Shown here: in pieces, positions 1 to 64,000 of the stretch | Numbering within the stretch: the stretch's first letter is position 1 | Layout of the letters: each line of letters starts with the position of its first letter | Assembly: GCA_018303805.1 (NCBI GenBank) | Contig: JAGVXL010000001.1 | Span: 110,208 to 174,207, forward strand | Source of the DNA: Candidatus Pacearchaeota archaeon | Lineage (GTDB): Archaea > Nanobdellota > Nanobdellia > Pacearchaeales > DTIR01 | DNA length: 64,000 bases | Direction of reading: 5' to 3' | The notes under the pieces: model-generated | Database searches by the model: none | Told to the model about the DNA's origin: nothing | Seen by the model: only the letters and a program-made list of their open reading frames with translations | Program-made: the position numbers and the translations under genes

Positions 1-355
1 CGTGTATCTTCGGTTTTTCTTTTTTCTTGTCATAGAGCAGTTTCACAATCCCCCTTCTTTCAGCATCTTCCAGAATGTCAAGATTGCATGAAAAGTCATC
101 ATTTCCCATCATAATATAAACCTCTTTTTTGCCTTTCAATCTCTCCATTCTTGGGACAAGATATTTCTCTAGAAATACCCGTTGGTTTCCTGCCATAAGC
201 CAAAAATATTCACTGTTAGAGATTGTTTCAAATCCAACCTCTGTCCCAACCACATAATTAGGCAGAATATCCCCCCCTATAACAACGGCATCAGCTTTTT
301 CCTCAAAAAGCCTTTCATAAAGCCCTTTGCCCCCATGCAAGTCAGTTGCGTATGC
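1..355 (-). CDS. Calcineurin-like metallophosphoesterase. Its C-terminus runs off the window start.
   Basis: Reverse-strand translation from the ATG at 353-355 gives MKIAYATDLHGGKGLYERLFEEKADAVVIGGDILPNYVV...MMGNDDFS. It carries the D-x-H-(x)n-GD-(x)n-GND signature of MPP motifs I to III. The ORF track does not list it because it has no stop inside the window. Confidence 0.6.
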
Positions 356-394
356 TATTTTCATTTTCCTCTTTTTCTAAAACAGATTTTAATT

Positions 395-901
395 TTAAAC
401 CGCCATCCTATCTATAATCGAGAGATTTTTTGGAGCATTTGAAGCTTTTTTATAAGCATCATAGGCAGGCATTTTGTATGCTGCAATTTGAGTTGAGCAA
501 ATGTAATCCTTCTTTCCATTGTCTATTGCAAGCCAGCACAAGAAACCCCTTATATTGAAACCATTGCTTAATGCCTCCCTGTAATGTGCACTTTCATGCT
601 TGACAGACTCATTTATCCTTCCTGTAACAAAGCCATTTTTTTCCAAGAACTTCCGCATTTTTCCCAATGATGGAAAAATGTATTTGTCCTCTTCATAAAG
701 CATTTTAGAATATTTATTCTCAATCTCCCTCTTTTTTTGCTTGAGGAAGAAGAGGGCCTTGTCCTCATCAAAAATTCCTGCCATCAGTCTTGCAAAAGCA
801 AGATTTTCCATAGCCTTTACCTCTTTGTAGAATTCAACCAAATCAGAAAACCTCGTTTTTGGCTTTATCACCTTTCTTTTCATATATACCAAAATAGCCA
901 A
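395..901 (-). CDS. Hypothetical 168-aa protein with a lone HExxH motif (VKHESAHY)
   Basis: Full ORF. The HESAH pentapeptide resembles a zinc-hydrolase motif. I recognise nothing else in it. Confidence 0.45.
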   Translation of the reverse strand: MAILVYMKRKVIKPKTRFSDLVEFYKEVKAMENLAFARLMAGIFDEDKALFFLKQKKREIENKYSKMLYEEDKYIFPSLGKMRKFLEKNGFVTGRINESVKHESAHYREALSNGFNIRGFLCWLAIDNGKKDYICSTQIAAYKMPAYDAYKKASNAPKNLSIIDRMAV

Positions 902-933
902 ATACTTTTAAAGATTGTTGTAATTACAGAATT

Positions 934-1233
934 ATGAAAAAAACAAGGATTGACAGATTAGACGAATTCCTAAGAAAAGAGAACATGTCTGACCAAGCTG
1001 GAGGCACTTTCAAGACAATAGACAGTATGCTCTCGCATTTGGGAATTGACGGAAAAAAACAGAGAGAAGAACTAATCTCGCGCCTTTATTCCACTGTTGG
1101 CGTTAAGAAAGAAACCAAGGAAATGAAATCCTATGCCAAAAACTGCATAGAAAACAAAAAGGAGTTTATTCTTTATTTCAAGAAAGTTCCAAGAGGCTAT
1201 CATGCAAGAATATACCTGCCGTTAAAGAAATAA
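934..1233 (+). CDS. Hypothetical 99-aa protein
   Basis: ORF with an ATG start in an otherwise minus-strand operon. The composition looks coding. No recognisable motif. Confidence 0.3.
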   Translation: MKKTRIDRLDEFLRKENMSDQAGGTFKTIDSMLSHLGIDGKKQREELISRLYSTVGVKKETKEMKSYAKNCIENKKEFILYFKKVPRGYHARIYLPLKK

Positions 1234-1728
1234 TCACCCGAAATAGCTTCTTTCCTTCTTCTCAAAAGATGCGTTCCACGCCCTGTCTATTGCCCTGCTC
1301 ATCTCCTGGAAATCAGGATGCATTGCCTGCCATTTCTTTGCAGAATCCCTGATGAACTCTGCCTCTGCCTTCTCGTTGTATTTCATGTCAAGGGCTATGG
1401 CTTTTATCTCAAACTCGCAGACTTTCCTGTAAATCTCCTCAACAATCTTCTTGTCAGAAGCCCCAAGATGCTTTATCACAGAAAGCAGGAAGAATGGCGC
1501 AGCAGTAGGATTTATCATCAATTCCAAAAATCTCAGGAATGCAACCGCCTTTTCTGTTATCGCTTTTCTTATCTCCCTTAATAAAATGTCGGTCTCATGC
1601 TCTGCTATCCTCTCAATCTCAAATTCCTCGTTAAGCTGCTGGAAGCTTGGCAGTTTGTATTTTTTCTGCAGTTTTTCATAATCTTTCTTTAACTTTTCAA
1701 GAGAAGATTCAATCCTTAGCTTTGGCAT
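1234..1728 (-). CDS. Hypothetical 164-aa protein
   Basis: Full ORF. It is tightly spaced between the upstream 868-aa gene and the downstream genes on the same strand. Confidence 0.5.
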   Translation of the reverse strand: MPKLRIESSLEKLKKDYEKLQKKYKLPSFQQLNEEFEIERIAEHETDILLREIRKAITEKAVAFLRFLELMINPTAAPFFLLSVIKHLGASDKKIVEEIYRKVCEFEIKAIALDMKYNEKAEAEFIRDSAKKWQAMHPDFQEMSRAIDRAWNASFEKKERSYFG

Positions 1729-1802
1729 TTTTATAGAGATATTAAACTATTCCCCGTTAACTTTAAAAATCTTTGCCAGCCATCCAGCTTGGAACAAACA
1801 AT

Positions 1803-4409
1803 CTACATGACGAGTTTTAGAAAGAGCTTATTGTTCATGTTATTTTTTATCTTGTCTATATCCTTATCAATTCTCTTCTCGTAATAATCTTCAAGAAGAT
1901 TGTCTGTGATAAATTCATGGGTTGCAGGGCCTTTTCCTTTTGGCGGAACAAATGACCTTATGAATGCTATGGGGAAATAATATGGGAATCCAACCATTAT
2001 TCCAAAAGGAGAAAAACTTTCTTCCTTGTGTTTTAGCTTCCTGTCTGGGTGTTCCAATGAAGAAGGAAAACACAACTCCATATTGCGGAATGCCTTCCCA
2101 ACTGCGGGAACATGCGCATGTCCCGCATCAACTTCCCTGAAACCTTCCATTATCAAGCCGGTTTCATAAAGATACTTTGTAGCCCTCATAACAGGGTCTG
2201 TCTTGTACAGCCCGCCAGTTCCTATTTTATGAAGAGTCAGAAGTTTTCCATAATCTTTTCCATCCTTTGATGTCATATTGCTTTGGTAATAGCTTTCATA
2301 ACCGAGAAGCCTGACACCTGTTGAGCCCTCATCAAATTTTGAGTCAAGCCCAGCATGGAAATTTAAATCTTCTAATATTTTTTCAAGCGCATTGCTGTTC
2401 TTTTGCTCTGGGATTGATTCTCTTATATAAGCAGTTATTGCTTGCCTTACCTCTTCAGAGATGTGATTGCCTTGCAGCCATATCAAACTCTCTTTTAACC
2501 TGCTTTTCTTTACAATTTTCTTGTCAGCGTCTTCCCCAAGATACCTATATACGTTCAATTGCCGCTCTATATTTGGCTTTATAAAATAACCCTCTCTTGC
2601 TGCCCCATAGTACTTCCCAAATTGGATAAAATCACCAAGTTTAGCCCTTAGGTCAACTAAACCAAAATCAGCCAATTCTTCTACAATTCTGTTAAATGAG
2701 ATTGCCGCCTCCCTCCTCATAACATCCTTCCCGATATGCTCGTCACCATGCTTTATGCTCACAGCAAAACATTCATCGTCTTTTGCTATATTGGAAATTT
2801 TTCCTATTTCCTCCAGATTAGGGAATGTAAAACGTGGCGTATGAGAGTGGTAATCTAGTATTGCTGCGCCGCTTGTCGCCCCCCATTTATTTGCCAAGCT
2901 GCTGTCCTCGCTTATCTTGCCGTTTTTTCTTTCCTTATCTATATCAAAGAAAGGACCGAGCAAAACAAGGTGTTTCTGTTTTGCAGAATCCCCTACAGAG
3001 AATGGCTGTGCATTGAAAAGGTGATTGTCCCCAACAAGAATTACATCAATGCCATTAATTTCATCTATTCCAAGGTTTGTAGAGTTTCTCCTGGAATAAG
3101 TTTCTACAAATTTTTCCCTTTTTCTATCCAAAACCTTATTGCCATCACCTTTTCCTGAGGGGTTTTTTACAAGAACATTTACATTATTGTTCAAATTTAT
3201 GATTTCGCCGTTAGGATGGATTTTTAAGTTTTTATGAATTTGTTTCAACAAGCCAATATACTTTTCCTCGCTTAACTTCTGCAAGGCATTAACTAAGTCT
3301 TCTGGGACTCTCCTCTTTACAATTCTGCCGCTAACCGCAATATACTCTTCATCAATATCATGCAGTAGGGTTTCAATGTTATTGGAATAGCGGCTTATCT
3401 TGTCTATGAACTGTGTTGTCTCCTTCCATTCCCAGTCGGTGATATCCTCAGATAATTTTTTAATATCTTCCGATGGAAAAAACTTGCTTATCCTCTGCTC
3501 TACTTCACCAAGCTCCTCTTTTGATTTAACACTTTGATTTTTAATTGCATTGAGCCTTTCTTCTATTTTTTCAGAAGTGTCAAATAGATAATTGCTGAAT
3601 CTTTGGGAGTATCTTTCCTCAGCGGCAGTTTTTTTCTGCGCATATTCATTGTTTGTCTCTTCTTCCCCTTCTTTTATCCTCTCTTCAATAGATTTCTTTT
3701 CTGAATCTAAATTCCGCAGTTTCTTTTTTAGTTCAACTCTTCTATTGTCTGCAATCTTTTTCTTGTCAAGTTCTTTACGCAGAACCTTCAACTTGTGGTT
3801 TATCAGATAATAATTCTCCTCCTCTTTAATCTCTTTTTTTTGGCTCTTTAAAGCATGATTATATTCTTTATCAAGATGTTTTGTAGTTGTTATTATTTTT
3901 GTCTCAGCCTTTTCTGACAGTTCTCTTGTTTTATTGACATACTTTACTATATCCTTAAGATTTCTTCTTGTTGTTGCCAGACCATTAACGAAGACATCAA
4001 AAAGAGAGGAGTATATCTCAACCATATTTGAAAGGTCTTCTGGACCGAGAACATAGTGGGTGTCTTGCTCCATATCACCAAATAAATTTTTGGTTGTTTC
4101 AATCATATCCTCCAGCTTTTTTCTAGGTCTTCTTTTGAAGTGAGTTTTTGAGTAATAATCATAATATTGTGGCAAAATTCCTCCCGCAATTATCAAAGGT
4201 AGATTAAACTCTTTTGCGAGCTTTTTAGTATCCTGCCACGCATCCTCGTTGAAATAATCAGAAGCAAATTTAGGATTTGATATGGCAACAAAGGAAGATT
4301 CGCTGTTTTTCAGTCTTTTATAAGGATTTCGTGTGAATTCAAGCCTGTTAGAAAGCCACTTATCAATTATTTTTCTGTCCTTTTTTCCATTCAAACTCTC
4401 TTTTTGCAT
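1803..4409 (-). CDS. 868-aa protein with a K/E-rich coiled coil at the N-terminus and a metallophosphoesterase (Mre11/SbcD-like fold) domain at the C-terminus
   Basis: Residues about 160-420 are heptad-like and strongly K/E/R-rich. The C-terminal 380 aa contain ordered MPP motifs: VILVGDNHLF (D-x-H), KHGDEHIG (GD), WLQGNHISEE (GNH) and VDAGHAHV (GHxH). Confidence 0.7.
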   Translation of the reverse strand: MQKESLNGKKDRKIIDKWLSNRLEFTRNPYKRLKNSESSFVAISNPKFASDYFNEDAWQDTKKLAKEFNLPLIIAGGILPQYYDYYSKTHFKRRPRKKLEDMIETTKNLFGDMEQDTHYVLGPEDLSNMVEIYSSLFDVFVNGLATTRRNLKDIVKYVNKTRELSEKAETKIITTTKHLDKEYNHALKSQKKEIKEEENYYLINHKLKVLRKELDKKKIADNRRVELKKKLRNLDSEKKSIEERIKEGEEETNNEYAQKKTAAEERYSQRFSNYLFDTSEKIEERLNAIKNQSVKSKEELGEVEQRISKFFPSEDIKKLSEDITDWEWKETTQFIDKISRYSNNIETLLHDIDEEYIAVSGRIVKRRVPEDLVNALQKLSEEKYIGLLKQIHKNLKIHPNGEIINLNNNVNVLVKNPSGKGDGNKVLDRKREKFVETYSRRNSTNLGIDEINGIDVILVGDNHLFNAQPFSVGDSAKQKHLVLLGPFFDIDKERKNGKISEDSSLANKWGATSGAAILDYHSHTPRFTFPNLEEIGKISNIAKDDECFAVSIKHGDEHIGKDVMRREAAISFNRIVEELADFGLVDLRAKLGDFIQFGKYYGAAREGYFIKPNIERQLNVYRYLGEDADKKIVKKSRLKESLIWLQGNHISEEVRQAITAYIRESIPEQKNSNALEKILEDLNFHAGLDSKFDEGSTGVRLLGYESYYQSNMTSKDGKDYGKLLTLHKIGTGGLYKTDPVMRATKYLYETGLIMEGFREVDAGHAHVPAVGKAFRNMELCFPSSLEHPDRKLKHKEESFSPFGIMVGFPYYFPIAFIRSFVPPKGKGPATHEFITDNLLEDYYEKRIDKDIDKIKNNMNNKLFLKLVM

Positions 4410-4591
4410 TGAATATATAGAAAAAAGATTATTAAATACATTATTATAAAAAAAGTTTTATTTTATAAAGACTGCTTTTCAAAATATATTACCATTTTAG
4501 TATGACTACAAGATATATTTCCTTAAGAGTAGTTTATTTAAAAATTTAGGCTTCTTGATTTTCGTTAAGGGGGCAAAGTAAAGAAAGAAAA

Positions 4592-6271
4592 ATGCCACAA
4601 GACAGTTTGCTCGAGCTATTATGTTCTCAGGCAGAGAAATGGATGCAGGTGAACCAGGCAAAGAAAATTGTTGGAACTCCAAAGACAGGACAGAATTCCA
4701 CATATAAAATTGATTTTTATCCAAGGCAGGTTGCCTACTGCCTGAAAAAAGAGGAGGAAACTGAACTTGTTGCAGATAAGGGGGGCTTGACAACAGCAAC
4801 AGACGCATGCCTGATTAAAAATAATATATTGAGAGTTGAAACAAGAGTTGGAGATTTGATTGATGCTGAAGGAAATGGTGTTGGTTATGCCTGTCATAGG
4901 GAAGATGCACCCATAGATAATCTTCCTGCAATTGAAAGGAAAGTGGATAAGGTATCAGAGAATGTATTGAAGACTGCATTTCAGAATTACTGGAAATATC
5001 ATGCACAGTACACAGAATATAAGAACGACAAATTCAAAAAATTTTCAGCAGAAGAGCCTGTTGACTACCATGAAGATGAGAAATACGTAGAGGTTAATAA
5101 AGAACAAGCGGGAAAACTTCTTGAGGAGATAACCAATAATTTCTGCAATATAAACGGGGTAGAAGACTGCTGGGCTAAAGCATCTATACAGAAGACAAAA
5201 AGGGATTTTGTCAGTTTTGAAAGGACAGCAGAAAATGGCATAAGAAAGAGGATTATTTCAACATGCGAGAAAGGGGCATATTTTGGGGTTTCAGTTACAA
5301 TTGAAGACAGGAAGGGGCAGGAGATTGAATACTACCAAAACCTGGCTGGTCTTAATGCAGAAGAGGTTTTTGATAGGGGCAGGATTCTTGCAATGGTAAA
5401 GACTCTTGAGCATAAAATAAGGGAAAGAATTGACTGCGAGGTTCAGCCTTCAGGGGTTTATCCGGTAATAATGGATGGCAGGGCTCTTGGTGTTTTATTC
5501 CATGAAGGCGCAGTTGCACATTTATTATCTGCAAAATGCATTGATGAGGATTATGCAACAACATTTGAAGGCAAGATAGGGGAGAAAATTATACCTTCTT
5601 TTATCTCTTTATATAATAATTCCACAAAAGAGGGTGAATGGGGGGCTTATAAATATGACGAGGAGGGGGTTAAAAGCCAGTGCGTCCCAATAATAGAAAA
5701 CGGAATCCTAAAAAGCTATCTATATGATAGGACAACTGCTGGCAGAAGAGGAATAAAATCAAATGGCTGTTCTCGGGCAAGCAATAATGAGATGGGGCTG
5801 GATTATTATGATATTGACTCAAATAATTATTTCACAGAGCCAAGAATAAGTATACTGGAAGTCAAGTCATCTGTAAACCACAGGTTTGAGGATTTAGTTA
5901 AAAGGATGATTGCTGTCTGCAAGGAAAAAGGGCTTGACTATGGATTGCTTATTGAAGGCGGTGGCGGGGAAGTTTTTACAGGCACAGGCGAATTCAGGAT
6001 AAGTCCGGACTTTATTTACAGAATTTACACAAATAGAAAAATTGTGCCGATTTCGAGTGCATATATCCTAGGCAATCCTTATATGATGCTTAATCAGCTG
6101 GAGATGGTTGGCGGAGAATACAGCAGGGGCTATGGTTTCTGCGGCTCTGATTCAGGATTTGTGCACACACAAGAAATCTCGCCTTACGGGTTCCTTACCA
6201 ATGTCGAAGTAAGAAAACTTGGAGAAGATGCTCCAAGAAGATTGAAATCTGAGAGAAAAAGCAGAAAATAA
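4592..6271 (+). CDS. TldD/PmbA-family (peptidase U62) metalloprotease-like protein
   Basis: 559 aa. The HExxxH motif (LFHEGAVAHLL) and the C-terminal motif GYGFCGSDSGFV are typical of TldD/PmbA. The assignment is by motif only. Confidence 0.5.
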   Translation: MPQDSLLELLCSQAEKWMQVNQAKKIVGTPKTGQNSTYKIDFYPRQVAYCLKKEEETELVADKGGLTTATDACLIKNNILRVETRVGDLIDAEGNGVGYACHREDAPIDNLPAIERKVDKVSENVLKTAFQNYWKYHAQYTEYKNDKFKKFSAEEPVDYHEDEKYVEVNKEQAGKLLEEITNNFCNINGVEDCWAKASIQKTKRDFVSFERTAENGIRKRIISTCEKGAYFGVSVTIEDRKGQEIEYYQNLAGLNAEEVFDRGRILAMVKTLEHKIRERIDCEVQPSGVYPVIMDGRALGVLFHEGAVAHLLSAKCIDEDYATTFEGKIGEKIIPSFISLYNNSTKEGEWGAYKYDEEGVKSQCVPIIENGILKSYLYDRTTAGRRGIKSNGCSRASNNEMGLDYYDIDSNNYFTEPRISILEVKSSVNHRFEDLVKRMIAVCKEKGLDYGLLIEGGGGEVFTGTGEFRISPDFIYRIYTNRKIVPISSAYILGNPYMMLNQLEMVGGEYSRGYGFCGSDSGFVHTQEISPYGFLTNVEVRKLGEDAPRRLKSERKSRK

Positions 6272-6287
6272 GAAAAAATACAAAAAA

Positions 6288-6406
6288 GCCCCGACCGAGG
6301 ATTGAACTCGGGACCTTGTCCTTTTTGTTTTCTCTCCAAAGTCCCTTCTTTTGAAAAGAAGAGAGCTTTTACCAAGGACACGCTCTACCAACTGAGCCAT
6401 CGGGGC
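6288..6406 (-). tRNA. tRNA-Thr (anticodon GGU) with an intron of about 46 nt at position 37/38
   Basis: Read on the minus strand: acceptor GCCCCGA/TCGGGGC, D-arm GGCTCAGTTGGTAGAGCG, anticodon stem TGTCC/GGACA with loop TTGGTA|intron|A, T-arm CCGAG-TTCAATC-CTCGG. No CCA is encoded. A TATA-like TTTTTAAATT sits about 25 nt upstream. Confidence 0.75.
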
Positions 6407-6442
6407 ATAGAGCAAGAAAAAATCAGGAATTTAAAAATCTAT

Positions 6443-6703
6443 TCAAATGCTTATGTTCAAGCTTGTATTAAGAACAGTTACCCCAAAAGAGCTTGGAACA
6501 TTTTCCATCTGCGGCAGCCATCTCATATTGTACGCAACAACAGCCAAATCTCTTATATTTCCGGCAACCTGCCAAACCCACTTGCCATAAATCTTTACAA
6601 AAACCATGCTGCTGTTAATGCTTTTAAAATCTGTCTGCTGCTTGTTTGCTATAAACAATGCTCCAAGAATCAGCACAATCATAATAATGACCCCCAGCCT
6701 CAT
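6443..6703 (-). CDS. Small (86-aa) membrane protein, hypothetical
   Basis: N-terminal hydrophobic helix (GVIIMIVLILGALFIA). It lies between the 903-aa secreted-protein gene and tRNA-Thr on the same strand. The competing plus-strand ORF 6302..6709 overlaps the tRNA. Confidence 0.3.
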   Translation of the reverse strand: MRLGVIIMIVLILGALFIANKQQTDFKSINSSMVFVKIYGKWVWQVAGNIRDLAVVAYNMRWLPQMENVPSSFGVTVLNTSLNISI

Positions 6704-6725
6704 GCATAGAAAAAGAAATTTTTGT

Positions 6726-9437
6726 TTATATTCTTTTCGGAAATAGGATTTGATACAAAGCCTTGATACTCTCCCCAGTTATTGGTGCTGGTTCTGGTGC
6801 AGGAGGCGCTTCAGGTTGTTGAGTTTCAGCCATTGGTTCTGTATTAGGTTCAGGAACAGTCTCAGGCCTTTCTTCAGGTGCTAAAATAGGCTCGTGTAAT
6901 TCAATCCTTTCAGCTTTCTCTTCTATTTCTTGAATATTATCTTCTATATCTCTGATTTCCTCTTTAATCTCCTCCGCCCTCTCTGTATCTGGTTTTATTT
7001 CCTCTGCATTCCTTTCAGCCCTTTCTGCAATCTTGTTTATTTGTTCATTTGTTATGTATGCTTGGTTTCCCTCTTTGTCTACTATCATCCTGTCACCGTT
7101 TTTCATCCTCTCTTCATTTATCTTGGACATGAGTATATCACAGGCAGACTCATCCATAACCCCCATATCAATGCATTCTCTTGGCAGTCTTACTTCACCT
7201 CTTTCCTCAAGAGTTTTTATTCTTCTCAAACACTCTTCCTCCCCTTCCTTGCATGCCCTTTCAACCTGCTCAAGTCTTTCCAATCTCTCTGTTTGCTCAA
7301 GTCTTTCAGTTTGTGGAATTATAATGCCTTTTTCTTCCATAATCTTCCTGCATTCTTCAGGCTCTTTTCCCGCACATTCAGGAGGCATGTTAATTCCTAT
7401 TCCTTCCTCTCTTCTTTGTTTCTCCATAAATCTGCCGCAATCGTCTGGGTTCAAGATATTGGCTTCACGACAAGGGCCTGGAATATTCTCATTCACAAGT
7501 TTGCTTTCTAGAATATGCTGGCATTCTTGTGGTGAAACAGCTTGTCCATTTACAACACATTCTCTTGGGATGTTCGAAATATCACTAGGAGCAGGAAGAG
7601 TAATTCCCATATCCGCCAGAGCCTTATCACACTCCATTCCTCTTACAAAATTTACTCCCCTCTTGCATACATCAGGAAGGCTTTCAAAATCAATTCCCAA
7701 TCTCTCGAGTTCAGGAGATAATCTAACCATATTCTTTGCCATTACCCTTGCACATTCTTCTGGCTCTGATATTCCCTCTTCTTGGCATTCTTCTGGCATG
7801 TTTTTCTTTATTTTCCAGGCATCACATTCCTCTCTGCTGAATATGCCAGCGTCTTTGCAGTCTCCTGGCAGAAGAACCCTTTTGCATGCTTCAGGTGTTA
7901 ATGCATTTGCATCCTGGCAATCTTGAGGAAGATATTTCTCCATTATAAAACTCTCGCATTCATCAAATGTCAAGCCAACGCACTCTTGAGGAATTCTCAT
8001 CTCTCCACTCCATCCACCTCTTGTTCCTCTTGCGTATCCCCCTTGCTCTCCCTGTTGTGGCTGAGGCATTCCTCTTTCTCTCATAATTTTATTGCATTCT
8101 TCTTGGGAAACTGGTTGCCCGTCTCTTATACATTCCCGGGGTATATTACCAACTGCCTGCCCGGGCATTCCTCTTTGAGGCATAATCCCCAATTCATTCA
8201 TTATTTCCATGCATTCATCAGGTGTGACTGGTTTTCCATCTTTGATGCATTCCTGCGGAATGTTCTCCATTCCCCCTCTACCCCTTTCCACCATTATTCT
8301 TTCGCATTCCTCTCTTGGGATTGGCTTGCCGTCTCTTATGCATTCTTGCGGTATCTTGCCGCTTCTCATCATCTTCTCTTCGCATCTCTCAGGACCAATG
8401 AACTCACCATTTTCCATGCATTCTGTTGGTGGCGGCCCATATTTTCCAATCATAATCTTCTCACATTCCTCCTTTGTCGTTGCTCCTGCCTCTATGCATT
8501 CGCTGGGGGCATGCTTCTCCATCATAATCTTCTCGCATTCCTCCCTTGTCTGCGCATTTGCCTCTACACATTCTGGAGGGGCAATTTTTTCAAACATCTC
8601 CTTTTCCTTTTTATTAATTAAATCATCCATTGTTTTTTGAAAGAACGGCTTGAGAAAAGCAGGTATGTTGCTTGGAAGTTCTGGCTTTATATCCCTTAAC
8701 TCTTTGCAGGCAGAATCATCCTTTTGGAATTCGCATCTTATTGCCAATGCCTTGCTTTTTTCGCAGTTTGCCCTTACATCCAATATAGGAATATCAGAGC
8801 AGTCACATTCTCTTGGGTCATTGATGCATATTGTCATTTGCTCAACCATTTTTTGGCCAGCTTCTTCCTGCTTCTTCTTTACTTCTTTGTCAATCTTATC
8901 CCTTAACCATGGGAGAGCATTTTCTTGGTTGCATTTAGGCTCTTTTAACATCAAATCGTAATCCTGAATTGCCAATTCCTTGCATAATTCAAGAACCTTG
9001 TCAGAGAGTTCTACTGCAAACTGTGTTTTTTGCTCCTCGCTAAGATGCTTTTCTAAATAAGCTGAAAATTCAGGGTTAATTTCCTTGCTTTCCATAATCT
9101 TGTCAATTACTTCTTGAACACTAACATTTATATTGGAGGACATATCTGGAGAAGACTCTTCTTGAATAATCTTCAATTTCTCTTTTGCTCTCTCCAAATC
9201 CTTAATTGCTTCCCCTACATTTCCAGCTTTAATATTTTCAATTGCCGCATTAATGTCCTTTTCTCTTGCTTCTAATGCCACTTCAGCCTTTTTCTCGCCA
9301 GTTGCAAAAAATATTCTCAAATCATCAACAATCCTGCCTGTAATGGAGTAAAAAGAAACAGGTTGCGCGGCGACAACATTAGAGAGCAGGATAAACATCA
9401 TGAAGAAGGCGATTATCTTTCTCACTTCCTTTCTCAT
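6726..9437 (-). CDS. Secreted 903-aa protein with at least nine tandem two-cysteine 'EC...EC..IM' modules, an N-terminal coiled coil and a Pro-rich C-terminus
   Basis: Signal peptide MRKEVRKIIAFFMMFILLSNVVAAQ. Repeats of the form IPQECIRDGKPIPREECERIMVERG, IPQECIKDGKPVTPDECMEIMNELG, IPRECIRDGQPVSQEECNKIMRERG, PPECVEANAQTREECEKIMMEKH and others. C-terminus PEAPPAPEPAPITGE. Confidence 0.7.
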   Translation of the reverse strand: MRKEVRKIIAFFMMFILLSNVVAAQPVSFYSITGRIVDDLRIFFATGEKKAEVALEAREKDINAAIENIKAGNVGEAIKDLERAKEKLKIIQEESSPDMSSNINVSVQEVIDKIMESKEINPEFSAYLEKHLSEEQKTQFAVELSDKVLELCKELAIQDYDLMLKEPKCNQENALPWLRDKIDKEVKKKQEEAGQKMVEQMTICINDPRECDCSDIPILDVRANCEKSKALAIRCEFQKDDSACKELRDIKPELPSNIPAFLKPFFQKTMDDLINKKEKEMFEKIAPPECVEANAQTREECEKIMMEKHAPSECIEAGATTKEECEKIMIGKYGPPPTECMENGEFIGPERCEEKMMRSGKIPQECIRDGKPIPREECERIMVERGRGGMENIPQECIKDGKPVTPDECMEIMNELGIMPQRGMPGQAVGNIPRECIRDGQPVSQEECNKIMRERGMPQPQQGEQGGYARGTRGGWSGEMRIPQECVGLTFDECESFIMEKYLPQDCQDANALTPEACKRVLLPGDCKDAGIFSREECDAWKIKKNMPEECQEEGISEPEECARVMAKNMVRLSPELERLGIDFESLPDVCKRGVNFVRGMECDKALADMGITLPAPSDISNIPRECVVNGQAVSPQECQHILESKLVNENIPGPCREANILNPDDCGRFMEKQRREEGIGINMPPECAGKEPEECRKIMEEKGIIIPQTERLEQTERLERLEQVERACKEGEEECLRRIKTLEERGEVRLPRECIDMGVMDESACDILMSKINEERMKNGDRMIVDKEGNQAYITNEQINKIAERAERNAEEIKPDTERAEEIKEEIRDIEDNIQEIEEKAERIELHEPILAPEERPETVPEPNTEPMAETQQPEAPPAPEPAPITGESIKALYQILFPKRI

Positions 9438-9523
9438 GAAAATTATAATACTAAAGGGTATATAAAATTTTTCAGTCCTTAATGAGATAGATTTTTAAAT
9501 TTGTCAAACCTACCCAAGAACAT

Positions 9524-9595
9524 AGCCCTGTAGTCTAGTGGTCCAGGATAATTGGCTCTGGCCCAGTTGACCTCGGTTCGAATCCGAGCAGGGCT
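9524..9595 (+). tRNA. tRNA-Gln (anticodon CUG)
   Basis: A1:U72 acceptor pair (AGCCCTG/CAGGGCT), which is typical of archaeal tRNA-Gln. Anticodon stem ATTGG/CCAGT with loop CTCTGGC. T-arm CCTCG-GTTCGAATC-CGAG region. A TATA-like TTTTAAAT sits about 30 nt upstream. No CCA is encoded. Confidence 0.75.
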
Positions 9596-9599
9596 ATAT

Positions 9600-9821
9600 G
9601 CTCCCGTAGTATAGCGGTCAAGTATTCGGGCCTCTCGTCTACAGTTTCTCTTTAGAAACAGAGGAAATCTGCTGATTTCCTACGCCCCGAAAAGCCCGTG
9701 ATGCTCGCTTCGGCGAGGATTGCCTGCTTTTCGCGGAGAGAAGCTATAGGTAGGTAGAGAAACTACAATTCAAAAAGTAGAGAGAACGCCTGAGACACGG
9801 GTTCGAGTCCCGTCGGGAGCA
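9600..9821 (+). tRNA. tRNA-Glu (anticodon CUC) interrupted by an intron of about 149 nt at 37/38
   Basis: 5' exon 9600..9637: GCTCCCG-TA-GTAT-AGCGGTCAA-GTAT-T-CGGGC-CTCTCG. 3' exon 9787..9821: C-GCCTG-AGAC-ACGGG-TTCGAGT-CCCGT-CGGGAGC-A. The intron's 3' end GAGAG can pair with the loop CTCTC, which is BHB-like. It starts only 4 nt after tRNA-Gln. Confidence 0.6.
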
Positions 9822-9932
9822 TGAGGGGATTTTAGCGGGAGCTATAGAAATTATTATCATTTTATTTTTAAAATTCTTGAAACCAACCTACAAGAGTAAT
9901 AGACAAATAGAATTTTCTGGAAGTATAAAAAG

Positions 9933-10598
9933 TCAACAAAGTGTTATATTCTTTTGATTTTTCCATCTCATATCAAAAGTAGCGGATAAAGATTGTATTA
10001 AATCCTTCACTAATTTTATCGGTAATTCAATAATAAAACTTTCTTTATTCCTAACAGAAAATCCATGACCTAGAATGTATAAGACATCTACCGTAAGAAT
10101 ATATCTATCATGTAAATGATTAAAACTAAATCCCTTGATATCAATATTAGAATTCTCCTTTTTGAAATCTTGTAAATCTTTTTGTGAAACTTTTATGTTA
10201 TTCTTGTTATTGAATGTTAAAAACCTAACCTTTGCTTTTTTTATTTTCTCTAATGCTTCTAGAGTATCGTTAGTTAAATAGGGATCACATATCCTTACAT
10301 CTCCTCTAATGTTATTAAGTATAGAAATAAAATTCTTACGAGAAGTTCTAGGTCTTTCTGGTTCAAAGTAATACACTTGTATTTCTTCTTCTTTTCTTGC
10401 TGGAAATCTTTGTCTAAATCCTTTCCCCTCTTTTCTTAAGAATTTTTTAACAGACGGCAATCTTAAAGTCATAGAAATATTACTCGAGCTTATTTTCCAT
10501 TTATCCCATATCTGTTGCTCTATTTTTTTCTTAGTTCTTATATTTTCAAAGAAACCATCTGTCCATAATTGCTTGATTGCTTCAAGAGGCTTTTTCAT
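9933..10598 (-). CDS. Hypothetical 221-aa protein with a degenerate PLD-like motif
   Basis: Full ORF in a low-GC stretch. The motif HLHDRYILTVD...GHGFSVRN resembles an HxK(x)4D...GSxN phospholipase-D-type motif but lacks the Lys. Confidence 0.45.
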   Translation of the reverse strand: MKKPLEAIKQLWTDGFFENIRTKKKIEQQIWDKWKISSSNISMTLRLPSVKKFLRKEGKGFRQRFPARKEEEIQVYYFEPERPRTSRKNFISILNNIRGDVRICDPYLTNDTLEALEKIKKAKVRFLTFNNKNNIKVSQKDLQDFKKENSNIDIKGFSFNHLHDRYILTVDVLYILGHGFSVRNKESFIIELPIKLVKDLIQSLSATFDMRWKNQKNITLC

Positions 10599-10959
10599 TT
10601 TTTAATAGTTTTGGGAGCATTGCTTTAATGAATTGTATAGCCGCTACTTCAGAAATTTTGAGTTGTCTTTCTTTTTCTTCGATTACTTTCTCCTTTACAA
10701 GTTCACTTACCCTATTTAAGATACTTTTATGAGTAATTTTAGATAATAATCCCTTTGCCATAGATATGTCCTCTCTAGATAATGTATCTTTAGGAAGTAT
10801 CTTACATTTAAAACCAATAAGTGCTGTAGTTAATGTTAAAAATATCAGATCATTTGCTTGGATATCAGAACTGCTATTTTATTATCGCTGGTTATCTCTA
10901 CTACTTTTTCTAATTCCTTAAACAATTCTTCAAATTTCATTCTTTCCTCGATCTCCTAT

Positions 10960-11172
10960 TCATATATAATATCTATAAAATACCCCTTCCTTTTTTCTCT
11001 TTAATCTTTCTCTTCTCAAAAGATAAAGTAGATTTACTCTTATATCCTGCAAATTAAAATTATGGCCTGTTCTGTCCTTAATCTCTTTCTTTATTTCCTC
11101 TGCTAGCTTAGGAGTCTTAAGAAAATCACCCAAATCCAATATTCTTTCAGCAATACTTTTTTTATCACTCAT
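10960..11172 (-). CDS. Small (70-aa) winged-helix-like DNA-binding protein
   Basis: ORF whose stop and start overlap its neighbours. The C-terminus LLYLLRRERLKRKKEGVFYRYYI is wHTH-like. Confidence 0.4.
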   Translation of the reverse strand: MSDKKSIAERILDLGDFLKTPKLAEEIKKEIKDRTGHNFNLQDIRVNLLYLLRRERLKRKKEGVFYRYYI

Positions 11173-11399
11173 TTTTGCCTCTTTTTATACCTCCACTCTC
11201 CTTGCTCATTTTTTTCTCTTTCTAAAATGCCTTCTCTACACAGGAATGTTAACAATTGAGATAAAAGGCTCACTTGCTTACCTTTTAGTGTATAACCTCT
11301 ATTGTCTATTTTAGCTACAACTTCTTCAATCTTTCTAGGCTGGTCAAAAAATCCCTCTGATGCAAACTCTTTTAGCATGTTCTTATTTATTCCTGCCAT
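11169..11399 (-). CDS. Small (76-aa) winged-helix-like DNA-binding protein
   Basis: LSQLLTFLCREGILEREKNEQGEWRYKKR is a wHTH recognition-helix plus wing pattern. It overlaps its neighbours by 4 nt and 17 nt. Confidence 0.4.
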   Translation of the reverse strand: MAGINKNMLKEFASEGFFDQPRKIEEVVAKIDNRGYTLKGKQVSLLSQLLTFLCREGILEREKNEQGEWRYKKRQK

Positions 11400-11889
11400 T
11401 CTTTAAATCCTCCAAATGATTCTTGCCAGACTGGCTTACATTCCAACAATTGAGTCCTTCCTTCTTTTGTTCAGCCCGAATCAAAAACCCCCTCTTATCT
11501 AAAAGTTGTATTTTATCTGCTATATTTTTTGGAACAACCTCTCTCATCTCAGACAATGTAGCAGCAATTTCCTTTGTTGTAATCTCCCTTACACCTTTAA
11601 GCTCAAGGAAATGTATAACAACAAGAGTCTTGTCAGTGTCTTTTTGAGGAGCATATCTCAAAAAGAACTCTCTTGAAGACTCTTTTATTAGCGTCGGCTT
11701 TGGCTCATTTTCAGGACTTTTATTTTCAAGATTACTGAGCCTTTTTTCCTGTTCGTCTAATCTCTTGCTTATGTTTTCTAGAAGGTCAATTGCCTTATCC
11801 AGCTTTTCTTCTGTCATTTTGTTTCCTCCCCTGTCAATTATGTCCAGAAGGAGGGAAAAGAGCTTTTTAAATCTTTTGGTTCTATTCAT
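11383..11889 (-). CDS. 168-aa protein with a coiled coil and a C-terminal wHTH
   Basis: The N-terminal half is helical and E/K-rich. The C-terminus LLDKRGFLIRAEQKKEGLNCWNVSQSG is wHTH-like. It is the first gene of the three-gene minus-strand operon. Confidence 0.45.
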   Translation of the reverse strand: MNRTKRFKKLFSLLLDIIDRGGNKMTEEKLDKAIDLLENISKRLDEQEKRLSNLENKSPENEPKPTLIKESSREFFLRYAPQKDTDKTLVVIHFLELKGVREITTKEIAATLSEMREVVPKNIADKIQLLDKRGFLIRAEQKKEGLNCWNVSQSGKNHLEDLKNGRNK

Positions 11890-11907
11890 AAACTAGCATG
11901 AACCCTG

Positions 11908-11966
11908 CCAAAATAATATTAGTTGTGCTTTCCTCCCTGTGATCTCCTGCTTTCCCCATTCTATCA
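11908..11966. repeat. 59-bp direct repeat, copy 1
   Basis: CCAAAATAATATTAGTTGTGCTTTCCTCCCTGTGATCTCCTGCTTTCCCCATTCTATCA, identical to 12184..12242. Confidence 0.85.
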
Positions 11967-12183
11967 TTTTTATCTCTCACCTATCTTACAATCATATTCG
12001 ATATTCATAGTAAAAAAACCTTAATACCTATTGGCTTAGGGTAATATCAATAGAAGATTAAGAGGATGATCATAAGATTACTGCCGATATGGTAATATCA
12101 ATCAATGAATTATGAAAATATCATCATTTTTTTATTCGTGAATTATGAAAATAGTATAAAATCATAGTATAATAAAGTATTTA

Positions 12184-12242
12184 CCAAAATAATATTAGTT
12201 GTGCTTTCCTCCCTGTGATCTCCTGCTTTCCCCATTCTATCA
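12184..12242. repeat. 59-bp direct repeat, copy 2
   Basis: A perfect copy of 11908..11966. The 217-bp AT-rich spacer between the copies contains its own short repeats (GGTAATATCAAT x2, GAATTATGAAAATA x2). Confidence 0.85.
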
Positions 12243-12391
12243 CCAGTATGCGGACCAAGATCAACAAATCCAGAAAACAAGAGAATCCCACAGAGCCTCG
12301 AGCAGAATTTTGGTAATCTTTATAGATTATAGCGAAAGGTTTAAAAATAGGAGTTATATAAGTATATATAATTGGAAAGATAGGAAATGAT

Positions 12392-12685
12392 ATGGATGAG
12401 ATGGAAGAAGTACAGGTAGTAAAAAATATCTTGCACTACCCCCGACTTGATACCGTTTTGATGGTAGAGAAAATGATAAGGAAATATGATGGTGAATATA
12501 TCAAAAAGCAGTTATGGGTAAAACTGCCCAAGAAAGTAATGTACCAGACATTTCTGCTTATTTTGGACTATCTTTTATACTCTGGAAAGATTTCAATTGA
12601 TTCAGAGGGAAAACTTGGGTGGATATTTTACCCAGAATCAGTTCAAAATAGAATAAAACATAAAAATTTGTTTTGGGAAAAATGA
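12392..12685 (+). CDS. Putative antitoxin (97 aa) of a RelE/ParE-type pair
   Basis: Small ORF that overlaps the downstream toxin-like gene by 13 nt, which is the usual TA arrangement. It has no distinctive motif of its own. Confidence 0.4.
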   Translation: MDEMEEVQVVKNILHYPRLDTVLMVEKMIRKYDGEYIKKQLWVKLPKKVMYQTFLLILDYLLYSGKISIDSEGKLGWIFYPESVQNRIKHKNLFWEK

Positions 12686-13017
12686 GGCTTCCATCAAAAT
12701 TGCAGTTTGTTGATGCGAATTTAAAGAAAGCATTTGAAGAGCTCGCCAATTCAAGTTCGCAGGAAAAGAGCTTATATCGATATCTCGAGAGGGCATTCGC
12801 CGATATTGAAAAGAATGCATTTTGTGGAATACAGATACCAAAAAGGCTTATCCCAAAAAGCTATCTTAAAAAGTATAAAATCAAGGACCTTTGGAAGTAT
12901 AACTTGCCAAATGCATGGCGCCTTTTATACTCAATAGAACATGGTGAAATTTATGTTCTGTCAATACTTCTAGAGTGGATGGATCATAAGGAATATGAGA
13001 GAAAGTTTGGGTATTGA
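12673..13017 (+). CDS. RelE/ParE-family toxin (114 aa)
   Basis: C-terminal KDLWKYNLPNAWRLLYSIEHGEIYVLSILLEWMDHKEYERKF fits the RelE/ParE core (...WRLIY.I....I.VL.I.HRKD.Y). Confidence 0.6.
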   Translation: MGKMRLPSKLQFVDANLKKAFEELANSSSQEKSLYRYLERAFADIEKNAFCGIQIPKRLIPKSYLKKYKIKDLWKYNLPNAWRLLYSIEHGEIYVLSILLEWMDHKEYERKFGY

Positions 13018-13068
13018 TTAAATTCCTTTTATAATCAAAAATCTCCTCAGGTCCGTCGGGAGCATTTT

Positions 13069-13770
13069 TTACAATTCAAAATTCACAGGCTTCCAGAACC
13101 TTAAATCATCCAGAGAAATAAATACAGGCATTATTGATTTTGCCTGCTCAACCTCATTATTTGTGCCGTTGGAAGGGTTCATGAAATAAAATATATCACT
13201 TTTGTCTCTCAGCAAGTCCTTTTCCAATGCAATGCATTCCCGCTCCCCAAACCCCCTTTCCTCCCAAAAGGCAAACAAGTTATGAGGAACAAGGGGGATA
13301 TAGCCAAGTTTTGCTATTTCCATTGCTGTGTTATCCGCCTTTTTGATATTCTCCTGCTTTTCCTCTTTTGTTCCAGAATATGGGCCAGCAACATAAACTG
13401 CAAGTTTCTTCACGCAAAGGGCATAGACCCCCTCCTGTTTAATGTTTTCAGCATAGCCTGGAAACTGCAGTGACTTGTCAATGGCCTCCTTCAAAGTTTT
13501 GGCATCAGGCCAGACATTCTGGACACCCTCATTTATAAGCAGTTTCTCTATGTTGTCGTAATGCCTGCAATACCTGACAGCGGCTTTTAATACCTCGTGA
13601 TTTATATCCTCAAAATGCAGCCAGTCATTTTCCTTGAATTCAGCATAGTTTTTTTCCCCGTCAGCAGGATCAGGTACTCTTGGGTCAATAATCCTTCTCC
13701 CTATTGCCCGCATGTCTGCTAGATGCTCAGGATAAATTTTCTTCAAGAAATATTCTTTTCTATCCACCAT
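13069..13770 (-). CDS. 233-aa protein with a C-terminal SLOG / nucleoside 2-deoxyribosyltransferase-like (DUF4406-like) domain
   Basis: KLAVYVAGPYSGTKEEKQENIKKADNTAMEIAKLGYIPLVPHN contains the Y-x-AGP-x-x-G motif of the NDT/Rcl/DUF4406 flavodoxin-like superfamily. The N-terminal 120 aa are unknown. It overlaps the upstream radical SAM gene by 11 nt. Confidence 0.5.
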   Translation of the reverse strand: MVDRKEYFLKKIYPEHLADMRAIGRRIIDPRVPDPADGEKNYAEFKENDWLHFEDINHEVLKAAVRYCRHYDNIEKLLINEGVQNVWPDAKTLKEAIDKSLQFPGYAENIKQEGVYALCVKKLAVYVAGPYSGTKEEKQENIKKADNTAMEIAKLGYIPLVPHNLFAFWEERGFGERECIALEKDLLRDKSDIFYFMNPSNGTNNEVEQAKSIMPVFISLDDLRFWKPVNFEL

Positions 13771-14884
13771 TTTTTCCGGCTTGTTCCTTAACTTCCAGTT
13801 TAATTCCAGTTCTCGGGTTTGCCTTGTAATTCATGCCGTACTTTTTCCATATCAAATCCTGCATAATCTCCTCACTTTCTCTGAAATTTTTGTCAAGTCT
13901 CTGCTGGTAAAGTTCTGGATTTGTGCCTTTTGCCTCAAATCTTGCTTTTTCAGGACCATACAGCTTAAGAGGCAGAATCCATGTTTTGAGGTAAAATCCC
14001 TCCCCAAAAATTCTGGCCCCTTTTTCCATGAATCTTTCTAATGAAGAAGGTTCAGGGGAATAAACAAAGGGATAACAGTCAATTCCCGCTTTTACAAGCT
14101 TTTTCAGGGAATAAAACTGCTCCTGATGAAGTTCTGGGTTGGCTCCTGTAGCTTCCCAGAAACTTACCGTGCTATTGCCCTTGAACGAGCAAAGCACGCC
14201 AAAGTTATTATAGGATGCAATCTGTTCAAGAAGATTATTTTCTAATTCTCCTTTCTGTTCTAAAAAATCAATGAAATGTCCTGTTGACAGGTTTGTATCG
14301 CCTTGTACATATACTTCCCTATTCAACTTTCTCTTTTCCAATTCTTGTAAAACATTTAGCCACTGCTCAATTGCAATAGTTGGCTCCCCGCCAGAAGGCC
14401 TGAAATTATATATCTTCTGCTTTTTTCTTTCCTCCTCAAAAAAATCAATTATTTCAGTGATAGAAAAGAATCGCGAGTTATTTCCATCTTTTCCATTCTT
14501 ATTTGTGTCATCAACATAGCACCATGGGCAGTATAGATTGCATGCCTTAAGCTGGTAAATAAATGTATTCTTTAACTCTTTCAAGGGAACATTTTTCAGC
14601 TTGGAAAAAGCCCAGTAAGGCATATCAAATTCATCCCGCATTGCACCAAAAACAGCCTCGTTATTATGGAAATCCAAAGGCTCAAGATTCTTTTTTGCCC
14701 TCTCTTTGTCATCAAATGCCTTTATATTTATCTTAACCCTGAAAAAATCATTTATTAGAGGTGTTCTCGCCTCTATATCTTTTTGCTGCTCTGTGCCGGA
14801 AAAATTGGCAAGCAAGATTTGCAATTCATTCCCTTTTTTGACAACGTTCTTTCTCAAGTTGTAAAGATGCTCAATATAATCCAT
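13760..14884 (-). CDS. Radical SAM enzyme (374 aa) with an N-terminal extension of about 110 aa
   Basis: CxxxCxxC cluster ACNLYCPWC, followed by RPSGGEPTIA (GGE SAM-binding motif). It resembles PflA/NrdG-activase-like rSAMs. It sits immediately downstream of the MEMO1-like gene. Confidence 0.75.
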   Translation of the reverse strand: MDYIEHLYNLRKNVVKKGNELQILLANFSGTEQQKDIEARTPLINDFFRVKINIKAFDDKERAKKNLEPLDFHNNEAVFGAMRDEFDMPYWAFSKLKNVPLKELKNTFIYQLKACNLYCPWCYVDDTNKNGKDGNNSRFFSITEIIDFFEEERKKQKIYNFRPSGGEPTIAIEQWLNVLQELEKRKLNREVYVQGDTNLSTGHFIDFLEQKGELENNLLEQIASYNNFGVLCSFKGNSTVSFWEATGANPELHQEQFYSLKKLVKAGIDCYPFVYSPEPSSLERFMEKGARIFGEGFYLKTWILPLKLYGPEKARFEAKGTNPELYQQRLDKNFRESEEIMQDLIWKKYGMNYKANPRTGIKLEVKEQAGKNGG

Positions 14885-14962
14885 TTCCCACCCTAGATTT
14901 TATCGTAACTTTAGAGTTTCAACACTTTAAAAAGATTTATGTATTCAGAAATAATGATAAGC

Positions 14963-15835
14963 TTACTTAAACACAATAGAAGCATACCCCACAGCATTGC
15001 CATAATCTCCTGTCAAGTCAGCAGAGGTGTAATATTTTAGCAATCTTGCATTCCTGCTTCCAAGCAATCTGCAAATTTCAATTGCCGCAGAAATGCAGGC
15101 AGCCCCGCATATAGTCTTGCCAGAACAGTATTCAAGAAATTCTTTTGTTTTGAATTTGGCAATTAGTTCTATTGCCTTGCCATCCATCTTGTAAAGATTT
15201 TCCTTTGCATTGCCTGAAAAGGGCAGAAAACCATACGCAGAGCCATAGTGTGTCATATCCCCTGAAGCAATAATGCAGATTTTTCTTTTCAGTTTTTCTG
15301 CTGTTTGAACAATCAGCTTTGCAAATTCAGCATAATTTTTATAATCCTGCTGCTGGCAAATTATCGGAACAATTTCAAACTTACCATGCAAAATAAACTG
15401 CAGAAAAGGCAACTGCACCTCAATACTGTGTTCTTGCTGATGAGCAAGTTTATCTCCGAGGGTATTACCAACTGAAAATCTTTTCCCTTTTCTTTCTAAA
15501 ATAAGTGCATCATAAAATTCCCTATCATTCTTAACAACGCCAAGAGGAGTTTCAAAATCTTCAGAACTCAAGGCAAAATTTGACTCTGCATAGCCAGTAT
15601 GGTTTGTTCCAAGAATTACAAATGTGTCCGCCTTTGCAGATTCTGTAATCGCCTTGTAAGAATGGGCAGCGCACATGCCAGAATAAGCATAGCCGGCATG
15701 CGGCGCAACAACACCATAAACATTCTTGCTTTTGGTGTATGCTGCTTTCCCAAGATAATCCCCAATCTGAGTTTGCAATCCCTTTTTATTCGCAGGATAA
15801 AAACTTCCTGCAACTGTCGGCTTTCTTGCACTCAT
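14963..15835 (-). CDS. MEMO1-family protein (AmmeMemoRadiSam system protein B-like)
   Basis: VAGSFYP, VVAPHAGYAYSG, VILGTNHTGY and HSIEVQLPFLQ are the hallmark Memo/AmrB motifs. 290 aa. Confidence 0.8.
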   Translation of the reverse strand: MSARKPTVAGSFYPANKKGLQTQIGDYLGKAAYTKSKNVYGVVAPHAGYAYSGMCAAHSYKAITESAKADTFVILGTNHTGYAESNFALSSEDFETPLGVVKNDREFYDALILERKGKRFSVGNTLGDKLAHQQEHSIEVQLPFLQFILHGKFEIVPIICQQQDYKNYAEFAKLIVQTAEKLKRKICIIASGDMTHYGSAYGFLPFSGNAKENLYKMDGKAIELIAKFKTKEFLEYCSGKTICGAACISAAIEICRLLGSRNARLLKYYTSADLTGDYGNAVGYASIVFK

Positions 15836-17133
15836 TTTATAACCCTTAATTTTGTAACATCCATATCTTTTATTTCTTCTCCATTCCTCACAAAATTAAG
15901 AAGCCCGTTAATATCCCTAATTCTCCTCTTTGTTTTTGCAAACGCCTTGCCATCCTTGACAAAAACTTTTTTGTATTTTTTCTTAAATTTCAGCAGGTTT
16001 ACAATTCTGTTTATTGGCGGGCCTGCAACAATCATCCCAGAAGAAGGTTTCCTGTAAACAGCATACAGTTTTGCCTCCTTCCTCTTAAACTCAATCTCTT
16101 TTTCCAGGACATCAAAGCTATTTTTCCGCATCAGGAAAGCAATAAAATCAAAGAACCTTCTCAGTTTTGCCGGAGCAACTTCCTCTTTTGACTTTTCTGC
16201 TTTTGCAGAAATAACTGCAAGCAATGCTTTTCTTCTCCTGGCATTCTTAATAATTTCCTCTCCTATATCTTTCTGCTCAAATGATTTTTTTCCAGGCTTC
16301 GCAATAAATTCTTTGCATGCATCAATAAACTTCAGGAGAGTTTCTGCAGAAATAGAGGCAGTTGCATTTCTTATTGCATAAGTAGGGTCAACAAGGATAA
16401 TTGGTGAAACTAGCTTTGCCTCGTTAATTTGCAGCAGGACATCATCAGCATTTTTATAATGCCTTGCCGGATCAATGACAATCTTTTTTCTGTTTTTTAG
16501 CATTACCTTCCATTTTACAGCATTCTTGGCGAGGTTCATTAAACTTCCAAAATGCAGGACAAGCAGTTCAAGGGCATATCCAGAAAAACCCTGAATGTGT
16601 GATTCTGCCCCATAACAATTCTGCGCATAGCAGAATGCCTTTGCCAGGCGGATCTCATCGGCGATTTTGTCGTTTATATGTTTTGAAGCATAATTCACAT
16701 GAAAAAAGGACAAATCCGTAACATTTCTTGCCTCCTGAGGTTTTTTAATGGCAAGCACAGGCACAATTTCAAAAAGAACAGGTTTCTTTCCCCCTGCAGA
16801 AAAATGGAAATAATCCCTTGAGCCATGAATCTTCTTGTATTTTATTTTCTGCAATTTAAGCGCTTTTTCCAGCATATCGCTTAACTGGCTGTCTCTCTCA
16901 GCATACTCTTTATATTGGAACCTCACAAAGATATCTATATCATATCTTTCCTTTTTTATCAGTGTGTTTTTAGCCAAGCTGCCGCCTAGAAACACATCTG
17001 CCCTGCAATGAGCTTTTTTTAATCCGGCTTCAATTTTCTTATTCAATCCGGCAGTCAGCTCTTTTATATTCTTCAATTCTTGTTCAGACGGCTTTATTTT
17101 TTCAAGCACAGAATAAAAAATCTCTTTTTTCAT
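15832..17133 (-). CDS. cca: Archaeal class-I CCA-adding tRNA nucleotidyltransferase
   Basis: 433 aa. N-terminal EKIKPSEQELKNIKEL...LGGSLAKNTLIKKERYDIDIFVRF matches the archaeal CCA enzyme G[SG]xxxG...DxD signature and length. Confidence 0.8.
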   Translation of the reverse strand: MKKEIFYSVLEKIKPSEQELKNIKELTAGLNKKIEAGLKKAHCRADVFLGGSLAKNTLIKKERYDIDIFVRFQYKEYAERDSQLSDMLEKALKLQKIKYKKIHGSRDYFHFSAGGKKPVLFEIVPVLAIKKPQEARNVTDLSFFHVNYASKHINDKIADEIRLAKAFCYAQNCYGAESHIQGFSGYALELLVLHFGSLMNLAKNAVKWKVMLKNRKKIVIDPARHYKNADDVLLQINEAKLVSPIILVDPTYAIRNATASISAETLLKFIDACKEFIAKPGKKSFEQKDIGEEIIKNARRRKALLAVISAKAEKSKEEVAPAKLRRFFDFIAFLMRKNSFDVLEKEIEFKRKEAKLYAVYRKPSSGMIVAGPPINRIVNLLKFKKKYKKVFVKDGKAFAKTKRRIRDINGLLNFVRNGEEIKDMDVTKLRVIK

Positions 17134-17157
17134 GCATAGAAAAATTTAGGGAGATAT

Positions 17158-17490
17158 TTAATTCTTTCCCTCTTCATCTAAAGCCTGTGTTTTTGCCCTT
17201 TCAACTCCCTTCTTTTTCAGTCCAGAGAGAAATGTTGAAGCCAAATCTATGATATACTTGCCCTCTTCAATTTTGAAAACAAGCGGATTTTTCCTGAACA
17301 AGTTTACAAGGTCAATCTCAAACTTGCCGGGCTTGCTTATCCTTATTGACTCAAAATCAAGGATAATCGGCTTTAACTCAGACTCATCAATGCCAAGAAT
17401 CTCGCGAACATCCTGTTCGATTTCATGCTTGTCCTCTGTTGTCAGTGCAGCAGTTTCCTCTTTAAGCATGTTCAAATCAGTGTCTTTCAC
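17158..17490 (-). CDS. Hypothetical 110-aa protein. The annotated start is GTG, and the frame continues upstream into a zinc-ribbon segment.
   Basis: Acidic helical protein. In-frame upstream sequence up to 17604 encodes ...IAHQCVHCGKIYPTASKELLQGCPCGSHFF without a canonical start codon. Confidence 0.4.
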   Translation of the reverse strand: MKDTDLNMLKEETAALTTEDKHEIEQDVREILGIDESELKPIILDFESIRISKPGKFEIDLVNLFRKNPLVFKIEEGKYIIDLASTFLSGLKKKGVERAKTQALDEEGKN

Positions 17491-17632
17491 AAAGAAGAAA
17501 AAATGGCTCCCGCACGGGCAGCCCTGCAGCAGTTCCTTGGATGCAGTAGGATAAATCTTTCCGCAATGGACACACTGATGAGCGATTTTAGCCTCCTTGA
17601 TGAAATAAATAGAAAATCAAAGCTTATAAATT

Positions 17633-18310
17633 TTAGCTCAGAAGGTTAGTTTGTTCTTTTTTATTTTCAGGCAAAATCCTTCCACTTTTTCTTCTATTTT
17701 CACTTATTGTCAACCATTGAAGGTTTTCTGGACTAAATGCTTTTTTAACTTGTTGGGGATCTGTTAGATTAAAAAAACACAAAGGAATTATATGGTCTAT
17801 CTCGAAATCTTTAAGATTTTCAGGAAAAGGTTTCAAATGTTCTATTATCTCTCCCCAATTAATTCCATATCTTTTCGAGCTCATTATTTTTCCAGTTTCT
17901 GAATATTTAGTCATTGCATGATTTAATGAACGTCTAAGCCTATCAGCAATTGCATACTCTTTGTCTGTTTGTAGCCTTAGTCTTTCTTTTTCTCTTATTC
18001 TCGCTCTTACCTCTGGCCTTCTTCCATATTCTTCCCAAAATTTTCTTCTGTCTTCTCTATATTTTGTTACTGCCAAGATCCTATTTCTTTCCCTTACCTC
18101 TAGTCTCTGTCTATATAATTTAACACGTCTTCTATTCCGTTCTTTAAATTCTGCTCCTTGCTGATATGATTTAGTATATTCTCTTATTCTTTTATTTATT
18201 TCAGACCTCCCGTAATAATGTTTCCTTTGACATATATCATTACAAAATCTTTTAGCTCTCGTTTTTGCATCGAATTTATTACCACAATATTCACAAATTT
18301 TCAGAATCAT
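17633..18310 (-). CDS. HNH endonuclease with an N-terminal zinc ribbon
   Basis: CEYCGNKF...FCNDIC zinc ribbon, then an Arg-rich linker, then the HNH core EIDHIIPL...NLQWLTISENRRKSG. The gene is markedly AT-rich compared with its flanks. Confidence 0.7.
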   Translation of the reverse strand: MILKICEYCGNKFDAKTRAKRFCNDICQRKHYYGRSEINKRIREYTKSYQQGAEFKERNRRRVKLYRQRLEVRERNRILAVTKYREDRRKFWEEYGRRPEVRARIREKERLRLQTDKEYAIADRLRRSLNHAMTKYSETGKIMSSKRYGINWGEIIEHLKPFPENLKDFEIDHIIPLCFFNLTDPQQVKKAFSPENLQWLTISENRRKSGRILPENKKEQTNLLS

Positions 18311-18382
18311 TCTAAGTTATTAAAGAGAAAGAATGATTAATAAATCTTGCTAAAAAAAGAATAAGTTTTCCATTCAGGAATT

Positions 18383-18775
18383 TTATTTACCTTTCAATAA
18401 CACCTGTATCCTGCTTGGGTCTTTCTTGATTTCCCTTATTATAGATGCCGGCCCGATTATAGTTATAGCATCCTGCTCGCCTATCAATGCCCTTGCAAAC
18501 TGCCTTCTCATCCTCATAACAATGGGCATATCTTCAAGTTTTGGAGAGAGAACAGCCAGTTCTATGCCCTTGAAGCCCTTTATGCTGCCAACAAGGGCCA
18601 TAGTGTCCTCAATAAGCCTTGCCTCTTCCTCCACTTTGAGTTTGCCCTGCAGGATGACAATCTTGTTCTGCAGCACTATCTTCAAAAGTTTCTTTATTCT
18701 TCCTACTGTGTCTAGCCTTTCAACTTCGCTATACGGGACAAATTGCAGTGTCAGTGATGAAAATGTTTTTGCCAT
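18383..18775 (-). CDS. Hypothetical 130-aa protein, last gene of the GTPase-pilin operon
   Basis: Full ORF, separated from the upstream pilin-like gene by only 1 nt. No motif recognised. Confidence 0.5.
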   Translation of the reverse strand: MAKTFSSLTLQFVPYSEVERLDTVGRIKKLLKIVLQNKIVILQGKLKVEEEARLIEDTMALVGSIKGFKGIELAVLSPKLEDMPIVMRMRRQFARALIGEQDAITIIGPASIIREIKKDPSRIQVLLKGK

Positions 18776-18776
18776 A

Positions 18777-19289
18777 TTAAATATTGCATGGGTTTATATC
18801 TGCTCTTGATGTGATGCTGCAAATCTTTTTGCTCTTCCCAATCTGCATAATGGGCGCGACTGTTGCATATGCGGGAGTTGCAACCAGGTTTACTGAATAA
18901 ACTTGGTCCTCATTTGTGCCAGGCAGATTATCAATAATCTCAAATTTATATGAAGAGCCTGCAGCAAAGACAATAATCTGCAAGCCAGCCAAATCCATCT
19001 CATCGGCGCCTCTTGAGACCATCACGCTTAATGTTTTGTTTACAGAATCATAACAAGTATAACCCCTCTCAGTGTCTATCCTTATCTTTGCATTTATACA
19101 GGATTGGCTTGCTTCAGTTATCTTTTCCTGCAGCATTGGCATCAACATCCCCCATATCACGCCAACAGCAGCTACAGTTATCAATATAAGCAAGACCGTG
19201 GCAACTAATGCCGATACACCATTTTTGCTTTTTTCTAATCTTGCCATTTCAACCCTTCTTCTTTTTCGCAAGCCTAAACAGGCTTTCAT
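18777..19289 (-). CDS. Archaeal type-IV pilin-like protein with a class-III signal peptide; paralog of 28098..28631
   Basis: N-terminus ...SKNGVSALVATVLLILITVAAVGVIWGMLMPML is near-identical to RKAVSALVATVLLILITVAAVGIIWGAIMPML in the 28098 gene. The downstream segments (GYTCY, DLAG) are also conserved. Confidence 0.6.
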   Translation of the reverse strand: MKACLGLRKRRRVEMARLEKSKNGVSALVATVLLILITVAAVGVIWGMLMPMLQEKITEASQSCINAKIRIDTERGYTCYDSVNKTLSVMVSRGADEMDLAGLQIIVFAAGSSYKFEIIDNLPGTNEDQVYSVNLVATPAYATVAPIMQIGKSKKICSITSRADINPCNI

Positions 19290-19896
19290 AAAATTCTTCT
19301 ATGTTCTTGCCAAACTTGGCGGATATTCCAACAACCTCATATTGCGGGAAGGCAGCCTCTATCCTCTTGATATCTGCCTTATGCAAGTCAATCTTGTTCG
19401 CGACTATCAGCACAGGAATCTTCCGGGCTGCAAGATTGCCTATTATAGTTATATTCACCTGAGAGTATGGATTTATTGTTGCGTCAAGCACGATAACGAC
19501 GCAGTCCATGTCATCAAGCCATCTTATCGCTTCTATAACGCCTTGTGTCGCCTCTTTTGCCCTCTTTTTTGCGTCATTCTTTTTCATTCCGAATTTCAAG
19601 AAATCTTCATAGTCTATCTTGGTGGCTATGCCCGGTGTGTCAATGAGTTTGAATGTCAGTTCCCTGCCTTTGAATTTTAAGTCAACTTTTTCCTTAATCT
19701 GGACTTCTCTTGTCTCATGGGGGATTTTTGAAACACTTCCCAGTTCCTCACCTGTCCAGTCCTTGCATATCTTATTGGCTAAAGTTGTCTTGCCGCCATT
19801 TGGCGGGCCGTACAAGCCAAGCTTTATATGTCTCTTCTTCTTAAACAAATTTAGAAATATCCTCTTGAAAAAATCCGGGATAACTATTATAGGCAT
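19249..19896 (-). CDS. Small P-loop GTPase (215 aa)
   Basis: G1 GPPNGGKTT, G3 DTPG, G4 NKID, G5 SAK. Its 3' end overlaps the pilin-like gene by 41 nt. Confidence 0.7.
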   Translation of the reverse strand: MPIIVIPDFFKRIFLNLFKKKRHIKLGLYGPPNGGKTTLANKICKDWTGEELGSVSKIPHETREVQIKEKVDLKFKGRELTFKLIDTPGIATKIDYEDFLKFGMKKNDAKKRAKEATQGVIEAIRWLDDMDCVVIVLDATINPYSQVNITIIGNLAARKIPVLIVANKIDLHKADIKRIEAAFPQYEVVGISAKFGKNIEEFYESLFRLAKKKKG

Positions 19897-19958
19897 TTTC
19901 TATAAATCCTTTTTGACATTCACCAATTTTTTATTTTAATTTGTGGGGCGGCTGTTTA

Positions 19959-22676
19959 TTAAACCTTTCGGTGTTTGAACAATATTGGAAACTTAAATAA
20001 TCTTGATTTTAATTTTACCTCAGGCATTCCAGTTTTGCCGCCTTTTATCTTCTTGAAAACATAATCTATTTGTTCAATGCTCCATCCTGCCTGTTTCAGC
20101 CTGCCCTTTGCATCTTTTTCAGCCCCGCCTTTTCTTAGAGCATTGCCAAAAAAAGAAATCAGGTTGTGCAGGTCTTGTTGGTTCTTGAACAGATACTTCT
20201 CATACCTTGTTTTGTACCATTTTTGCAGCAGTGAGTAAATTGCAATCATTAGGGCTATCACAATAACAAGAAGGAATACAGCAATTCCAACCGGCTTGCA
20301 GTCTACCCTGCAATCTCTCCAGTTTTCTCCCAGCTTTTTTTCGCAGATTCTGTTGCTGTTGCATACAACCTCCTCTTTGATTTCAAGGTCTGATAAGTAG
20401 GGGGATGCAAACACAACAAGATTGCTTAAGTCAACTCTGCCAGCCAAGGCAAAAGAAACTACTTGGTCTGCCCCTATACTATTGAAGACAAAGCCAATGC
20501 TGCCTGCGGCATCTCTCTGCCCATATTCAGATGCAAATACAGCAGTTTCGTAAGGGGCAAGAATAATAACGTAATACTCATTTAAAGAGGCAAGTGGTTT
20601 GATTCTAAGGGTGATTAGTGTGGCTATGTCCTTTTCCTTGTCATTTTCATCACTGGCACTCACAATTCTGGAGGTTGCTGTCATTGCGATATTCTTGTAT
20701 TGCCAGGACCATATAGCGTTTCTTGTCTCCTCTGCAAAATTAACATCATACACGCCGCCATTCAAGCTTTCAATCAATTCCGGCTTTATGGAGTTTATAT
20801 CCACAGCAACAGGCATTTCTGCTGCAAATTCTGAATCATACACTGATTTTGCCAGTATGAAACCCTGCACTTTTGAAATTAAGTCAATATACTCTGTATC
20901 CGCTGCTGCAAATTTGAACTGGTTTTCATAGCCAGTCAGCAAGGCGTCATTCTCAGAAATGCCTAATTGTTTTTCAAGTAACAGCCTGTACCAGCCGGCC
21001 CCCATAACTTCTCCTTTCAACGCTTCCAGCAATATTCTTTTTTCTTTTAGCGTTGTATTCAAAATCTCCTTGGGTGAACCAACCATTATTTCAGAACTTT
21101 TGCTTCCTTTTAGGCCCTGAGAATCAGTTACTTTTACAATCACCTTAAAATTGCCTATTTTTTTATACGTATGGTTAATAGAACCTGCAGTGCTTGTTTC
21201 ACTGGCACCATCTCCAAAAATCCATTCGTAACCCACAAGGGAATTATTTTTTGGGGAATACGCTTCAACAAAGAAATTAACAGTTGTTCCAGCACCTGTA
21301 TTTAATGCAATCAGGTTCTTGATGGCAGGAACCCTCTCGATTGAAACCTTCTCTTCACCTATTTTCTTGCTACCTATAAAGAGCCCAAAAAGCTGTTCGC
21401 CGTACTCATCTGCAGAGAAATTCGCAGCGCTTAAATCAAGTTTTGTCAGATTCATATCCACCATAGCAGGCTTTCTTGCCAGCCCAAAGATATTCTGCTC
21501 TGTTGTGCATAACCCCTGGGCGCAATAGCTTAGCTTGAAATCTTTAAAGGCAATCCCATTTGAAGAGATTATTTTAATGGGGACTATGCATCCGCCAACG
21601 CAATCGTTTGCATATCTTTTTTCTATGTATTTTTTTATCAATTCGCTTGCGCTTGCGGCCCCTAATCTAGAAAATTCCTGCTCATTGAATTTTATTGTTT
21701 CGTTTACAGGGGCGATTCCAGTTCCTTGGACTAGCAGGGAAAAATCTGCGCTTGCGTTTTTTGTTGCGCTAGGCAAGCCACTGTAGCCACACGCTGGTGC
21801 GGAATCCTCAGCCTTTATTGTATATGCACCATCCAAAAAATCATCCCTGATGCATGCATAATATTCCTGCGTGCCGCTGAAAACATTAAAATCAACCAGG
21901 CAGCTTTCCTCAATATAGGAGGTTGTATTTGGCTCAGGCATGTCGCATTCTGCCTGATTGCCATTTTTATTGTCATAAATAAAAGCAGCTAAATCCCCCC
22001 CTCCCTTATTCTTCCTGACCAGCGCTGAAAGTTTAAATCTTGAGGAGGCAGGAAGGAAAATCTTTTGGCAATAGGGGGAAGTTGTTATGTCCAAATCAAG
22101 ACTTGCCGCAGTGTTATCATAGCAGCTGCTGGGCTTCAAGCTTCCGCAAAGTTCTCCTGCTCCTGTATGCATCCAGTCGATGATGCCATCTGAAAGCAGG
22201 TCAATTTGTAAAGGGCTTGAGCCGCACGATACAGCCCCCCCGCTTCCTTGCATGCTGAATTCTACGGCATCTGATTTGATTTCAATCTGCTTGCCTATTA
22301 TCATTCCTCCGAGGATAGTGTCTCCAGAGCCGAGAATCTTCTGCTTCATGCTGCTGCCAGAAGTTTCATAATACTCTTTGCAATCCACTGGATTGCAATA
22401 GAAATCTTTCTCTGCCTGCAAGCCATTTTTCTCCAAAAATTCCATTAAGGTGATATTTTTCCCAAGTGCTGCGGCGATATTGTCCGCGGGCTCATTGGAC
22501 AGGCTCAGATTGACCAAGCCTTCAATAGCACCGCCAATACCGTAAATTGTCCTGGTTAATGCCATGCTGCTGTCTAACACCTCTGCTTTGGCAGCTGAGA
22601 AAATCATTAAATTAAAGACAAAAATCAAAAAAATACCCAAACCTAACTTGTTCATTTTTCCTCTTTGGTTTAACAA
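19959..22676 (-). CDS. 905-aa surface protein with a PKD domain, a signal peptide and a C-terminal TM anchor
   Basis: Signal peptide MNKLGLGIFLIFVFNLMIFSAAKA. PKD motif GYEWIFGDGASETS...NHTYKKIGNFKVIVKVTDSQG. C-terminal TM GIAVFLLVIVIALMIAIYSLL followed by a basic tail. Confidence 0.75.
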   Translation of the reverse strand: MLNQRGKMNKLGLGIFLIFVFNLMIFSAAKAEVLDSSMALTRTIYGIGGAIEGLVNLSLSNEPADNIAAALGKNITLMEFLEKNGLQAEKDFYCNPVDCKEYYETSGSSMKQKILGSGDTILGGMIIGKQIEIKSDAVEFSMQGSGGAVSCGSSPLQIDLLSDGIIDWMHTGAGELCGSLKPSSCYDNTAASLDLDITTSPYCQKIFLPASSRFKLSALVRKNKGGGDLAAFIYDNKNGNQAECDMPEPNTTSYIEESCLVDFNVFSGTQEYYACIRDDFLDGAYTIKAEDSAPACGYSGLPSATKNASADFSLLVQGTGIAPVNETIKFNEQEFSRLGAASASELIKKYIEKRYANDCVGGCIVPIKIISSNGIAFKDFKLSYCAQGLCTTEQNIFGLARKPAMVDMNLTKLDLSAANFSADEYGEQLFGLFIGSKKIGEEKVSIERVPAIKNLIALNTGAGTTVNFFVEAYSPKNNSLVGYEWIFGDGASETSTAGSINHTYKKIGNFKVIVKVTDSQGLKGSKSSEIMVGSPKEILNTTLKEKRILLEALKGEVMGAGWYRLLLEKQLGISENDALLTGYENQFKFAAADTEYIDLISKVQGFILAKSVYDSEFAAEMPVAVDINSIKPELIESLNGGVYDVNFAEETRNAIWSWQYKNIAMTATSRIVSASDENDKEKDIATLITLRIKPLASLNEYYVIILAPYETAVFASEYGQRDAAGSIGFVFNSIGADQVVSFALAGRVDLSNLVVFASPYLSDLEIKEEVVCNSNRICEKKLGENWRDCRVDCKPVGIAVFLLVIVIALMIAIYSLLQKWYKTRYEKYLFKNQQDLHNLISFFGNALRKGGAEKDAKGRLKQAGWSIEQIDYVFKKIKGGKTGMPEVKLKSRLFKFPILFKHRKV

Positions 22677-22722
22677 GTATACAATAATTTATAAACTTTT
22701 TCCAGAAAACAAAACTTCCATT

Positions 22723-24912
22723 CTATAATTTTTTCTTGGATATTGTGAACATATAATATATTATGATTATTGTTGCAGCAGAAATTAGGTTTGCAATACT
22801 GAAGAAAGGCAACCTTGAGATTGCTGTACCGCATCTTATTTCTTTATAGCCAGAGCTGCATTGCTGCTGGGCTGTTTCATTTGTTTGCATTTCTATTGGC
22901 AGGATTGCAGCAGTCCAATTCATGTTTTGTACACCTGCGATACAGCCACTTAATGAAAAGGATTTCATGCAGGTTATGAAAGGAACATTCCCCGGGATGA
23001 TTTTTAATACTTCATAATTAAACCTGCAGTCCCCGGAAGGATTCCCAGCCGGCCCCCATAGGCATTTACAGCTTGAAGAATTAATTAAGTAATTTCCAAA
23101 AGTCCTGCCGCAGATATCTGTGCCAAGCCCTTTCCCAATTGGTTTGCCTAAACCGAGCGAATCTGCGTTGCATGCACTTTCGCCTTTATAATCAGAACAT
23201 GAAGACATCCCAGCAGGATCCACACATGAGCCATTAAGCCATGCACACCCATATTGCTCGCATTCAACAGAAGAATTATAACTTCCGCAATCGCTGGGCC
23301 TCTCTGTGCATGCTGCTCCTACAGCTGGGCAATAAAAGCCCCTTGGGCAGCAGTCATCTGCAGTCAATGCCTGCTTATCTGGGCCTTCGCAATTTTTTAT
23401 CATGGTGTCATAATATGTTGTTTCATTAGCGCAGAAATAGTGCTTGCTTACTACAGAACAGCTATCTAACGGCACAAATTCAAAAGTGCCATCAAGCGGA
23501 ACCTGGCAGCCGCTTATATAGAAGGTAGTTTCAACTGATGAAGTCGGCTCAGAATCGTCAACAGTTAATTTTACAAGGTGCTCTCCAGATGTTGAGAAGA
23601 GCTTTGTGAAATAGGCTCCTTCAATCCCTTTTGCAGAATAAGGATAACTGCCATCATCAAATTCCCATTTGAATATCAACTGGTTAAATGGCGTGATATC
23701 ATCAATGCTTAAAGTTGCATTGAATGTGACGAGCATGCCAGAAAATTTCTGGGAATATGCAGGCTGGGATATTATCGCGAGAGGAGGATCATCTGCGGAA
23801 GAATTTATCATGATGCCTATTTTTGTTTCAGCTGTTTTGCCTCTTGAATTTTGAACAGTCAGCGTTACAAATTTCGGTCCGCCTGAAGAAAAGGCATGTG
23901 TTGTGTTTGCAAAATTGCTTGTATAGCCATCGCCAAAATCCCATCTTGTGCTTGTTATTAAATCATCAGCATCATAACTGCCAGAAACAAAATTTATTAC
24001 CTCGCCAAGATTGAAAATGCTTCCTTCAGGCGGCTGCGAGATTGCTGCAACAGGTGGCGTGTCATCTTCTGTGAGGCTGACACTTAACAGTTCTGATTCC
24101 AAATATACAGAGGGTGTTATGCTCATAAATGATTTAAACTTGTTGCCGTCACTTGCTCCATCCTGGCATAACTTTACTTTCCATAATAGAGATGCCTTGC
24201 CACTTTGGGAATAGCTGCTGTAATAATCTTCGTAACATTTTACCAATCCTTCTTCCCATAAAGTAAAATTAACAAGCATGCCTTCAGCATTAGTTGTTTC
24301 TGCCACAAGCATTATATAATCATTGACCTGTGTCTGGTTAATCTTGACGCCTGCCAAATCGGTCCAATACACTGCTGTAACAGAAGGGCATGAAGCAACA
24401 CAGTTGCTATTGAGAACATAATCACTTGCAGAATTGCAGCATGCCTGGGTGCCGTCACAGCTTCTTCCATTGCCTGTTCCTGCATAAAACTCATTTGTAT
24501 CATCGCCGCAGCACTGTCCCTGCAAGCCAGGCTCAAATGGGATTGCCCATCTTCCAGTTCCAACCTTGCATTGGCAGTCAGCAGAATCAGAATCCCAATT
24601 TACATTATAGGCATTTGTAGGGCCTTGATTTGTTACCCCGCCAGCTTCACAATTTGACTGGGCATAACAATACACATCCCCTTCCTGCCCGCATTGCACG
24701 CCATTCGCAGCATTGCAGCTTGCAGTGTTGCTGCTTGACACTTGCCCTGAATCGCATGCATAGCCTCCAGAACCAGCATTATACATGCAATATGCCCTTG
24801 TCCAATATGCTACACTGCTATCTGCTTTAACTAGCAATGAAGAGAGGATAATTAGTAACACAATAAATAGCCCAACAAACAGAAAATTAAATATTTTAAC
24901 CGCTTTTCTCAT
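22723..24912 (-). CDS. 729-aa Cys-rich surface protein with two PKD domains and a C-terminal TM anchor
   Basis: Signal-anchor MRKAVKIFNFLFVGLFIVLLIILSSLLVKA. Two PKD domains: TRWDFGDGYTSNFANTTHAF...LTVQNSRG and FKWEFDDGSYPYS...LVKLTVDDSE. Many Cys. C-terminal TM. Confidence 0.75.
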   Translation of the reverse strand: MRKAVKIFNFLFVGLFIVLLIILSSLLVKADSSVAYWTRAYCMYNAGSGGYACDSGQVSSSNTASCNAANGVQCGQEGDVYCYAQSNCEAGGVTNQGPTNAYNVNWDSDSADCQCKVGTGRWAIPFEPGLQGQCCGDDTNEFYAGTGNGRSCDGTQACCNSASDYVLNSNCVASCPSVTAVYWTDLAGVKINQTQVNDYIMLVAETTNAEGMLVNFTLWEEGLVKCYEDYYSSYSQSGKASLLWKVKLCQDGASDGNKFKSFMSITPSVYLESELLSVSLTEDDTPPVAAISQPPEGSIFNLGEVINFVSGSYDADDLITSTRWDFGDGYTSNFANTTHAFSSGGPKFVTLTVQNSRGKTAETKIGIMINSSADDPPLAIISQPAYSQKFSGMLVTFNATLSIDDITPFNQLIFKWEFDDGSYPYSAKGIEGAYFTKLFSTSGEHLVKLTVDDSEPTSSVETTFYISGCQVPLDGTFEFVPLDSCSVVSKHYFCANETTYYDTMIKNCEGPDKQALTADDCCPRGFYCPAVGAACTERPSDCGSYNSSVECEQYGCAWLNGSCVDPAGMSSCSDYKGESACNADSLGLGKPIGKGLGTDICGRTFGNYLINSSSCKCLWGPAGNPSGDCRFNYEVLKIIPGNVPFITCMKSFSLSGCIAGVQNMNWTAAILPIEMQTNETAQQQCSSGYKEIRCGTAISRLPFFSIANLISAATIIIIYYMFTISKKKL

Positions 24913-25006
24913 TTATTTTTCCCTCTTTTTTGCTTAATTCTGAATGCAAAGGAATTATTTAAACCTTTTTCTGCGGTTAATCCCCGTATAAAGATAAACC
25001 GAGGAT

Positions 25007-25990
25007 TCATCCCCATTTAACAGCTACATCGTCTGTTCTTTCTGCTGGATTAATGTTTGCTTTTTCCGGCTCTATGCTGCATTTTGCCTCAAACATCTTC
25101 AAGCCGAGATAGGCAATCATGCCGGCATTGTCTACAAGAAATTCATTTGGCGGGCAGAAAAATTCTGCATTCCTCTCATTGCACATAATTCTTGCCATTT
25201 CCTGCAGTCTTGAATTGCATGCAACACCCCCTCCAAGCAAAAGCTCATCCTTGTTCAAATGCGCCAATGCCCTTTCTGCAGCTTCTATAACCATTGCAAA
25301 CGCTGTTTCCTGCAGTGAAAAAGCCAAATCTTCAATTTTTATGCCCCTGTCATATTTCTGCTCTAAATTTGTAAGCAAGCCTGAGAAAGCAACATCCATT
25401 CCTTTTATTGAGTATGGCAACTCAACATACTTTCCATGTTTGGCAAGTTCTGAGATTTTAGGGCCTCCTGGGAAACCTATGCCGCAATGTCTTGCAAAAG
25501 AGTCAATAAAATTCCCTATCCCTATGTCAAGAGTTTCTCCAAAAATCCTGTACTTCCCGCCAGCATAAGATATAATCTGTGTATTGGCTCCCGATGCGTA
25601 CAGCAAAACAGGATTTTTGCATCCTGTCAGCTTTCCAATCTCCAAATGGGCAATACAGTGGTTCACAGGCACAATCTTTCTGCTTAATTTTAATGCAAGT
25701 TCTTTTGTGAATTTCAGCCCTTCAAGCAGGCAGGGAGCAAGCCCTGGCCCATGTGAAAATGCAATTGCATCTATTTCTCCAAGCCTAATGCCAGACTTGT
25801 CAAGCGCATCTTGCAAGACTTTTCCCTTCACAGCAGCATGATGTTTTGCTGCCTCAACAGGAACTATGCCCCCCTTCTCTGTTGTGTAGGAATCTTTGCA
25901 GTTTGCAATTATCTCTATTTTCCCATTTTCCTTTTTGGCTATCCCTATGCCAAAGGTGTGCGCTGTAGATTCTACCCCAAGGATTATCAT
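25007..25990 (-). CDS. kae1: Kae1/TsaD tRNA threonylcarbamoyladenosine transferase (KEOPS subunit)
   Basis: MIILGVESTAHTFGIGI..., HGPGLAPCL, VPVNHCIAHLE and the C-terminal GGGVACNSRL are canonical Kae1/Gcp motifs. 327 aa. Confidence 0.85.
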   Translation of the reverse strand: MIILGVESTAHTFGIGIAKKENGKIEIIANCKDSYTTEKGGIVPVEAAKHHAAVKGKVLQDALDKSGIRLGEIDAIAFSHGPGLAPCLLEGLKFTKELALKLSRKIVPVNHCIAHLEIGKLTGCKNPVLLYASGANTQIISYAGGKYRIFGETLDIGIGNFIDSFARHCGIGFPGGPKISELAKHGKYVELPYSIKGMDVAFSGLLTNLEQKYDRGIKIEDLAFSLQETAFAMVIEAAERALAHLNKDELLLGGGVACNSRLQEMARIMCNERNAEFFCPPNEFLVDNAGMIAYLGLKMFEAKCSIEPEKANINPAERTDDVAVKWG

Positions 25991-26073
25991 AGCTATCTCA
26001 GGAATAAAATATTTTTAAATATATATCCCTGATAAAATTAGGAAAACCTTTTAAATTGAAAAATCCTATTCTA

Positions 26074-26340
26074 TATGCAGACTAGGCCGGCACGCTAGCC
26101 CTGTGCTGTTTGTCCGCGGGCTTTAAACAGGCTGTAAAGGGAGATGTGAGATGCTTTTCGTGCAGTCTTGCTGTCAACTGCGACGCCTTGTCCTGCTCGA
26201 TCTGGCCGTAACGAATAGTTGAGGTTCGGAAGAAAGCAGACTTAAGCTATGGTTAAGATGCTTGCAGCCAACAAAGCTGAGAAGATAGCAGGGTTAAACT
26301 GCTTGAGAAATATCAAGCTGCTCCCCGAGTCTGCACTTTA
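26074..26340 (+). ncRNA. Signal recognition particle (7S/SRP) RNA candidate
   Basis: About 265-nt ORF-free, GC-rich island. It contains GAGGTTCGGAAGAAAGCAGAC, matching the conserved helix-8 GGUCCGGAAGGAAGCAGC motif. The ends pair (TGCAGACT at 26076 with AGTCTGCA at 26328). A TATA-like TTTAAATT sits about 25 nt upstream. Confidence 0.55.
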
Positions 26341-26411
26341 AAACTCAGCAAGATAAATTTTAAATAGTTCTTTTTCTTATTGTCTATGTTGGAGAGGAAA
26401 AAAGAGGCAAC

Positions 26412-27011
26412 ATGAAGAAAAATGCACAATTTTATATTATTGTAAGTGCAATAATAATCATGGTTGTCACTGGCTTAATAACAATACTAAATTATGTTGT
26501 TGTAAGGCCAGAGCCGATACAGTTCTATGATTTGTCCAAACAGCTTGAGAGGGAAGCAACAAAAGTGATAGATTATGGCGTTTATACTGGGGGGGATATC
26601 CCCGCGCATATAGAGGATTTTATCACGAATTTCCTGAAATATGCGCATGAAAAAGATCCTGAGATCGGCTTGATATATATTTATGGAAATGCCACTTCGC
26701 TTATTGTTGCAAATTATGGCAAAGATGATGCAGGCGTGGTTACAGAATTAAACAAGACAGTGCTGTATGGCTCTGAGGCAGAGTCAATAAGCCAGATAAG
26801 GATGGATATTGCAGGGCAGCAGGTTGGCAAGAAGATTATAGAGGAAAAAGGCATTTTCGGCAACATAAAAACAGTGCTTGGGCCAAGCAAGCTTGTAAGG
26901 GTGAACATTTCAAACAAGATTTATGATTTTGATTTAAAAGGCCAGCAGTACTTTTTTGCCATAGTAAAAAGTGAGAGTGAAGGGGAAACTTATTATAGCC
27001 TGATTGAATAG
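26412..27011 (+). CDS. Membrane-anchored 199-aa protein, first gene of the pilin-like cluster
   Basis: N-terminus MKKNAQFYIIVSAIIIMVVTGLITILNYVVV (hydrophobic helix after a basic start). Confidence 0.5.
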   Translation: MKKNAQFYIIVSAIIIMVVTGLITILNYVVVRPEPIQFYDLSKQLEREATKVIDYGVYTGGDIPAHIEDFITNFLKYAHEKDPEIGLIYIYGNATSLIVANYGKDDAGVVTELNKTVLYGSEAESISQIRMDIAGQQVGKKIIEEKGIFGNIKTVLGPSKLVRVNISNKIYDFDLKGQQYFFAIVKSESEGETYYSLIE

Positions 27012-27033
27012 GGACGAATAAAAAACAGCGCAT

Positions 27034-27516
27034 ATGAAAAACACAAAAAAAGGGGTAACTGAGCTGATTGCATATGTCCTGCTTATAAGCCTAGCGATAG
27101 CTTTAAGCATCCTTGTTTATAATTGGCTTAGATTTTATGTATTGCCCCATGAACCCAAAGCATGCCCTGATGGCGTTAGCTTGATAATTCAGGAATACTC
27201 CTGCGTCTCTGGAAACATAAATATAACTGTGAGGAATAAAGGGCTTTTCAAGATTGACGGCTATCTCATAAAAATAAACAACAAAGTGGACCACGCAGGC
27301 AAGCCAGAGGGCTTGCCCGTGTATTTGCTTGCATCTGTTTCTTTACCTAGTCCCTTGAACCCAAGTGAGATGCATTCTGGCGATTATCCCTATAAGGACC
27401 TTTACGGAAGGGTAGTGGAGATAGAAATAGAGCCATTCAGGAAGCAGGAAAATAAAATTGTTTATTGTGACAAATCAGCAGCCAGGCAGATAGTGCGTTC
27501 AGTTGATTGTTCATAG
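27034..27516 (+). CDS. Archaeal pilin-like protein (class-III signal peptide)
   Basis: MKNTKKGVTELIAYVLLISLAIALSILVY: a KG cleavage context followed by a hydrophobic helix. Confidence 0.6.
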   Translation: MKNTKKGVTELIAYVLLISLAIALSILVYNWLRFYVLPHEPKACPDGVSLIIQEYSCVSGNINITVRNKGLFKIDGYLIKINNKVDHAGKPEGLPVYLLASVSLPSPLNPSEMHSGDYPYKDLYGRVVEIEIEPFRKQENKIVYCDKSAARQIVRSVDCS

Positions 27517-27555
27517 CAAGATTTAAAATTATAAGTGACATGATTCCTTAAGCAA

Positions 27556-28020
27556 ATGCAACACAAAAAAGGGGTTACTCCGATTGTAGCAACAGTATTG
27601 CTGATAGGCATAACAATTACATTGGCAATAATAATCTTTGCGTGGGCGAGGGGATTTATTGCAGAGCAAATAGAGAAATTTGGGAAATCTGCAGAACAGG
27701 TTTGCGAAGAGTTGAGTTATGATGCTGATGTTGTGCCAGCAGGCGCTAATCTTTATGATTTTTACATAACCAACAGGGGCAATATCCCCATCTATGCCAT
27801 TGACATAAAACAGATAGGCCCTGGCAAATCACAGGTAGACAGGAGAACAATAACCATAGCAGAGGGCCAGTCATTGAAAGAAACCCTGACTTTAGAGAGG
27901 GCAAGTTATGATACTATAATGATTATGCCAGTAATCCTTGGAAATGCGCGGGGAACAGCAAATAAAAAAGCCTATGCCTGCCCCCAACAATACAGCAAGC
28001 AGATTGAACTGCCCTTATAG
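27556..28020 (+). CDS. Archaeal pilin-like protein (class-III signal peptide)
   Basis: MQHKKGVTPIVATVLLIGITITLAIIIFAW. Confidence 0.6.
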   Translation: MQHKKGVTPIVATVLLIGITITLAIIIFAWARGFIAEQIEKFGKSAEQVCEELSYDADVVPAGANLYDFYITNRGNIPIYAIDIKQIGPGKSQVDRRTITIAEGQSLKETLTLERASYDTIMIMPVILGNARGTANKKAYACPQQYSKQIELPL

Positions 28021-28097
28021 GAAAGTTTTTAAGGTTAAATTACAAGACCTTATTATAGTAATATAAATAAGAGTGCAAAAAGGAGGTAAGAATAAAG

Positions 28098-28631
28098 ATG
28101 CGCTTGAATAATAGAAAGGCAGTTTCTGCATTAGTCGCTACAGTGCTGCTTATCCTTATAACTGTTGCAGCAGTTGGGATAATTTGGGGCGCAATCATGC
28201 CCATGCTCAACAGAGCTATGGAAATGGGGCAGGCATGTTTGAACGCAAGGCTGACAATTGACACAACTTCTGGCTATACATGTTATAAATCAACAACAAC
28301 AGAAGCAATGATTATGGTTGGCAGAGGGGCAGAGGAATTTGATTTGGCTGGGATGAACATAATGGTAAGCGGCGGCGGGCAATCCAAAACATTCCTGATT
28401 AAGAACGGAACAGCTGTTCAGGCTGATGGCATAAATATAGGGGTAAAAATGGTTGACGGCAAAACAACAATGGATATACCAAAGCCAAATGAAGAAAGAA
28501 CATACATCTTGTTCATCGGGACTAATTTGAGCAGCGTAGAAGAAGTCAAAGTTGCTCCGCTTGCGAAAGTCGGCAACACAGAGAGGACTTGTGATATCTC
28601 CTCAAAAGTGCCATTGACAACTTGCGTTTAG
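28098..28631 (+). CDS. Archaeal pilin-like protein; paralog of 18777..19289
   Basis: MRLNNRKAVSALVATVLLILITVAAVGIIWGAIMPML. It shares the N-terminal 35 aa and downstream GYTCY / DLAG segments with the 18777 gene. Confidence 0.65.
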   Translation: MRLNNRKAVSALVATVLLILITVAAVGIIWGAIMPMLNRAMEMGQACLNARLTIDTTSGYTCYKSTTTEAMIMVGRGAEEFDLAGMNIMVSGGGQSKTFLIKNGTAVQADGINIGVKMVDGKTTMDIPKPNEERTYILFIGTNLSSVEEVKVAPLAKVGNTERTCDISSKVPLTTCV

Positions 28632-28679
28632 GAAATTTTGTTTATTTTTTTATTTTAGATATCTTTTATTTTTGCTTGA

Positions 28680-29216
28680 TTGAAAATGCAAAAAAATGCA
28701 CAAGTCTGGATTGAGTCTGTCCTTTACACACTTATTGGTCTGGCGATAATTGGCTTGCTTCTGGCTGTGATGAGGCCGAAAATAGCACAGACACAGGACC
28801 AATTTATAATACAGCAAACTATCCGCGCATTAAACGAGATAGACAATAAAATTCTGGAAATAAAACAGGCAACAGGCAACAGGCGCATAATAGAATTTCA
28901 GCTTTCCAAAGGTGAACTAACAATACTTGCGTCTGACGACAGGATAGAGTGGAAACTTCCAGGAAGCAGCTATATGTATTCTGAGCCCGGCTTTACAGCA
29001 TCGGTTAATAATATCAAGGTCTTAACAGATAAGATTGCCGACAAGTATGATATCACTTTGATTCTGGATTATAAAAACAAAAATGATTTGCTTATAGATT
29101 CTACGCAAACTTCAAGAACATTGCAGCCGGCAAAAACACCTTACTCATTGACAGTTGAGAATGCAGGGCAGGATGCGCAAAGTAAGCTGATAAAGGTTGA
29201 TTTCTCTGTTCAGTAA
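28680..29216 (+). CDS. Pilin-like or membrane-anchored 178-aa protein
   Basis: MKMQKNAQVWIESVLYTLIGLAIIGLLLAVM. Last gene of the five-gene cluster. Confidence 0.5.
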   Translation: MKMQKNAQVWIESVLYTLIGLAIIGLLLAVMRPKIAQTQDQFIIQQTIRALNEIDNKILEIKQATGNRRIIEFQLSKGELTILASDDRIEWKLPGSSYMYSEPGFTASVNNIKVLTDKIADKYDITLILDYKNKNDLLIDSTQTSRTLQPAKTPYSLTVENAGQDAQSKLIKVDFSVQ

Positions 29217-29265
29217 AAAAGCAAGGAAAACAAGATTTAAAAATTAAAATCCATTAAGAGATCTG

Positions 29266-29392
29266 TGCCCGGATGGCACAATGGCAATGCGCAAGGTTGC
29301 TAAAAGCCTTTCTTAACAAGAAAGCCTTGGGAAAGAAACTACAAACACCTTGTTTCCGCAAGGATATGCAGGTTCGATTCCTGCTCCGGGCG
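29266..29392 (+). tRNA. tRNA-Ser (anticodon GCU) with an intron of about 44 nt at 37/38
   Basis: Acceptor GCCCGGA/TCCGGGC+G. Anticodon stem CAAGG/CCTTG with loop TTGCTA|intron|A. Long variable arm TTTCCGCAAGGATAT. T-arm GCAGG-TTCGATT-CCTGC. The intron contains an internal hairpin CTTTCTT/AAGAAAG. Confidence 0.7.
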
Positions 29393-29445
29393 TTTCAAAT
29401 CCAGATTTTAGAAATCTTTTTAAATGGGGATTATCCAATAAGTCT

Positions 29446-29730
29446 ATGGTATACAGAAAAGAGGATCAGACACAGAAACTGGCCGATTATATAAAGAAGA
29501 ATCTGAGCAGGGGAAAGGGTTACACTGTTGAATCCTTGAAATGGGCTCTTATAAGCCAAGGGCATTCAAGAACCGCAGTTGAAAATGCAGTTGAACTTGC
29601 CAACAAGCAGCTTGCTGCAATGGCTCCTAAGTTGCCGCCAGTCAAGGAAGAAAAGATTGAGTTTGTAGAAGAGCCTGTTGAAGAAAAGAAGGGCTTCTTT
29701 AAGAGATTGCTTGGAATTTTCAAAAGATAA
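29446..29730 (+). CDS. Hypothetical 95-aa protein
   Basis: The ORF-track start at 29350 overlaps the tRNA-Ser 3' exon. The in-frame ATG at 29446 (MVYRKEDQ...) does not. Confidence 0.4.
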   Translation: MVYRKEDQTQKLADYIKKNLSRGKGYTVESLKWALISQGHSRTAVENAVELANKQLAAMAPKLPPVKEEKIEFVEEPVEEKKGFFKRLLGIFKR

Positions 29731-29740
29731 AAGGCAAGTT

Positions 29741-29971
29741 TTATTTTGGACTCAGTAATTTCTCTGCCAGTTTAATCATCTCTCTCTTTAAACCAATAAA
29801 CACTCCACCTTCTTTGCCTTGAACATAGCTTGATTCCCCTGGTTTTATTATCTCATTTAGCTCCTCTAATTCTATATCAATATGAGTAATTCTTGCATTA
29901 CTCTTGCCTTTTTCATGCAGATACACCTTTGCCTTGCCTAACAGCTTTTTGCCTTCACCTGGACCTGACAT
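29741..29971 (-). CDS. Hypothetical 76-aa protein
   Basis: Compact ORF facing the tRNA cluster. No motif recognised. Confidence 0.45.
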   Translation of the reverse strand: MSGPGEGKKLLGKAKVYLHEKGKSNARITHIDIELEELNEIIKPGESSYVQGKEGGVFIGLKREMIKLAEKLLSPK

Positions 29972-30028
29972 AAAGATTAGAGGCAGAAAAGGTATTTAAA
30001 ATTTCACAATTTATAATTTAATGTGCGG

Positions 30029-30101
30029 GGGGCTGTGGTATAGCCTGGTAGCATATCGCCTTCGGGAGGCGATGACCTGCGTTCGAATCGCAGCAGCCCC
30101 A
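30029..30101 (+). tRNA. tRNA-Pro (anticodon CGG)
   Basis: Acceptor GGGGCTG/CAGCCCC+A. D-stem GTAT/ATAT. Anticodon stem TCGCC/GGCGA with loop TTCGGGA. T-arm CTGCG-TTCGAAT-CGCAG. No intron and no CCA. Confidence 0.8.
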
Positions 30102-30145
30102 TTTTAGGTTAGATTTAAAAATCCCTATAATCTTGGAGAATTCAT

Positions 30146-30264
30146 AGCGCGGTGGAGCAGCCTGGTTAGCTCGCGAGGCCCATAAAATTAAGGTTTCCTT
30201 AATTTATAAGAAATCTTGATTTCGGATACCTCGAGGTCGCATGGTTCAAATCCTGCCCGCGCTA
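30146..30264 (+). tRNA. tRNA with anticodon CAU (Met, possibly initiator; or Ile2), carrying an intron of about 43 nt at 37/38
   Basis: A1:U72 acceptor pair (AGCGCGG/CCGCGCT+A). D-arm GAGC-AGCCTGGTTA-GCTC. Anticodon stem CGAGG/CCTCG with loop CCCATA|intron|A. The intron has a 9-bp hairpin AAATTAAGG/CCTTAATTT. The T-arm GCATGG-TTCAAAT-CCTGC has one bulged U. Confidence 0.6.
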
Positions 30265-30313
30265 CTCTTCATCATTCTATAAAGGTAACAATAAAAAAGC
30301 TTTTAAATAACAA

Positions 30314-30817
30314 ATGGTTTTAATTCCTATGGGAGAGTTAGATTTGGAATTGATTAATCTTGAAGGGTTGATTAAAAAATTGAATTCTTCGTTGGCGGAC
30401 CATGATGAAGTTATAGAATCAGAGACAAAGGACTTACTTATCCCAAGAGACGCCAAACAAACACTTAGAAAAGGAAGGTATAATCTGATTCAGAATGGTT
30501 TTGGAGGCACTCTTCTTGACGCCCTAGCTAGTTCATGGTCTGAAATCAACATTGGGAGCATTTCTTATGAAGGAGATATAGTTGAGGACAGCGCAGCTTA
30601 CGGCGGAGCATACGAGACAGTAAGGCTAAGAATAGACGGGCCTATTAAATTGAAAAAAGGAGATGTATTGCCTGCTTGTGAAATAAGATTATTTGCTGAG
30701 ATAGATGACACGATGCATGGAAAGCTGTATATAGAAAGAGAGGATTATATCCCTAAATTTTTGTATAAAAAAAGAACAGACTTATCAATAATCCTGCCTA
30801 CAGAATGGTTCTTGTAG
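30314..30817 (+). CDS. Hypothetical 167-aa protein
   Basis: Full ORF upstream of rnhB. No motif recognised. Confidence 0.5.
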   Translation: MVLIPMGELDLELINLEGLIKKLNSSLADHDEVIESETKDLLIPRDAKQTLRKGRYNLIQNGFGGTLLDALASSWSEINIGSISYEGDIVEDSAAYGGAYETVRLRIDGPIKLKKGDVLPACEIRLFAEIDDTMHGKLYIEREDYIPKFLYKKRTDLSIILPTEWFL

Positions 30818-30875
30818 TAGTTTGAAATCTTGATTTAAACTAAATGTTTAAAAATTTGTTTTTTCTTTAACTAAA

Positions 30876-31547
30876 ATGTTAATTCTTGGAATTGACGATG
30901 CAGGCAGAGGCCCTATCATAGGCCCGATGGTTCTGGCAGGGGTTTTAATTGAAAAAAAGGATGAGGCCCATTTAAGAAAGATTGGGGTCAAGGATTCCAA
31001 GAAAGTAACCCCAAAGAGAAGGGAAATTCTTGCTGTTGAAATAAAAAAAATTGCAAAGGATTATCATGCTTCTATCACCCTCCCCCTAGAAATTGACAGC
31101 AGGGCTTTGAATGGATTGAACTTGAATAATATCGAGGCAATTAAATCTGCGGAGATAATAAACAAACTGAACAAGAGCCAGGAAAGAATTGAAGTTGTTA
31201 TTGACTGCCCTTCCCCCAATATCCCAAAATGGCGTGAATATATACTAAAGCATATCCATGAGCCGGATAACCTCATTTTTAAGGTTGAGCATAAGGCAGA
31301 TGTTAATCATATTGCATGTTCTGCAGCATCAATCATCGCAAAGGTTACAAGGGACTCTGAAATTGAGGAAATAAAAAAGCGGATTGGTGTTGATTTTGGT
31401 TCTGGCTATCCTTCTGACCCTGTAACAATAAGCTTTTTGCAAAAACATGGCAAGAAATATAAAAAAGAGGGCATTATCAGAGAGACATGGCAAACATGGC
31501 AGAATTTTAAAGGCAAAAAAGAGCAGAAGAACTTAAAAGATTTTTAA
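30876..31547 (+). CDS. rnhB: Ribonuclease HII
   Basis: MLILGIDDAGRGPIIGPMVLAGVLI is the RNase HII catalytic N-terminus (DEDD). 223 aa. Confidence 0.85.
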   Translation: MLILGIDDAGRGPIIGPMVLAGVLIEKKDEAHLRKIGVKDSKKVTPKRREILAVEIKKIAKDYHASITLPLEIDSRALNGLNLNNIEAIKSAEIINKLNKSQERIEVVIDCPSPNIPKWREYILKHIHEPDNLIFKVEHKADVNHIACSAASIIAKVTRDSEIEEIKKRIGVDFGSGYPSDPVTISFLQKHGKKYKKEGIIRETWQTWQNFKGKKEQKNLKDF

Positions 31548-31549
31548 TC

Positions 31550-31708
31550 TTATTTCTTTCTTTTACCTGATTTGGCTAATTTCAACAATTTCCTTACTTT
31601 TGCTTCCTTACCTTTGTTGCTTGGCTTCCTGCATTGTTTTTTGCAGACTCTTTTCACGCTTTTTTTAGAATAAGGCTTCTTTTTCACTTTCCCTGTTTTC
31701 AGCGCCAT
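31550..31708 (-). CDS. Small (about 53-aa) highly basic protein
   Basis: MALKTGKVKKKPYSKKSVKRVCKKQCRKPSNKGKEAKVRKLLKLAKSGKRKK. The ORF-track start at 31756 would overlap the adjacent structured element, so the start at 31708 is preferred. Confidence 0.35.
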   Translation of the reverse strand: MALKTGKVKKKPYSKKSVKRVCKKQCRKPSNKGKEAKVRKLLKLAKSGKRKK

Positions 31709-31719
31709 TTTAAAAATAA

Positions 31720-31950
31720 AAAGCCGATAAACGGACTCGGTGATAGAGTGCCTCAACCAATTATTACCGAATCAATCTTAACCTATCGGTTTGGTTTAAA
31801 GGTGATCTCTACCGTGCCATAAAGAAGCTTAATAGGTGCAAGTTTCGTGCAATGAGTTATAGTCCGACCATCACATTAATAGCTGAACACCCAGCAGAGG
31901 CTGTTATGGACGCATCCTTTTCAGGACAACCAAAATGTCCTATCGGCTTT
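31720..31950 (-). ncRNA. Candidate structured non-coding RNA (about 230 nt) closed by a perfect 10-bp terminal helix. Possibly an RNase P RNA-like molecule.
   Basis: AAAGCCGATA (31720-31729) is the exact reverse complement of TATCGGCTTT (31941-31950). The region is ORF-poor. On the minus strand a TATA-like CTATAAATAG lies about 25 nt upstream and an oligo-T run follows. On that strand a 5' GUCCAUAAC segment and a 3' UCCGUUUAUCGG segment resemble conserved M1-RNA stretches. Confidence 0.3.
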
Positions 31951-32091
31951 ACTTTCTAAGGGGGTGCCCCTATTTATAGTTTTCCGACTACTCCGGAGGT
32001 ATAAAAATAAACAGGGCAAGTTTAATGATAATGGCAACAGCTAAATATTCTTATGCATACAAAATTCCGACGGAAAATTTAAAAATGTCTA

Positions 32092-34965
32092 TTGTCAAAG
32101 GTTAACATGCCATCCATAAAAAAGCTGGTGATTCATGGCTTTAAGTCATTTGCCAAGCCGACAGAAATCATGTTTGACAAGACTATGAACACTATTGTTG
32201 GCCCCAATGGCTCTGGCAAGAGCAATGTTTCTGATGCTATCTGTTTTGTCTTGGGCAGATTAAGCATAAAATCTATCCGCGCAGAAAAGGCAGCCAATCT
32301 AATATATAATGGAGGCAAGGAAAACCGGCCTGCAGAAGAGGCAAAAGTAGACATGATATTTGACAATTCTGACAAGATTTTTCCTGGGAATGAAGAGGTA
32401 AAAATAACAAGAATTGTCAGAAGAGACGGGCAGAGCATTTATAAAATAGACAGCAAGACAAAAACAAGACAGGAAGTTCTGGACTTGCTTGCTCAGGCGG
32501 GCATAGACCCTTATGGCTTTAACATTATCCTGCAGGGGGAGATTTCAAGGTTTGTCGAGATGAGAAATGATGAAAGAAGGGGGATAGTGGAGGATATAGC
32601 TGGAATAGGTATATACGAGGCAAGAAAAGAAAAATCCTTGCATGAACTGGAAAGAACAGACGATAGGTTGAAAGAGGTTAACACTGTATTAAGAGAAAGA
32701 ACTGCTTATTTAAGGAATTTGGAAGAAGAAAGGCAGCAGGCGCTAAAATTCAAGAAACTGGAGGAAACAGTGGCTAGATGCAAGGCGTCAATCATCAAAA
32801 AGAAAATTGACGAGAAGGCAAGGGAAAAGGATAGGGTTGAAGATGATATAGCAAAAGAAACAGGGGGTGCAGATAAAATTGAAAGCAATATCATCAAGGT
32901 TGAAGAGGAGATTAAAAAAATAAAAATCAGGATTGAGGATATAAACAGCAGGGTGCAGAAATCTGCAGGAATCGAGCAAACCTCCTTAACAGCCAGCATA
33001 ACCGAACTGAAGGCAGAGATTGCCGGATTAAGCGTGAAAAAGGAGAACTACCAGAACCAGGTTGAGTCCATAGCAAGAAGAAAAGACGAGCTTGAAAAGA
33101 ATATCTCCCGCTTGCAGAATGAAATAGAAGAGATGAGAAAAAGCAAGGGCAAATCCGTAAAGCAAGAAGTGGAAAACAAGAAAAAAACACTCGAGGATTT
33201 TAACGAAAGGAAAGCTAAATTTTACTCCTTGAAATCCGCATTAAGCGTGCTGAATGAACGCTTTAATGACAAGAAGAATGAACTGCAGAAAATTGAACAG
33301 GAATATGAATTTACATTCAAGAGAATTGAGGAAACTGAATCTTTATTAAAATTTAAGGACAGCCTGGAAAAAAATAAGGATTTGCTTGCTGTTTTGAAAA
33401 AGGAAGTTAAACAAAACAGGGAAAAACAGCAGGAAGCTGAAAAAGAAATTATCGAGGCTGAAAAAGAAACGGCAGCTTGCTCAAGGCAGATTTTTGAAAT
33501 TGAAAAAATCAAGAAACAGGTTTCTGAACTGGATATTTGCCCTCTATGCAAGACAAAAATAACATCAGAGCACATACATGATATTGAAAAAGAGGCAGAT
33601 GATAAAATTGCCATAATCAAAGAGATAATTGAGAACATGTCAAGGCAGAAAGGCAGGGCATGGGACTCAAAGGAGGATTCTATTATAATCCTCAAAGAAA
33701 AAGGGGAGGAGATTAATGAAAGGGAGAAGGATATAGTGAGGCTGGAGAGAATAGAAGAAAAGAAACAGCAGCTCAAAAAGCTTGATGAAGGCAAAAAGAA
33801 AATTTCAGATGAAATAGATGACTTAGAAAACAGGAAGAATCAGGCTCAAAAATCCATTTCAGAGTTTGAGGATATAGAGCAGAAATATGAACTGTTAAAG
33901 CTGGAAGTGGATGAGCTTAAAAGGCATGAAGAGATTGACGTTGGCACAGAAATAACATACAAGCTTCGCGAGTTGGAAAAGGTGAAGATTATCATAAGGC
34001 AGATTTCTATGCAGGGAAGCGAATTAGAAAATGAGATACAGGAGATAGGCAAGGAGCTTAGTGGAAAGCAGAAGGAAGCCCGGGAAAAGGAAAAGCAGGA
34101 ACTGGAGATACAAGCAAGATACAAAAAACTGTTTGAAGAGAAAGGCAATCTGCAGGACAAAATCAGGCTTTTTGAATCTGACATGCTGAAAAAACAGAAT
34201 GATGCCAGAATTCTTGAAGGGCAGCTTAATAATTTCAAGATTAAAAAGGCAGAAATAAACGCTCAGATAGAATCATTGGAGATGGAATACAAGGAATTTG
34301 GAACTCTTGAGGTAATCAAGGCTTCAGTTGAAGAACTGCAAAATAGGCTGGAAAATTCACAAAAGCTGCTTGATGTTATTGGCAGCGTTAACCTCAAAGC
34401 TCTGGAGATTTATGATAACATCAAAAGGGATTATGATTCAATTGCATTAAAAGTTGAGCAGCTTGAAAAGGAAAAGCAGGAGATTCTCAGGATAATTGAA
34501 GAGATTGACAAGAAAAAGAAAAACAGCTTCATGAAAACTTTGAATGCTATTAACCAGTTGTTTTCTGATAATTTTTCCAGGCTGAGCACAAAGGGGCAGG
34601 CGTGGCTTGAGCTTGAGAATACAGAGGATGCTTTTTCAGGTGGCTTGGACATAATTGTCAGGATTGCAAAGGGCAAATATATGGATATAAGCAGTTTGTC
34701 AGGAGGCGAGCAAGTGCTGGTGGCTTTGTCGCTTATATTTGCAATACAGGAATATAAGCCATACTGCTTCTATATCTTTGACGAGATTGATGCCGCGCTT
34801 GACAAGAGGAATTCCGAGAGACTGGCTGGCTTGCTTACTGCCTACACGAAAAAATCACAATGCATCATTGTCACGCATAATGATTCCATAATCTCCAATT
34901 CAGCAACCCTATATGGGGTGAGCATGCAGGATGGGGTGAGCAAGATTGTGAGCTTGAAGGTGTAA
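32092..34965 (+). CDS. smc: SMC-family ATPase (957 aa) with a CPLC zinc-hook-like motif at the coiled-coil midpoint instead of a hinge
   Basis: N-terminal head IKKLVIHGFKSF...TIVGPNGSGKSNVSDAICFVLG. C-terminal head LSGGEQVLVALSLIFAIQEYKPYCFYIFDEIDAALD...QCIIVTHN, which are SMC-type signature, Walker B and D-loop. Long K/E coiled coils. ELDICPLCKTKIT lies at nt about 33540, the exact middle of the gene. No GxxGxG hinge-like globular segment. Confidence 0.75.
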   Translation: MSKVNMPSIKKLVIHGFKSFAKPTEIMFDKTMNTIVGPNGSGKSNVSDAICFVLGRLSIKSIRAEKAANLIYNGGKENRPAEEAKVDMIFDNSDKIFPGNEEVKITRIVRRDGQSIYKIDSKTKTRQEVLDLLAQAGIDPYGFNIILQGEISRFVEMRNDERRGIVEDIAGIGIYEARKEKSLHELERTDDRLKEVNTVLRERTAYLRNLEEERQQALKFKKLEETVARCKASIIKKKIDEKAREKDRVEDDIAKETGGADKIESNIIKVEEEIKKIKIRIEDINSRVQKSAGIEQTSLTASITELKAEIAGLSVKKENYQNQVESIARRKDELEKNISRLQNEIEEMRKSKGKSVKQEVENKKKTLEDFNERKAKFYSLKSALSVLNERFNDKKNELQKIEQEYEFTFKRIEETESLLKFKDSLEKNKDLLAVLKKEVKQNREKQQEAEKEIIEAEKETAACSRQIFEIEKIKKQVSELDICPLCKTKITSEHIHDIEKEADDKIAIIKEIIENMSRQKGRAWDSKEDSIIILKEKGEEINEREKDIVRLERIEEKKQQLKKLDEGKKKISDEIDDLENRKNQAQKSISEFEDIEQKYELLKLEVDELKRHEEIDVGTEITYKLRELEKVKIIIRQISMQGSELENEIQEIGKELSGKQKEAREKEKQELEIQARYKKLFEEKGNLQDKIRLFESDMLKKQNDARILEGQLNNFKIKKAEINAQIESLEMEYKEFGTLEVIKASVEELQNRLENSQKLLDVIGSVNLKALEIYDNIKRDYDSIALKVEQLEKEKQEILRIIEEIDKKKKNSFMKTLNAINQLFSDNFSRLSTKGQAWLELENTEDAFSGGLDIIVRIAKGKYMDISSLSGGEQVLVALSLIFAIQEYKPYCFYIFDEIDAALDKRNSERLAGLLTAYTKKSQCIIVTHNDSIISNSATLYGVSMQDGVSKIVSLKV

Positions 34966-35046
34966 TTTTTAAGAGAAAAAAGAGAAGCGAAAGGTTTAAA
35001 TATTATAGATTATAATGATTTATAATAAATCATAACAAAAATTAAA

Positions 35047-35283
35047 ATGGTGCAGAATATAATAAATATAGAAGAAAAAGAAGACAGAGTATTGAATATA
35101 GTCAAAGCTAAGTTTGGCTTGAAAAACAAAAGTGAAGCAGTCGCCTTAATCGCAAAAGTATATGAAGAAAGCTTTCTTGAGCCTGAATTAAGACCTGGAT
35201 ACCTCCAAAAACTGGAAAAGATAAGAAAAGGCAGATATATCAAGTTTAATTCTGTTGATGAATTAAGAAAAGCAACAAGTTAA
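35047..35283 (+). CDS. Putative antitoxin (78 aa) of a second RelE-like pair
   Basis: Small ORF ending 11 nt before the toxin-like gene. Helical and charged, consistent with an RHH or Phd-like partner. Confidence 0.4.
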   Translation: MVQNIINIEEKEDRVLNIVKAKFGLKNKSEAVALIAKVYEESFLEPELRPGYLQKLEKIRKGRYIKFNSVDELRKATS

Positions 35284-35293
35284 AAGAGGCAAC

Positions 35294-35563
35294 ATGTACA
35301 ACTTTATTGTAAGTGAACACTTTCACGATATACTAAAAAAGCTCTCTAAAAAAGACAAAAATCTGCATAAACAGATTTTAAAGAAAATTGATGAAATTAT
35401 AAACTGCTATGATGTGGGGCATTATAAGAATTTGAGATATAATATGAAGGATTCAAAGAGCGTTCATATAGGGCATTTTGTTCTTGTTTTCCAGTTTGAT
35501 AAGAAAACAAAGACAATAAACTTTGATGATTTTGACCATCACGATAAAGTTTACAAAAGGTAA
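35294..35563 (+). CDS. RelE/YafQ-like toxin (89 aa)
   Basis: HFVLVFQFDKKTKTINFDDFDHHDKVY fits the RelE-fold C-terminal pattern (...yrliY.vd....v.il.igHH..vY). Confidence 0.55.
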   Translation: MYNFIVSEHFHDILKKLSKKDKNLHKQILKKIDEIINCYDVGHYKNLRYNMKDSKSVHIGHFVLVFQFDKKTKTINFDDFDHHDKVYKR

Positions 35564-35617
35564 GCAAGAGATAGGATTAGTAGAATAGTAGGATTATGAG
35601 TTTGAAGATTTAATTCT

Positions 35618-36271
35618 TCAAGGATTATTTCTTAACAACTCCAAAAGTTTCTGGTTTTCTGAATAATAAACCCATCTATACCATGGACCTACTCTTGATA
35701 TTTCTTTATTAGTAGTAGTTGTAATCAAATGCTGAAACTCTAAGAAAGGTATTGCTTCTTTGAAGAGTCTTGACTTTTCTGTGCCTTTTATTAAAAGTTC
35801 TACAATCGGATTTTTTCTTCTAAGATGTGCATTATTTTGGAAGTCCTTTAAAGAAAATATTTGCTCATCTGTTAGTTTTCTTGCATCAACTATTTTATCT
35901 ACTTCAAAATAACCAATAGCAAAAACATCCCAATCTTCTTTTTTATTATCAATATCTAGGGTTGAGTAAAATAAAATGTAAACCCTATTATTTTTTACAT
36001 TAGTTTTGTATAATATACTATCTCCAAATCCTCTTCTAATGTGCCCATAGGTACAAGTCTTAAATTCTGGGTCATAGTGGCAAGGATAATCTAAAGATTC
36101 ATTTATACATGTGTTATTTAAATCCTTAAATGTAAATTTTATTCTTTGGTCTTCGGTTTCTTCAATAGGAATATAACAAAAAGTCCTATCTTTTGAATTA
36201 AAAAAACCCCTGCCTGTTGGAGAAGTTCCCATTGCACCAACATTCAAGCCAATAATAATAGGTTTAGCCAT
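35618..36271 (-). CDS. Hypothetical 217-aa protein, AT-rich
   Basis: Full ORF. Its base composition is much more AT-rich than the flanking core genes. No motif recognised. Confidence 0.5.
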   Translation of the reverse strand: MAKPIIIGLNVGAMGTSPTGRGFFNSKDRTFCYIPIEETEDQRIKFTFKDLNNTCINESLDYPCHYDPEFKTCTYGHIRRGFGDSILYKTNVKNNRVYILFYSTLDIDNKKEDWDVFAIGYFEVDKIVDARKLTDEQIFSLKDFQNNAHLRRKNPIVELLIKGTEKSRLFKEAIPFLEFQHLITTTTNKEISRVGPWYRWVYYSENQKLLELLRNNP

Positions 36272-36272
36272 A

Positions 36273-37070
36273 TCAAGTCACCTTGAAATCAACCCGAATC
36301 CTGAACTTGTAAGGCGCAATCTCCCCAGCTTTTTTGACTCTGATAATTTTAATTTTCTTCCTGCATTTTTTTGCCGCAATTCCTATTGCCTTGATTTTTC
36401 CTTCAATGTCCTGCTGCTTTGCAAAATCATAATAAAAGATTTTTGTGCCTTTCTTTGAAACTGCAAATGCCTCTTTCAGAAATGTGTCCTTTAACTGGGG
36501 CCTTGGCATGACAATAAAGTCAAATTTATCTTTTAATTTTAATTTCTGCACAACTTTCTTAACATCACCCTGGATGATTTTTAGATTGTTCAGCTTGTTC
36601 AGTTTCACATTTTCATCTGCATATCTGCACGCCTCCCTATTAAGCTCAACTGCTGTAACCTCTGCCTTGGGATTCTGTTTTGCTGCCACAATGGCATAGG
36701 GTGCTATCCCTGCAAACATGACCAAAACTCTTTTTCTGCCTTTTTGTTTCGCTATCTCATTCGCAATTTCATGCCTTTCATTGCTTAATCTAGGGGAAAA
36801 ATAGCAGGTTTCCACATCCAGATTCATAAGGCAATTATTCTCTTTATGGATTGCCTCTTTTGTTTTATCCCCAAGGACTATCATCAACTTCCTTTTTCTC
36901 AGCCTGCCCTTTACCCTGCCTGTCTTAAGAAGAACAGTTCTTATGTGCCTGTTTGAAGCGAGAATTTTTTCTGCAAGTTTCTTCGCCTCTTTTTTCCTCT
37001 CATCAGGCAATTGCAGTATTGCAATACTGCCTATCACCTCAAATGGCATGTGCCCTGCTTGCTTGTGCAT
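36273..37070 (-). CDS. Class-I SAM-dependent methyltransferase of the Trm5/Taw2 (TYW2) family
   Basis: VLVMFAGIAPYAIVAAKQNPKAEVTAVELNREACRYADENVKLNKLNNLKIIQGDV matches the Trm5/TYW2 motif pattern (FAGvGpf...A.E.NP.....N..lN.....GD). 265 aa. Confidence 0.6.
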   Translation of the reverse strand: MHKQAGHMPFEVIGSIAILQLPDERKKEAKKLAEKILASNRHIRTVLLKTGRVKGRLRKRKLMIVLGDKTKEAIHKENNCLMNLDVETCYFSPRLSNERHEIANEIAKQKGRKRVLVMFAGIAPYAIVAAKQNPKAEVTAVELNREACRYADENVKLNKLNNLKIIQGDVKKVVQKLKLKDKFDFIVMPRPQLKDTFLKEAFAVSKKGTKIFYYDFAKQQDIEGKIKAIGIAAKKCRKKIKIIRVKKAGEIAPYKFRIRVDFKVT

Positions 37071-37105
37071 ATCAGCAGAAGATTTTTAAACTTTAAAAAT
37101 CTTTA

Positions 37106-37687
37106 ATGGTTATGAAATTAAAGAGTGTTTTTATTCTTGGTTCCTGCCTGCTGTTATTTGCATTGCCCCTCGTGAGCGCATACTGGGGAGGTTATAGCAG
37201 TTGGGGTTATGGCTGGTTTAGGCCTGCTGATTTGCTTGAGAATGAGTGGGTTATTTTCACTATGCTTTTTGCGATATTTTATGCAACAATCTTCGCATCA
37301 TTAGGGAAGGTGTTTAAGGAGAATAAGGCAGTTCCTGCAGTTATCTCATTAGCGCTTGCCTTCCTTGTTACAGCAGGCATCCAGAGGCAATGGATGTTTT
37401 TGGAAAGGCCTATAATGTTCTGGGCTCTCATTTTGACAATTGCGCTGGTTTTACTCACTTTCTTCAGGGCAATGAAGATTGGTCCAGCCATGTTCTTTGG
37501 AGTTTTGTTTATCTTGGTGGCATTATGGGGCACAGTTAAAAGTTCCATCAGCACGATGCTGCCTTATGGGATTGTAAGCTTTATAGACTCTATAGGGCCA
37601 TTCCGCTGGATATTTGGATTAATAGGGATAGGGCTCATAGGATACAGCTGGAGTAAATCAGCAAGCAGAGCTGAAGGAGGCAGGTAA
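37106..37687 (+). CDS. Polytopic membrane protein (193 aa), hypothetical
   Basis: At least five hydrophobic helices (for example FILGSCLLLFALPLV, VIFTMLFAIFYATIFASL, ALILTIALVLLTFF). Confidence 0.5.
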   Translation: MVMKLKSVFILGSCLLLFALPLVSAYWGGYSSWGYGWFRPADLLENEWVIFTMLFAIFYATIFASLGKVFKENKAVPAVISLALAFLVTAGIQRQWMFLERPIMFWALILTIALVLLTFFRAMKIGPAMFFGVLFILVALWGTVKSSISTMLPYGIVSFIDSIGPFRWIFGLIGIGLIGYSWSKSASRAEGGR

Positions 37688-37885
37688 ATGAAACTAATTG
37701 ATTTTTTGATTGGGTTGGCAGTTTTATTTATGGGGCTTCTGCCCCTGCTTGGCAGATTTGAGCAGATAGCAGAAAAAGTTGCTTTTATCGGGCAGCCAGG
37801 CAGCACTGTTTATCAAACAATTTTAATAGTGCTGGGAGTATTGGTTATTGCCTACTCACTAAAAACACCAAAACAAAAAGTATAG
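37688..37885 (+). CDS. Small (65-aa) two-helix membrane protein
   Basis: Its start overlaps the upstream stop (TAAATG). Hydrophobic helices LIGLAVLFMGLLPLL and ILIVLGVLVIAY. Confidence 0.35.
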   Translation: MKLIDFLIGLAVLFMGLLPLLGRFEQIAEKVAFIGQPGSTVYQTILIVLGVLVIAYSLKTPKQKV

Positions 37886-37909
37886 GGAAATCAATTTATA
37901 GAATCCCTA

Positions 37910-38956
37910 TTAGAACCATTTCTTCAAGTCAGACTGCTTTGCCTCTTCCTGTAATTTTTCAAGCCTGTCCAATGCAGACTGAACTCTTTCTTCAGAAAAA
38001 TCATGCTCCTTGCATAAAATCTTTGTAAGCCCTGTTGTTTCCGGCTTTGTAAATTTAATCCCGTAATTATTGCTTACTTCTGGATTCTTGAATAGCGAGA
38101 ATATTTCCTGCCAGTTAAATTCCATTCTAAGATTCTGTTGCTGCAATTGCTGTTCTATATGCCTGAATATCAATGCAGGTTGCTTGTATTGCCTCACAAC
38201 CAACAATGCCTTTTTTGGGCCTATCCCCCTTATCCCCCCCGGGTTGTAATCTGTTCCGACAAGTATGCCCAGTGAAATAAGCTGCTCGTGGTCTAATTGC
38301 AGAGTGTTAAGCACTTGCTGCAGTTCTATCATCTCTGTCTGTATAGGCACAAATATCCCGCTCGCCAATCTTCTCTTTCTTGCTAATGTTAGATTCTGGA
38401 TTAATCTAGGAGAACCAAAAAGCAGTGCATCATAGTCCTGCGAGGCAGCAGCATATATCTGCTCATTTGTCCTGCACATATAAGCTGCCTGCGCCTCTCC
38501 TTCAGAAGGAGCCTGCACAACAGGAATTCCCAGGGCTTTGAGCAACTCTTTTGATTCTATAAGAATATCCTCTGTTAAATAGGTAGTTTGCCTTGCATAT
38601 CTCGCCATTCCTTCAATATCCTCAGCCCTTTTTGCCTCTTCATACTTTCTTTTTGCCTCTTCCTTGAGTGCATTTCTTGCCTCATGCGTAACTCCTTTAA
38701 GTGCTGGGGCTTTTCCATCAAAAACATAAACAAGCTTGATGCCCCGTGTTAACAGGTTTATGTTCCTGTAAAATAGTCCTGATAAGTGAGAAGTTATCCT
38801 TTTTTTAGAATCCATCAAAGGCGTTCCATCAGGCTGCCTTATCGTAGAAATAAACTGGTAAATTGTGTTAAAGGCATCTACTGCAAGAATCTTTCCTTGC
38901 AAGTCATGCAGTTGAATTTCCTGCCTTGGCACTATTTCAGATATCTGCAAGCCCAT
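37910..38956 (-). CDS. fen: Flap endonuclease 1
   Basis: MGLQISEIVP...LQGKILAVDAFNTIYQF...VYVFDGKAPALK are the FEN-1 N and I domain motifs. 348 aa. Confidence 0.85.
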   Translation of the reverse strand: MGLQISEIVPRQEIQLHDLQGKILAVDAFNTIYQFISTIRQPDGTPLMDSKKRITSHLSGLFYRNINLLTRGIKLVYVFDGKAPALKGVTHEARNALKEEAKRKYEEAKRAEDIEGMARYARQTTYLTEDILIESKELLKALGIPVVQAPSEGEAQAAYMCRTNEQIYAAASQDYDALLFGSPRLIQNLTLARKRRLASGIFVPIQTEMIELQQVLNTLQLDHEQLISLGILVGTDYNPGGIRGIGPKKALLVVRQYKQPALIFRHIEQQLQQQNLRMEFNWQEIFSLFKNPEVSNNYGIKFTKPETTGLTKILCKEHDFSEERVQSALDRLEKLQEEAKQSDLKKWF

Positions 38957-38993
38957 AAACCTAGATAGAAAAGGGAATATAAAAATTTAGTGT

Positions 38994-39332
38994 TTATCTG
39001 CAAGGACCGCCGTCCAATGCCCCAAGATGAAGCTCTAATGGGGATTTAAGCTTTGCAACAAGCCCTTTTTCCTTTGCTTTCAGAGCATTATTGTAAAGCC
39101 TTCCAAAAACATGGTGTATAACCCTGTCAGGGCATTGTGAAACCAACTCAAATTTTTTCCCATATTCTATGCTTGAAACCCTTAATTTATCATAAAAAAG
39201 TGAGATTAACTCTCTCTTTTTTCCGACATTATACTGGTTTGTCTGGGTGATAAAGTCCGGATTGAAACAGGGCTTGTAAATAGTTTCATTTAGGAGTATT
39301 GCATAAAACTTGTTTTTTGGCATTTTCATCAT
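38994..39332 (-). CDS. Hypothetical 112-aa protein
   Basis: Full ORF between fen and the LysM-like gene. Confidence 0.45.
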   Translation of the reverse strand: MMKMPKNKFYAILLNETIYKPCFNPDFITQTNQYNVGKKRELISLFYDKLRVSSIEYGKKFELVSQCPDRVIHHVFGRLYNNALKAKEKGLVAKLKSPLELHLGALDGGPCR

Positions 39333-39344
39333 TTTGTCCCCCCT

Positions 39345-39677
39345 CTATTTGTTTTTATAAACAGGCAACTTTATTGTCTCACCAATAGCCAAGTCAGAAG
39401 TTTTCTTACCGTTTGTTTCAAGAGTATACTCTCTCACATCTCTTGGGTCAACAGAACTTGGAATATTGCTATATTTCCTTAAAATTCTGTCTATACCGTC
39501 TCCTTTTTCAACGCTGTATTCAATAGTTCCTGCAGGATTTCTCACTATTTCCTGCTGTTTCCTGTCTTTTGGGAACATATAATCGCTCCTGACAGCATTC
39601 AAAAATAAAAAAGTGCTGCCAACCACTATAGGTGCCACTACAAATGTTCCAAGCAAAAATGATTTAAGTGTCTTCAT
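39345..39677 (-). CDS. Membrane-anchored protein (110 aa) with a LysM-like segment
   Basis: N-terminal TM FLLGTFVVAPIVVGSTFLFL. IEYSVEKGDGIDRILRKYS resembles the LysM Y-x-V-x-x-GD-T/G...I motif. Confidence 0.4.
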   Translation of the reverse strand: MKTLKSFLLGTFVVAPIVVGSTFLFLNAVRSDYMFPKDRKQQEIVRNPAGTIEYSVEKGDGIDRILRKYSNIPSSVDPRDVREYTLETNGKKTSDLAIGETIKLPVYKNK

Positions 39678-39766
39678 CTTTTATCTCCTTATTTGTTACT
39701 AACTTATAGTAACAACACTATTTAAACCTTTCTATTGGATTGCGGAGAGGATAAATTTTAAAAGAA

Positions 39767-42238
39767 TTGATGCATGGCATGGTTATGGAACTCAAGTTTA
39801 TCCCTCTTGATTACGACTACTTTGACTTTAACAATGAAACTTTTGTGAGAGTATGGGGCAGGACCGCAGATGGCAAGAGGGTATGCGCTATTGATGCTTA
39901 TAATGCCTATTTCTGGCTTATTCTAAAAGAAAATCTTGGCAAAAAGGATATTGAAATAGTGATGGAAAAAGTTAAGGGCATAAAATCTGAGTTTGCAGGA
40001 AGAAAAGTTTATGTCAAGAATGTTGAGTTTCATGAAAAAAATTTCCTTGGAAAGCCTGTCAAGGCATTGAAAGTTACAGTGAGCAATCATAAGGATATGC
40101 AGGTTATTTCAGAAAGAGCCAAGGATTTTGAAGAGGTTAAAATTAGGAGAGAGACAGACGTCTCTTTTATCACAAGATACATAATTGAAAAAAAGGTTTT
40201 GCCGCTGCAATGGCACTCTGTTTCCGGCGAACTGCTGGGTGAAAAGGATTTTGGGGGCATGTTTAATATTCTTGATGTGGATATTGCCATCAAAGCAGAA
40301 AATATTTCAGCAACAAGCGAAGATAATTTCCTGCCAAAAATTATGGCTTTTGATATAGAGACAGACAGCTTGGAGATAGGCAAGGGCAGCATACTCATGA
40401 TTTCTGCCGTTTCAGAAAATTTGAAGAAGGTTTTGACATGGAAGAAATTTCCAGCAGAGGGTTATGTTGAATTCTGCAAGGATGAGGCAGACATGATTGA
40501 GAAATTTTGTAGCTATATAAAAAAAGAAAAACCAGACGCGCTTGTTGGCTATTTTTCAGATGGATTTGACATGCCCTATCTGAGGGCAAGAGCAGAAAAA
40601 CACAAGATAAAGATGGATATCTCTCTTGATGGCTCCCAGCCGGTATTTGCAAGAGGCAGGATAACAAGCTCAAGGCTCGCAGGCATAGTGCATATAGACC
40701 TGTTCAGGTTTATTGAAACTGCCTACTCCCAGTATCTTCAGTCTGAAACTCTTGGATTGAATGAAGTTGCTTTGGAATTGCTTGGTGAAGGCAAAAAAGA
40801 CTTTGAACACAAGCATTCTGCCCATATAACTCATTCTGGCTGGAAGCAGTATTTTGAGTATAACCTTCAGGATGCAGTATTAACCTATAAACTTGCTGGG
40901 AAGGCATGGCAGGACATGGCTGCATTCAGCAGGATAATTCAAGAGCCATTGTTCGAGATAACCAGAGACAGGATGTCCCAGCTTGTTGAGAATTACCTCC
41001 TGCATAATCTTCATAAATTCAATGAGATTGCTGAAAAAAGGCCCCTGCATGATGAAATTGAAGAGAGAAGAATGAGAAAGAAATATGAAGGGGCATTTGT
41101 TTTTCAGCCGGTTCCTGCGCTTTATGAGAATCTAGCAATGTTTGATTTCACTAGCATGTATGCGAGTATAATAGCTACTCATAACTTGTCAAAATCAACA
41201 CAGTTGGAGAAGAAGGAGAAAGAGGCACTTGAGGTGGAACTGGAAGAACATAAGGCTTATTTCACGAAAAATCCAGGTTTTTTCTCCCTAATGCTTAATG
41301 ATATAATCAATAAGAGAAAGAAATACAAGCAGGAATACAAGAAAAATCCAGATGCCATGAATTTTGCAAGAAGCAATGCATACAAGCTGCTTGCGAATGC
41401 CGCTTATGGTTATCAGGGCTTTTTTGGAGCCAGATATTATTGCATTGATGCTGCTGCTGCAACTGCCGCGTTGGCAAGAAAATTTCTGAAAGGAGTCATT
41501 GACAAAATAAATAGCTTTGGATGCAAGGTAGTATATGCTGACACAGACGGCATTGCATTTTTGCTGCAGGATAAAAGCAAGCAAGAAGTGCTTAATCTTC
41601 TGGAAAAACTCAACTCTGGCTTGCCCGGAATAATGGAACTAGAGCTTGAAGAGTTCTACAAAAGAGGCATTTGGGTGACGAAAAGAACAGGCGAGTTCGG
41701 GGCAAAGAAGAAATATGCACTGCTAAATGAGAAAAATCAGTTAAAAGTCAGAGGTTTTGAAACTGTAAGAAGGGACTGGTGCAATTTGGCAAGGGAAGTT
41801 CAAAATGAGATTCTTTCCAGGATACTGAAAGAGGGAAATGCAACTTCAAGTTTGAAATTTGTTCAGGATGTCATAAAAAAACTTAAGAAGAGGGAAATTG
41901 AAAAGGAGAAGCTGGTTATAAAAACGCAGCTGAAAAAAGAGATCGCAGAATATGTTGCAGAAGGCCCCCATGTCACAATAGCAAAAAAAATGATTGCATT
42001 AGGAATGCCTGTTGATACAGGCATGCTGATTGAATATTACATTGCTGAAGGCAACGGGAAAGGAAAAAAACAGCTTGTCAGGGAAAAGGCAAAGCTTCCA
42101 GATGAACAAGGCAGATATGATATTACTTATTATATTGAGCATCAGATTGTGCCTGCAGTTGAAAATATCTTTGAGGTTTTTGGCATAACTAAGGGAGATT
42201 TAACCGGCAAATCCCAGAAAAAACTGCATGAATTTTAG
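39767..42238 (+). CDS. polB: Family-B DNA polymerase
   Basis: Exo I FDIETD. Motif A DFTSMYASII. Motif B KLLANAAYGY. Motif C YADTDG. 823 aa. Confidence 0.85.
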   Translation: MMHGMVMELKFIPLDYDYFDFNNETFVRVWGRTADGKRVCAIDAYNAYFWLILKENLGKKDIEIVMEKVKGIKSEFAGRKVYVKNVEFHEKNFLGKPVKALKVTVSNHKDMQVISERAKDFEEVKIRRETDVSFITRYIIEKKVLPLQWHSVSGELLGEKDFGGMFNILDVDIAIKAENISATSEDNFLPKIMAFDIETDSLEIGKGSILMISAVSENLKKVLTWKKFPAEGYVEFCKDEADMIEKFCSYIKKEKPDALVGYFSDGFDMPYLRARAEKHKIKMDISLDGSQPVFARGRITSSRLAGIVHIDLFRFIETAYSQYLQSETLGLNEVALELLGEGKKDFEHKHSAHITHSGWKQYFEYNLQDAVLTYKLAGKAWQDMAAFSRIIQEPLFEITRDRMSQLVENYLLHNLHKFNEIAEKRPLHDEIEERRMRKKYEGAFVFQPVPALYENLAMFDFTSMYASIIATHNLSKSTQLEKKEKEALEVELEEHKAYFTKNPGFFSLMLNDIINKRKKYKQEYKKNPDAMNFARSNAYKLLANAAYGYQGFFGARYYCIDAAAATAALARKFLKGVIDKINSFGCKVVYADTDGIAFLLQDKSKQEVLNLLEKLNSGLPGIMELELEEFYKRGIWVTKRTGEFGAKKKYALLNEKNQLKVRGFETVRRDWCNLAREVQNEILSRILKEGNATSSLKFVQDVIKKLKKREIEKEKLVIKTQLKKEIAEYVAEGPHVTIAKKMIALGMPVDTGMLIEYYIAEGNGKGKKQLVREKAKLPDEQGRYDITYYIEHQIVPAVENIFEVFGITKGDLTGKSQKKLHEF

Positions 42239-42243
42239 AATTT

Positions 42244-43587
42244 TTATCTCTTTCTTACTAGCATTATAATGTAAAATATAAGCAGGGCATCCGCGATTAT
42301 GAATGATGCTAGTGTTGCAAAATCAAAAATAGTAGGCGATGCAGAGATTTCCACGCATTCCGCGCAGCTGCCACCGCAATCTACTGCAATCTCATCATAA
42401 TCCTCTTTGCCATCATAGCAATACCAGCAGTAATCTTGCCTGCTTAGCTCTTTCAAGGTCAACTCAATATCCATGCTTGGCTCTTCCCCAGAAGTAAGCT
42501 CCCTTATTCTGCTTACGAACTGCCCAGTATCAGCATTAAAAATTTCTATGTACTTGCCATTGCACCATTCTACCCTATTTGTCTTTATCGGTATGGTTTC
42601 ATTACAGGTGCGGGATTCAACACCCACATTCCCCACGCAATAGGACATGTCATAGCACAGCCTCTCTTGCCTTGGTTTTACAGCATCAGTTATCTTGCCG
42701 GCAGTTATAATCTTGATATCATAACTTAGTTTGCAGACTTGCCAGTCAGAGCATGTCCAATTTGGCTCGCATTTAATATTTTTTTGCATGCATACTGGAT
42801 CCAGCCATTCTGTTGGGGGCATATAAGTGTTATATTCACACTGCACATTAATTTTTTTGCATTCCCTGTAATGCTTTCCGTATACACATCCAGACCAATT
42901 GCTGCACTGCCATTTATCAACACAGCTTGAGTTTATGACGTTGAAACGCCACTCAATGGTTTTTGAATTTCTTGAGTCGTTTACAATGGCATTGACTATG
43001 TATCTTGTTACATCTTCTTTAAACTGCTGGCTCTTTAAAATCCCCCCCCTTTTCTGCAGGGATGTTTGGTTATAAGTAAAATGGCTTATTATGCTCCCCT
43101 TTGCCCCTTCTTCCTTCTCAATATTTCCGTTTACAAGCCATTGTACATTAACAGCATCATTATCCGGGTCAAAAGCAACAATTCCAAATTCTATCTGCCC
43201 AGGAGAAACAACAAAAGTTTTCATTGCAGGAAAACTCATCTCAATAATTGGCTCTATGTTTGTGATGTCCGGTTTTTCTTTCTTTTCTATCTCTTCTGCA
43301 AGAGATTTATTCGCGAAAAAGGTTATAATCTCATCCCCCAGCCAGCCGATTTTTGGGGTTATTGTGGCAATGCTATTCTTAATTGAGATTGTAACATTTT
43401 CCGTTTTGCTATGGTGGTATATATCTGCTTTTGGAAGATATTTTGCCAGGTCAATAGAGACGTTCTTTCCGCCCTCTATAGAGTGAAATTTTATTGTAAG
43501 CCTGTCCTCTTCAGCCGTTGCTATCCCCAATGCAGAGACAATTATAATAATGCACAAAAGAATCAAAAACCTTCCCTCTTTACCCAT
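42244..43587 (-). CDS. Cys-rich surface protein (447 aa) with a signal peptide and a C-terminal TM anchor
   Basis: N-terminus MGKEGRFLILLCIIIIVSALGIATA. Many CxxC/CxC pairs in the C-terminal half. C-terminal TM SFIIADALLIFYIIMLVRKR. Confidence 0.6.
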   Translation of the reverse strand: MGKEGRFLILLCIIIIVSALGIATAEEDRLTIKFHSIEGGKNVSIDLAKYLPKADIYHHSKTENVTISIKNSIATITPKIGWLGDEIITFFANKSLAEEIEKKEKPDITNIEPIIEMSFPAMKTFVVSPGQIEFGIVAFDPDNDAVNVQWLVNGNIEKEEGAKGSIISHFTYNQTSLQKRGGILKSQQFKEDVTRYIVNAIVNDSRNSKTIEWRFNVINSSCVDKWQCSNWSGCVYGKHYRECKKINVQCEYNTYMPPTEWLDPVCMQKNIKCEPNWTCSDWQVCKLSYDIKIITAGKITDAVKPRQERLCYDMSYCVGNVGVESRTCNETIPIKTNRVEWCNGKYIEIFNADTGQFVSRIRELTSGEEPSMDIELTLKELSRQDYCWYCYDGKEDYDEIAVDCGGSCAECVEISASPTIFDFATLASFIIADALLIFYIIMLVRKR

Positions 43588-43712
43588 ATATAATTTATAG
43601 ATTTTCTATTTTTTAACCTTTCGCATATTAATTTGGTGATATTGAAGTATACGGTGAACCTAAAAGTTTTTTAATTCAAAAACTTTTTATACTGCCCCTT
43701 AGTAGTATAATT

Positions 43713-45152
43713 ATGGGGGGAACAAAGAAGCGCTGGACTATTTTGCTTTTCTTATCAATCCTGTTTATCCACGCAAGCAGGCTTGTTTATGCAGGAGAAA
43801 TTTCTATCGGCGGTTATAGGTATCCTTCGATAATATTAATTCCCATAATTTCTATTGTAGTATGCTCCATAATTTTGATTGCGCTGTTTATAAATATCGC
43901 AAGAAAGAAAATCAGTGCTGTTGGCGCTGGCAGGGGTTTTTCTTTTTTTGGGAAGGCAAAAAGGGAGAAAAAACAGGAGAATGTTTATTTAGGAGAATTA
44001 AAAAAGTTCAGGAAGGGGCTGCATGAAATGCAGGTTGAGCAGGCATTTAATGCCCTATCCACTATAACAAGGAATTTCTTCAGGGAGATGCTTGATTTGC
44101 ATTATGAGTTTACCTATGATGAGCTTGAACAGGAGTTGAGGAAGAGGAATAAAAGAAAGGAGCTTATTGATATCTCTAAAGAGATTTCTGAGATGAAATA
44201 TAGCGGGAAAAGAATAACAAAGCAGGAATTAGAGGCTTTAGCTGGAAGAATTGAGCAGCTTGTAAAAAAAGAACAGTTTAGGAAAGAAGAGGCTGAACTC
44301 AAGATAAGCAAGGCAATTGTAAAGGGTAGGAGTGGGTTTTTCAGCAAAATATCCCAAATTGAAACAGAAAAGGGCAAGAAAAAACACCTGCTTGAACTGA
44401 TGGAGCAGGAGGAAGAAGCCCTGAAGAAAGACATGGAAATAGCCAAGAATATCTATCATCGGATTCTTTCGTCTTACTACAAACTGCCGGCAAGAGACAG
44501 AAGAGAGATTTATGATAAACTGACAGGTTTCTACCAGCAAGTAAACAAGATGCTCTTTTCTTCATTCTATAGCAAAAAAAGCAAGAAACAGCTGGAATAT
44601 TTCACAAAGAAACTCGAAGAACTGCAGAAACAGGCGCAGGGAGTTATTGCGAAAGAGAAAGCAGTAGAGAGATTTAAATTGCCTGAACTTAAGCCTCATG
44701 CAAAAGTTCATGTTAGGCATTTAGAAAGCGAGATTAGAAAGGAGAGGGCAATCAAAACAGAGGAGCTGAAAAAACTTGAAAAGATTGAGAAAGAGGCCCA
44801 GGAGAGAATAAAGAGCATTACGGAGAGGGTAATTGAACAGAATATTCTCCGACAACCTGTGGAAAAACCTGAAGAAAAGACAACTATCCGGGAGATAAAA
44901 TATGTTACGCCATCCCCTCAAGCTGAGAACCATGTTGCAAGGCAGATTATCCACAAGTCAAGCGAGCATGCACCAGCCGTGCATAAGGCCAAACAGCCAG
45001 AAGCTGAGATGAAAGCCAAACATGAAAAGGAAATCAAAACAGCAATGCATATGCCGCACAAGGCAAAAGACAAGAAATTCATGCATATTGCGCGAGAGGA
45101 GAAAGAAATACTGCAGAAACTGGAGAGATTAAGAAAGGGATATATCGGCTGA
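43713..45152 (+). CDS. Membrane-anchored coiled-coil protein (479 aa), hypothetical
   Basis: N-terminal signal plus a second TM (IILIPIISIVVCSIILIALFINI), then a long K/E-rich helical region. Confidence 0.5.
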   Translation: MGGTKKRWTILLFLSILFIHASRLVYAGEISIGGYRYPSIILIPIISIVVCSIILIALFINIARKKISAVGAGRGFSFFGKAKREKKQENVYLGELKKFRKGLHEMQVEQAFNALSTITRNFFREMLDLHYEFTYDELEQELRKRNKRKELIDISKEISEMKYSGKRITKQELEALAGRIEQLVKKEQFRKEEAELKISKAIVKGRSGFFSKISQIETEKGKKKHLLELMEQEEEALKKDMEIAKNIYHRILSSYYKLPARDRREIYDKLTGFYQQVNKMLFSSFYSKKSKKQLEYFTKKLEELQKQAQGVIAKEKAVERFKLPELKPHAKVHVRHLESEIRKERAIKTEELKKLEKIEKEAQERIKSITERVIEQNILRQPVEKPEEKTTIREIKYVTPSPQAENHVARQIIHKSSEHAPAVHKAKQPEAEMKAKHEKEIKTAMHMPHKAKDKKFMHIAREEKEILQKLERLRKGYIG

Positions 45153-45195
45153 AAAAATTTTTTGAGGTTTAAATTTATTTTTTATTGAGTATTTA

Positions 45196-46131
45196 TTAAG
45201 GCAAGGTCCTGTATCTTGTATTGATTAAGAACCATTCAATAAGCAATAAAAATAGTGCTATAAACAGCAGGGTTGCAGATGCATTAAAAGAGAGTTTCAC
45301 ATTTGTTGTGCTTGTTATTTCTTTATACGCCTTTAACAGTTCGTCTTTGTTTTTTGCCTGGTTATATCCCCCCCCAGTATTATAGGCAATTGATTTCAAG
45401 GCGTCCTCATCAAGTTCTGAGGAGAATCCAATATCCCCTATCTGCATTTTCCCGCCAGAGACGGTCCCAAGCCCTATTGTGTGGATTGTAACCGCATTTT
45501 TTCTGGCATAATCTATTATTTCATCTATTGTGCCGACATTAATCTGCCCATCTGTCAGCAATATCACCGCCTTAAGATTTTTGCCCTTGAATAAGACACT
45601 AACTGATGTTACAACAGCATCGAGTATGTCTGTGCCGCCAACATATTTGACTTCTATGCCCCTTATTGCATTTTTTACGTTTAACAAATCAGATGTTAGT
45701 TCTTGCTCTACAAATGACGAACCGGAAAAAGAGACAACAGCAATTTCAGTCCTTGCCTTCAAGGAATCAACAAAAGCAATAGCAGAATCTTTTGCAGTCT
45801 CAAGCCTGTTTGGCATGATATCCTGCGCCAGCATGCTGCTTGAAGCATCTATTGCAAGCACATAATCCACGTTGCTTGACTTGCCGGTATACCATACTGT
45901 TGTGCCTGCAGCGGCAAGAATAACACAGATTACAATAAGGAGCCTTATATAAAGCAACAAAACATTTTTAGAGAATATCTCCGAGCCAGTAACTCTTTCA
46001 ATTGCCTCAAAATTTGCAAATTTTAATGCTCTTCTTTTAATATATTTGAGGGTTGTGAAGTGCAGTGCTATAAGGAGGATTATTGCCAGTAAGAACCACA
46101 GATAAAAAGCATTCCTAAATATTATCTCCAT
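45196..46131 (-). CDS. BatA-like von Willebrand factor A domain membrane protein
   Basis: Two N-terminal TMs, then the MIDAS motif VLAIDASSSM, and TDG near the C-terminus. It is the third gene of the MoxR operon. Confidence 0.75.
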   Translation of the reverse strand: MEIIFRNAFYLWFLLAIILLIALHFTTLKYIKRRALKFANFEAIERVTGSEIFSKNVLLLYIRLLIVICVILAAAGTTVWYTGKSSNVDYVLAIDASSSMLAQDIMPNRLETAKDSAIAFVDSLKARTEIAVVSFSGSSFVEQELTSDLLNVKNAIRGIEVKYVGGTDILDAVVTSVSVLFKGKNLKAVILLTDGQINVGTIDEIIDYARKNAVTIHTIGLGTVSGGKMQIGDIGFSSELDEDALKSIAYNTGGGYNQAKNKDELLKAYKEITSTTNVKLSFNASATLLFIALFLLLIEWFLINTRYRTLP

Positions 46132-46139
46132 TTAGCTGC

Positions 46140-47033
46140 TTACCTCCATCTTTTCCTCACTCTTTGCTTAAAAAAGTCTACAAGAGGGCCTACAAACGAT
46201 TTTTCTGTGGGTATCATAACAAAATCAGCTTTTGCCTGCATGAATATCTCCTTAATCTGCTGCTGTTGCGCCCGGGCATATTTCTCATATGCTTCCTTGA
46301 CTAATGAAGGGTCAACAAGAAGGGTTTTGCCTGAATAGGGGTCTTCCAAAACTATCTGCTGTGATAATTGGGGCATATTCCTGTCGCGGGGGTCTGAAAC
46401 CATTACCCCAATAATCTCAAATTTTTGGCTTAAGATTTTCAGGCTTCTTGCCCAATTTCTTGAACCTATAAAATCTGAGAATATTATAAGCAGGGCTATT
46501 GACCCGGAAAGGCGCCCTGTCAGGGACTTCAGTGCATTATCCAAATCAAAATTGCCCCCGTAAATATCAGGGTCAAGCAATGTCTTTACAAGAAAATGGA
46601 GCTGCCTTGTGCCTGCTACAGGCATTTTCTCCTTGATGACTCTTTCATTGAATAATGCAAATCCGACTCTGTCGCCTTCTTTTAACATGAAATTTGCAAG
46701 TGCAGCGGAAATCTCTAAGGTATATTCGTTTTTCAGTTTTGGAGTGGAGCCAAAAACCATGCTGTTGCTCACATCTATCAGAAAAAAAATCTGCAAGTCC
46801 CGCTCTTCAACATATTCCTTCATAAGCAGCTCGTTTGCCCTTGCAGATGCCTTCCAGTCAATTCTGACTGCATCATCAGATGGGTTATAAGGGACATATC
46901 TGTCAAATTCAAGCCCCCTGCCCCGAAATATGCTCTTATATTGCCCGATTATCCTTGTAACCACGGTTTTCTTTATTGCTATCTCAAACTGCCTTATTGC
47001 TTGGGGGATATTAACATTAAGATACCTTTTCAT
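46140..47033 (-). CDS. DUF58 protein (MoxR-associated)
   Basis: RGRGLEFDRYVPYNPSDDAVRIDWKASAR is the DUF58 signature. Confidence 0.7.
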   Translation of the reverse strand: MKRYLNVNIPQAIRQFEIAIKKTVVTRIIGQYKSIFRGRGLEFDRYVPYNPSDDAVRIDWKASARANELLMKEYVEERDLQIFFLIDVSNSMVFGSTPKLKNEYTLEISAALANFMLKEGDRVGFALFNERVIKEKMPVAGTRQLHFLVKTLLDPDIYGGNFDLDNALKSLTGRLSGSIALLIIFSDFIGSRNWARSLKILSQKFEIIGVMVSDPRDRNMPQLSQQIVLEDPYSGKTLLVDPSLVKEAYEKYARAQQQQIKEIFMQAKADFVMIPTEKSFVGPLVDFFKQRVRKRWR

Positions 47034-47071
47034 TTTTCTTGTGGAACTCTTTTAAAAATTTCCCGAGGTAA

Positions 47072-48049
47072 TTAAGGAACAGGCACTTTTGAAAGAATCT
47101 CATTTATTATATCATCTGTTTTTATGTTCTCTGCCTGCCCTTCATAACTAAGCAGAATCCTGTGTCTTAATACATCTGGGGCAACAAGCTTGACATGCTG
47201 AGGAACGACAAATGTGCTTCCCCGCAACAATGCCTCTGCCTTTGCTGCTATAAACAGCCCTATTGATGCTCTTGGAGAGCCGCCCCACTCTATGTATTTT
47301 CCGAGATTTATTCCCTTGGGGTTCCTTGTCATGTTGACAATCCTAACTATATATTGTTCAACTGCCTTGCTGATGAAAATCTTCTTTGTGATTTTTTGCA
47401 TTTCAATAATCTCTTTCTGGTTTGTCCTGGCTTTTAATCCAAATTCCTCAAAATTTTTTAGAGTCATGTTATTCCTGATTATCCTCTCTTCGTCTTGTAT
47501 TGTAGGATAGCCCATCAGCAGCTTAAAAATAAATCTGTCAACCTGCGCCTCAGGCAAGGTGTAAACACCAGCAGTTTCAATAGGATTTTGCGTTGCCATT
47601 ACAAAAAAAGGTGGTGGCAAAGGAAATGTTTCCTTGCCGATTGTAACCTGCTTTTCCTGCATTGCCTCAAGCAGGGCAGACTGTGTTTTTGGAGGGCTTC
47701 TGTTTATTTCATCACCAAGTATATAATTTGCGAATATCGGCCCCTTGATTATAGTAAATCCCTGCTCTCGGGTGTATGTTGTAATGCCTAAAATATCTGT
47801 AGGCAGCAAATCAACAGTAAATTGAATTCTCTTGAATTCACACCCAGTAACCATGCCTAAGGTTCTGATTAAAAGTGTTTTGGCTATGCCTGGAACTCCC
47901 TCAACAAGAACATGCCCGTCAGCCAGCAGGGCTCTCAGAAGCCCTTCTATAATTCTCTCCTGCCCAGTAACCGCCTTTCCAGTCTCTTTCTTTATTTTGT
48001 TAAGAATTTCAGAGCAATATTTTATCTTTGCCTTAAGATTTTCAGCCAT
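47072..48049 (-). CDS. MoxR-family AAA+ ATPase
   Basis: Walker A GHVLVEGVPGIAKT, Walker B FFVMATQNP region and sensor motifs. 325 aa. Confidence 0.85.
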   Translation of the reverse strand: MAENLKAKIKYCSEILNKIKKETGKAVTGQERIIEGLLRALLADGHVLVEGVPGIAKTLLIRTLGMVTGCEFKRIQFTVDLLPTDILGITTYTREQGFTIIKGPIFANYILGDEINRSPPKTQSALLEAMQEKQVTIGKETFPLPPPFFVMATQNPIETAGVYTLPEAQVDRFIFKLLMGYPTIQDEERIIRNNMTLKNFEEFGLKARTNQKEIIEMQKITKKIFISKAVEQYIVRIVNMTRNPKGINLGKYIEWGGSPRASIGLFIAAKAEALLRGSTFVVPQHVKLVAPDVLRHRILLSYEGQAENIKTDDIINEILSKVPVP

Positions 48050-48247
48050 TTTTTAATTTTGATTTATCTTTTCTATAAGACTTTTTCCAAACATCCTCTT
48101 TTTCAATTTATCTTTCCGCGAAAAGCCGTGCTTTTTTTGGGCATGGAAAATTCGTGTTTTCCTCACCGAAGTGAGCCTTGCCTGATTTTCTCTGTAGAGA
48201 AGCTCTGCTTTCCTCTGCTAAGAGAAAGTTTTTATTTATAAAAGTTT

Positions 48248-51200
48248 TTATTTACCCCTTTTCAGCATCCTCCTTTGTGCATAGTGATAGATTAAATATA
48301 AAATGAGAAAAACAAATAATCCAGCCAAGGCAGGCAAAACAAGATCCTGTAATTTTGATTTATTTTTTATCTCAACTGTTTTGCCTTTTGACGCAACTGC
48401 ATACTTGCATGCCTGTATTGCAGTTTCAGAAAGTTCAAGCGATTTTTTATAATTGTTATTTTCAAATTCTTTCTTTGCCTGGTTCAGCACCTCCTGAAGT
48501 TCCAGGCATTCTGGATTGCCAAGCAGCAGCTCCTGGAGAAATATTACTTTTTCCTGGGCCTTTATCTTCTCCTTCCAGCCAATATCTACAAGATTTAAGA
48601 AGAAGCTGGCAGAATCTGTATAAATCGGAGATTTTGATGTTCCAGCGAGTATTATCTCATACGTGCCTGTTGCATTTGCGTTTGTGATAACTGTCATCTC
48701 TATATTCTCTTTTTGTTTTGTTGTAAGCTTGTCAAAATGCGTCTTGCTCAATAATACAACAAGTCCCGGCGGCAGGGTTGCTATTGAAAGTGAAATGTCA
48801 TACAAGTCTATGGAGCCATTATTGAGCACAGAAATTGGGACTATTAACCTGTCTTTGGTGTACATAGTCATCGGCTCTGGCATAATTATTTTCAGGGCTA
48901 TGGGTGTTTTTCTTGTGCTTCCGCCGCCCCCCCCTCCGCCAGTCGTTGGCACGGGCGTTGTTGTTGGGGAATTGACAGTCAGATTCACAATAAATTTGTT
49001 TGATGTTGCATTGTAACTTGCATTTTGGAAGTCTGTTGCAGTTATGTTGAAACATTCGGCAATTGTTGAAGTTGTGTAAAAAGTTGCTGCTAATGTTGCG
49101 CTGTTCAAAGTTACAGTCATAGTTGAGCTGTTTTTTGCTGTGATGCAATCGCTGTTCATTATGCCAGAAGAAAGATTTATTGAATGGTTATATCTCGCAT
49201 CACTATGGTCTATATCCGAGAAGTAGCCGCCTGCTGCTACTTCTGTGCTGCTATAAACACACATGCCTGAAGCGCTGCTTAAATCGCAAGTTACAGTCAC
49301 AGAACTTGTGCCGCTTATGGTTATATTGCTGATAGTGCCTGTGAATTGGGGCGGTGCGTTTGTATGGTTCACTGAAACATTCCAGGAGATTATTGTCAAG
49401 TTATTCTGCGAATCATAAACCCATGCTGAAATGTTGCGTGCAGAAGTATTAGTTGTTTCATCTGTGAAGTTTACAGCGTAAGTATAGGAGTTGGTGCTGT
49501 CATTGGACACCGTGGCTCTGGTTGAGATATTCTCAACACCATCAATCTTCCATGTTATATTTAGTGTATCACTGTTAGGGGCGTTTGCATTCTCATCTGT
49601 TGCTCTTATTTGAAAAAGCTTGCTTGAGTTTTCTGCAGTATTCACATTAAAGTCTGGGGTAATCCTTTCAAGTGTTGGAGGAACCTCATATTCATAAACC
49701 ACAAGCCTGAAAAGCGTTGAGTTAGTCAAGTTGCCTGAACCGTTTATGCCTGTGTCATAAACAGTTATGTTTATCCACCATCCATTTGCCTTGACATAAG
49801 TCTGATTTACTGTAAAGTTAACCTTTCCGCTTGCATTGCTTACCTTAAACCACGTTTCATTCGAGACAAATGTAAAATTCGAGTTTGCCATGGAATCGTT
49901 GCCATCCTCAACATCTGAAACATTTATATTAACACATTCTATACAGGAAAAATTGTTAGAGGAGTTGAGAGTAGCATTCATTGGAGAGCCAGTATAATCA
50001 AACAAAGGTGCATGGTTTACACCTGAGACTGTAAGTGTAAACTCTTGCGAGTCCATCTCTCCTGTTGAATCATTTACTGTTATGTTAAGGGTATGAACTC
50101 CAACGTCTGTCTTGTTGGGTGTGAAGGAGATTGTGGCTGTTCGGTTGTCAACTCTTGTGAAGTTCAGCTTTATTGTCGCATTTGCCCTATTAAACCAAGA
50201 GGTTGTTGAATTTACACTCCACGCAAGATTTTCAGAATAGAAGTCAGCTGCCGAGGCGTTTATGCTTAAATCTTCGTCATTTGCGGTCATAGTCAGGGAA
50301 AAAGCAGAATCTTCAGGAGGAGTTTGGCTGCTGATGGTGTAAAGAACAGGCGTTTCATTCACGTTCTTGATTGTAAAAGTGAGGTTTTGGCTTGAATTTG
50401 TTGCGCCTCTTCCATCTGTAAGTGTTATTGTGACAGAATAACCCCCCACATTTGAATCATTTATCGTTGCATCATTCATTGGTATATAACCCAACGCGCT
50501 TATCGCAAACAAGGCAGTGTTGTCAGAAAAGGTTATAGTATCTTGTTCAGCATCGCTTGCATTATTGCTAAGGTTAAGGGCAAAAGAAGCGCCTGTTCCT
50601 TCGTTGATATCAAATGTTGTTTGTGTAAGATTCACCCAGAATGGCGCAGAGTTGTTATAGACGCTTAAATTGAATAGTCTTGAATGAACAGAGAAATTAT
50701 TTGCATCCCTGACTGTTATGTTGATGGTATAATTCCCTGCATCACCTGAAGCTGGCGTGAATCTTATATACGCAGAGGTTGTGTTGCCTGCAGTTGCATT
50801 CCTTATTATTCTGAATAAGGTCATGTTTGTTCCAGGATTGTTTCCCCCTCCAGACAGCCCTGTTATGTTTCTTTCAAAACTTAAGCTTTCATTGTAACAG
50901 CCCTGACTGCAGCCCTTTCCCTGTGCTGGAATCCTTAAGTCATCATCACTTGCATTAACCTCAAGATAGAACTGCGCCTGCATGTAGGATTCAAAGCTGC
51001 TGTTTATACTAGCAAGAGCAACAGAGTCATTGACATTTGAAACATTGAAGTTTATTACTGTAGAGTTCATTCCGCCAGATGTATCATTTACAGTTAGGTT
51101 GATATACCACACACCAACAGCAGAGTCATTTGCAGTGAAGTTTATTCCTGCTGTTGAGTTGCCGCTTATGTTAGAGGTAAATCTTGCCAATGAATTGTTG

Positions 51201-52522
51201 AATGTGAACCATGTCAGATTTGTTGAGAATGTAAGGTTATAATCTTCATCAGTGTCATTTGCAGTAATCCAGCACCCAAAATTACTGTCTTCTGTTGTAT
51301 TCCGCAGATTGCCGCAGACTGATGTGATTACAGGGATATCATTGCTGTTTATGACTGTAAAAATGACTGTCTGGATTCTTGAGGCATTTGGAGACGCTGC
51401 ATCACTAACATTGAACTCTATGGTGTAATTTCCGACATCGTTATTTGTCGGGGTGAAATTTATTGTTATTGCTGTATTATTCCGCCAGCCTGTCAGATTG
51501 AAAAGATTGCATCCTGTTGAATTCCTGCTGCTCCAGTTTGCAGTAGTGCAGTTCACAAAAGTTGCATTAAAACTGAATGGTGTATTATTCTCCTCATCCC
51601 TTGCCTGAAGAGTGAAATTAAATTCAACATTTTCAGTTGCATTCATTGTGCTGTTGAGGTTCAGGAATACTGGTGCGTCATTCACTGCTGTAATCGTGAA
51701 GTTCATCTCTGCATTGTCCTGGGGGGCAATGCTGTCGCTGCATGTAAAAAGTATTTTGTCAACGCCATCACCAACATCATTGTTTGTTGATATGTTCACT
51801 GTCAAATTTCCAGTTGCTGTATTGAAGCTGAAATTTGTTAGTGTTGTGTTGGCAGCCACATAATTATAAACAAGGCTTGCAATGTCATTAAAATCGTCAT
51901 CGCTGCAGTTAGCGCTGAAATTATAATAGAAAATTGTATCCTCTGTTATGCTTTGCACTGGCAGTTTGCTGCCTGCATCTTTCGGGAAGATTGATGGAGC
52001 AGTATTGCTTATTGCTGCTGTTTCTGATGCATTTACTATGCTGTATGTCGTGTCTGTGCAGTTTACTTCAAATGTTATATCCCCCCTATAATTAAAACTT
52101 CTATTATACTGATACTGCCCTGTAGAGCCGGAATAGCTCATATCCTTCCAAGCTGTGTACACGCCTGTTCTGTTTTCATCAAAGCGGATTGTGCAATTTC
52201 CAGAGGCAATCGCAGCCCCTGAACTCTTGTTTGTGAAGTTCGCGTAGAAATAGATATTATACGCGGCAAATTGCTTGTTTGGGCATTGATACCCCATTCC
52301 TGCATAAGTTTCAGCGCATATAGGAAAGGTGTATTGTGCTGTTGAGTCAGTTTCATCCCATATTGTCAGATTGGCAAGAGAGGAGTTCACCGAAGTATTT
52401 GCAGAGACTGTCAGGTTTGAAATGAGAAACAATGAGATAAACAGCAAAAGAGCAAGTGATAAAATAGCATATGAAGCCATTCTTTCCCTGAATAATTTCG
52501 TGATGTAACGCTGTATTTTCAT
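48248..52522 (-). CDS. Giant (1424-aa) surface protein with many Ig-like repeats and NxT/S sites, a poly-Gly linker and a C-terminal TM anchor
   Basis: Signal peptide. Repetitive beta-rich segments heavily decorated with N-x-[ST] sequons. TTGGGGGGGSTRK linker encoded by a C8 homopolymer at about 48927-48934. C-terminal TM VLPALAGLFVFLILYLIY plus a basic tail. Confidence 0.75.
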   Translation of the reverse strand: MKIQRYITKLFRERMASYAILSLALLLFISLFLISNLTVSANTSVNSSLANLTIWDETDSTAQYTFPICAETYAGMGYQCPNKQFAAYNIYFYANFTNKSSGAAIASGNCTIRFDENRTGVYTAWKDMSYSGSTGQYQYNRSFNYRGDITFEVNCTDTTYSIVNASETAAISNTAPSIFPKDAGSKLPVQSITEDTIFYYNFSANCSDDDFNDIASLVYNYVAANTTLTNFSFNTATGNLTVNISTNNDVGDGVDKILFTCSDSIAPQDNAEMNFTITAVNDAPVFLNLNSTMNATENVEFNFTLQARDEENNTPFSFNATFVNCTTANWSSRNSTGCNLFNLTGWRNNTAITINFTPTNNDVGNYTIEFNVSDAASPNASRIQTVIFTVINSNDIPVITSVCGNLRNTTEDSNFGCWITANDTDEDYNLTFSTNLTWFTFNNSLARFTSNISGNSTAGINFTANDSAVGVWYINLTVNDTSGGMNSTVINFNVSNVNDSVALASINSSFESYMQAQFYLEVNASDDDLRIPAQGKGCSQGCYNESLSFERNITGLSGGGNNPGTNMTLFRIIRNATAGNTTSAYIRFTPASGDAGNYTINITVRDANNFSVHSRLFNLSVYNNSAPFWVNLTQTTFDINEGTGASFALNLSNNASDAEQDTITFSDNTALFAISALGYIPMNDATINDSNVGGYSVTITLTDGRGATNSSQNLTFTIKNVNETPVLYTISSQTPPEDSAFSLTMTANDEDLSINASAADFYSENLAWSVNSTTSWFNRANATIKLNFTRVDNRTATISFTPNKTDVGVHTLNITVNDSTGEMDSQEFTLTVSGVNHAPLFDYTGSPMNATLNSSNNFSCIECVNINVSDVEDGNDSMANSNFTFVSNETWFKVSNASGKVNFTVNQTYVKANGWWINITVYDTGINGSGNLTNSTLFRLVVYEYEVPPTLERITPDFNVNTAENSSKLFQIRATDENANAPNSDTLNITWKIDGVENISTRATVSNDSTNSYTYAVNFTDETTNTSARNISAWVYDSQNNLTIISWNVSVNHTNAPPQFTGTISNITISGTSSVTVTCDLSSASGMCVYSSTEVAAGGYFSDIDHSDARYNHSINLSSGIMNSDCITAKNSSTMTVTLNSATLAATFYTTSTIAECFNITATDFQNASYNATSNKFIVNLTVNSPTTTPVPTTGGGGGGGSTRKTPIALKIIMPEPMTMYTKDRLIVPISVLNNGSIDLYDISLSIATLPPGLVVLLSKTHFDKLTTKQKENIEMTVITNANATGTYEIILAGTSKSPIYTDSASFFLNLVDIGWKEKIKAQEKVIFLQELLLGNPECLELQEVLNQAKKEFENNNYKKSLELSETAIQACKYAVASKGKTVEIKNKSKLQDLVLPALAGLFVFLILYLIYHYAQRRMLKRGK

Positions 52523-52689
52523 TTTTTCTTAGCTATTTTTTTGTTGTTATTATGGTTCTTCCTCGGCCTGTCCCAGTAGGGAGACTTGCATTTTGGGCAT
52601 ACTTTCGGCTCATTCTCAAAATTCTGTCGCGGCAGCCATGCATGATTGCATCTCTCGCAAAGATACCCTAAAATCCTAGTTTTTCCCAT
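52519..52689 (-). CDS. Small (about 56-aa) C4 zinc-ribbon protein, translationally coupled to the giant surface-protein gene
   Basis: MGKTRILGYLCERCNHAWLPRQNFENEPKVCPKCKSPYWDRPRKNHNNNKKIAKKK. Its stop overlaps the ATG of the 1424-aa gene (ATGA). It is shorter than the ORF-track cutoff. Confidence 0.4.
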   Translation of the reverse strand: MGKTRILGYLCERCNHAWLPRQNFENEPKVCPKCKSPYWDRPRKNHNNNKKIAKKK

Positions 52690-52791
52690 TATACCCCTTT
52701 CTAATTCTTACCTATTGGTAATATACTAATTAAGTATAAACTTTAGTATATAAATTTTGCTATATTACTATTGGCTGGGAACTATGAGGCC

Positions 52792-55233
52792 CTACTTTAA
52801 TCTTCCTATATCTGAAAAGAGTTTAACTATCCTGTTGTAGTATCCCTTTTTATCTTTTGGCGGCAATGAATTATACATGTTTTTAGTCTGGTTGTAGTAG
52901 TGCCTTGCCAATGTTATGTCCTTTTCAGCTATTGCCTTCTGCGTTCTTGCAAGAAGATTATTCAAGTAAGCCCTCCTGCTTCTTGACTCTTTTTCTTTTT
53001 CTTTGGATTTAACAGCAATGAACTCTTTCCTTACGATTGCTGTCACTATAATCCCCAGAATTATTGTTATAATCCATGTAAACTGAAAAAAACCGCAGTC
53101 CCTTCTGCAGGAGAATATTTCAGGGGTCTCACATTTCTCGTCTCCACATCTTGGTGGCCTAGGATACTCCAGGGGGCATTGAGGGCATGGCCCGCCGCAG
53201 TCAACTGCTTCTTCCCCTTGGTTCCATATTTTATCTGAACATGTCTGGCAGGGCTTGCATGGCCCGCCGCAGTCAGGCAGCACCTCGCATAAACCATTAT
53301 GGCAGTTTAACATGCCATCATAACAGTCTGGCGTCTGCGAGAATGCGCAAGCAGTTATTTCTGACGGCTTTTTTGCTGCTGAACTGCATTTGCTTTTGTC
53401 ATAGCATGAACGTATCCAAAAACCGCAGTTCCCTTCAGGAATCCCTTTTTGGGAGCAATTTGACATTATCACATTATATAGAGTTCCGAGTATGTTTCTT
53501 GACTCTTCATTAGATATATTCTGGCATATGCTCCAGTCAGAGCACACCCACATCTCAGAACAGCCGCCACCTCCTCCTCCGCCGCCCCCCCCTCCGCCAG
53601 CTGTTGGCAAAGTTGCCGCTTGAAGCACAGTAACATTCCAATTGACGCTATCGTTCAACAATCCATCTGATGCATATGCGGTGATGTTATACTTTCCTGA
53701 ATCCCCGCGGGAAGGAGCGAAGGTATATGTGGAATTAACAATCACCTGTGTGCTGTTTTTATGCCAAGAAATTGAAGGCGTTGTGCCCTCGGGGTCGTCA
53801 GCTGTTACCAGGAAAGTTATGCTGTCTTCTTCATATATCTCCTGTGTTGTGTTGACGGGGGAATAAGAGGTTATATTTGGCGGGCTATTCACCATTGTTA
53901 CAGTGAACTGAACATTCTCGCAGTCATTCTTTGCGAAGGCAGTTTCGTTGCAGAATGAAATATTTGCTGGAGGGCTGCTTAAGCCGTTATCAGCCACACA
54001 TATCCTCACAGTATAAGTGCCGTTTATTGACGCATTTGCAGTGAAGTTTATATTGCCTGTTGTCTCATTTATGTCAAAGAATTTCGTGCCGCTTGTGAAA
54101 GTTGAATTAAATCTGAGCGTGCCTGGCGTATTGCCATCCTCTTCATCACTTGCAGATGCTGTGTAGTTGAAACTGCTGTTTATGTACACTGTTTGAGCCC
54201 CTATGTACTGCAGCACTGGCGCGTCATTTATCTTGATGATGTTAAGCGAAAAATCCTTGAAGTCTGTTGCCTCTTCATCAGAGACATAGATTCTTATCTT
54301 TGATGCGCCAACTTGCAGATAATTAGGAGTGAAAAATATCAAGCCAGTATTTTCATTTATCACAAAAATGGTTGTATTGTCATAATAGTGCAGAACCTCG
54401 TTCCTATATGCAGCTGGAACAAGCAAGTCACCATCACTTGCATTTGCAGTGTAATTAAATTCTGCATCCTCGCATGTCTGCAAGTCTGGAATTGCCTGCA
54501 GCAAGGGTGCATCATTCACATTAGAAACAGTAAAATTAAAAATACTTGAATTCTTGCCGTCTCTTACATCAGTAACAGTTATGTTCATTTTATGCAAACC
54601 AACATCTGAATCATTTGCAGTAAAGTTAATTAGTCCTCCCAAAGTCATATTGAAGGAAGGAAAGATTTGCGAAGTAGAATTATGTGTCATGTTAAATGTT
54701 CCATTGTCAGGCTCAACAACAAATGTGCTTAAGTTGGCTGTGAAAAGCGCATCTTCGGTAAGATTAAAATTCCTGGTGTAATTTGTCCAGTATGGAATGT
54801 TATTTGCTGCGAGAACTGAAAGTGTGAAGGCAGCAGAAACATTTGAGTTGTTGCCGCATACATCATGGGTCACCCAAATTTTGATTGTATGGTCTCCTTC
54901 CTCGGCATCAGTCAATGTAAAGTTAATCAAGCCAGTTAAATGGTTCATTGAGAAACTCGCAAGACTGCTTGGGGTTATGTTATAATAATAAATAGGGGTG
55001 CCTGAATCAGTTGCATTTACCTGATATGTAAAATTCTGCCCTGCTGTTGCACTCTGATTCTGAATTGACTCCAAGGTTGGAGGCCTGTCAATGCAAATGC
55101 TAACGCGAGCAGAAGCTGCTCTGCCTATCGTTATGTTCCCAGTAACTTTTAGCCAGAAAAAGAGGTGGCCCATTACAGAAAGAACTATGAATATCAAGAT
55201 AATCAGGGCGATTTTATTATTGTTAAATTCCAT
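52792..55233 (-). CDS. Large (813-aa) surface protein with Ig-like repeats, a (Gly)12 linker, a Cys-rich C-terminal module and a TM anchor
   Basis: Signal-anchor. Repeats with NxT/S sequons. GGGGGGGGGGGG encoded partly by a C8 run at about 53585-53592. The C-terminal approximately 150 aa are rich in CxxC. TM IITIILGIIVTAIV. Confidence 0.75.
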   Translation of the reverse strand: MEFNNNKIALIILIFIVLSVMGHLFFWLKVTGNITIGRAASARVSICIDRPPTLESIQNQSATAGQNFTYQVNATDSGTPIYYYNITPSSLASFSMNHLTGLINFTLTDAEEGDHTIKIWVTHDVCGNNSNVSAAFTLSVLAANNIPYWTNYTRNFNLTEDALFTANLSTFVVEPDNGTFNMTHNSTSQIFPSFNMTLGGLINFTANDSDVGLHKMNITVTDVRDGKNSSIFNFTVSNVNDAPLLQAIPDLQTCEDAEFNYTANASDGDLLVPAAYRNEVLHYYDNTTIFVINENTGLIFFTPNYLQVGASKIRIYVSDEEATDFKDFSLNIIKINDAPVLQYIGAQTVYINSSFNYTASASDEEDGNTPGTLRFNSTFTSGTKFFDINETTGNINFTANASINGTYTVRICVADNGLSSPPANISFCNETAFAKNDCENVQFTVTMVNSPPNITSYSPVNTTQEIYEEDSITFLVTADDPEGTTPSISWHKNSTQVIVNSTYTFAPSRGDSGKYNITAYASDGLLNDSVNWNVTVLQAATLPTAGGGGGGGGGGGGCSEMWVCSDWSICQNISNEESRNILGTLYNVIMSNCSQKGIPEGNCGFWIRSCYDKSKCSSAAKKPSEITACAFSQTPDCYDGMLNCHNGLCEVLPDCGGPCKPCQTCSDKIWNQGEEAVDCGGPCPQCPLEYPRPPRCGDEKCETPEIFSCRRDCGFFQFTWIITIILGIIVTAIVRKEFIAVKSKEKEKESRSRRAYLNNLLARTQKAIAEKDITLARHYYNQTKNMYNSLPPKDKKGYYNRIVKLFSDIGRLK

Positions 55234-55354
55234 CTTTTTTGTGCTCTATCAATCTCCTCGATATACTCCTATCTCTTGTCCACAGAGATTTAAATATTTT
55301 CTTGTGAGAATCCTGTTTATGAAAAGTGTTAAAGTTGGTTATCATGAAACAATA

Positions 55355-55801
55355 TCAGGTTTTCTTGAATATTATGAATATCCTGCCGTTAAATTCGCCT
55401 TTTTTTACATTCTCTGGAACAAATACCTCAAATGTCAGTTTTTTGGTTTCATTTACTCCAAGAAGAAAATTGTTTTCATGATTTAGAAATCTTTTTATGT
55501 TTCCTATCACAATGATTTGTGCAAACAAATCCTTTTTGCCCTGATTTTCCATTGTCAAAAATCTTTTGGCTCCACTTCCTGAAAAAATCCTGCCGAAATT
55601 AATAATCCCCTGTTTTTCCTCTCCAAGAGCAATGCCAATTCTGTCGCCTACCTCGAGTTTTGCATAGAGCACTTTAACATAATCTATCTTGTATAGAAGA
55701 TATACAATCTCAGTTACAATAATTGAAAATAATATTGCAAGAATAAATAATGCAATTATTTTTCCTCTGGTATATTTCTTACTTCTTTTTAGTTTTTTCA
55801 T
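55355..55801 (-). CDS. Membrane-anchored 148-aa protein, hypothetical
   Basis: N-terminal TM IIALFILAILFSIIVTEIVYLLY. Confidence 0.45.
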   Translation of the reverse strand: MKKLKRSKKYTRGKIIALFILAILFSIIVTEIVYLLYKIDYVKVLYAKLEVGDRIGIALGEEKQGIINFGRIFSGSGAKRFLTMENQGKKDLFAQIIVIGNIKRFLNHENNFLLGVNETKKLTFEVFVPENVKKGEFNGRIFIIFKKT

Positions 55802-56993
55802 ATTTATTGCCTTTAGGTTTTCTGAGTGATAGCATTACTATTATCGCTATCAGGATAACTATCCCTGTTGTTATAGAAACGTAAACCATAAGCCTCTTTA
55901 TCTCTTCTGGGTCAACAAGCATCTTAACTCTTATATCCTGCTCTGTGCTGTTCCCTGCGAAATACAAAATTAGTTTCCCATCATAGTACTGTGCTTTTTT
56001 GTCTGTTGTCTCCCAGTATGTTGAGAGTGCTGAAATTTCCCAAGGTTGCAGAGTTATCGAAGGTGTTCTTAATGTTTCGTTCTCTATTCTAACATCGGCG
56101 TAAACATTTTCAATCAGGCTGTTCCATCTGCTTTCAACATCAATGTTGAACCTATTTACCTTATTTCTCGTAAATTCTTTGGTATAATTGACAACTTTCA
56201 CAGCAAGAATGCCTATTTTGAATTTCGATGACATGTTTGCATCTTTGCTATCATAATATACTGTTGCGACTGCATTGTACTCGCCAGATTCAAAATTTCT
56301 GGTGTCGAGGCTTGCAGACAAGGTTAGAGCCTCATTAGAAGCTAATGGCTTTTCTTCAGTCTGAACTGTAGTGATTTTCTTGCTGAATCCCTTTTCGCTA
56401 GGCCCAAAAATGTCAATTACTGCCCTGACATTATTTATGCTCGCTTCAGTCCAGCTTTTCACAGAAATCTTTAAATTTAGGGTGTCTCCAACATCTATAT
56501 TTGGCACATCAAAACTTTCTATCTTAAGATATTTTTCTGAATAAAGAACCCTAACACCAATAATAGAGCACACCTTTGCTCTTACACTGATGCTGCCCCC
56601 TCCAGATGATGCTTCTGCCACACATATCCGTGTTTCATGTAAACCTGCAGAAGGTTTTTGTTCTGGGAATTGTAAAGTTGCACTAAAGCTCTTTGTCTGT
56701 CCTGGCCAGACATTTTTTATCAAGTTGTTGCTGAGAGTGAAATACTCTGGAAATGCCCCTTCAACTATCACCTCATAATCCATAACTGTCTGTGCGCTGG
56801 ACACCATGATATATGAAAATGTTTTTTTCAAGCCCTGAATGAAATCCAATTGGGTATTGAGCTCACCACTGTAACTGCCCAAACCGACTGCATAAGCCTC
56901 TTGAGAGAAGATAATCAGGGACATAACAAGAATTAATATTAAAATAGATTTATCTTTCATTTTTTCAGCCTCTCTTATCCTTAATACCCCCAA
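55779..56993 (-). CDS. Secreted, C-terminally anchored 404-aa protein, hypothetical
   Basis: Signal peptide MKDKSILILILVMSLIIFSQEAYA. C-terminal TM ITTGIVILIAIIVMLSL plus a basic tail. Confidence 0.55.
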   Translation of the reverse strand: MGVLRIREAEKMKDKSILILILVMSLIIFSQEAYAVGLGSYSGELNTQLDFIQGLKKTFSYIMVSSAQTVMDYEVIVEGAFPEYFTLSNNLIKNVWPGQTKSFSATLQFPEQKPSAGLHETRICVAEASSGGGSISVRAKVCSIIGVRVLYSEKYLKIESFDVPNIDVGDTLNLKISVKSWTEASINNVRAVIDIFGPSEKGFSKKITTVQTEEKPLASNEALTLSASLDTRNFESGEYNAVATVYYDSKDANMSSKFKIGILAVKVVNYTKEFTRNKVNRFNIDVESRWNSLIENVYADVRIENETLRTPSITLQPWEISALSTYWETTDKKAQYYDGKLILYFAGNSTEQDIRVKMLVDPEEIKRLMVYVSITTGIVILIAIIVMLSLRKPKGNKYEKTKKK

Positions 56994-57169
56994 TAAGATG
57001 TAAATAAATAGTTTTCGGTTCTGTGCTGGTTCATGATATCTACAGCAGTATCATACCTTTTTTGGTTTTTATAGTTATTTATATCAAATCATATTAAGAA
57101 ATAATAATTACAAAAAACTCTGCTCAACTAAAGATTCTAAAATTATAACAAAAAAATAAAAAATAAAAT

Positions 57170-57841
57170 TTAAACTGCACCTGGGCTCTGCACTGCTGTG
57201 AATGTCAATTGTGCTGTCTTGTTTCCTGTAGCTACATCTCCAGGTATAAGCAATTCAATGGTTACATTCAGTGAATTTTCACTTGCCTGATATGAAAAAT
57301 TCTCGCAGACTTTGTACTTTGTTGATGCTGCGGCAAATGATGTAAGTGCAGCGATTGAACCCCCTGCGGAAGCACATGAGCCTGATTCATTGTTGTAAGG
57401 CGCAAACTTAATTGCGGGGTCTGGTATAGCTCCTGCACCGCCGCCAATCATTGTTGCAGCAGTTGAGCCTGACTCAACACTTATATTAAGATATACCGAG
57501 CCTGTGTTTTCTAATGATAAATCCTTTGCAGCCCACGTTGTGCCTGACACTGTCCATGCTGCTGGTGTGGAATTGCTGCTGTTCAATACAGCAAAATTCT
57601 GAGCCACAACATAACCAACCCCGAAATCAACTGCATTCGGCTGTGCGACAGTAAACTGCGCGAGACTTAAAACAGAAACATTTACCCTTCCCGTTGAGCC
57701 AAGCCCAGTTATCCCGCTTAATGCAGGAATTATATTGACAAGATTTGTAACCTGCGTTACTGTCAGGATTGCTCCGCCAATTGAGATTACTATAGCCACT
57801 ACAAGCAATGCTGCAAGTGTTCTATTTGAAATCTCAGTCAT
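57170..57841 (-). CDS. Ala/Ser/Thr/Gly-rich secreted protein with a hydrophobic N-terminus (candidate pilin or sheath subunit)
   Basis: MTEISNRTLAALLVVAIVISIGGAILTV, followed by a low-complexity beta-type sequence with NxS/T sites. Confidence 0.45.
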   Translation of the reverse strand: MTEISNRTLAALLVVAIVISIGGAILTVTQVTNLVNIIPALSGITGLGSTGRVNVSVLSLAQFTVAQPNAVDFGVGYVVAQNFAVLNSSNSTPAAWTVSGTTWAAKDLSLENTGSVYLNISVESGSTAATMIGGGAGAIPDPAIKFAPYNNESGSCASAGGSIAALTSFAAASTKYKVCENFSYQASENSLNVTIELLIPGDVATGNKTAQLTFTAVQSPGAV

Positions 57842-57958
57842 TTTTTAACCTCCTTTCAATTTTTACCTAAATTTAATATTTATTATGATTTCCTCTTGCT
57901 TGCTATTTTAATCTTTTCAGCAAAAGTTTATCTCTTAATAAACTAAACTTGTCATTGC

Positions 57959-58213
57959 CTATGACTTTATGACTCCTATATTTACTATCGCCTTTCCAGT
58001 TAAAGGATTTATAGTAGGTTTTGATTCTGCTCCAGGCCCAGTTACCCCCACGCTAATTTTGGCATAACCTGCAGAAGGCATTGCTTCATACTCCTGCTTG
58101 ACAGAAGTTATCATATCCAAAACATACCATGTGCTTATGACAGAAAGCAAAATTGTCAGTACAAGCAAAACAAGTATCGTGGTCCTGGCAACATCCTGCT
58201 TTTTTGCTGGCAT
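57959..58213 (-). CDS. Small (84-aa) pilin-like membrane protein
   Basis: MPAKKQDVARTTILVLLVLTILLSVISTWYVL: a basic start followed by a hydrophobic helix. Confidence 0.45.
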   Translation of the reverse strand: MPAKKQDVARTTILVLLVLTILLSVISTWYVLDMITSVKQEYEAMPSAGYAKISVGVTGPGAESKPTINPLTGKAIVNIGVIKS

Positions 58214-58492
58214 TTTTAAATTCTAAACCTCTTTAGAGTATTAATTCTACAGTTACAGCAAGTTTATAAATATTTCTCCTTTCCAAAATTTCTGGAAAAT
58301 TGTGCTGTTTTCCTTATTTCTAACAGAAAGACACATTTATAAATTTTTCTGTTCGCCCCCCCCCATTTTCCGACGAGAAATAAAAATCATCTTGATTTTT
58401 CTGGGGATAAATCAAAGAAAATACCATAAAGAATGAAAAAAATAGTTAAAATAATTACTTTGCATTCAAAATTTCAGGAAAATACATAGAAT

Positions 58493-58912
58493 TTAGATAA
58501 CTTTCAGTTTCTTAATGCCAAAATATTCTTTCAGTATGCCTTCAAGCTCGTTAAGCCTTGCCTTATTTCTGCCGATAATCATTGCCTTAGACTGTCTAGG
58601 CGCTATGATACATCCCTCTTCACCTTCTATGCTAAAACTTCTGATAGGAATTGGATAGACAAGGCGTGAAATAAAAATTTCTGCATCCTGTACAGAAGAT
58701 GGGGCGGCGATAATCCTTACCTTCCTCCTTAAAATTGATGACAACTTCCTCAGATTTTCTGCACCTTTTCCAATGGCTCTTGCAACTAAACCTGGATTCA
58801 CAACGAAGAATATAATATCATTGAAACGGAAACAGTGTTTTGTTCTTAAGCCAATCACCCTCTCAAAAAAATTCATATACTGTATAAACTGCATCTCCAG
58901 TGTTTTAACCAT
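58493..58912 (-). CDS. nusA: Archaeal NusA-like KH-domain protein
   Basis: 139 aa immediately downstream of rpoA. The KH-type GxxG motif AIGKGAENLRKL and the second motif IIGRNKARL fit the size and position of archaeal NusA. Confidence 0.65.
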   Translation of the reverse strand: MVKTLEMQFIQYMNFFERVIGLRTKHCFRFNDIIFFVVNPGLVARAIGKGAENLRKLSSILRRKVRIIAAPSSVQDAEIFISRLVYPIPIRSFSIEGEEGCIIAPRQSKAMIIGRNKARLNELEGILKEYFGIKKLKVI

Positions 58913-58919
58913 TTTTGCC

Positions 58920-61900
58920 CTATTCTTTTTCAGTTCCCTTGCTGTCCTTGCTTAACTTGCCGGTTATCTTAACCAACAGGCCAGGCAGGCCAGTGCCTAC
59001 AGGAACAGGCTGATTCAAGATTACATTTTCTATGACACTTGCTAGCTCGTCTTTCTGGTTTTTTAAAGTTGCATTAACAAAATGCTTTATAGGGGTTTCA
59101 AACGAGGCTCTTGCGAGTATGGAGGATTTTTGGTTGATTATGCCAATCCTTGTTGTGCCTTTTATCTCTCCAGATGAAGTCATGGCATCAGCAACAAGCC
59201 GGACATGCCTCTCATCTATGTTCAATCCCTGGAATTCTATAACCTTTAAAGTTTCATTTATTATTGCCTGCTTTGCCGCCTCTATTCCCAGGACTTCTGC
59301 AGTCTCAAAAATATCGTTTGTTGTTGTCTTGTTTGCATTTACGCCCTTGAAATTTAGAATCTCTTTTAAGTTCGAGCCTGCAGTAAGGATGACATAACCC
59401 TCTTCCCTTTTAACAGGCAGAACTTGTTTGATTCCTTCAATTCCCGAAACGGCTATGTTCTTCATCTTTTCCTTTAATTTGTAAAGATCCTTGAAGTCCA
59501 GTTTCTCTGCCTTTACTACTATGCTGCCATTTTCAAGTTTTGCTTTTAAATCATTTTCACTTAATCTTTTGACAATAGTTTCTGCTGAAGAATGCGCCTG
59601 TTTTATCGCTTTCTTATCAAGAGATATCTCAATCTTCTTGCCTGTGAAATTTACTGTTAATGATTCAGCGATATCTTTAACTGAAATTTCTTTTATTTTC
59701 TCAGCAATAACCCTTGCAGATTCCTCGTTGTTTGATTCTGAATCAAGGTAGATTTCCATTGCAGGAGTTGAAGGTTTTTTTCTTGCATCAAAGATTTCAA
59801 TTAAGCGGGGCAGGCCCAATGTTACCTGCATTTCAGAAATGCCTGCAAAGTGGAAAACATTCAATGTCATCTGTGTTGATGGCTCCCCGAAAGATTGCGC
59901 TGTTATTATGCCTATTGCCTCTGCAGGGGCAATCTTCTTATCAGGCAGATGTAACCTGCTTGTGTCATTCCCATCATCTCCATATTCAAACTGGATTATA
60001 TTGCCAGAAGCGTCTCTTACAGTAAGGTCATATTCTATTTTTAAATCCTGCAATGCATTTGCCAATCTTCTGTATAGATAACCAGAACGGGGAGTCCTTA
60101 ATGCAGTATCCATAAGGGAGTCTCTGCCAGTCATCGCTCCGAAGAAGAACTCGTAAGGTTTTAATCCATCTAAAAATGAGGAATAAATAAAGCCGCGAGC
60201 TATTGGGGACAAATCATTATTCTTGAAAAATGATAGTGTTCTGTTACTGTAGCCTAAGTTTATTCTTTTACCCCATAATGCCTGCTGCCCAACAGAACAA
60301 GCCATCTGGGTGATATACACAACGTTCCCCCCAGCACCAGATAGAATCATAATATTCACGGGATTTGTTTTTGGTATTTCCCTTTTTACAACAGTGCCTA
60401 CTTTGCTTCTTACTTCATTCAGAACCTGCAATATTTTAATCTCTCTTGTTTCTTCAAGTGTCTTGCCAGGCACTGGCTCAAGGGTGTTGCTAAAGTAAGA
60501 ATCTATAATCCCCTTAACTTTCCGTTCAGCTTCATTTATTGTGTTCTTGGTTATCTCTTTTACAATATTAGGCACTTTTATGTCTTCAAGCGAGATTGTA
60601 AATCCTTTTCTTGATAGATATAAACTGCCCAAGCTGAAAATTTTCCTCAGCACATTTATTGTTTCATTTCTTCCAACTTTGATATCCAGTATTTTAAGCA
60701 AGATGCTGTCCTCGACACCAAAAGCGTGGTTATCTATAACTCCTGAAATAAACCTCCCATTTTCAATCTTTAAATAGGCATTATAGGGGCAATTCTCTTT
60801 CTTGCAGTTTCTGTAACAGTTTTCTTCAGAGGCCTTCAAGTCATAATACTTGCAGTCCTGCCCAAAACATGCCTTTGTCTTTATTGCAAAATCGATTTTT
60901 GGCAATAAAGAAGAGAAAATATCCTTTCCCTCATTTATATGTTTTATTTCATTGATATCTGCTCCGGCTTCCATTAATAGTTGGCATGCCTCCTCTCTCC
61001 CAAATTTTCTGTCAGTGAGCAAGTAATTGCCGGTTATTGCATCTGCAATGCAGCCGAGCACATTAGTGTTGTTTTTTGGGGATATTAATTGTTGGTTTAC
61101 CTCAAGCAGAACTTTTGCTTCTGTCCTAGCCTCTTCTGTTTGTGGCGAGTGAATATTCATTTCATCACCGTCAAAATCAGCGTTGTAGGGGAAGGTCACA
61201 GCAGGGTGCAGCCGGAAAGTTCTTCCAGGGAGTATCTTTGCAAAATGAGCCATCAAGCTCATTTTATGCAGGGAGGGATGCCTGTTAAAAAGCAGTATAT
61301 CCCCGTCTCTCAATTGCCTCTCGACTGTATAACCAATAGCAATCTCATCAGCCAAGTCTTCCTGCAAATCTGGAGTTATTCTTTTTCTCTTTCCATCAGG
61401 CCTTACAATATAATTTGCAGCAGGATAATCTTTGGAGAGTATAAATTTTTTCAGGAAGTCAATGTTAGAAGAATTAACAGTCTCGTTAACAGTTAGGATT
61501 TTTGCAATCTGCAGTGGCACGCCAACTTCATTCAGTTGGATAAAAGGGTCTGGAGAAATAACGCTTCTAGAAGAGAAATTAACTCTCTTGCCTGCGAGGT
61601 TATGCCTGATTCTGCCTTGCTTTCCTTTTATCCTTTCGCTTATTGTCTTTAATGGCTGCCCGCTTCTGTGTCTCGCAGGAGGTATCTGCGGAACAGAATT
61701 ATCAAAGAATGTTGTTGCGTGATACTGCAGCAAGTCCCATAAATCCTCAATTATGACTTCAGGAGCCCCCGCATTCAGGTTTTCCCACAATCTTTGGTTG
61801 GCTCTTACAATATCACTCAGCTTGTGTGTGAGGTCATCTTCGCTTCTCTCTCCGTTTTCCAATGTTATTGATGGCCTTGATGTTACAGGAGGCACTAACA

Positions 61901-62480
61901 GCAAGGTTAAAACAGCCCATTCTGGCTTGGCTGTTCTTGGATTGATGCCTAACAATTTTAAATCTTCCTCGTTAACTTTTGTAAGTCTTGCCCTTACTTC
62001 TGTAGGGAATATTCTTTTTTTTCCTACTAGGAAAGATGTTGGCTTCTCAAGCTTTACTTTTTCCTGCATGGCATTGCAGTAGGGGCATTTTTTTGCATCT
62101 TTTGACTTTTTAATTCTCATTGCAGCAGAATATTTTTCAATATCTCTTTGTGAGAGCAGAATTTTATTGCAGGTCTGGCATGTGCTTCTCAAAACCCTTT
62201 CAATTATGCTTACGTATTTTATGTGTATGATAGGCCTAGCCATCTCTATATAGCCAAAGTGCCCGAGGCATTCTTTTAGCCTGCCGCCGCAAGTTCTGCA
62301 TCTCACGCCAGGGTCGATTGCTCCGAGCTTCAAATCCATCAAGCCCCCATCTACAGGATAGCCATCCATGTCATAAAGCTCAGGAGTCACAATTTTTGCA
62401 ACTCCGATTTTCTTTATCTCCTCCGGGCTAAGCAAGCCGAAGCTTATGCTCTTAATCTGTTTTCTTATTATCTCTGACAT
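58920..62480 (-). CDS. rpoA: DNA-directed RNA polymerase largest subunit, apparently an A'-A'' fusion (1186 aa)
   Basis: N-terminal zinc-binding CRTCGGRLKEC...GHFGYIE. Catalytic NADFDGDEMN. A trigger-loop / A''-type segment FGEPSTQMTLNVFHFAG in the C-terminal third. No separate rpoA2 or rpl30e lies between this gene and nusA. Confidence 0.8.
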   Translation of the reverse strand: MSEIIRKQIKSISFGLLSPEEIKKIGVAKIVTPELYDMDGYPVDGGLMDLKLGAIDPGVRCRTCGGRLKECLGHFGYIEMARPIIHIKYVSIIERVLRSTCQTCNKILLSQRDIEKYSAAMRIKKSKDAKKCPYCNAMQEKVKLEKPTSFLVGKKRIFPTEVRARLTKVNEEDLKLLGINPRTAKPEWAVLTLLLVPPVTSRPSITLENGERSEDDLTHKLSDIVRANQRLWENLNAGAPEVIIEDLWDLLQYHATTFFDNSVPQIPPARHRSGQPLKTISERIKGKQGRIRHNLAGKRVNFSSRSVISPDPFIQLNEVGVPLQIAKILTVNETVNSSNIDFLKKFILSKDYPAANYIVRPDGKRKRITPDLQEDLADEIAIGYTVERQLRDGDILLFNRHPSLHKMSLMAHFAKILPGRTFRLHPAVTFPYNADFDGDEMNIHSPQTEEARTEAKVLLEVNQQLISPKNNTNVLGCIADAITGNYLLTDRKFGREEACQLLMEAGADINEIKHINEGKDIFSSLLPKIDFAIKTKACFGQDCKYYDLKASEENCYRNCKKENCPYNAYLKIENGRFISGVIDNHAFGVEDSILLKILDIKVGRNETINVLRKIFSLGSLYLSRKGFTISLEDIKVPNIVKEITKNTINEAERKVKGIIDSYFSNTLEPVPGKTLEETREIKILQVLNEVRSKVGTVVKREIPKTNPVNIMILSGAGGNVVYITQMACSVGQQALWGKRINLGYSNRTLSFFKNNDLSPIARGFIYSSFLDGLKPYEFFFGAMTGRDSLMDTALRTPRSGYLYRRLANALQDLKIEYDLTVRDASGNIIQFEYGDDGNDTSRLHLPDKKIAPAEAIGIITAQSFGEPSTQMTLNVFHFAGISEMQVTLGLPRLIEIFDARKKPSTPAMEIYLDSESNNEESARVIAEKIKEISVKDIAESLTVNFTGKKIEISLDKKAIKQAHSSAETIVKRLSENDLKAKLENGSIVVKAEKLDFKDLYKLKEKMKNIAVSGIEGIKQVLPVKREEGYVILTAGSNLKEILNFKGVNANKTTTNDIFETAEVLGIEAAKQAIINETLKVIEFQGLNIDERHVRLVADAMTSSGEIKGTTRIGIINQKSSILARASFETPIKHFVNATLKNQKDELASVIENVILNQPVPVGTGLPGLLVKITGKLSKDSKGTEKE

Positions 62481-62484
62481 TTTT

Positions 62485-62636
62485 TACATGGAAATTGAAT
62501 TGTTAATTTCAAATGAATTATCTGATAATTTCTTTGCTGAAGTGTAATCAATCATAGCAAGGATGTTTCCTTTTATTGCAGCATCTAAATCTTCCTGCCT
62601 TCTTTCAAATAATTTTGCTTGTGTATATTGTTCCAT
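62485..62636 (-). CDS. Possible small (50-aa) ORF between rpoB and rpoA
   Basis: MEQYTQAKLFERRQEDLDAAIKGNILAMIDYTSAKKLSDNSFEINNSISM. Its stop abuts the rpoA start. It fills an otherwise unexplained 170-nt gap. Confidence 0.2.
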
Positions 62637-62650
62637 TCTCAATTTTTTTC

Positions 62651-64000
62651 TCACTCATATTTGTTTTTCAGTTCAAATCTCGGCAGGATATGCAGAGAGA
62701 TAAGCTCATCAACAAGAAGCTTGAAGGCATATGAAATTTGCACTGGCTCTACAGGGGATGTTTGGCATAGAGGACAGTAAATCTTGCTGTGTATGTTGTC
62801 CTTGATTGCCATAACCCCGCATTTTGTGCAAACATGGACAGTAACCTTGTCTGAATCATACCTCTCTTTTAAAAGAAGGGATGCTCCATGTGCAACTAAT
62901 GCCTGCTGCTCCATTTCACCTAATCTTAATGCCCCCCCTTTGCTTCTGCCCTCTATTGGCTGTCTTGTCAGCAAGGTAACTTTTCCAAGTGCCCTTGCAT
63001 GCATCTTGTTTGAAACCATATATTTAAGCTTGAGGTAGTACATATCCCCCATATAAATTTTTACGTTGTACATCTCCCCTGTTATGCCATTGAACAGGGT
63101 TTCTTTTCCGTCATACCTAAATCCAGAGTCCTGCAACTCTTTTTCAAGCTCAGTTATGCTTGTGCCTGAGAACATTGTGCCATCAATACTCTTGCCGGTT
63201 AATGAGCCAACCTTGCCTGCCAACATTTCGAGCAAGTATCCAACAGTCATTCTGCTAGGCACACCGTGAGGGTTGAAAATTACATCCGGCCTCATGCCTC
63301 TTGAAGTAAAAGGCATATCCTCTTCTGGGACTATTGCCCCTATAACCCCCTTCTGCCCATGCGCAGTGGCGAACTTGTCCCCTAATTCAGGTATCTTTTC
63401 ATCTCTTGTCCTTGCCTGCACTATTCTATTGCCTTCAGGGTCAGCAGTTACAAAAACAGCGTCAATTGTTCCTCGCTCTTCCTGCCTTATAGCCATCGAG
63501 CTTTCTTTCCTTGCCTTTATTGCGATTTCTCCGGCTTCACTTAAAAATTTAGGCGGGGAGGTTTTGCCTATTACAACATCATTCTCCTGCATTTCTGCTT
63601 CTGGATAGGCGATGCCGTCATCCTCCAGAAATCTGTAGCTCGCTTCTGTCCTGTAGCCGCTTGTGTCCTTGCTAGGAACACAAATTGCGTCTGATAACCC
63701 CCCTGTGAAATGCATTTCAGTGGTTTTGTAAGGCCTGAAATACGTGCTTCTTCCCAATCCCCTTTCAATTGAACCCTTGTTTATCACAATTGCATCTTCT
63801 ATATTATAGCCCTCATATGTCAATATAGCAACAACGACATTTTGCCCAGCAGGATAAATGTTAAGGGTATCATAAACAAAGCTTCTGACAATCGGTTTTT
63901 GCGGATAGTGCAGCAAGCTTACATCGGTATCAACTCTGCATAAAAAATTTGCAGAATATAATCCAAGAGCCTGTTTTTGTGTTTTGCCCCCCCTGTTAAG
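62651..64000 (-). CDS. rpoB: DNA-directed RNA polymerase subunit B (B' / C-terminal part); the 5' end lies beyond the window
   Basis: GDKFATAHGQKGVIGAIVPEEDMPF...PSRMTVGYLLEMLAGK and the C-terminal zinc ribbon CTKCG...CPLC. The reading frame stays open upstream of the annotated TTG at 63916 through to position 64000 (...GLYSANFLCRVDTDVSLLHYPQKP). Confidence 0.85.
   Translation of the reverse strand, partial: LNRGGKTQKQALGLYSANFLCRVDTDVSLLHYPQKPIVRSFVYDTLNIYPAGQNVVVAILTYEGYNIEDAIVINKGSIERGLGRSTYFRPYKTTEMHFTGGLSDAICVPSKDTSGYRTEASYRFLEDDGIAYPEAEMQENDVVIGKTSPPKFLSEAGEIAIKARKESSMAIRQEERGTIDAVFVTADPEGNRIVQARTRDEKIPELGDKFATAHGQKGVIGAIVPEEDMPFTSRGMRPDVIFNPHGVPSRMTVGYLLEMLAGKVGSLTGKSIDGTMFSGTSITELEKELQDSGFRYDGKETLFNGITGEMYNVKIYMGDMYYLKLKYMVSNKMHARALGKVTLLTRQPIEGRSKGGALRLGEMEQQALVAHGASLLLKERYDSDKVTVHVCTKCGVMAIKDNIHSKIYCPLCQTSPVEPVQISYAFKLLVDELISLHILPRFELKNKYE

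Follow-up and report, generated by a model that had tools for sequence, protein, structure and literature searches.

A rare DPANN archaeal protein that looks like an intact metallophosphoesterase domain joined to an apparently dead, arm-bearing copy of the fold

Background

Few hydrolase folds have been studied as thoroughly as the metallophosphoesterases (MPPs), and the DPANN archaea are tiny symbiotic archaea with reduced genomes and much unannotated content. A gene in a Candidatus Pacearchaeota MAG (NCBI) lies where these two subjects meet and raises the question of what an archaeal protein with an MPP domain, a long coiled coil and no ATPase might be and do. A first-pass annotation of the locus had read it as a nuclease-type phosphoesterase with a Rad50-like coil of its own, encoded in an operon with a second phosphoesterase and perhaps serving in repair, defence or signalling. 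Here we analyze the gene, its relatives and its neighborhood in the window (the whole 64,000-nucleotide stretch of DNA that was analysed, to which the coordinates below refer) and across 13 loci. The protein looks like a rare, unnamed DPANN protein in which an intact MPP domain is joined to an apparently dead, arm-bearing copy of the fold.

A genuine gene of a rare family

The gene under study is:

1803..4409, minus strand: 868-aa ORF plus stop, ATG start (MBS3090292.1, hypothetical protein J4433_00800)

The ORF is a genuine gene, an identical protein being called on six contigs from independent assemblies. Every source labels it “hypothetical protein”; the query matches nothing in Pfam, NCBIfam or the PDB sequences, and neither the full-length protein nor its C-terminal 449 aa retrieves a Pfam family even at E-values up to 10. 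The combination of coiled coil and MPP domain without an ATPase is real, in support of the first-pass annotation, and unrecognised by databases. An exhaustive search with the C-terminal 449 aa against 1.84 billion representatives recovered ten proteins (E from 8.5e-220 to 5.8e-10), of which the named ones all come from DPANN archaea; a later search added three further members (P0012-P0014). No relatives were found in phage and plasmid collections. The family is very rare, which limits its general importance; nonetheless, it has been missed by every curated model despite the well-studied fold, and a superfamily and an active site for a conserved hypothetical protein of 800-960 aa constitute a useful annotation.

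The catalytic lobe

The C-terminal portion of the protein comprises the following features:

1905..2774, minus strand: lobe 2, the catalytic metallophosphoesterase domain (residues 546-835)
2736..2744, minus strand: MPP motif I, D556-E-H558 in HGDEHIGK, invariant
2631..2636, minus strand: MPP motif II, G592-D593 in LGDFIQ, invariant
2463..2471, minus strand: MPP motif III, G647-N648-H649, invariant
2226..2231, minus strand: MPP motif IV, H727 with the family-specific K728, both invariant
2112..2123, minus strand: MPP motif V, G763-H764-A-H766, invariant
1806..1904, minus strand: C-terminal helix (residues 836-868) with a conserved LLxxxYxExI

The motifs follow one another in canonical order and spacing (DxH, 35 residues, GD, 55 residues, GNH, 79 residues, H, 37 residues, GHxH). 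D556, H558, G592, D593, G647, N648, H649, H727, G763, H764 and H766 are invariant both in an 11-sequence alignment (A1) and in a 7-sequence alignment (A7) that brings in two homologues beyond the former, and the seven di-metal ligands (D556, H558, D593, N648, H727, H764 and H766) together with the motif-III histidine H649 are kept across homologues with 21-33% identity. The C-terminal MPP domain of the first-pass annotation is hence borne out, with every metal ligand present and invariant. Among the motif strings that it had listed, GNH and GHAH are correct, whereas GDNH proves spurious (see below) and the GD at residues 555-556, offered as motif II, is misplaced: it belongs to the D-E-H of motif I, the actual motif II being G592-D593.

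Motif II takes the form GDxxQ rather than GDxxD, Q596 replacing the usual second Asp, and the residue following GNH varies within the family (I, D, E, G, S or A). Conserved loops specific to the family are NYxGAxxEG past motif II, HK at motif IV, GDKxDPxxRT and PxKTDSxYGxxxGFP. The 11-sequence alignment has K728, K736 and R758 as invariant residues and a nearly invariant R742, a set that leans toward nucleic acid. Lobe 2 is followed by a single predicted helix of ~30 residues, on the side of the MPP domain where Mre11/SbcD nucleases carry a capping domain and Rad50-binding helices. Like other MPPs, lobe 2 would bind two metal ions and hydrolyse a phosphoester via a metal-activated water.

Superfamily membership and its nearest relatives

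Profile searches with the homologues connect lobe 2 to the calcineurin-like MPP superfamily. P0006 passes PF00149 at 33.9 bits against a gathering cutoff of 21.5 (residues 305-523, model positions 4-190 of 191), as does P0003 at 24.4 bits; P0007, at 19.1 bits, falls under the cutoff. Both passing matches coincide exactly with the region homologous to lobe 2, and the query matches P0006 and P0003 with E-values of 5e-27 and 7e-34. In the AlphaFold2 model of the 868-aa protein (pLDDT 76.4, pTM 0.72; medium confidence), the strand and helix order of lobe 2 is that of an MPP. These comparisons show that lobe 2 (residues ~546-835) is a member of the superfamily, an assignment drawn from the motifs, from homology that is transitive and from a predicted structure of medium confidence, the query itself matching no sequence model. 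The resemblance to PF00149 proteins therefore lies in the five ordered motifs, the two homologues above the gathering score and a model that matches MPP structures; the differences are that the query lies below detection, that motif II is GDxxQ, that lobe 2 has extra family-specific loops and that it is fused to a second, ligand-free lobe bearing a coiled-coil insertion.

Foldseek searches of the PDB with the model returned the DP1 subunit of PolD as the best match (9f2a_A, E 1.9e-4, 457 aligned columns), then the purple acid phosphatase 1ute (E 3.8e-4) and, more weakly, GAP50, Mre11 (7zr1_B) and SMPDL3 (E 3.3e-3 to 0.12); probabilities of the MPP matches were 0.75-1.0. Viral metallophosphatases and SbcD-type exonucleases appeared in BFVD from E 2.4e-5, with target-normalised TM-scores of at most 0.55. 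DP1, Mre11 and SbcD among the structural neighbors give a lean toward nucleic acid. The nuclease-type assignment of the first-pass annotation is nevertheless not established, since comparisons with a predicted model place DP1, purple acid phosphatases, Mre11 and SMPDL3 at similarly weak E-values.

That DP1 heads the PDB list, with Mre11, viral SbcD and DNA-repair exonucleases also among the matches, could indicate a highly diverged Mre11/SbcD or PolD DP1 orthologue with an acquired low-complexity insertion. We regard this as very improbable indeed: TM-scores are just 0.25-0.39; no Mre11, SbcD or DP1 sequence model in NCBIfam or Pfam matches the query or any of 11 members; and even the family profile retrieves no Mre11, SbcD or DP1 from the PDB sequences. 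Furthermore, the insertion sits in a separate ligand-free lobe, which Mre11, SbcD and DP1 lack, and a gene for Rad50/SbcC, SMC_N or DP2 adjoins the family gene in none of the 13 loci, the sole SMC-type ATPase gene of the window being unlinked, 30 kb away. None of the sequence models tried makes the protein an orthologue of DP1 or Mre11.

Another alternative, which we consider possible but doubtful, keeps the same architecture and makes the protein either a phosphoprotein phosphatase or a phosphodiesterase for small molecules or nucleotides, with the coiled-coil hairpin as a dimerisation or docking arm. Candidate substrates would be cyclic nucleotides, dinucleoside polyphosphates or phosphorylated metabolites. 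In its favor, purple acid phosphatases and SMPDL3 phosphodiesterases are structurally as close as DP1 or Mre11, and the cyclic-nucleotide phosphodiesterase Rv0805 alone aligned motifs I, III and V when the family profile was compared with PDB sequences (E 3.3, not significant). However, no phosphatase or phosphodiesterase family gives a significant sequence match, and the PPP-type signatures GDxHG, GDxVDRG and GNHE are missing, the family having SDxHxGK, TGDxxQ and GNH instead.

A second lobe without metal ligands

The remainder of the globular part is divided in the sequence:

4044..4322, minus strand: N-terminal half of lobe 1 (residues 30-122), beta-alpha-beta-alpha-beta, no metal ligands
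2775..3242, minus strand: C-terminal half of lobe 1 (residues 390-545), no metal ligands
3021..3032, minus strand: “GDNH” (residues 460-463), only G460 conserved, after strand E456-459

What had been taken for an N-terminal globular segment followed by a coil is actually one half of a lobe divided between residues 30-122 and 390-545, into which the coil is inserted and from which it is missing in the short forms. The N-terminal half has the elements E38/40-44, H55-67, E72-75, H99-110 and E117-120, with SNPKF, AGG and GPED at the would-be positions of MPP motifs I-III and W58, G77 and D125 conserved; the C-terminal half runs through three strands, helices, three strands, helices and two strands, and conserves GPF(486-487)xDVxKAR, TSG(513-514), D519 and R526-F-T. 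As for “GDNH”, read earlier as motif I, its homologous positions show GNNH, GKDV, GNDH, GNDF, GYFM, SNDH, GHDT and GRDK; it lies outside the catalytic domain and occupies, in lobe 1, the non-catalytic place equivalent to motif V of lobe 2.

Both lobes share a predicted element order (E-H-E-H-E / helices / E-E-E / H / E-E-E / ... / E-E). Because lobe 1 (residues 30-122 and 390-545) would thus have the strand and helix order of lobe 2 without any of its ligands, we posit that it is a catalytically dead MPP-like lobe, a suggestion against which speak the hhalign comparison of the two lobes (E about 0.5-0.6, not significant) and a Pfam search with coil-deleted lobe 1, which found nothing. With lobe 2 removed from the model, the globular PDB neighbors in the Foldseek top 25 include MPP folds at E-values short of significance: SMPDL3B (E 0.09), the B-subunit of Pol epsilon (E 0.11, probability 0.90) and the Pol zeta complex subunit 6v8p_F (E 0.17, probability 0.80). 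Residues 395-470 can be read as beta1-3, alpha and beta4-5 of an OB fold; in the model they pair with the N-terminal beta-alpha-beta-alpha-beta half, and an MPP-like lobe fits better. Lobe 1 probably packs on the active lobe much as one subunit of an MPP dimer packs on the other, and may contribute the conserved surface motifs GPFxDVxKAR, TSGxxLLDY and SxRFT. Lobe packing, like the hairpin geometry below, is taken from DSSP strings and pTM alone.

A lobe clearly without any metal ligands raises the alternative of a mainly non-catalytic scaffold like other inactive MPP folds (polymerase B-subunits, Vps29, GAP50), with coil and lobes serving protein-protein contacts, for instance with replication proteins. 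There are several points of resemblance to DP1 and the B-subunits: DP1 is the best PDB structural match; B-subunits of Pol epsilon, zeta and alpha, like GAP50, are among the structural neighbors, the B-subunits matching both the full and the lobe 2-removed models; lobe 1 would itself be an MPP-like fold without ligands; and Aenigmarchaeota-type family genes lie close to Orc1/Cdc6 and PolB. For Aenigmarchaeota, a pairing of PolB with a DP1-like subunit that has been inactivated is reported (PMC7544198). Against this, the invariance of the lobe 2 ligands and the motif-III histidine at such low identity indicates selection on catalysis, the opposite of B-subunit decay, and the intact active site separates the family from B-subunits and the inactivated Aenigmarchaeota group alike. 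PF04042 (DNA_pol_E_B) is absent from the Pfam matches of every member at E up to 1-10, the beta-alpha-beta-alpha-beta half of lobe 1 has no counterpart in the OB fold, no polymerase gene adjoins the long-form loci, a nearby PolB being confined to the Aenigmarchaeota-type loci, and most loci have no adjoining DP2 gene or CTD-bearing polymerase. We hence hold a scaffold to be very unlikely and retain an active lobe 2 next to a putatively dead lobe 1.

The coiled-coil arm

Between the halves of lobe 1 lie two helical segments:

3486..4043, minus strand: coiled-coil arm (residues 123-308), predicted antiparallel hairpin, K/E-rich, no CxxC
3243..3485, minus strand: helical base of the arm (residues 309-389), with H314-322, H328-356 and H370-389

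The K/E-rich coiled coil anticipated by the first-pass annotation is well supported: residues 123-389 are helical by prediction, K+E content is 0.30-0.40 over residues 151-300, and the strongest hydrophobic period in residues 123-308, of 3.5-3.65 residues, was matched by none of 1000 shuffles. Two independent AlphaFold runs give ~90-residue helices (123-214 and 221-308) joined by a six-residue turn at 215-220, consistent with an antiparallel hairpin of ~13 nm. Its Foldseek neighbors are arm fragments of SMC, Smc5/6 and JetC at weak E-values (0.01-0.2). The label “Rad50-like” is apt for the predicted antiparallel hairpin and fails beyond it, there being no zinc hook, hinge or ATPase head: no family member has a CxxC (the query has two Cys in total), the apex at 215-220 is not conserved in the 11-sequence alignment, the Walker A pattern [AG]xxxxGK[ST] occurs in neither the query nor any genuine family sequence, and Pfam searches with the query matched no SMC_N or AAA model. 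The earlier view that there is no ATPase is thereby upheld.

Residues ~140-364 are missing from the 620-635 aa, Aenigmarchaeota-type members, which retain both halves of lobe 1; the K/E-rich helical segment of ~230 residues is hence an optional insertion, present in the 800-960 aa forms and not in the short ones. At the point of re-entry into lobe 1, K365 and Y384 are conserved, and in the model the arm is inserted within this split lobe rather than linking separate domains. It probably serves oligomerisation or partner docking, not catalysis, and the coil-bearing and coil-less forms offer a ready comparison for its role.

A precedent is WipA of Legionella pneumophila, in which an insertion in the MPP fold forms a long alpha-helical hairpin, tipped by a coiled coil, that mediates dimerisation (PMC5454105). 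WipA shows that a protein phosphatase can be an MPP that dimerises through an inserted helical hairpin of 85 angstroms, which speaks for the phosphatase alternative raised above. Both proteins combine the MPP fold with an inserted long helical hairpin. However, WipA has only one lobe, which is active and PPP-like and carries GDxxDR and GNHE, whereas here the hairpin is predicted to be about twice as long and to lie in a second lobe that is inactive; no sequence relationship between the two proteins is detectable, and WipA is a bacterial secreted effector as opposed to a cytoplasmic archaeal protein.

Gene neighborhoods

Downstream of the 868-aa gene the window holds:

1234..1728, minus strand: 164-aa all-helical ORF, with no homologue beside any other family member
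934..1233, plus strand: 99-aa ORF, a gene in the public annotation, interrupting the minus-strand run between the second and third genes
395..883/901, minus strand: 162-168 aa ORF with HESAH (HExxH), no family match
1..364, minus strand: first 121 codons of a stand-alone MPP, cut by the window edge

Two small same-strand ORFs, one with HExxH, and a second MPP had been described correctly, save that this MPP starts at 364 and not at 355. In full it has 314 aa (L001:14046-14990), scores 30.8 bits against the PF00149 cutoff of 21.5 and carries the motifs DLHG, GGD, GNDD, H213 and GHIH. The supposition that these genes form one operon is doubtful, given the intervening opposite-strand ORF and, just downstream of the 868-aa gene, a 74-nt gap that contains a T5 run and a TATA-like box. 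The 164-aa ORF is a neighbor and not a conserved partner, since no homologue adjoins other family members, and the HESAH ORF was not found in any other locus. In one further locus, L007, the family gene has a homologue of the stand-alone MPP nearby, so that the pairing of long and short MPP occurs in two of the 13 loci examined; because of this and of the opposite-strand interruption, there is no conserved operon. Nor is there a defence context, as the first-pass annotation had allowed: PADLOC gave only weak matches in the coiled-coil region (LmuB, E 0.0036; ZorA, E 0.014-0.041), which we take as noise.

No neighbor is conserved across the whole family, and the neighbors across loci are housekeeping genes. 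In Aenigmarchaeota-type loci the family gene lies between Hjc and Orc1/Cdc6, near DnaG-like Toprim genes, with PolB following in L014-L016; the four loci with this replication cluster represent one lineage (family proteins 53-97% identical) and count as one observation. In L010 the family gene is divergent from a PD-(D/E)xK protein and beside RtcB and Archease. The Hjc–Orc1/Cdc6 and PD-(D/E)xK/RtcB/Archease contexts both lean toward nucleic acid. Genes for Fap7/AK6-like P-loop kinases lie directly downstream in L006 and L007, which, with the second MPP nearby in the window and L007, could suit the nucleotide metabolism of the phosphatase or phosphodiesterase alternative; yet this kinase adjacency is limited to two loci, Fap7-like kinases are housekeeping genes, and the replication and repair genes of the Aenigmarchaeota-type context argue against that alternative.

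Proposed function

Taken as a whole, the evidence is best explained, in our judgment on balance, by a cytoplasmic, DPANN-archaea-specific, two-lobed metallophosphoesterase that includes a dead lobe and an inserted arm. The protein is most likely a putative active phosphodiesterase, possibly acting on nucleic acid. The most speculative step, to which we give a somewhat less than even chance, is that its substrate is a nucleic-acid end or backbone, as for a repair or replication exo- or endonuclease or an end-healing phosphodiesterase.

The protein unites three features that are not known to have been described together: an MPP lobe that is intact, an MPP-like lobe that is apparently dead, and an SMC-arm-like hairpin within the latter. 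MPP nucleases of the Mre11/SbcD type act as dimers, and the two-lobe single chain could mimic such a dimer; if so, the family would provide a naturally occurring case of enzyme/pseudoenzyme tandem evolution within the MPP fold. Mre11-Rad50/SbcCD likewise combines the MPP fold with a long antiparallel coiled-coil arm (predicted here), and Mre11 and viral SbcD are among the structural neighbors noted above. Unlike in Mre11-Rad50, the arm belongs to the MPP's own polypeptide, lies within a dead MPP-like lobe and not an ABC ATPase, has no Walker A, zinc hook CxxC or hinge, has strands of ~90 residues and is something that some family members do without, with no Rad50/SbcC neighbor. As a long shot, we suggest that the protein might be a single-chain, ATP-independent analogue of an Mre11 dimer with a Rad50 arm, a minimal machine of genome-reduced DPANN archaea whose pseudo-dimeric head would process DNA ends while the arm tethers or bridges DNA or recruits replication or repair partners. 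Should DNA ends be the substrate, the family would bear on how DPANN archaea repair and replicate DNA with a minimal gene set.

The query gene and its setting

The query is an ATG-started ORF encoding 868 aa on the minus strand (1803..4409; MBS3090292.1), and gene calls on six contigs of independent assemblies, the longest spanning 591 kb, yield the identical protein. G+C content ranges from 32 to 43% across the window, which also encodes archaeal RNA polymerase subunit A, PolB, a CCA-adding enzyme and an SMC-type ATPase; the sequence comes from the chromosome of a DPANN archaeon. TATA-like boxes lie upstream of the gene, and on its 3' side a gap of 74 nt, in which a T5 run and a TATA-like box occur, precedes the first of several small ORFs that separate it from a stand-alone metallophosphoesterase (MPP) gene, here called the short MPP:

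1803..4409, minus strand: query gene, 868 aa (long MPP)
1234..1728, minus strand: all-helical 164-aa ORF, lying between the two MPP genes
934..1233, plus strand: 99-aa opposite-strand ORF, annotated as a gene and exactly filling this interval
395..883, minus strand: 162-aa ORF with HESAH (HExxH), beyond the 99-aa ORF
1..364, minus strand: first codons of the 314-aa short MPP

Neither the 164-aa nor the 162-aa ORF matches a known family or recurs at any of the 12 other loci with family genes, and HESAH is consequently an unsupported single motif.

A rare, unannotated family of DPANN archaea

Pfam, NCBIfam and the PDB sequences contain no match to the query, and PADLOC returned weak matches over the helical segment only, which are coiled-coil noise. 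Word-indexed homologue searches recovered just the query itself and its closest relative, P0002, or with alignment A2 P0002 alone; it was only through exhaustive search of representatives that the family emerged. An exhaustive phmmer search with the C-terminal 449 residues of the query against 1.84 billion representatives yielded only 10 proteins (E-values 8.5e-220 to 5.8e-10), one being 71% identical to the query in an ORF chimeric with an EF-1alpha N-terminus, and the remaining nine (523-963 aa) showing 27-33% identity; alignment of the homologues with the query extends beyond the C-terminus over the full length. Starting a search from P0006, one of the homologues, brought in a further clade, whose proteins have 620-635 aa (short forms). 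Pattern scans located two loci in genome collections and none in metagenome collections, phage and plasmid collections held no relatives, and the 90% clusters looked up have a single member each. Family members are named "hypothetical protein" throughout, the named records come from Pacearchaeota, Woesearchaeota and Aenigmarchaeota, and the other family contigs carry archaeal housekeeping genes. We found no description of the family in the literature.

Taken together, these proteins form a genuine DPANN family that is rare, lacks annotation and uses a known fold in an unusual architecture. The first-pass annotation, which described a coiled coil joined to an MPP domain and placed the gene in an operon with a second phosphoesterase, was largely right in what it observed; one of its motifs was wrong, its domain logic needs revision and its operon is unsupported.

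Two of the collected genes have irregular structures. P0002 (L003:1911-3887) is a 658-aa ORF that begins with ~45 residues of an EF-1alpha GTP-binding N-terminus (PF00009, 9.3e-11), fused in frame to the family protein at about query residue 257; as it lies on a 4-kb contig adjoining ribosomal protein S7, the fusion is probably an assembly chimera. The family gene on contig JACRMZ010000044.1, from a Candidatus Aenigmarchaeota MAG (L014:7653-9378), is broken into two ORFs (7653-8789, 8809-9378), of which NCBI annotates just a 373-aa fragment (MBI5355267.1), and this gene is either a pseudogene or affected by a sequencing error.

The C-terminal lobe is a metallophosphoesterase domain

Twelve residues (D556, H558, G592, D593, G647, N648, H649, H727, K728, G763, H764 and H766) are invariant in an 11-sequence alignment, and the same twelve in a 7-sequence alignment that takes in the short forms. 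They conform to the canonical MPP pattern DxH / GD / GNH / H / GHxH with ordinary spacing (35, 55, 79 and 37 residues). Among the homologues, P0006 (33.9 bits, model positions 4-190 of 191) and P0003 (24.4 bits) exceed the Pfam Metallophos gathering cutoff of 21.5 bits over the equivalent region. An AlphaFold2 model from the 11-sequence alignment (mean pLDDT 76.4, pTM 0.72) retrieved from the PDB with Foldseek PolD DP1 (E 1.9e-4), purple acid phosphatases (3.8e-4 to 2.7e-3), GAP50, Mre11 and SMPDL3A/B (probabilities 0.75-1.0), and from BFVD viral metallophosphatases and SbcD-type exonucleases (E from 2.4e-5). Based on the invariant motifs, the Pfam-passing homologues and these structural matches, residues ~546-835 (lobe 2), and with them the query protein, belong to the MPP superfamily, with a predicted active site that is complete; the putative di-metal site is intact and strongly conserved.

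No MPP subfamily stands out for this lobe. The full-length family profile matched only helical proteins in the PDB, the C-terminal profile gave only a non-significant alignment to Rv0805, and neither of two short MPPs showed a signal when compared with the family profile by hhalign. The query lacks the sequence-model matches and the partner gene of Mre11/SbcD; it likewise lacks the sequence-model match of DP1 and related B-subunits, and at most loci neither DP2 nor a polymerase bearing a C-terminal domain adjoins the family gene. Kazlauskas et al. described an inactivated DP1-like group in Aenigmarchaeota that is paired with PolB (PMC7544198), the polymerase to which the Aenigmarchaeota-type family genes lie close. 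Identity with that group was rejected: the query family keeps all motifs and has no PF04042 match, and as far as tested the two appear to be distinct at the sequence level.

An N-terminal lobe interrupted by a helical arm

The first 545 residues showed an identical order of elements in two independent AlphaFold runs, one on the whole protein and one on residues 1-545 alone. The predicted elements of lobe 1 (residues 30-122 and 390-545), of the helical arm that interrupts it, and of lobe 2 are as follows:

Lobe 1, N-terminal half: strand 38/40-44, helix 55-67, strand 72-75, helix 99-110, strand 117-120
Arm: helices 123-197/200-214, turn 215-220, helix 221-308
After the arm: helices 314-322, 328-356, 370-389
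Lobe 1, C-terminal half, first part: strands 395-398, 403-406, 410-415, then helices
Lobe 1, C-terminal half, rest: strands 456-459, 466-470, 479-483, helices, strands 514-520, 525-528
Lobe 2, first part: strand-helix-strand-helix-strand with motifs I-III, helices, three strands ending in motif IV
Lobe 2, rest: helix, three strands starting with motif V, two strands

In the AlphaFold models the order of lobe 1 is repeated in lobe 2. The positions of lobe 1 equivalent to metal ligands are occupied by SNPKF, AGG, GPED and VGDNH, and it therefore has no ligand set. A Foldseek search with the 1-545 model placed MPP folds among the top 25, weakly (SMPDL3B, the Pol epsilon B-subunit and the Pol zeta complex subunit 6v8p_F; E 0.09-0.17), while Pfam detected nothing in the coil-deleted lobe and hhalign of lobe 1 against lobe 2, a test of internal duplication, was not significant and gave no signal. 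On this weak evidence we infer that lobe 1 may have an MPP-like fold and no longer be catalytic. The GDNH (460-463) that had been read as motif I lies in this lobe, outside the active site, with its glycine alone conserved, and was rejected; the "GD" at 555-556, listed as a separate motif, is part of the true motif I.

Rich in K and E, the helical segment has its strongest hydrophobic periodicity at 3.5-3.65 residues (matched in 0 of 1000 shuffles), and its Foldseek neighbours are arm fragments of SMC, Smc5/6 and JetC. It contains no CxxC, and Walker A motifs and transmembrane-like segments are lacking throughout the family; with both zinc hook and ATPase absent, a Rad50/SMC identity was rejected. 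As the 620-635 aa members lack query residues ~140-364 and keep both halves of lobe 1, the predicted coiled coil is a lineage-variable insertion within that lobe, its length varying between 37 and 250 residues among family members, rather than an inter-domain linker or the core of the family's function.

Genomic context

All-against-all BLAST of neighbouring genes at 13 loci revealed few repeats. The short MPP accompanies the family gene in just two of these, the window and L007 (38% identity over 86 aa), and the proposed conserved operon finds no backing. A Fap7/AK6-like P-loop kinase lies directly downstream of the family gene in L006 and L007 (L006:11141-11671, L007:3667-4113; 45% identity; motif GTPGTGK[ST], PF13238), where the long-form family proteins are only 26% identical to each other. 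Downstream of a third long-form gene, at a distance of 1.4 kb, lies the gene of a 341-aa protein that matches AAA_17 at borderline level (L004:12164-13189). Such adjacency of housekeeping genes may be due to chance or may mark a weak functional connection.

Four Aenigmarchaeota-type loci, which count once as they represent one lineage, share a block of DnaG-like Toprim genes, Hjc, a 171-aa protein and the family gene, followed by Orc1/Cdc6, a ~270-aa protein and PolB; the L017 contig stops at the family gene, so that the downstream part is invisible there. The 171-aa protein, with Hjc on one side and on the other the short-form gene, which it directly precedes (L014:7064-7579, L015:6618-7133, L016:1000-1515, L017:3553-4068), matches no Pfam family. 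Its identity from locus to locus is 89-99%, compared with 53-97% for the family gene, and such strong conservation suggests that this might be an essential yet unannotated protein.

A role in defence had also been considered; no defence model matches and the neighbours are housekeeping genes. The family gene has neither a conserved operon nor a defence context.

Potential mechanism and substrate

By established MPP chemistry, a metal-bridged water or hydroxide would hydrolyse a phosphoester with assistance from the motif-III histidine. The putatively dead lobe 1 could act as a built-in partner comparable to the second subunit of dimeric MPPs, and the arm might mediate oligomerisation or docking, for which WipA, where an inserted helical hairpin makes the dimer (PMC5454105), offers a precedent. 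As to substrate, we lean tentatively, with rather less than even confidence, towards nucleic acid, because the structural matches take in DP1, Mre11 and SbcD, the Aenigmarchaeota-type genes lie in a replication and repair cluster, and basic residues are conserved around motifs IV-V, none of these reasons being strong; that the enzyme is instead a phosphatase or nucleotide phosphodiesterase is nearly as likely.

Other genes in the window

Downstream of an RNase HII gene, 32092..34965 (plus strand) encodes a 957-aa SMC-type ATPase (PF02463, 1.4e-50), ~200 aa shorter than canonical SMC proteins. Its best NCBIfam model is SMC_prok_A (524.7 bits, under the cutoff of 729), with Rad50 models scoring just 42-89 bits. 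It has no SMC-hinge match and carries mid-coiled-coil ELDICPLCKTK, a CxxC resembling the Rad50 zinc hook; it therefore combines an SMC-like head with a hook-like motif replacing the hinge. A 903-aa protein (6726..9437, minus strand) without a Pfam match has a hydrophobic N-terminus and many Cys-containing repeats (roughly P-x-E-C-I...G....EEC...IM), and this and the large PKD- and Big_9-domain proteins (19959..24912, 48248..55233) are probably surface proteins. The CCA-adding enzyme (15832..17133, minus strand; tRNA_NucTransf2, 1.2e-27) also exceeds, with 31 bits (3.6e-7), the cutoff of 26.5 set for the SMODS nucleotidyltransferase model, which is probably fold-level cross-matching.

Follow-up and report, generated by a model that had tools for sequence, protein, structure and literature searches.

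A long intron in a DPANN tRNA-Glu gene contains a dispersed, probably MITE/REP-like repeat

Introduction

The introns of archaeal tRNA genes have been reported to be 11–129 nt long, with medians of 12–25 nt (PMC4090602, a 2014 review). Introns at the canonical position 37/38 carry a BHB motif, are cut by EndA and have their exons joined by RtcB. Release of archaeal tRNA introns as circles has been documented (PMC4090602; PMC12558985). Further, the tRNA-Trp intron of Haloferax and Pyrococcus hosts a box C/D sRNA (PMC4090602). In Thermoproteales, similar introns occur in different tRNA genes, which has been described as 'intron transposition' by Fujishima et al. 2010 (summarised in PMC4090602). 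Systematic evidence on the acquisition of endonuclease-spliced introns by archaeal tRNA genes comes from these families of short introns only.

Bacterial REPs and Sulfolobus MITEs are short, non-coding, hairpin-rich repeats with terminal inverted repeats, and are dispersed in extragenic DNA.

Here we describe a tRNA-Glu(CUC) gene in a 64,000-nt stretch of DPANN DNA (hereafter the window, in whose positions all coordinates are given unless another locus is named). A first-pass annotation of the window had called the 149-nt intron of this gene unusually long, and its length does exceed the range given in the 2014 review. In the literature that we searched, we found no description of a DPANN family of tRNA introns that bear a repeat.

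Results

A tRNA-Glu(CUC) gene with a 149-nt intron at position 37/38

When the two exons (9600-9637 and 9787-9821) were joined, ARAGORN reported a 73-nt tRNA-Glu(CUC) with a regular cloverleaf, which forms only once the intervening 149 nt are removed. An exhaustive scan of the region placed a strict helix-bulge-helix-bulge-helix motif at 37/38 far ahead of all other solutions. Its central helix is complete (4 of 4 pairs, CUCU/AGAG), its inner helix has 4 bp (CUAC/GUAG), and its outer helix of 7 bp is the anticodon stem. Thus, the locus combines a cloverleaf on removal of the intron with two 3-nt bulges flanking a 4-bp helix, as expected of an archaeal BHB tRNA intron. The BHB geometry predicts cuts after G37 (9637) and after A9786. 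The first-pass annotation had proposed these exons and junctions and had called the pairing between the 3' end of the intron and the anticodon loop BHB-like, in agreement with our results. A second, weak BHB (9643-9757, with an outer helix of 2 bp) was no better than chance matches. The features of the gene are as follows.

9524..9596, plus strand: tRNA-Gln(CUG), intron-less, first gene of the Gln-Glu tandem (Rfam tRNA model, 61.3 bits; ARAGORN)
9600..9637, plus strand: 5' exon of tRNA-Glu(CUC), 38 nt, positions 1-37 with one extra D-loop base; 36 of 38 bases identical to the L061 orthologue
9632..9642, plus strand: 5' half of the splice motif; central strand CUCU 9632-9635, bulge CGU 9636-9638 with the predicted cut between G and U, inner strand CUAC 9639-9642
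9638..9786, plus strand: intron at canonical position 37/38, 149 nt (BHB scan; length from ARAGORN -i; covariance model R1, 166 bits)
9777..9787, plus strand: 3' half of the splice motif; inner strand GUAG 9777-9780, central strand AGAG 9781-9784, bulge AAC 9785-9787 with the predicted cut between A and C
9787..9821, plus strand: 3' exon of tRNA-Glu(CUC), 35 nt including the discriminator A; 34 of 35 bases identical to L061

Compared with shuffled sequences, the folding of the intron gave a z score of -4.8 and that of the pre-tRNA a z score of -5.0. Further, a 421-nt locus comprising the gene was 100% identical in at least six independent assemblies from different samples. The intron is therefore not an assembly artefact and, being identical, the copies offer no variation for analysis.

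The tRNA-Gln gene extends to 9596, and tRNA-Glu follows from 9600. The co-transcription of the two genes that had been proposed fits this arrangement and the conservation of the Gln-Glu tandem in L061 and L126, with the correction that the spacer is 3 nt (9597-9599) and not 4 nt. A TATA-like TTTTTAAAT lies upstream of tRNA-Gln at approximately 9493-9501, and was read by eye as a putative promoter. The best explanation of the region is a working tRNA-Glu(CUC) gene that is co-transcribed with tRNA-Gln 3 nt upstream.

Judged from its boundaries, the 3.2-kb low-GC island next to this gene is a real insertion at the tRNA's 3' end, bordered by 13-bp direct repeats that lie outside the intron.

9810..9822, plus strand: CCGTCGGGAGCAT, left copy of the 13-bp direct repeat; island boundary that coincides with the tRNA 3' end
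13053..13065, plus strand: right copy of the 13-bp direct repeat; island boundary

The sequence that follows the right copy is homologous to the sequence directly after tRNA-Glu in L126, and the island is absent in three relatives. An island had been noted before and linked to tRNA integration, with its start placed about 110 nt downstream of tRNA-Glu; the repeat at 9810-9822 shows that it begins immediately at the tRNA 3' end. The small ORFs of the island included no recognizable integrase.

The orthologous gene of a relative has a 22-nt intron

When species-representative genomes were scanned for the 3' exon, 120 tRNA-Glu loci were recovered. The 37/38 introns among them were 15-107 nt long, so that the 149-nt intron of the window exceeds all those in this sample. 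The closest tRNA-Glu gene, in an archaeal MAG (L061), matches the window gene at 70 of 73 exon positions and has the same surroundings (in order, radical-SAM gene, DUF7768 gene, tRNA-Glu, tRNA-Gln, 86-aa gene), and the neighbouring proteins are 60-75% identical. Its intron is 22 nt long, TCTACATAAAAAGTAAAGAGAA, and aligns to the first 6 and the last approximately 16 bases of the window intron. The whole 22-nt intron is matched by the last 25 nt of the window intron, with a local alignment score of 29 compared with 15.3 +/- 2.6 for shuffles. The intervening repeat module is lacking as a whole from the L061 orthologue and from the short Thr and Ser introns. The 22-nt intron may be either an empty site or the product of a deletion between two CTACA repeats.

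In two other syntenic relatives, tRNA-Glu is without an intron (CUC in L126, UUC in L128). A closer relative with 85-87% amino-acid identity (L125 and L139) was left out, as its contigs end just before the tRNA pair. The nearest named relatives of the proteins on the source contig were Pacearchaeota, Nanoarchaeia and Woesearchaeota MAGs, with 68-72% identity for RpoB and 50-53% for the DUF7768 protein, which identifies the host as a DPANN archaeon.

The intron consists mainly of a domain bounded by an inverted repeat

Approximately 125 nt of the intron form a conserved domain, in which a closing helix leads to a three-way junction with two hairpins. In the consensus fold, the closing helix starts from the first intron base, and the junction opens into hairpin 1 of 8 bp and the long hairpin 2, whose loop is UUCG. 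This UUCG-capped hairpin had been recognised in the first reading of the sequence.

9643..9651, plus strand: AGTTTCTCT, 5' strand of the closing helix and left terminal inverted repeat; pairs with 9737-9745
9662..9681, plus strand: hairpin 1, AGGAAAUC-UGCU-GAUUUCCU, 8 bp with a variable loop
9685..9736, plus strand: hairpin 2, arms of 24 nt and UUCG loop at 9709-9712; the 'C-box-like' GUGAUG consists of paired bases
9737..9745, plus strand: AGAGAAGCT, 3' strand of the closing helix (fold; compensatory changes in the closing helix)
9756..9764, plus strand: AGAGAAACT, right terminal inverted repeat, which duplicates the 3' strand of the closing helix
9762..9786, plus strand: CTACAATTCAAAAAGTAGAGAGAA, last 25 nt of the intron, matching the L061 intron

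The second copy of the closing-helix strand belongs to a 19-nt tandem duplication (9737-9755 and 9756-9774). The terminal repeats at 9643-9651 and 9756-9764 form a perfect inverted repeat of 9 bp with 100% complementarity. This inverted repeat borders the segment that is missing in L061, and CTACA/TACA direct repeats flank that segment.

The same element occupies the introns of three other tRNAs

A metagenome scan with a hairpin-2 pattern gave 26 matches, 23 of which were chance matches in coding regions. The three true homologues lay on two contigs of one JGI metagenome, and a neighbouring tRNA in L153 was added to the family. The tRNA introns found are listed below.

tRNA-Arg(UCU): 37/38 intron, 147 nt
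tRNA-Cys(GCA): 37/38 intron, 108 nt; without the upper half of hairpin 2
tRNA-Ser(UGA): 37/38 intron, 170 nt; an extra hairpin within the loop of hairpin 1

After splicing in silico, all three tRNAs were called correctly by ARAGORN. With covariance model R1 their introns scored 123-158 bits (166 bits for the Glu intron), and the four introns were 85-95% identical outside host-specific tails. The contigs L153, L159 and L163, which may or may not be of the same species as the window, have no genes that overlap with those of the window. The strict splice motif is found in the window copy only, and those of the Arg, Cys and Ser copies are relaxed, so that an EndA of broad specificity would be expected. 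A sequence shared between the Glu intron and the short Ser(GCU) intron of the window, AGAAACTACAA, was borderline, with 2 of 500 shuffles reaching its score.

In all four introns, TC(T/C)ACAGTTTCT directly follows position 37, and the common stretch runs to CTA(C/T)AAT. The last 4-18 nt differ among the introns, and each of these 3' tails complements the anticodon loop of its own host. The four introns thus share the flanks TC-TACA...TACA-AT in addition to the repeat, which favors movement of the entire intron between tRNA genes over four independent insertions. These results suggest that the whole intron was passed from one tRNA gene to another, as has been proposed for Thermoproteales, and was not inserted four times.

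The fold is accompanied by compensatory changes in each of its helices. A C-G pair of the closing helix is U-A in the Arg and Ser copies, a U-A pair of hairpin 1 is A-U among the intron copies, and hairpin 2 has compensatory changes in diverged copies. Across seven members of the family, diverged ones included, 94% of cells were paired, and double changes were found in 5 of the 8 pairs of hairpin 1. In these seven members, which are few and related, 8 pairs showed double changes compared with 2.5 +/- 1.2 in shuffles (0 of 500 reached 8) and at most 2 in slid controls. Note that such counts fit an RNA structure and a DNA palindrome alike.

Diverged copies fill intergenic spacers

BLAST with the intron as query revealed no second copy in the window or in 124 loci. 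Diverged copies were recovered only when covariance models were run with filters off, and one of these lies in the window.

48050..48247, no strand assigned: second, diverged copy of the repeat, filling a 198-nt spacer between two minus-strand genes (ORF map)

This copy scored 28.6 bits with model R2 (filters off), and its local alignment score with the intron was 55 compared with 24.5 +/- 3.7. Another copy fills the 164-nt spacer between rpoH and rpoB on the same contig (L168:6304-6467), approximately 2.1 kb past the end of the window. It scored 50.5 and 87 bits with the covariance models and has two compensatory changes in hairpin 2, and both of its ends carry the same terminal module of approximately 25 nt in inverted orientation. 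The source contig therefore carries at least three copies (9638-9786, 48050-48247 and L168:6304-6467), all from the approximately 98 kb of this genome that the search covered. Intergenic copies were also present in the related contigs L159 and L140. No copy was found in the other approximately 1 Mb of archaeal loci searched. Further, a metagenome scan with a 5' exon pattern gave no match, and five scans of viral contigs gave no match or a chance match (L167).

The 164-nt rpoH-rpoB spacer of the source contig corresponds to a spacer of 8 nt in L172, which belongs to the L061 genome (RpoB 87% identical), and of 51 nt in L173, a 74% relative. Thus, the family has several non-coding copies, terminal inverted repeats, and filled versus empty orthologous sites, as do MITE/REP-like elements. 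Putative target duplications are TACA/CTACA at the intron copies (with one mismatch in Arg and Ser) and TGAAT at the rpo-spacer copy; these candidates are of unequal length and could be due to chance or be part of the element itself. No transposase or autonomous partner element was seen in the 64-kb window.

Other explanations of the intron

The domain of hairpins 1 and 2 could instead be a functional small RNA, neither C/D nor H/ACA, that is delivered by excision of the intron and by intergenic expression. This would explain the long intron as the host of an RNA, like the tRNA-Trp intron that delivers a C/D RNA. Among the full-length Glu, Arg and Ser introns, 1 of 51 hairpin-2 columns was variable, compared with 13 of 80 columns elsewhere (p=0.009). 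The copy in L159 has the same hairpin, whereas the flanks differ by 5-15%. The greater conservation of hairpin 2 than of the rest of the element hints at selection for function. The fold much more stable than shuffles, the compensatory changes that keep both hairpins, and the T-runs that follow the intergenic L159 and L140 copies point the same way. However, the tRNA-Cys and L140 copies lack the upper half of hairpin 2, the L140 copy folds unconvincingly (z -2.0), and the L061 orthologue and the short Thr and Ser introns do without the whole module. Further, the intergenic copies are strongly diverged and lie in either orientation relative to the flanking genes, and the module matches no Rfam family. 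Hairpins of a DNA transposon would show the same covariation. We therefore consider a functional RNA possible though unlikely.

A pseudogene, that is, a tRNA-Glu gene inactivated by an insertion into its anticodon loop and left unspliced, is very improbable. In its favor, the inserted segment resembles a mobile repeat, and standard tRNA finders miss the gene. Default ARAGORN did not report it, and neither did the Rfam tRNA model at its gathering threshold or at E<=10, where the T-arm alone was seen (14.5 bits). With introns enabled, ARAGORN reported a 149-nt intron with the junction shifted by 3 nt, which miscalled the anticodon as a false Ser(AGA). At least 4 of the 6 tRNA genes that ARAGORN called in the window have introns. 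Yet the splice motif of tRNA-Glu is strict and complete, the exons are intact and almost identical to those of the orthologue, and the tandem with tRNA-Gln is preserved. Dead genes would also not be expected to carry the element at exactly 37/38 in four tRNAs, with tails that complement their own anticodon loops.

The proposal of the first-pass annotation that the intron encodes a box C/D guide sRNA, for which tRNA-Trp introns provide a precedent (PMC4090602), is refuted at the sequence level and retains next to no probability. The strings on which it was based are present, as GTGATGC matches 6 of 7 positions of RUGAUGA and CTGA also occurs in the intron, but neither has the properties of a box. 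Within a symmetric hairpin, GUGAU (9697-9701) is joined to AUUGC (9718-9722) by Watson-Crick and GU pairs. CUGA is located 22 nt upstream of this C-like box, so that the order of the boxes is reversed; it belongs to the loop and the 3' strand of hairpin 1, and is missing from the Arg and Cys homologues (2 of 3 homologous introns). A K-turn could not be drawn, as the irregularities of hairpin 2 are 1x1 and 2x2 mismatches and a 3-nt bulge with tandem G-A pairs is lacking. The intron sequence has no C'/D' boxes spaced by 12 nt. The search against C/D models that had been suggested gave no Rfam C/D family above noise; the best match was on the opposite strand, with 16.5 bits compared with a gathering threshold of 39 (E=3.4).

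An H/ACA sRNA was rejected as well, as hairpin 2 has symmetric 1x1 and 2x2 mismatches only and is followed by AGAGAA, and H/ACA features are absent. No known RNA family was detected by Rfam at E<=10 on the intron or on L159. A nested BHB-like motif, whose outer helix has 11 bp and whose central helix is AGAA/UUUU, would free a 74-nt hairpin module and was found in three copies. This motif was rejected on three grounds: an inner helix of 1 bp, competition with the stem of hairpin 2, and absence from the Arg copy and (by eye) from the copy at 48 kb.

Discussion

We consider it likely that the bulk of the tRNA-Glu intron is a MITE/REP-like dispersed repeat, or that the intron carries one, and that it is tolerated in a tRNA intron that is spliced. 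We infer that the repeat is selfish and has moved. In the mechanism that we propose, such an element would fill approximately 125 nt of the intron, and its closing helix would bring the two splice sites together. The BHB motif would present the 37/38 intron to the archaeal tRNA-splicing endonuclease, which would cut after 9637 and 9786. The exons of pre-tRNA-Glu would then be ligated and the intron freed by the known pathway, probably as a circle by analogy with other archaeal tRNA introns. The repeat would survive in tRNA genes, and be harmless there, because splicing removes it.

A bolder reading, to which we give a small chance, is that the conserved domain of hairpins 1 and 2 represents a structured RNA of DPANN archaea that forms a class of its own. 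The splicing endonuclease would free it (probably in circular form) from long tRNA introns, intergenic copies would give rise to it as well, and the intron carrying it would move between tRNA genes. If so, the family would provide a traceable, recent case of the gain of an endonuclease-spliced intron.

Taking the intron as host of a MITE/REP-like repeat, the locus adds a second, unrelated lineage, DPANN, to the evidence from Thermoproteales on how archaeal tRNA genes acquire introns, with an element of approximately 125 nt in four tRNAs at exactly 37/38. Further, the intergenic copies and the filled and empty sites in close relatives tie both the gain and the size of introns to a dispersed repeat. 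The question of intron gain thus becomes testable with the genomes and transcriptomes of one aquifer community. In addition, default tRNA finders miss such genes or assign a wrong anticodon to them, and this adds to the 'missing tRNAs' that have been described in genomes of DPANN archaea (PMC5829648).

The tRNA-Glu intron resembles other archaeal 37/38 BHB introns in its position, 3-nt bulges, 4-bp helix and restored cloverleaf. In contrast, introns of this family are 108-170 nt long, beyond the medians and for the most part the range of those reviewed (PMC4090602), and the conserved three-way-junction domain within them also occurs as a dispersed repeat. Like the tRNA-Trp intron, it is a long intron at the canonical position with a structured RNA module; unlike that intron, it has no C/D or K-turn, and its module is independent of the host tRNA and dispensable in relatives.

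Closest to the intron families of Thermoproteales are the near-identical introns in Glu, Arg, Cys and Ser tRNAs, which is the pattern by which those families are recognized, and the rapid gain and loss of introns between close relatives. The present family differs from them in that it belongs to DPANN archaea, all of its introns are at the canonical site and several times longer, and its core also occurs outside tRNA genes. With MITEs and REP/BIME elements, to which we liken it by description and not by sequence, it shares a short, non-coding, hairpin-rich form with inverted termini, a location in intergenic spacers (one of them inside an operon), and a presence that varies between related genomes. 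Unlike those elements, it resides in tRNA introns, where it uses exactly position 37/38.

Insertions on both sides of the tRNA-Gln/tRNA-Glu pair

The tandem tRNA-Gln(CUG) and tRNA-Glu(CUC) genes were bordered by two features in the window:

9823-13065, low-GC island of ~3.2 kb with small ORFs
6726-9437 (-), 903-aa ORF with a signal-peptide-like start, between tRNA-Gln and an 86-aa gene

The 13-bp direct repeat CCGTCGGGAGCAT was present at both edges of the island (9810-9822 and 13053-13065), and the island was missing from three syntenic relatives. It has the appearance of an element that integrated at the 3' end of tRNA-Glu; searches against Pfam and PHROGs recognised no integrase within it. 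The 12-nt string TACAATTCAAAA occurred twice in the window, in the tail of the tRNA-Glu intron (9764-9775) and just past the right island repeat (13070-13081), probably by chance in AT-rich sequence.

On the other flank, Pfam and PHROG searches with the 903-aa ORF returned no match. tRNA-Gln and the 86-aa gene adjoin each other in the syntenic relatives L061 and L126. Therefore, lineage-specific insertions flank the tRNA pair on either side. Further, tRNA-Gln(CUG) possessed an intron of ~26 nt in L061 (reverse strand; reversed-locus positions ~790-890) but none in the window, and across relatives intron content switches between the two tandem members.

Repeat copies and insertions between protein-coding genes

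Three intergenic spacers of the same contig were also occupied, two of them by copies of the repeat that fills the tRNA-Glu intron:

window 48050-48247, diverged repeat copy forming the entire spacer that separates minus-strand genes of 325 aa and 1424 aa
L168:6304-6467, ~2.1 kb beyond the end of the window, repeat copy filling the rpoH-rpoB spacer in antisense orientation relative to the rpo genes
window 62481-62650, rpoB-rpoA' spacer of 170 nt containing a 50-aa ORF

The rpoH-rpoB spacer was 164 nt long in this contig, compared with 8 nt and 51 nt in the relatives L172 and L173, respectively. The rpoB-rpoA' spacer spanned only 5-6 nt in these two relatives, and the 170 nt found here therefore add a further lineage-specific insertion to the RNA polymerase operon.

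Introns in other tRNA genes

Two further intron-containing tRNA genes and one candidate were located in the window, and one ORF beside the tRNA-Thr of a relative (L139; 87% protein identity):

6287-6406 (-), tRNA-Thr(GGU), intron ~46 nt
29267-29392 (+), tRNA-Ser(GCU), intron ~44 nt
30146-30265 (+), candidate tRNA-Leu, 26-nt intron
L139:5022-5720, region of tRNA-Thr and a 211-aa ORF with a faint LAGLIDADG match, the ORF inserted 3' of the tRNA before an 82-aa gene

The tRNA-Thr(GGU) and tRNA-Ser(GCU) introns were mutually homologous (score 35 versus 14 +/- 3), and AGAAACTACAA was common to the latter and the long intron family. Because the junction slid, tRNA-Thr(GGU) was miscalled as Phe(AAA) by ARAGORN. 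With introns enabled, the same program detected the tRNA-Leu candidate, which Rfam did not report at the gathering score. In L139, tRNA-Thr was intron-less.

Family introns were found in two related metagenomic contigs:

L163:6792-6961 (-), tRNA-Ser(UGA)
L153:7875-8478 (-), tRNA-Cys(GCA) and tRNA-Arg(UCU), ~200 nt apart, introns 108 nt (Cys) and 147 nt (Arg)

In the tRNA-Ser(UGA) intron, the hairpin 1 loop was interrupted by an extra insertion of ~31 nt, which forms a hairpin of its own (UCCAUC-UGAU-GAUGGA); elements are therefore nested within elements. The tRNA-Glu(CUC) of a Pacearchaeota MAG (L025) possessed a 107-nt 37/38 intron whose sequence was unrelated to that of the window tRNA-Glu. 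Thus, long introns are recurrent in tRNA-Glu(CUC) within DPANN.
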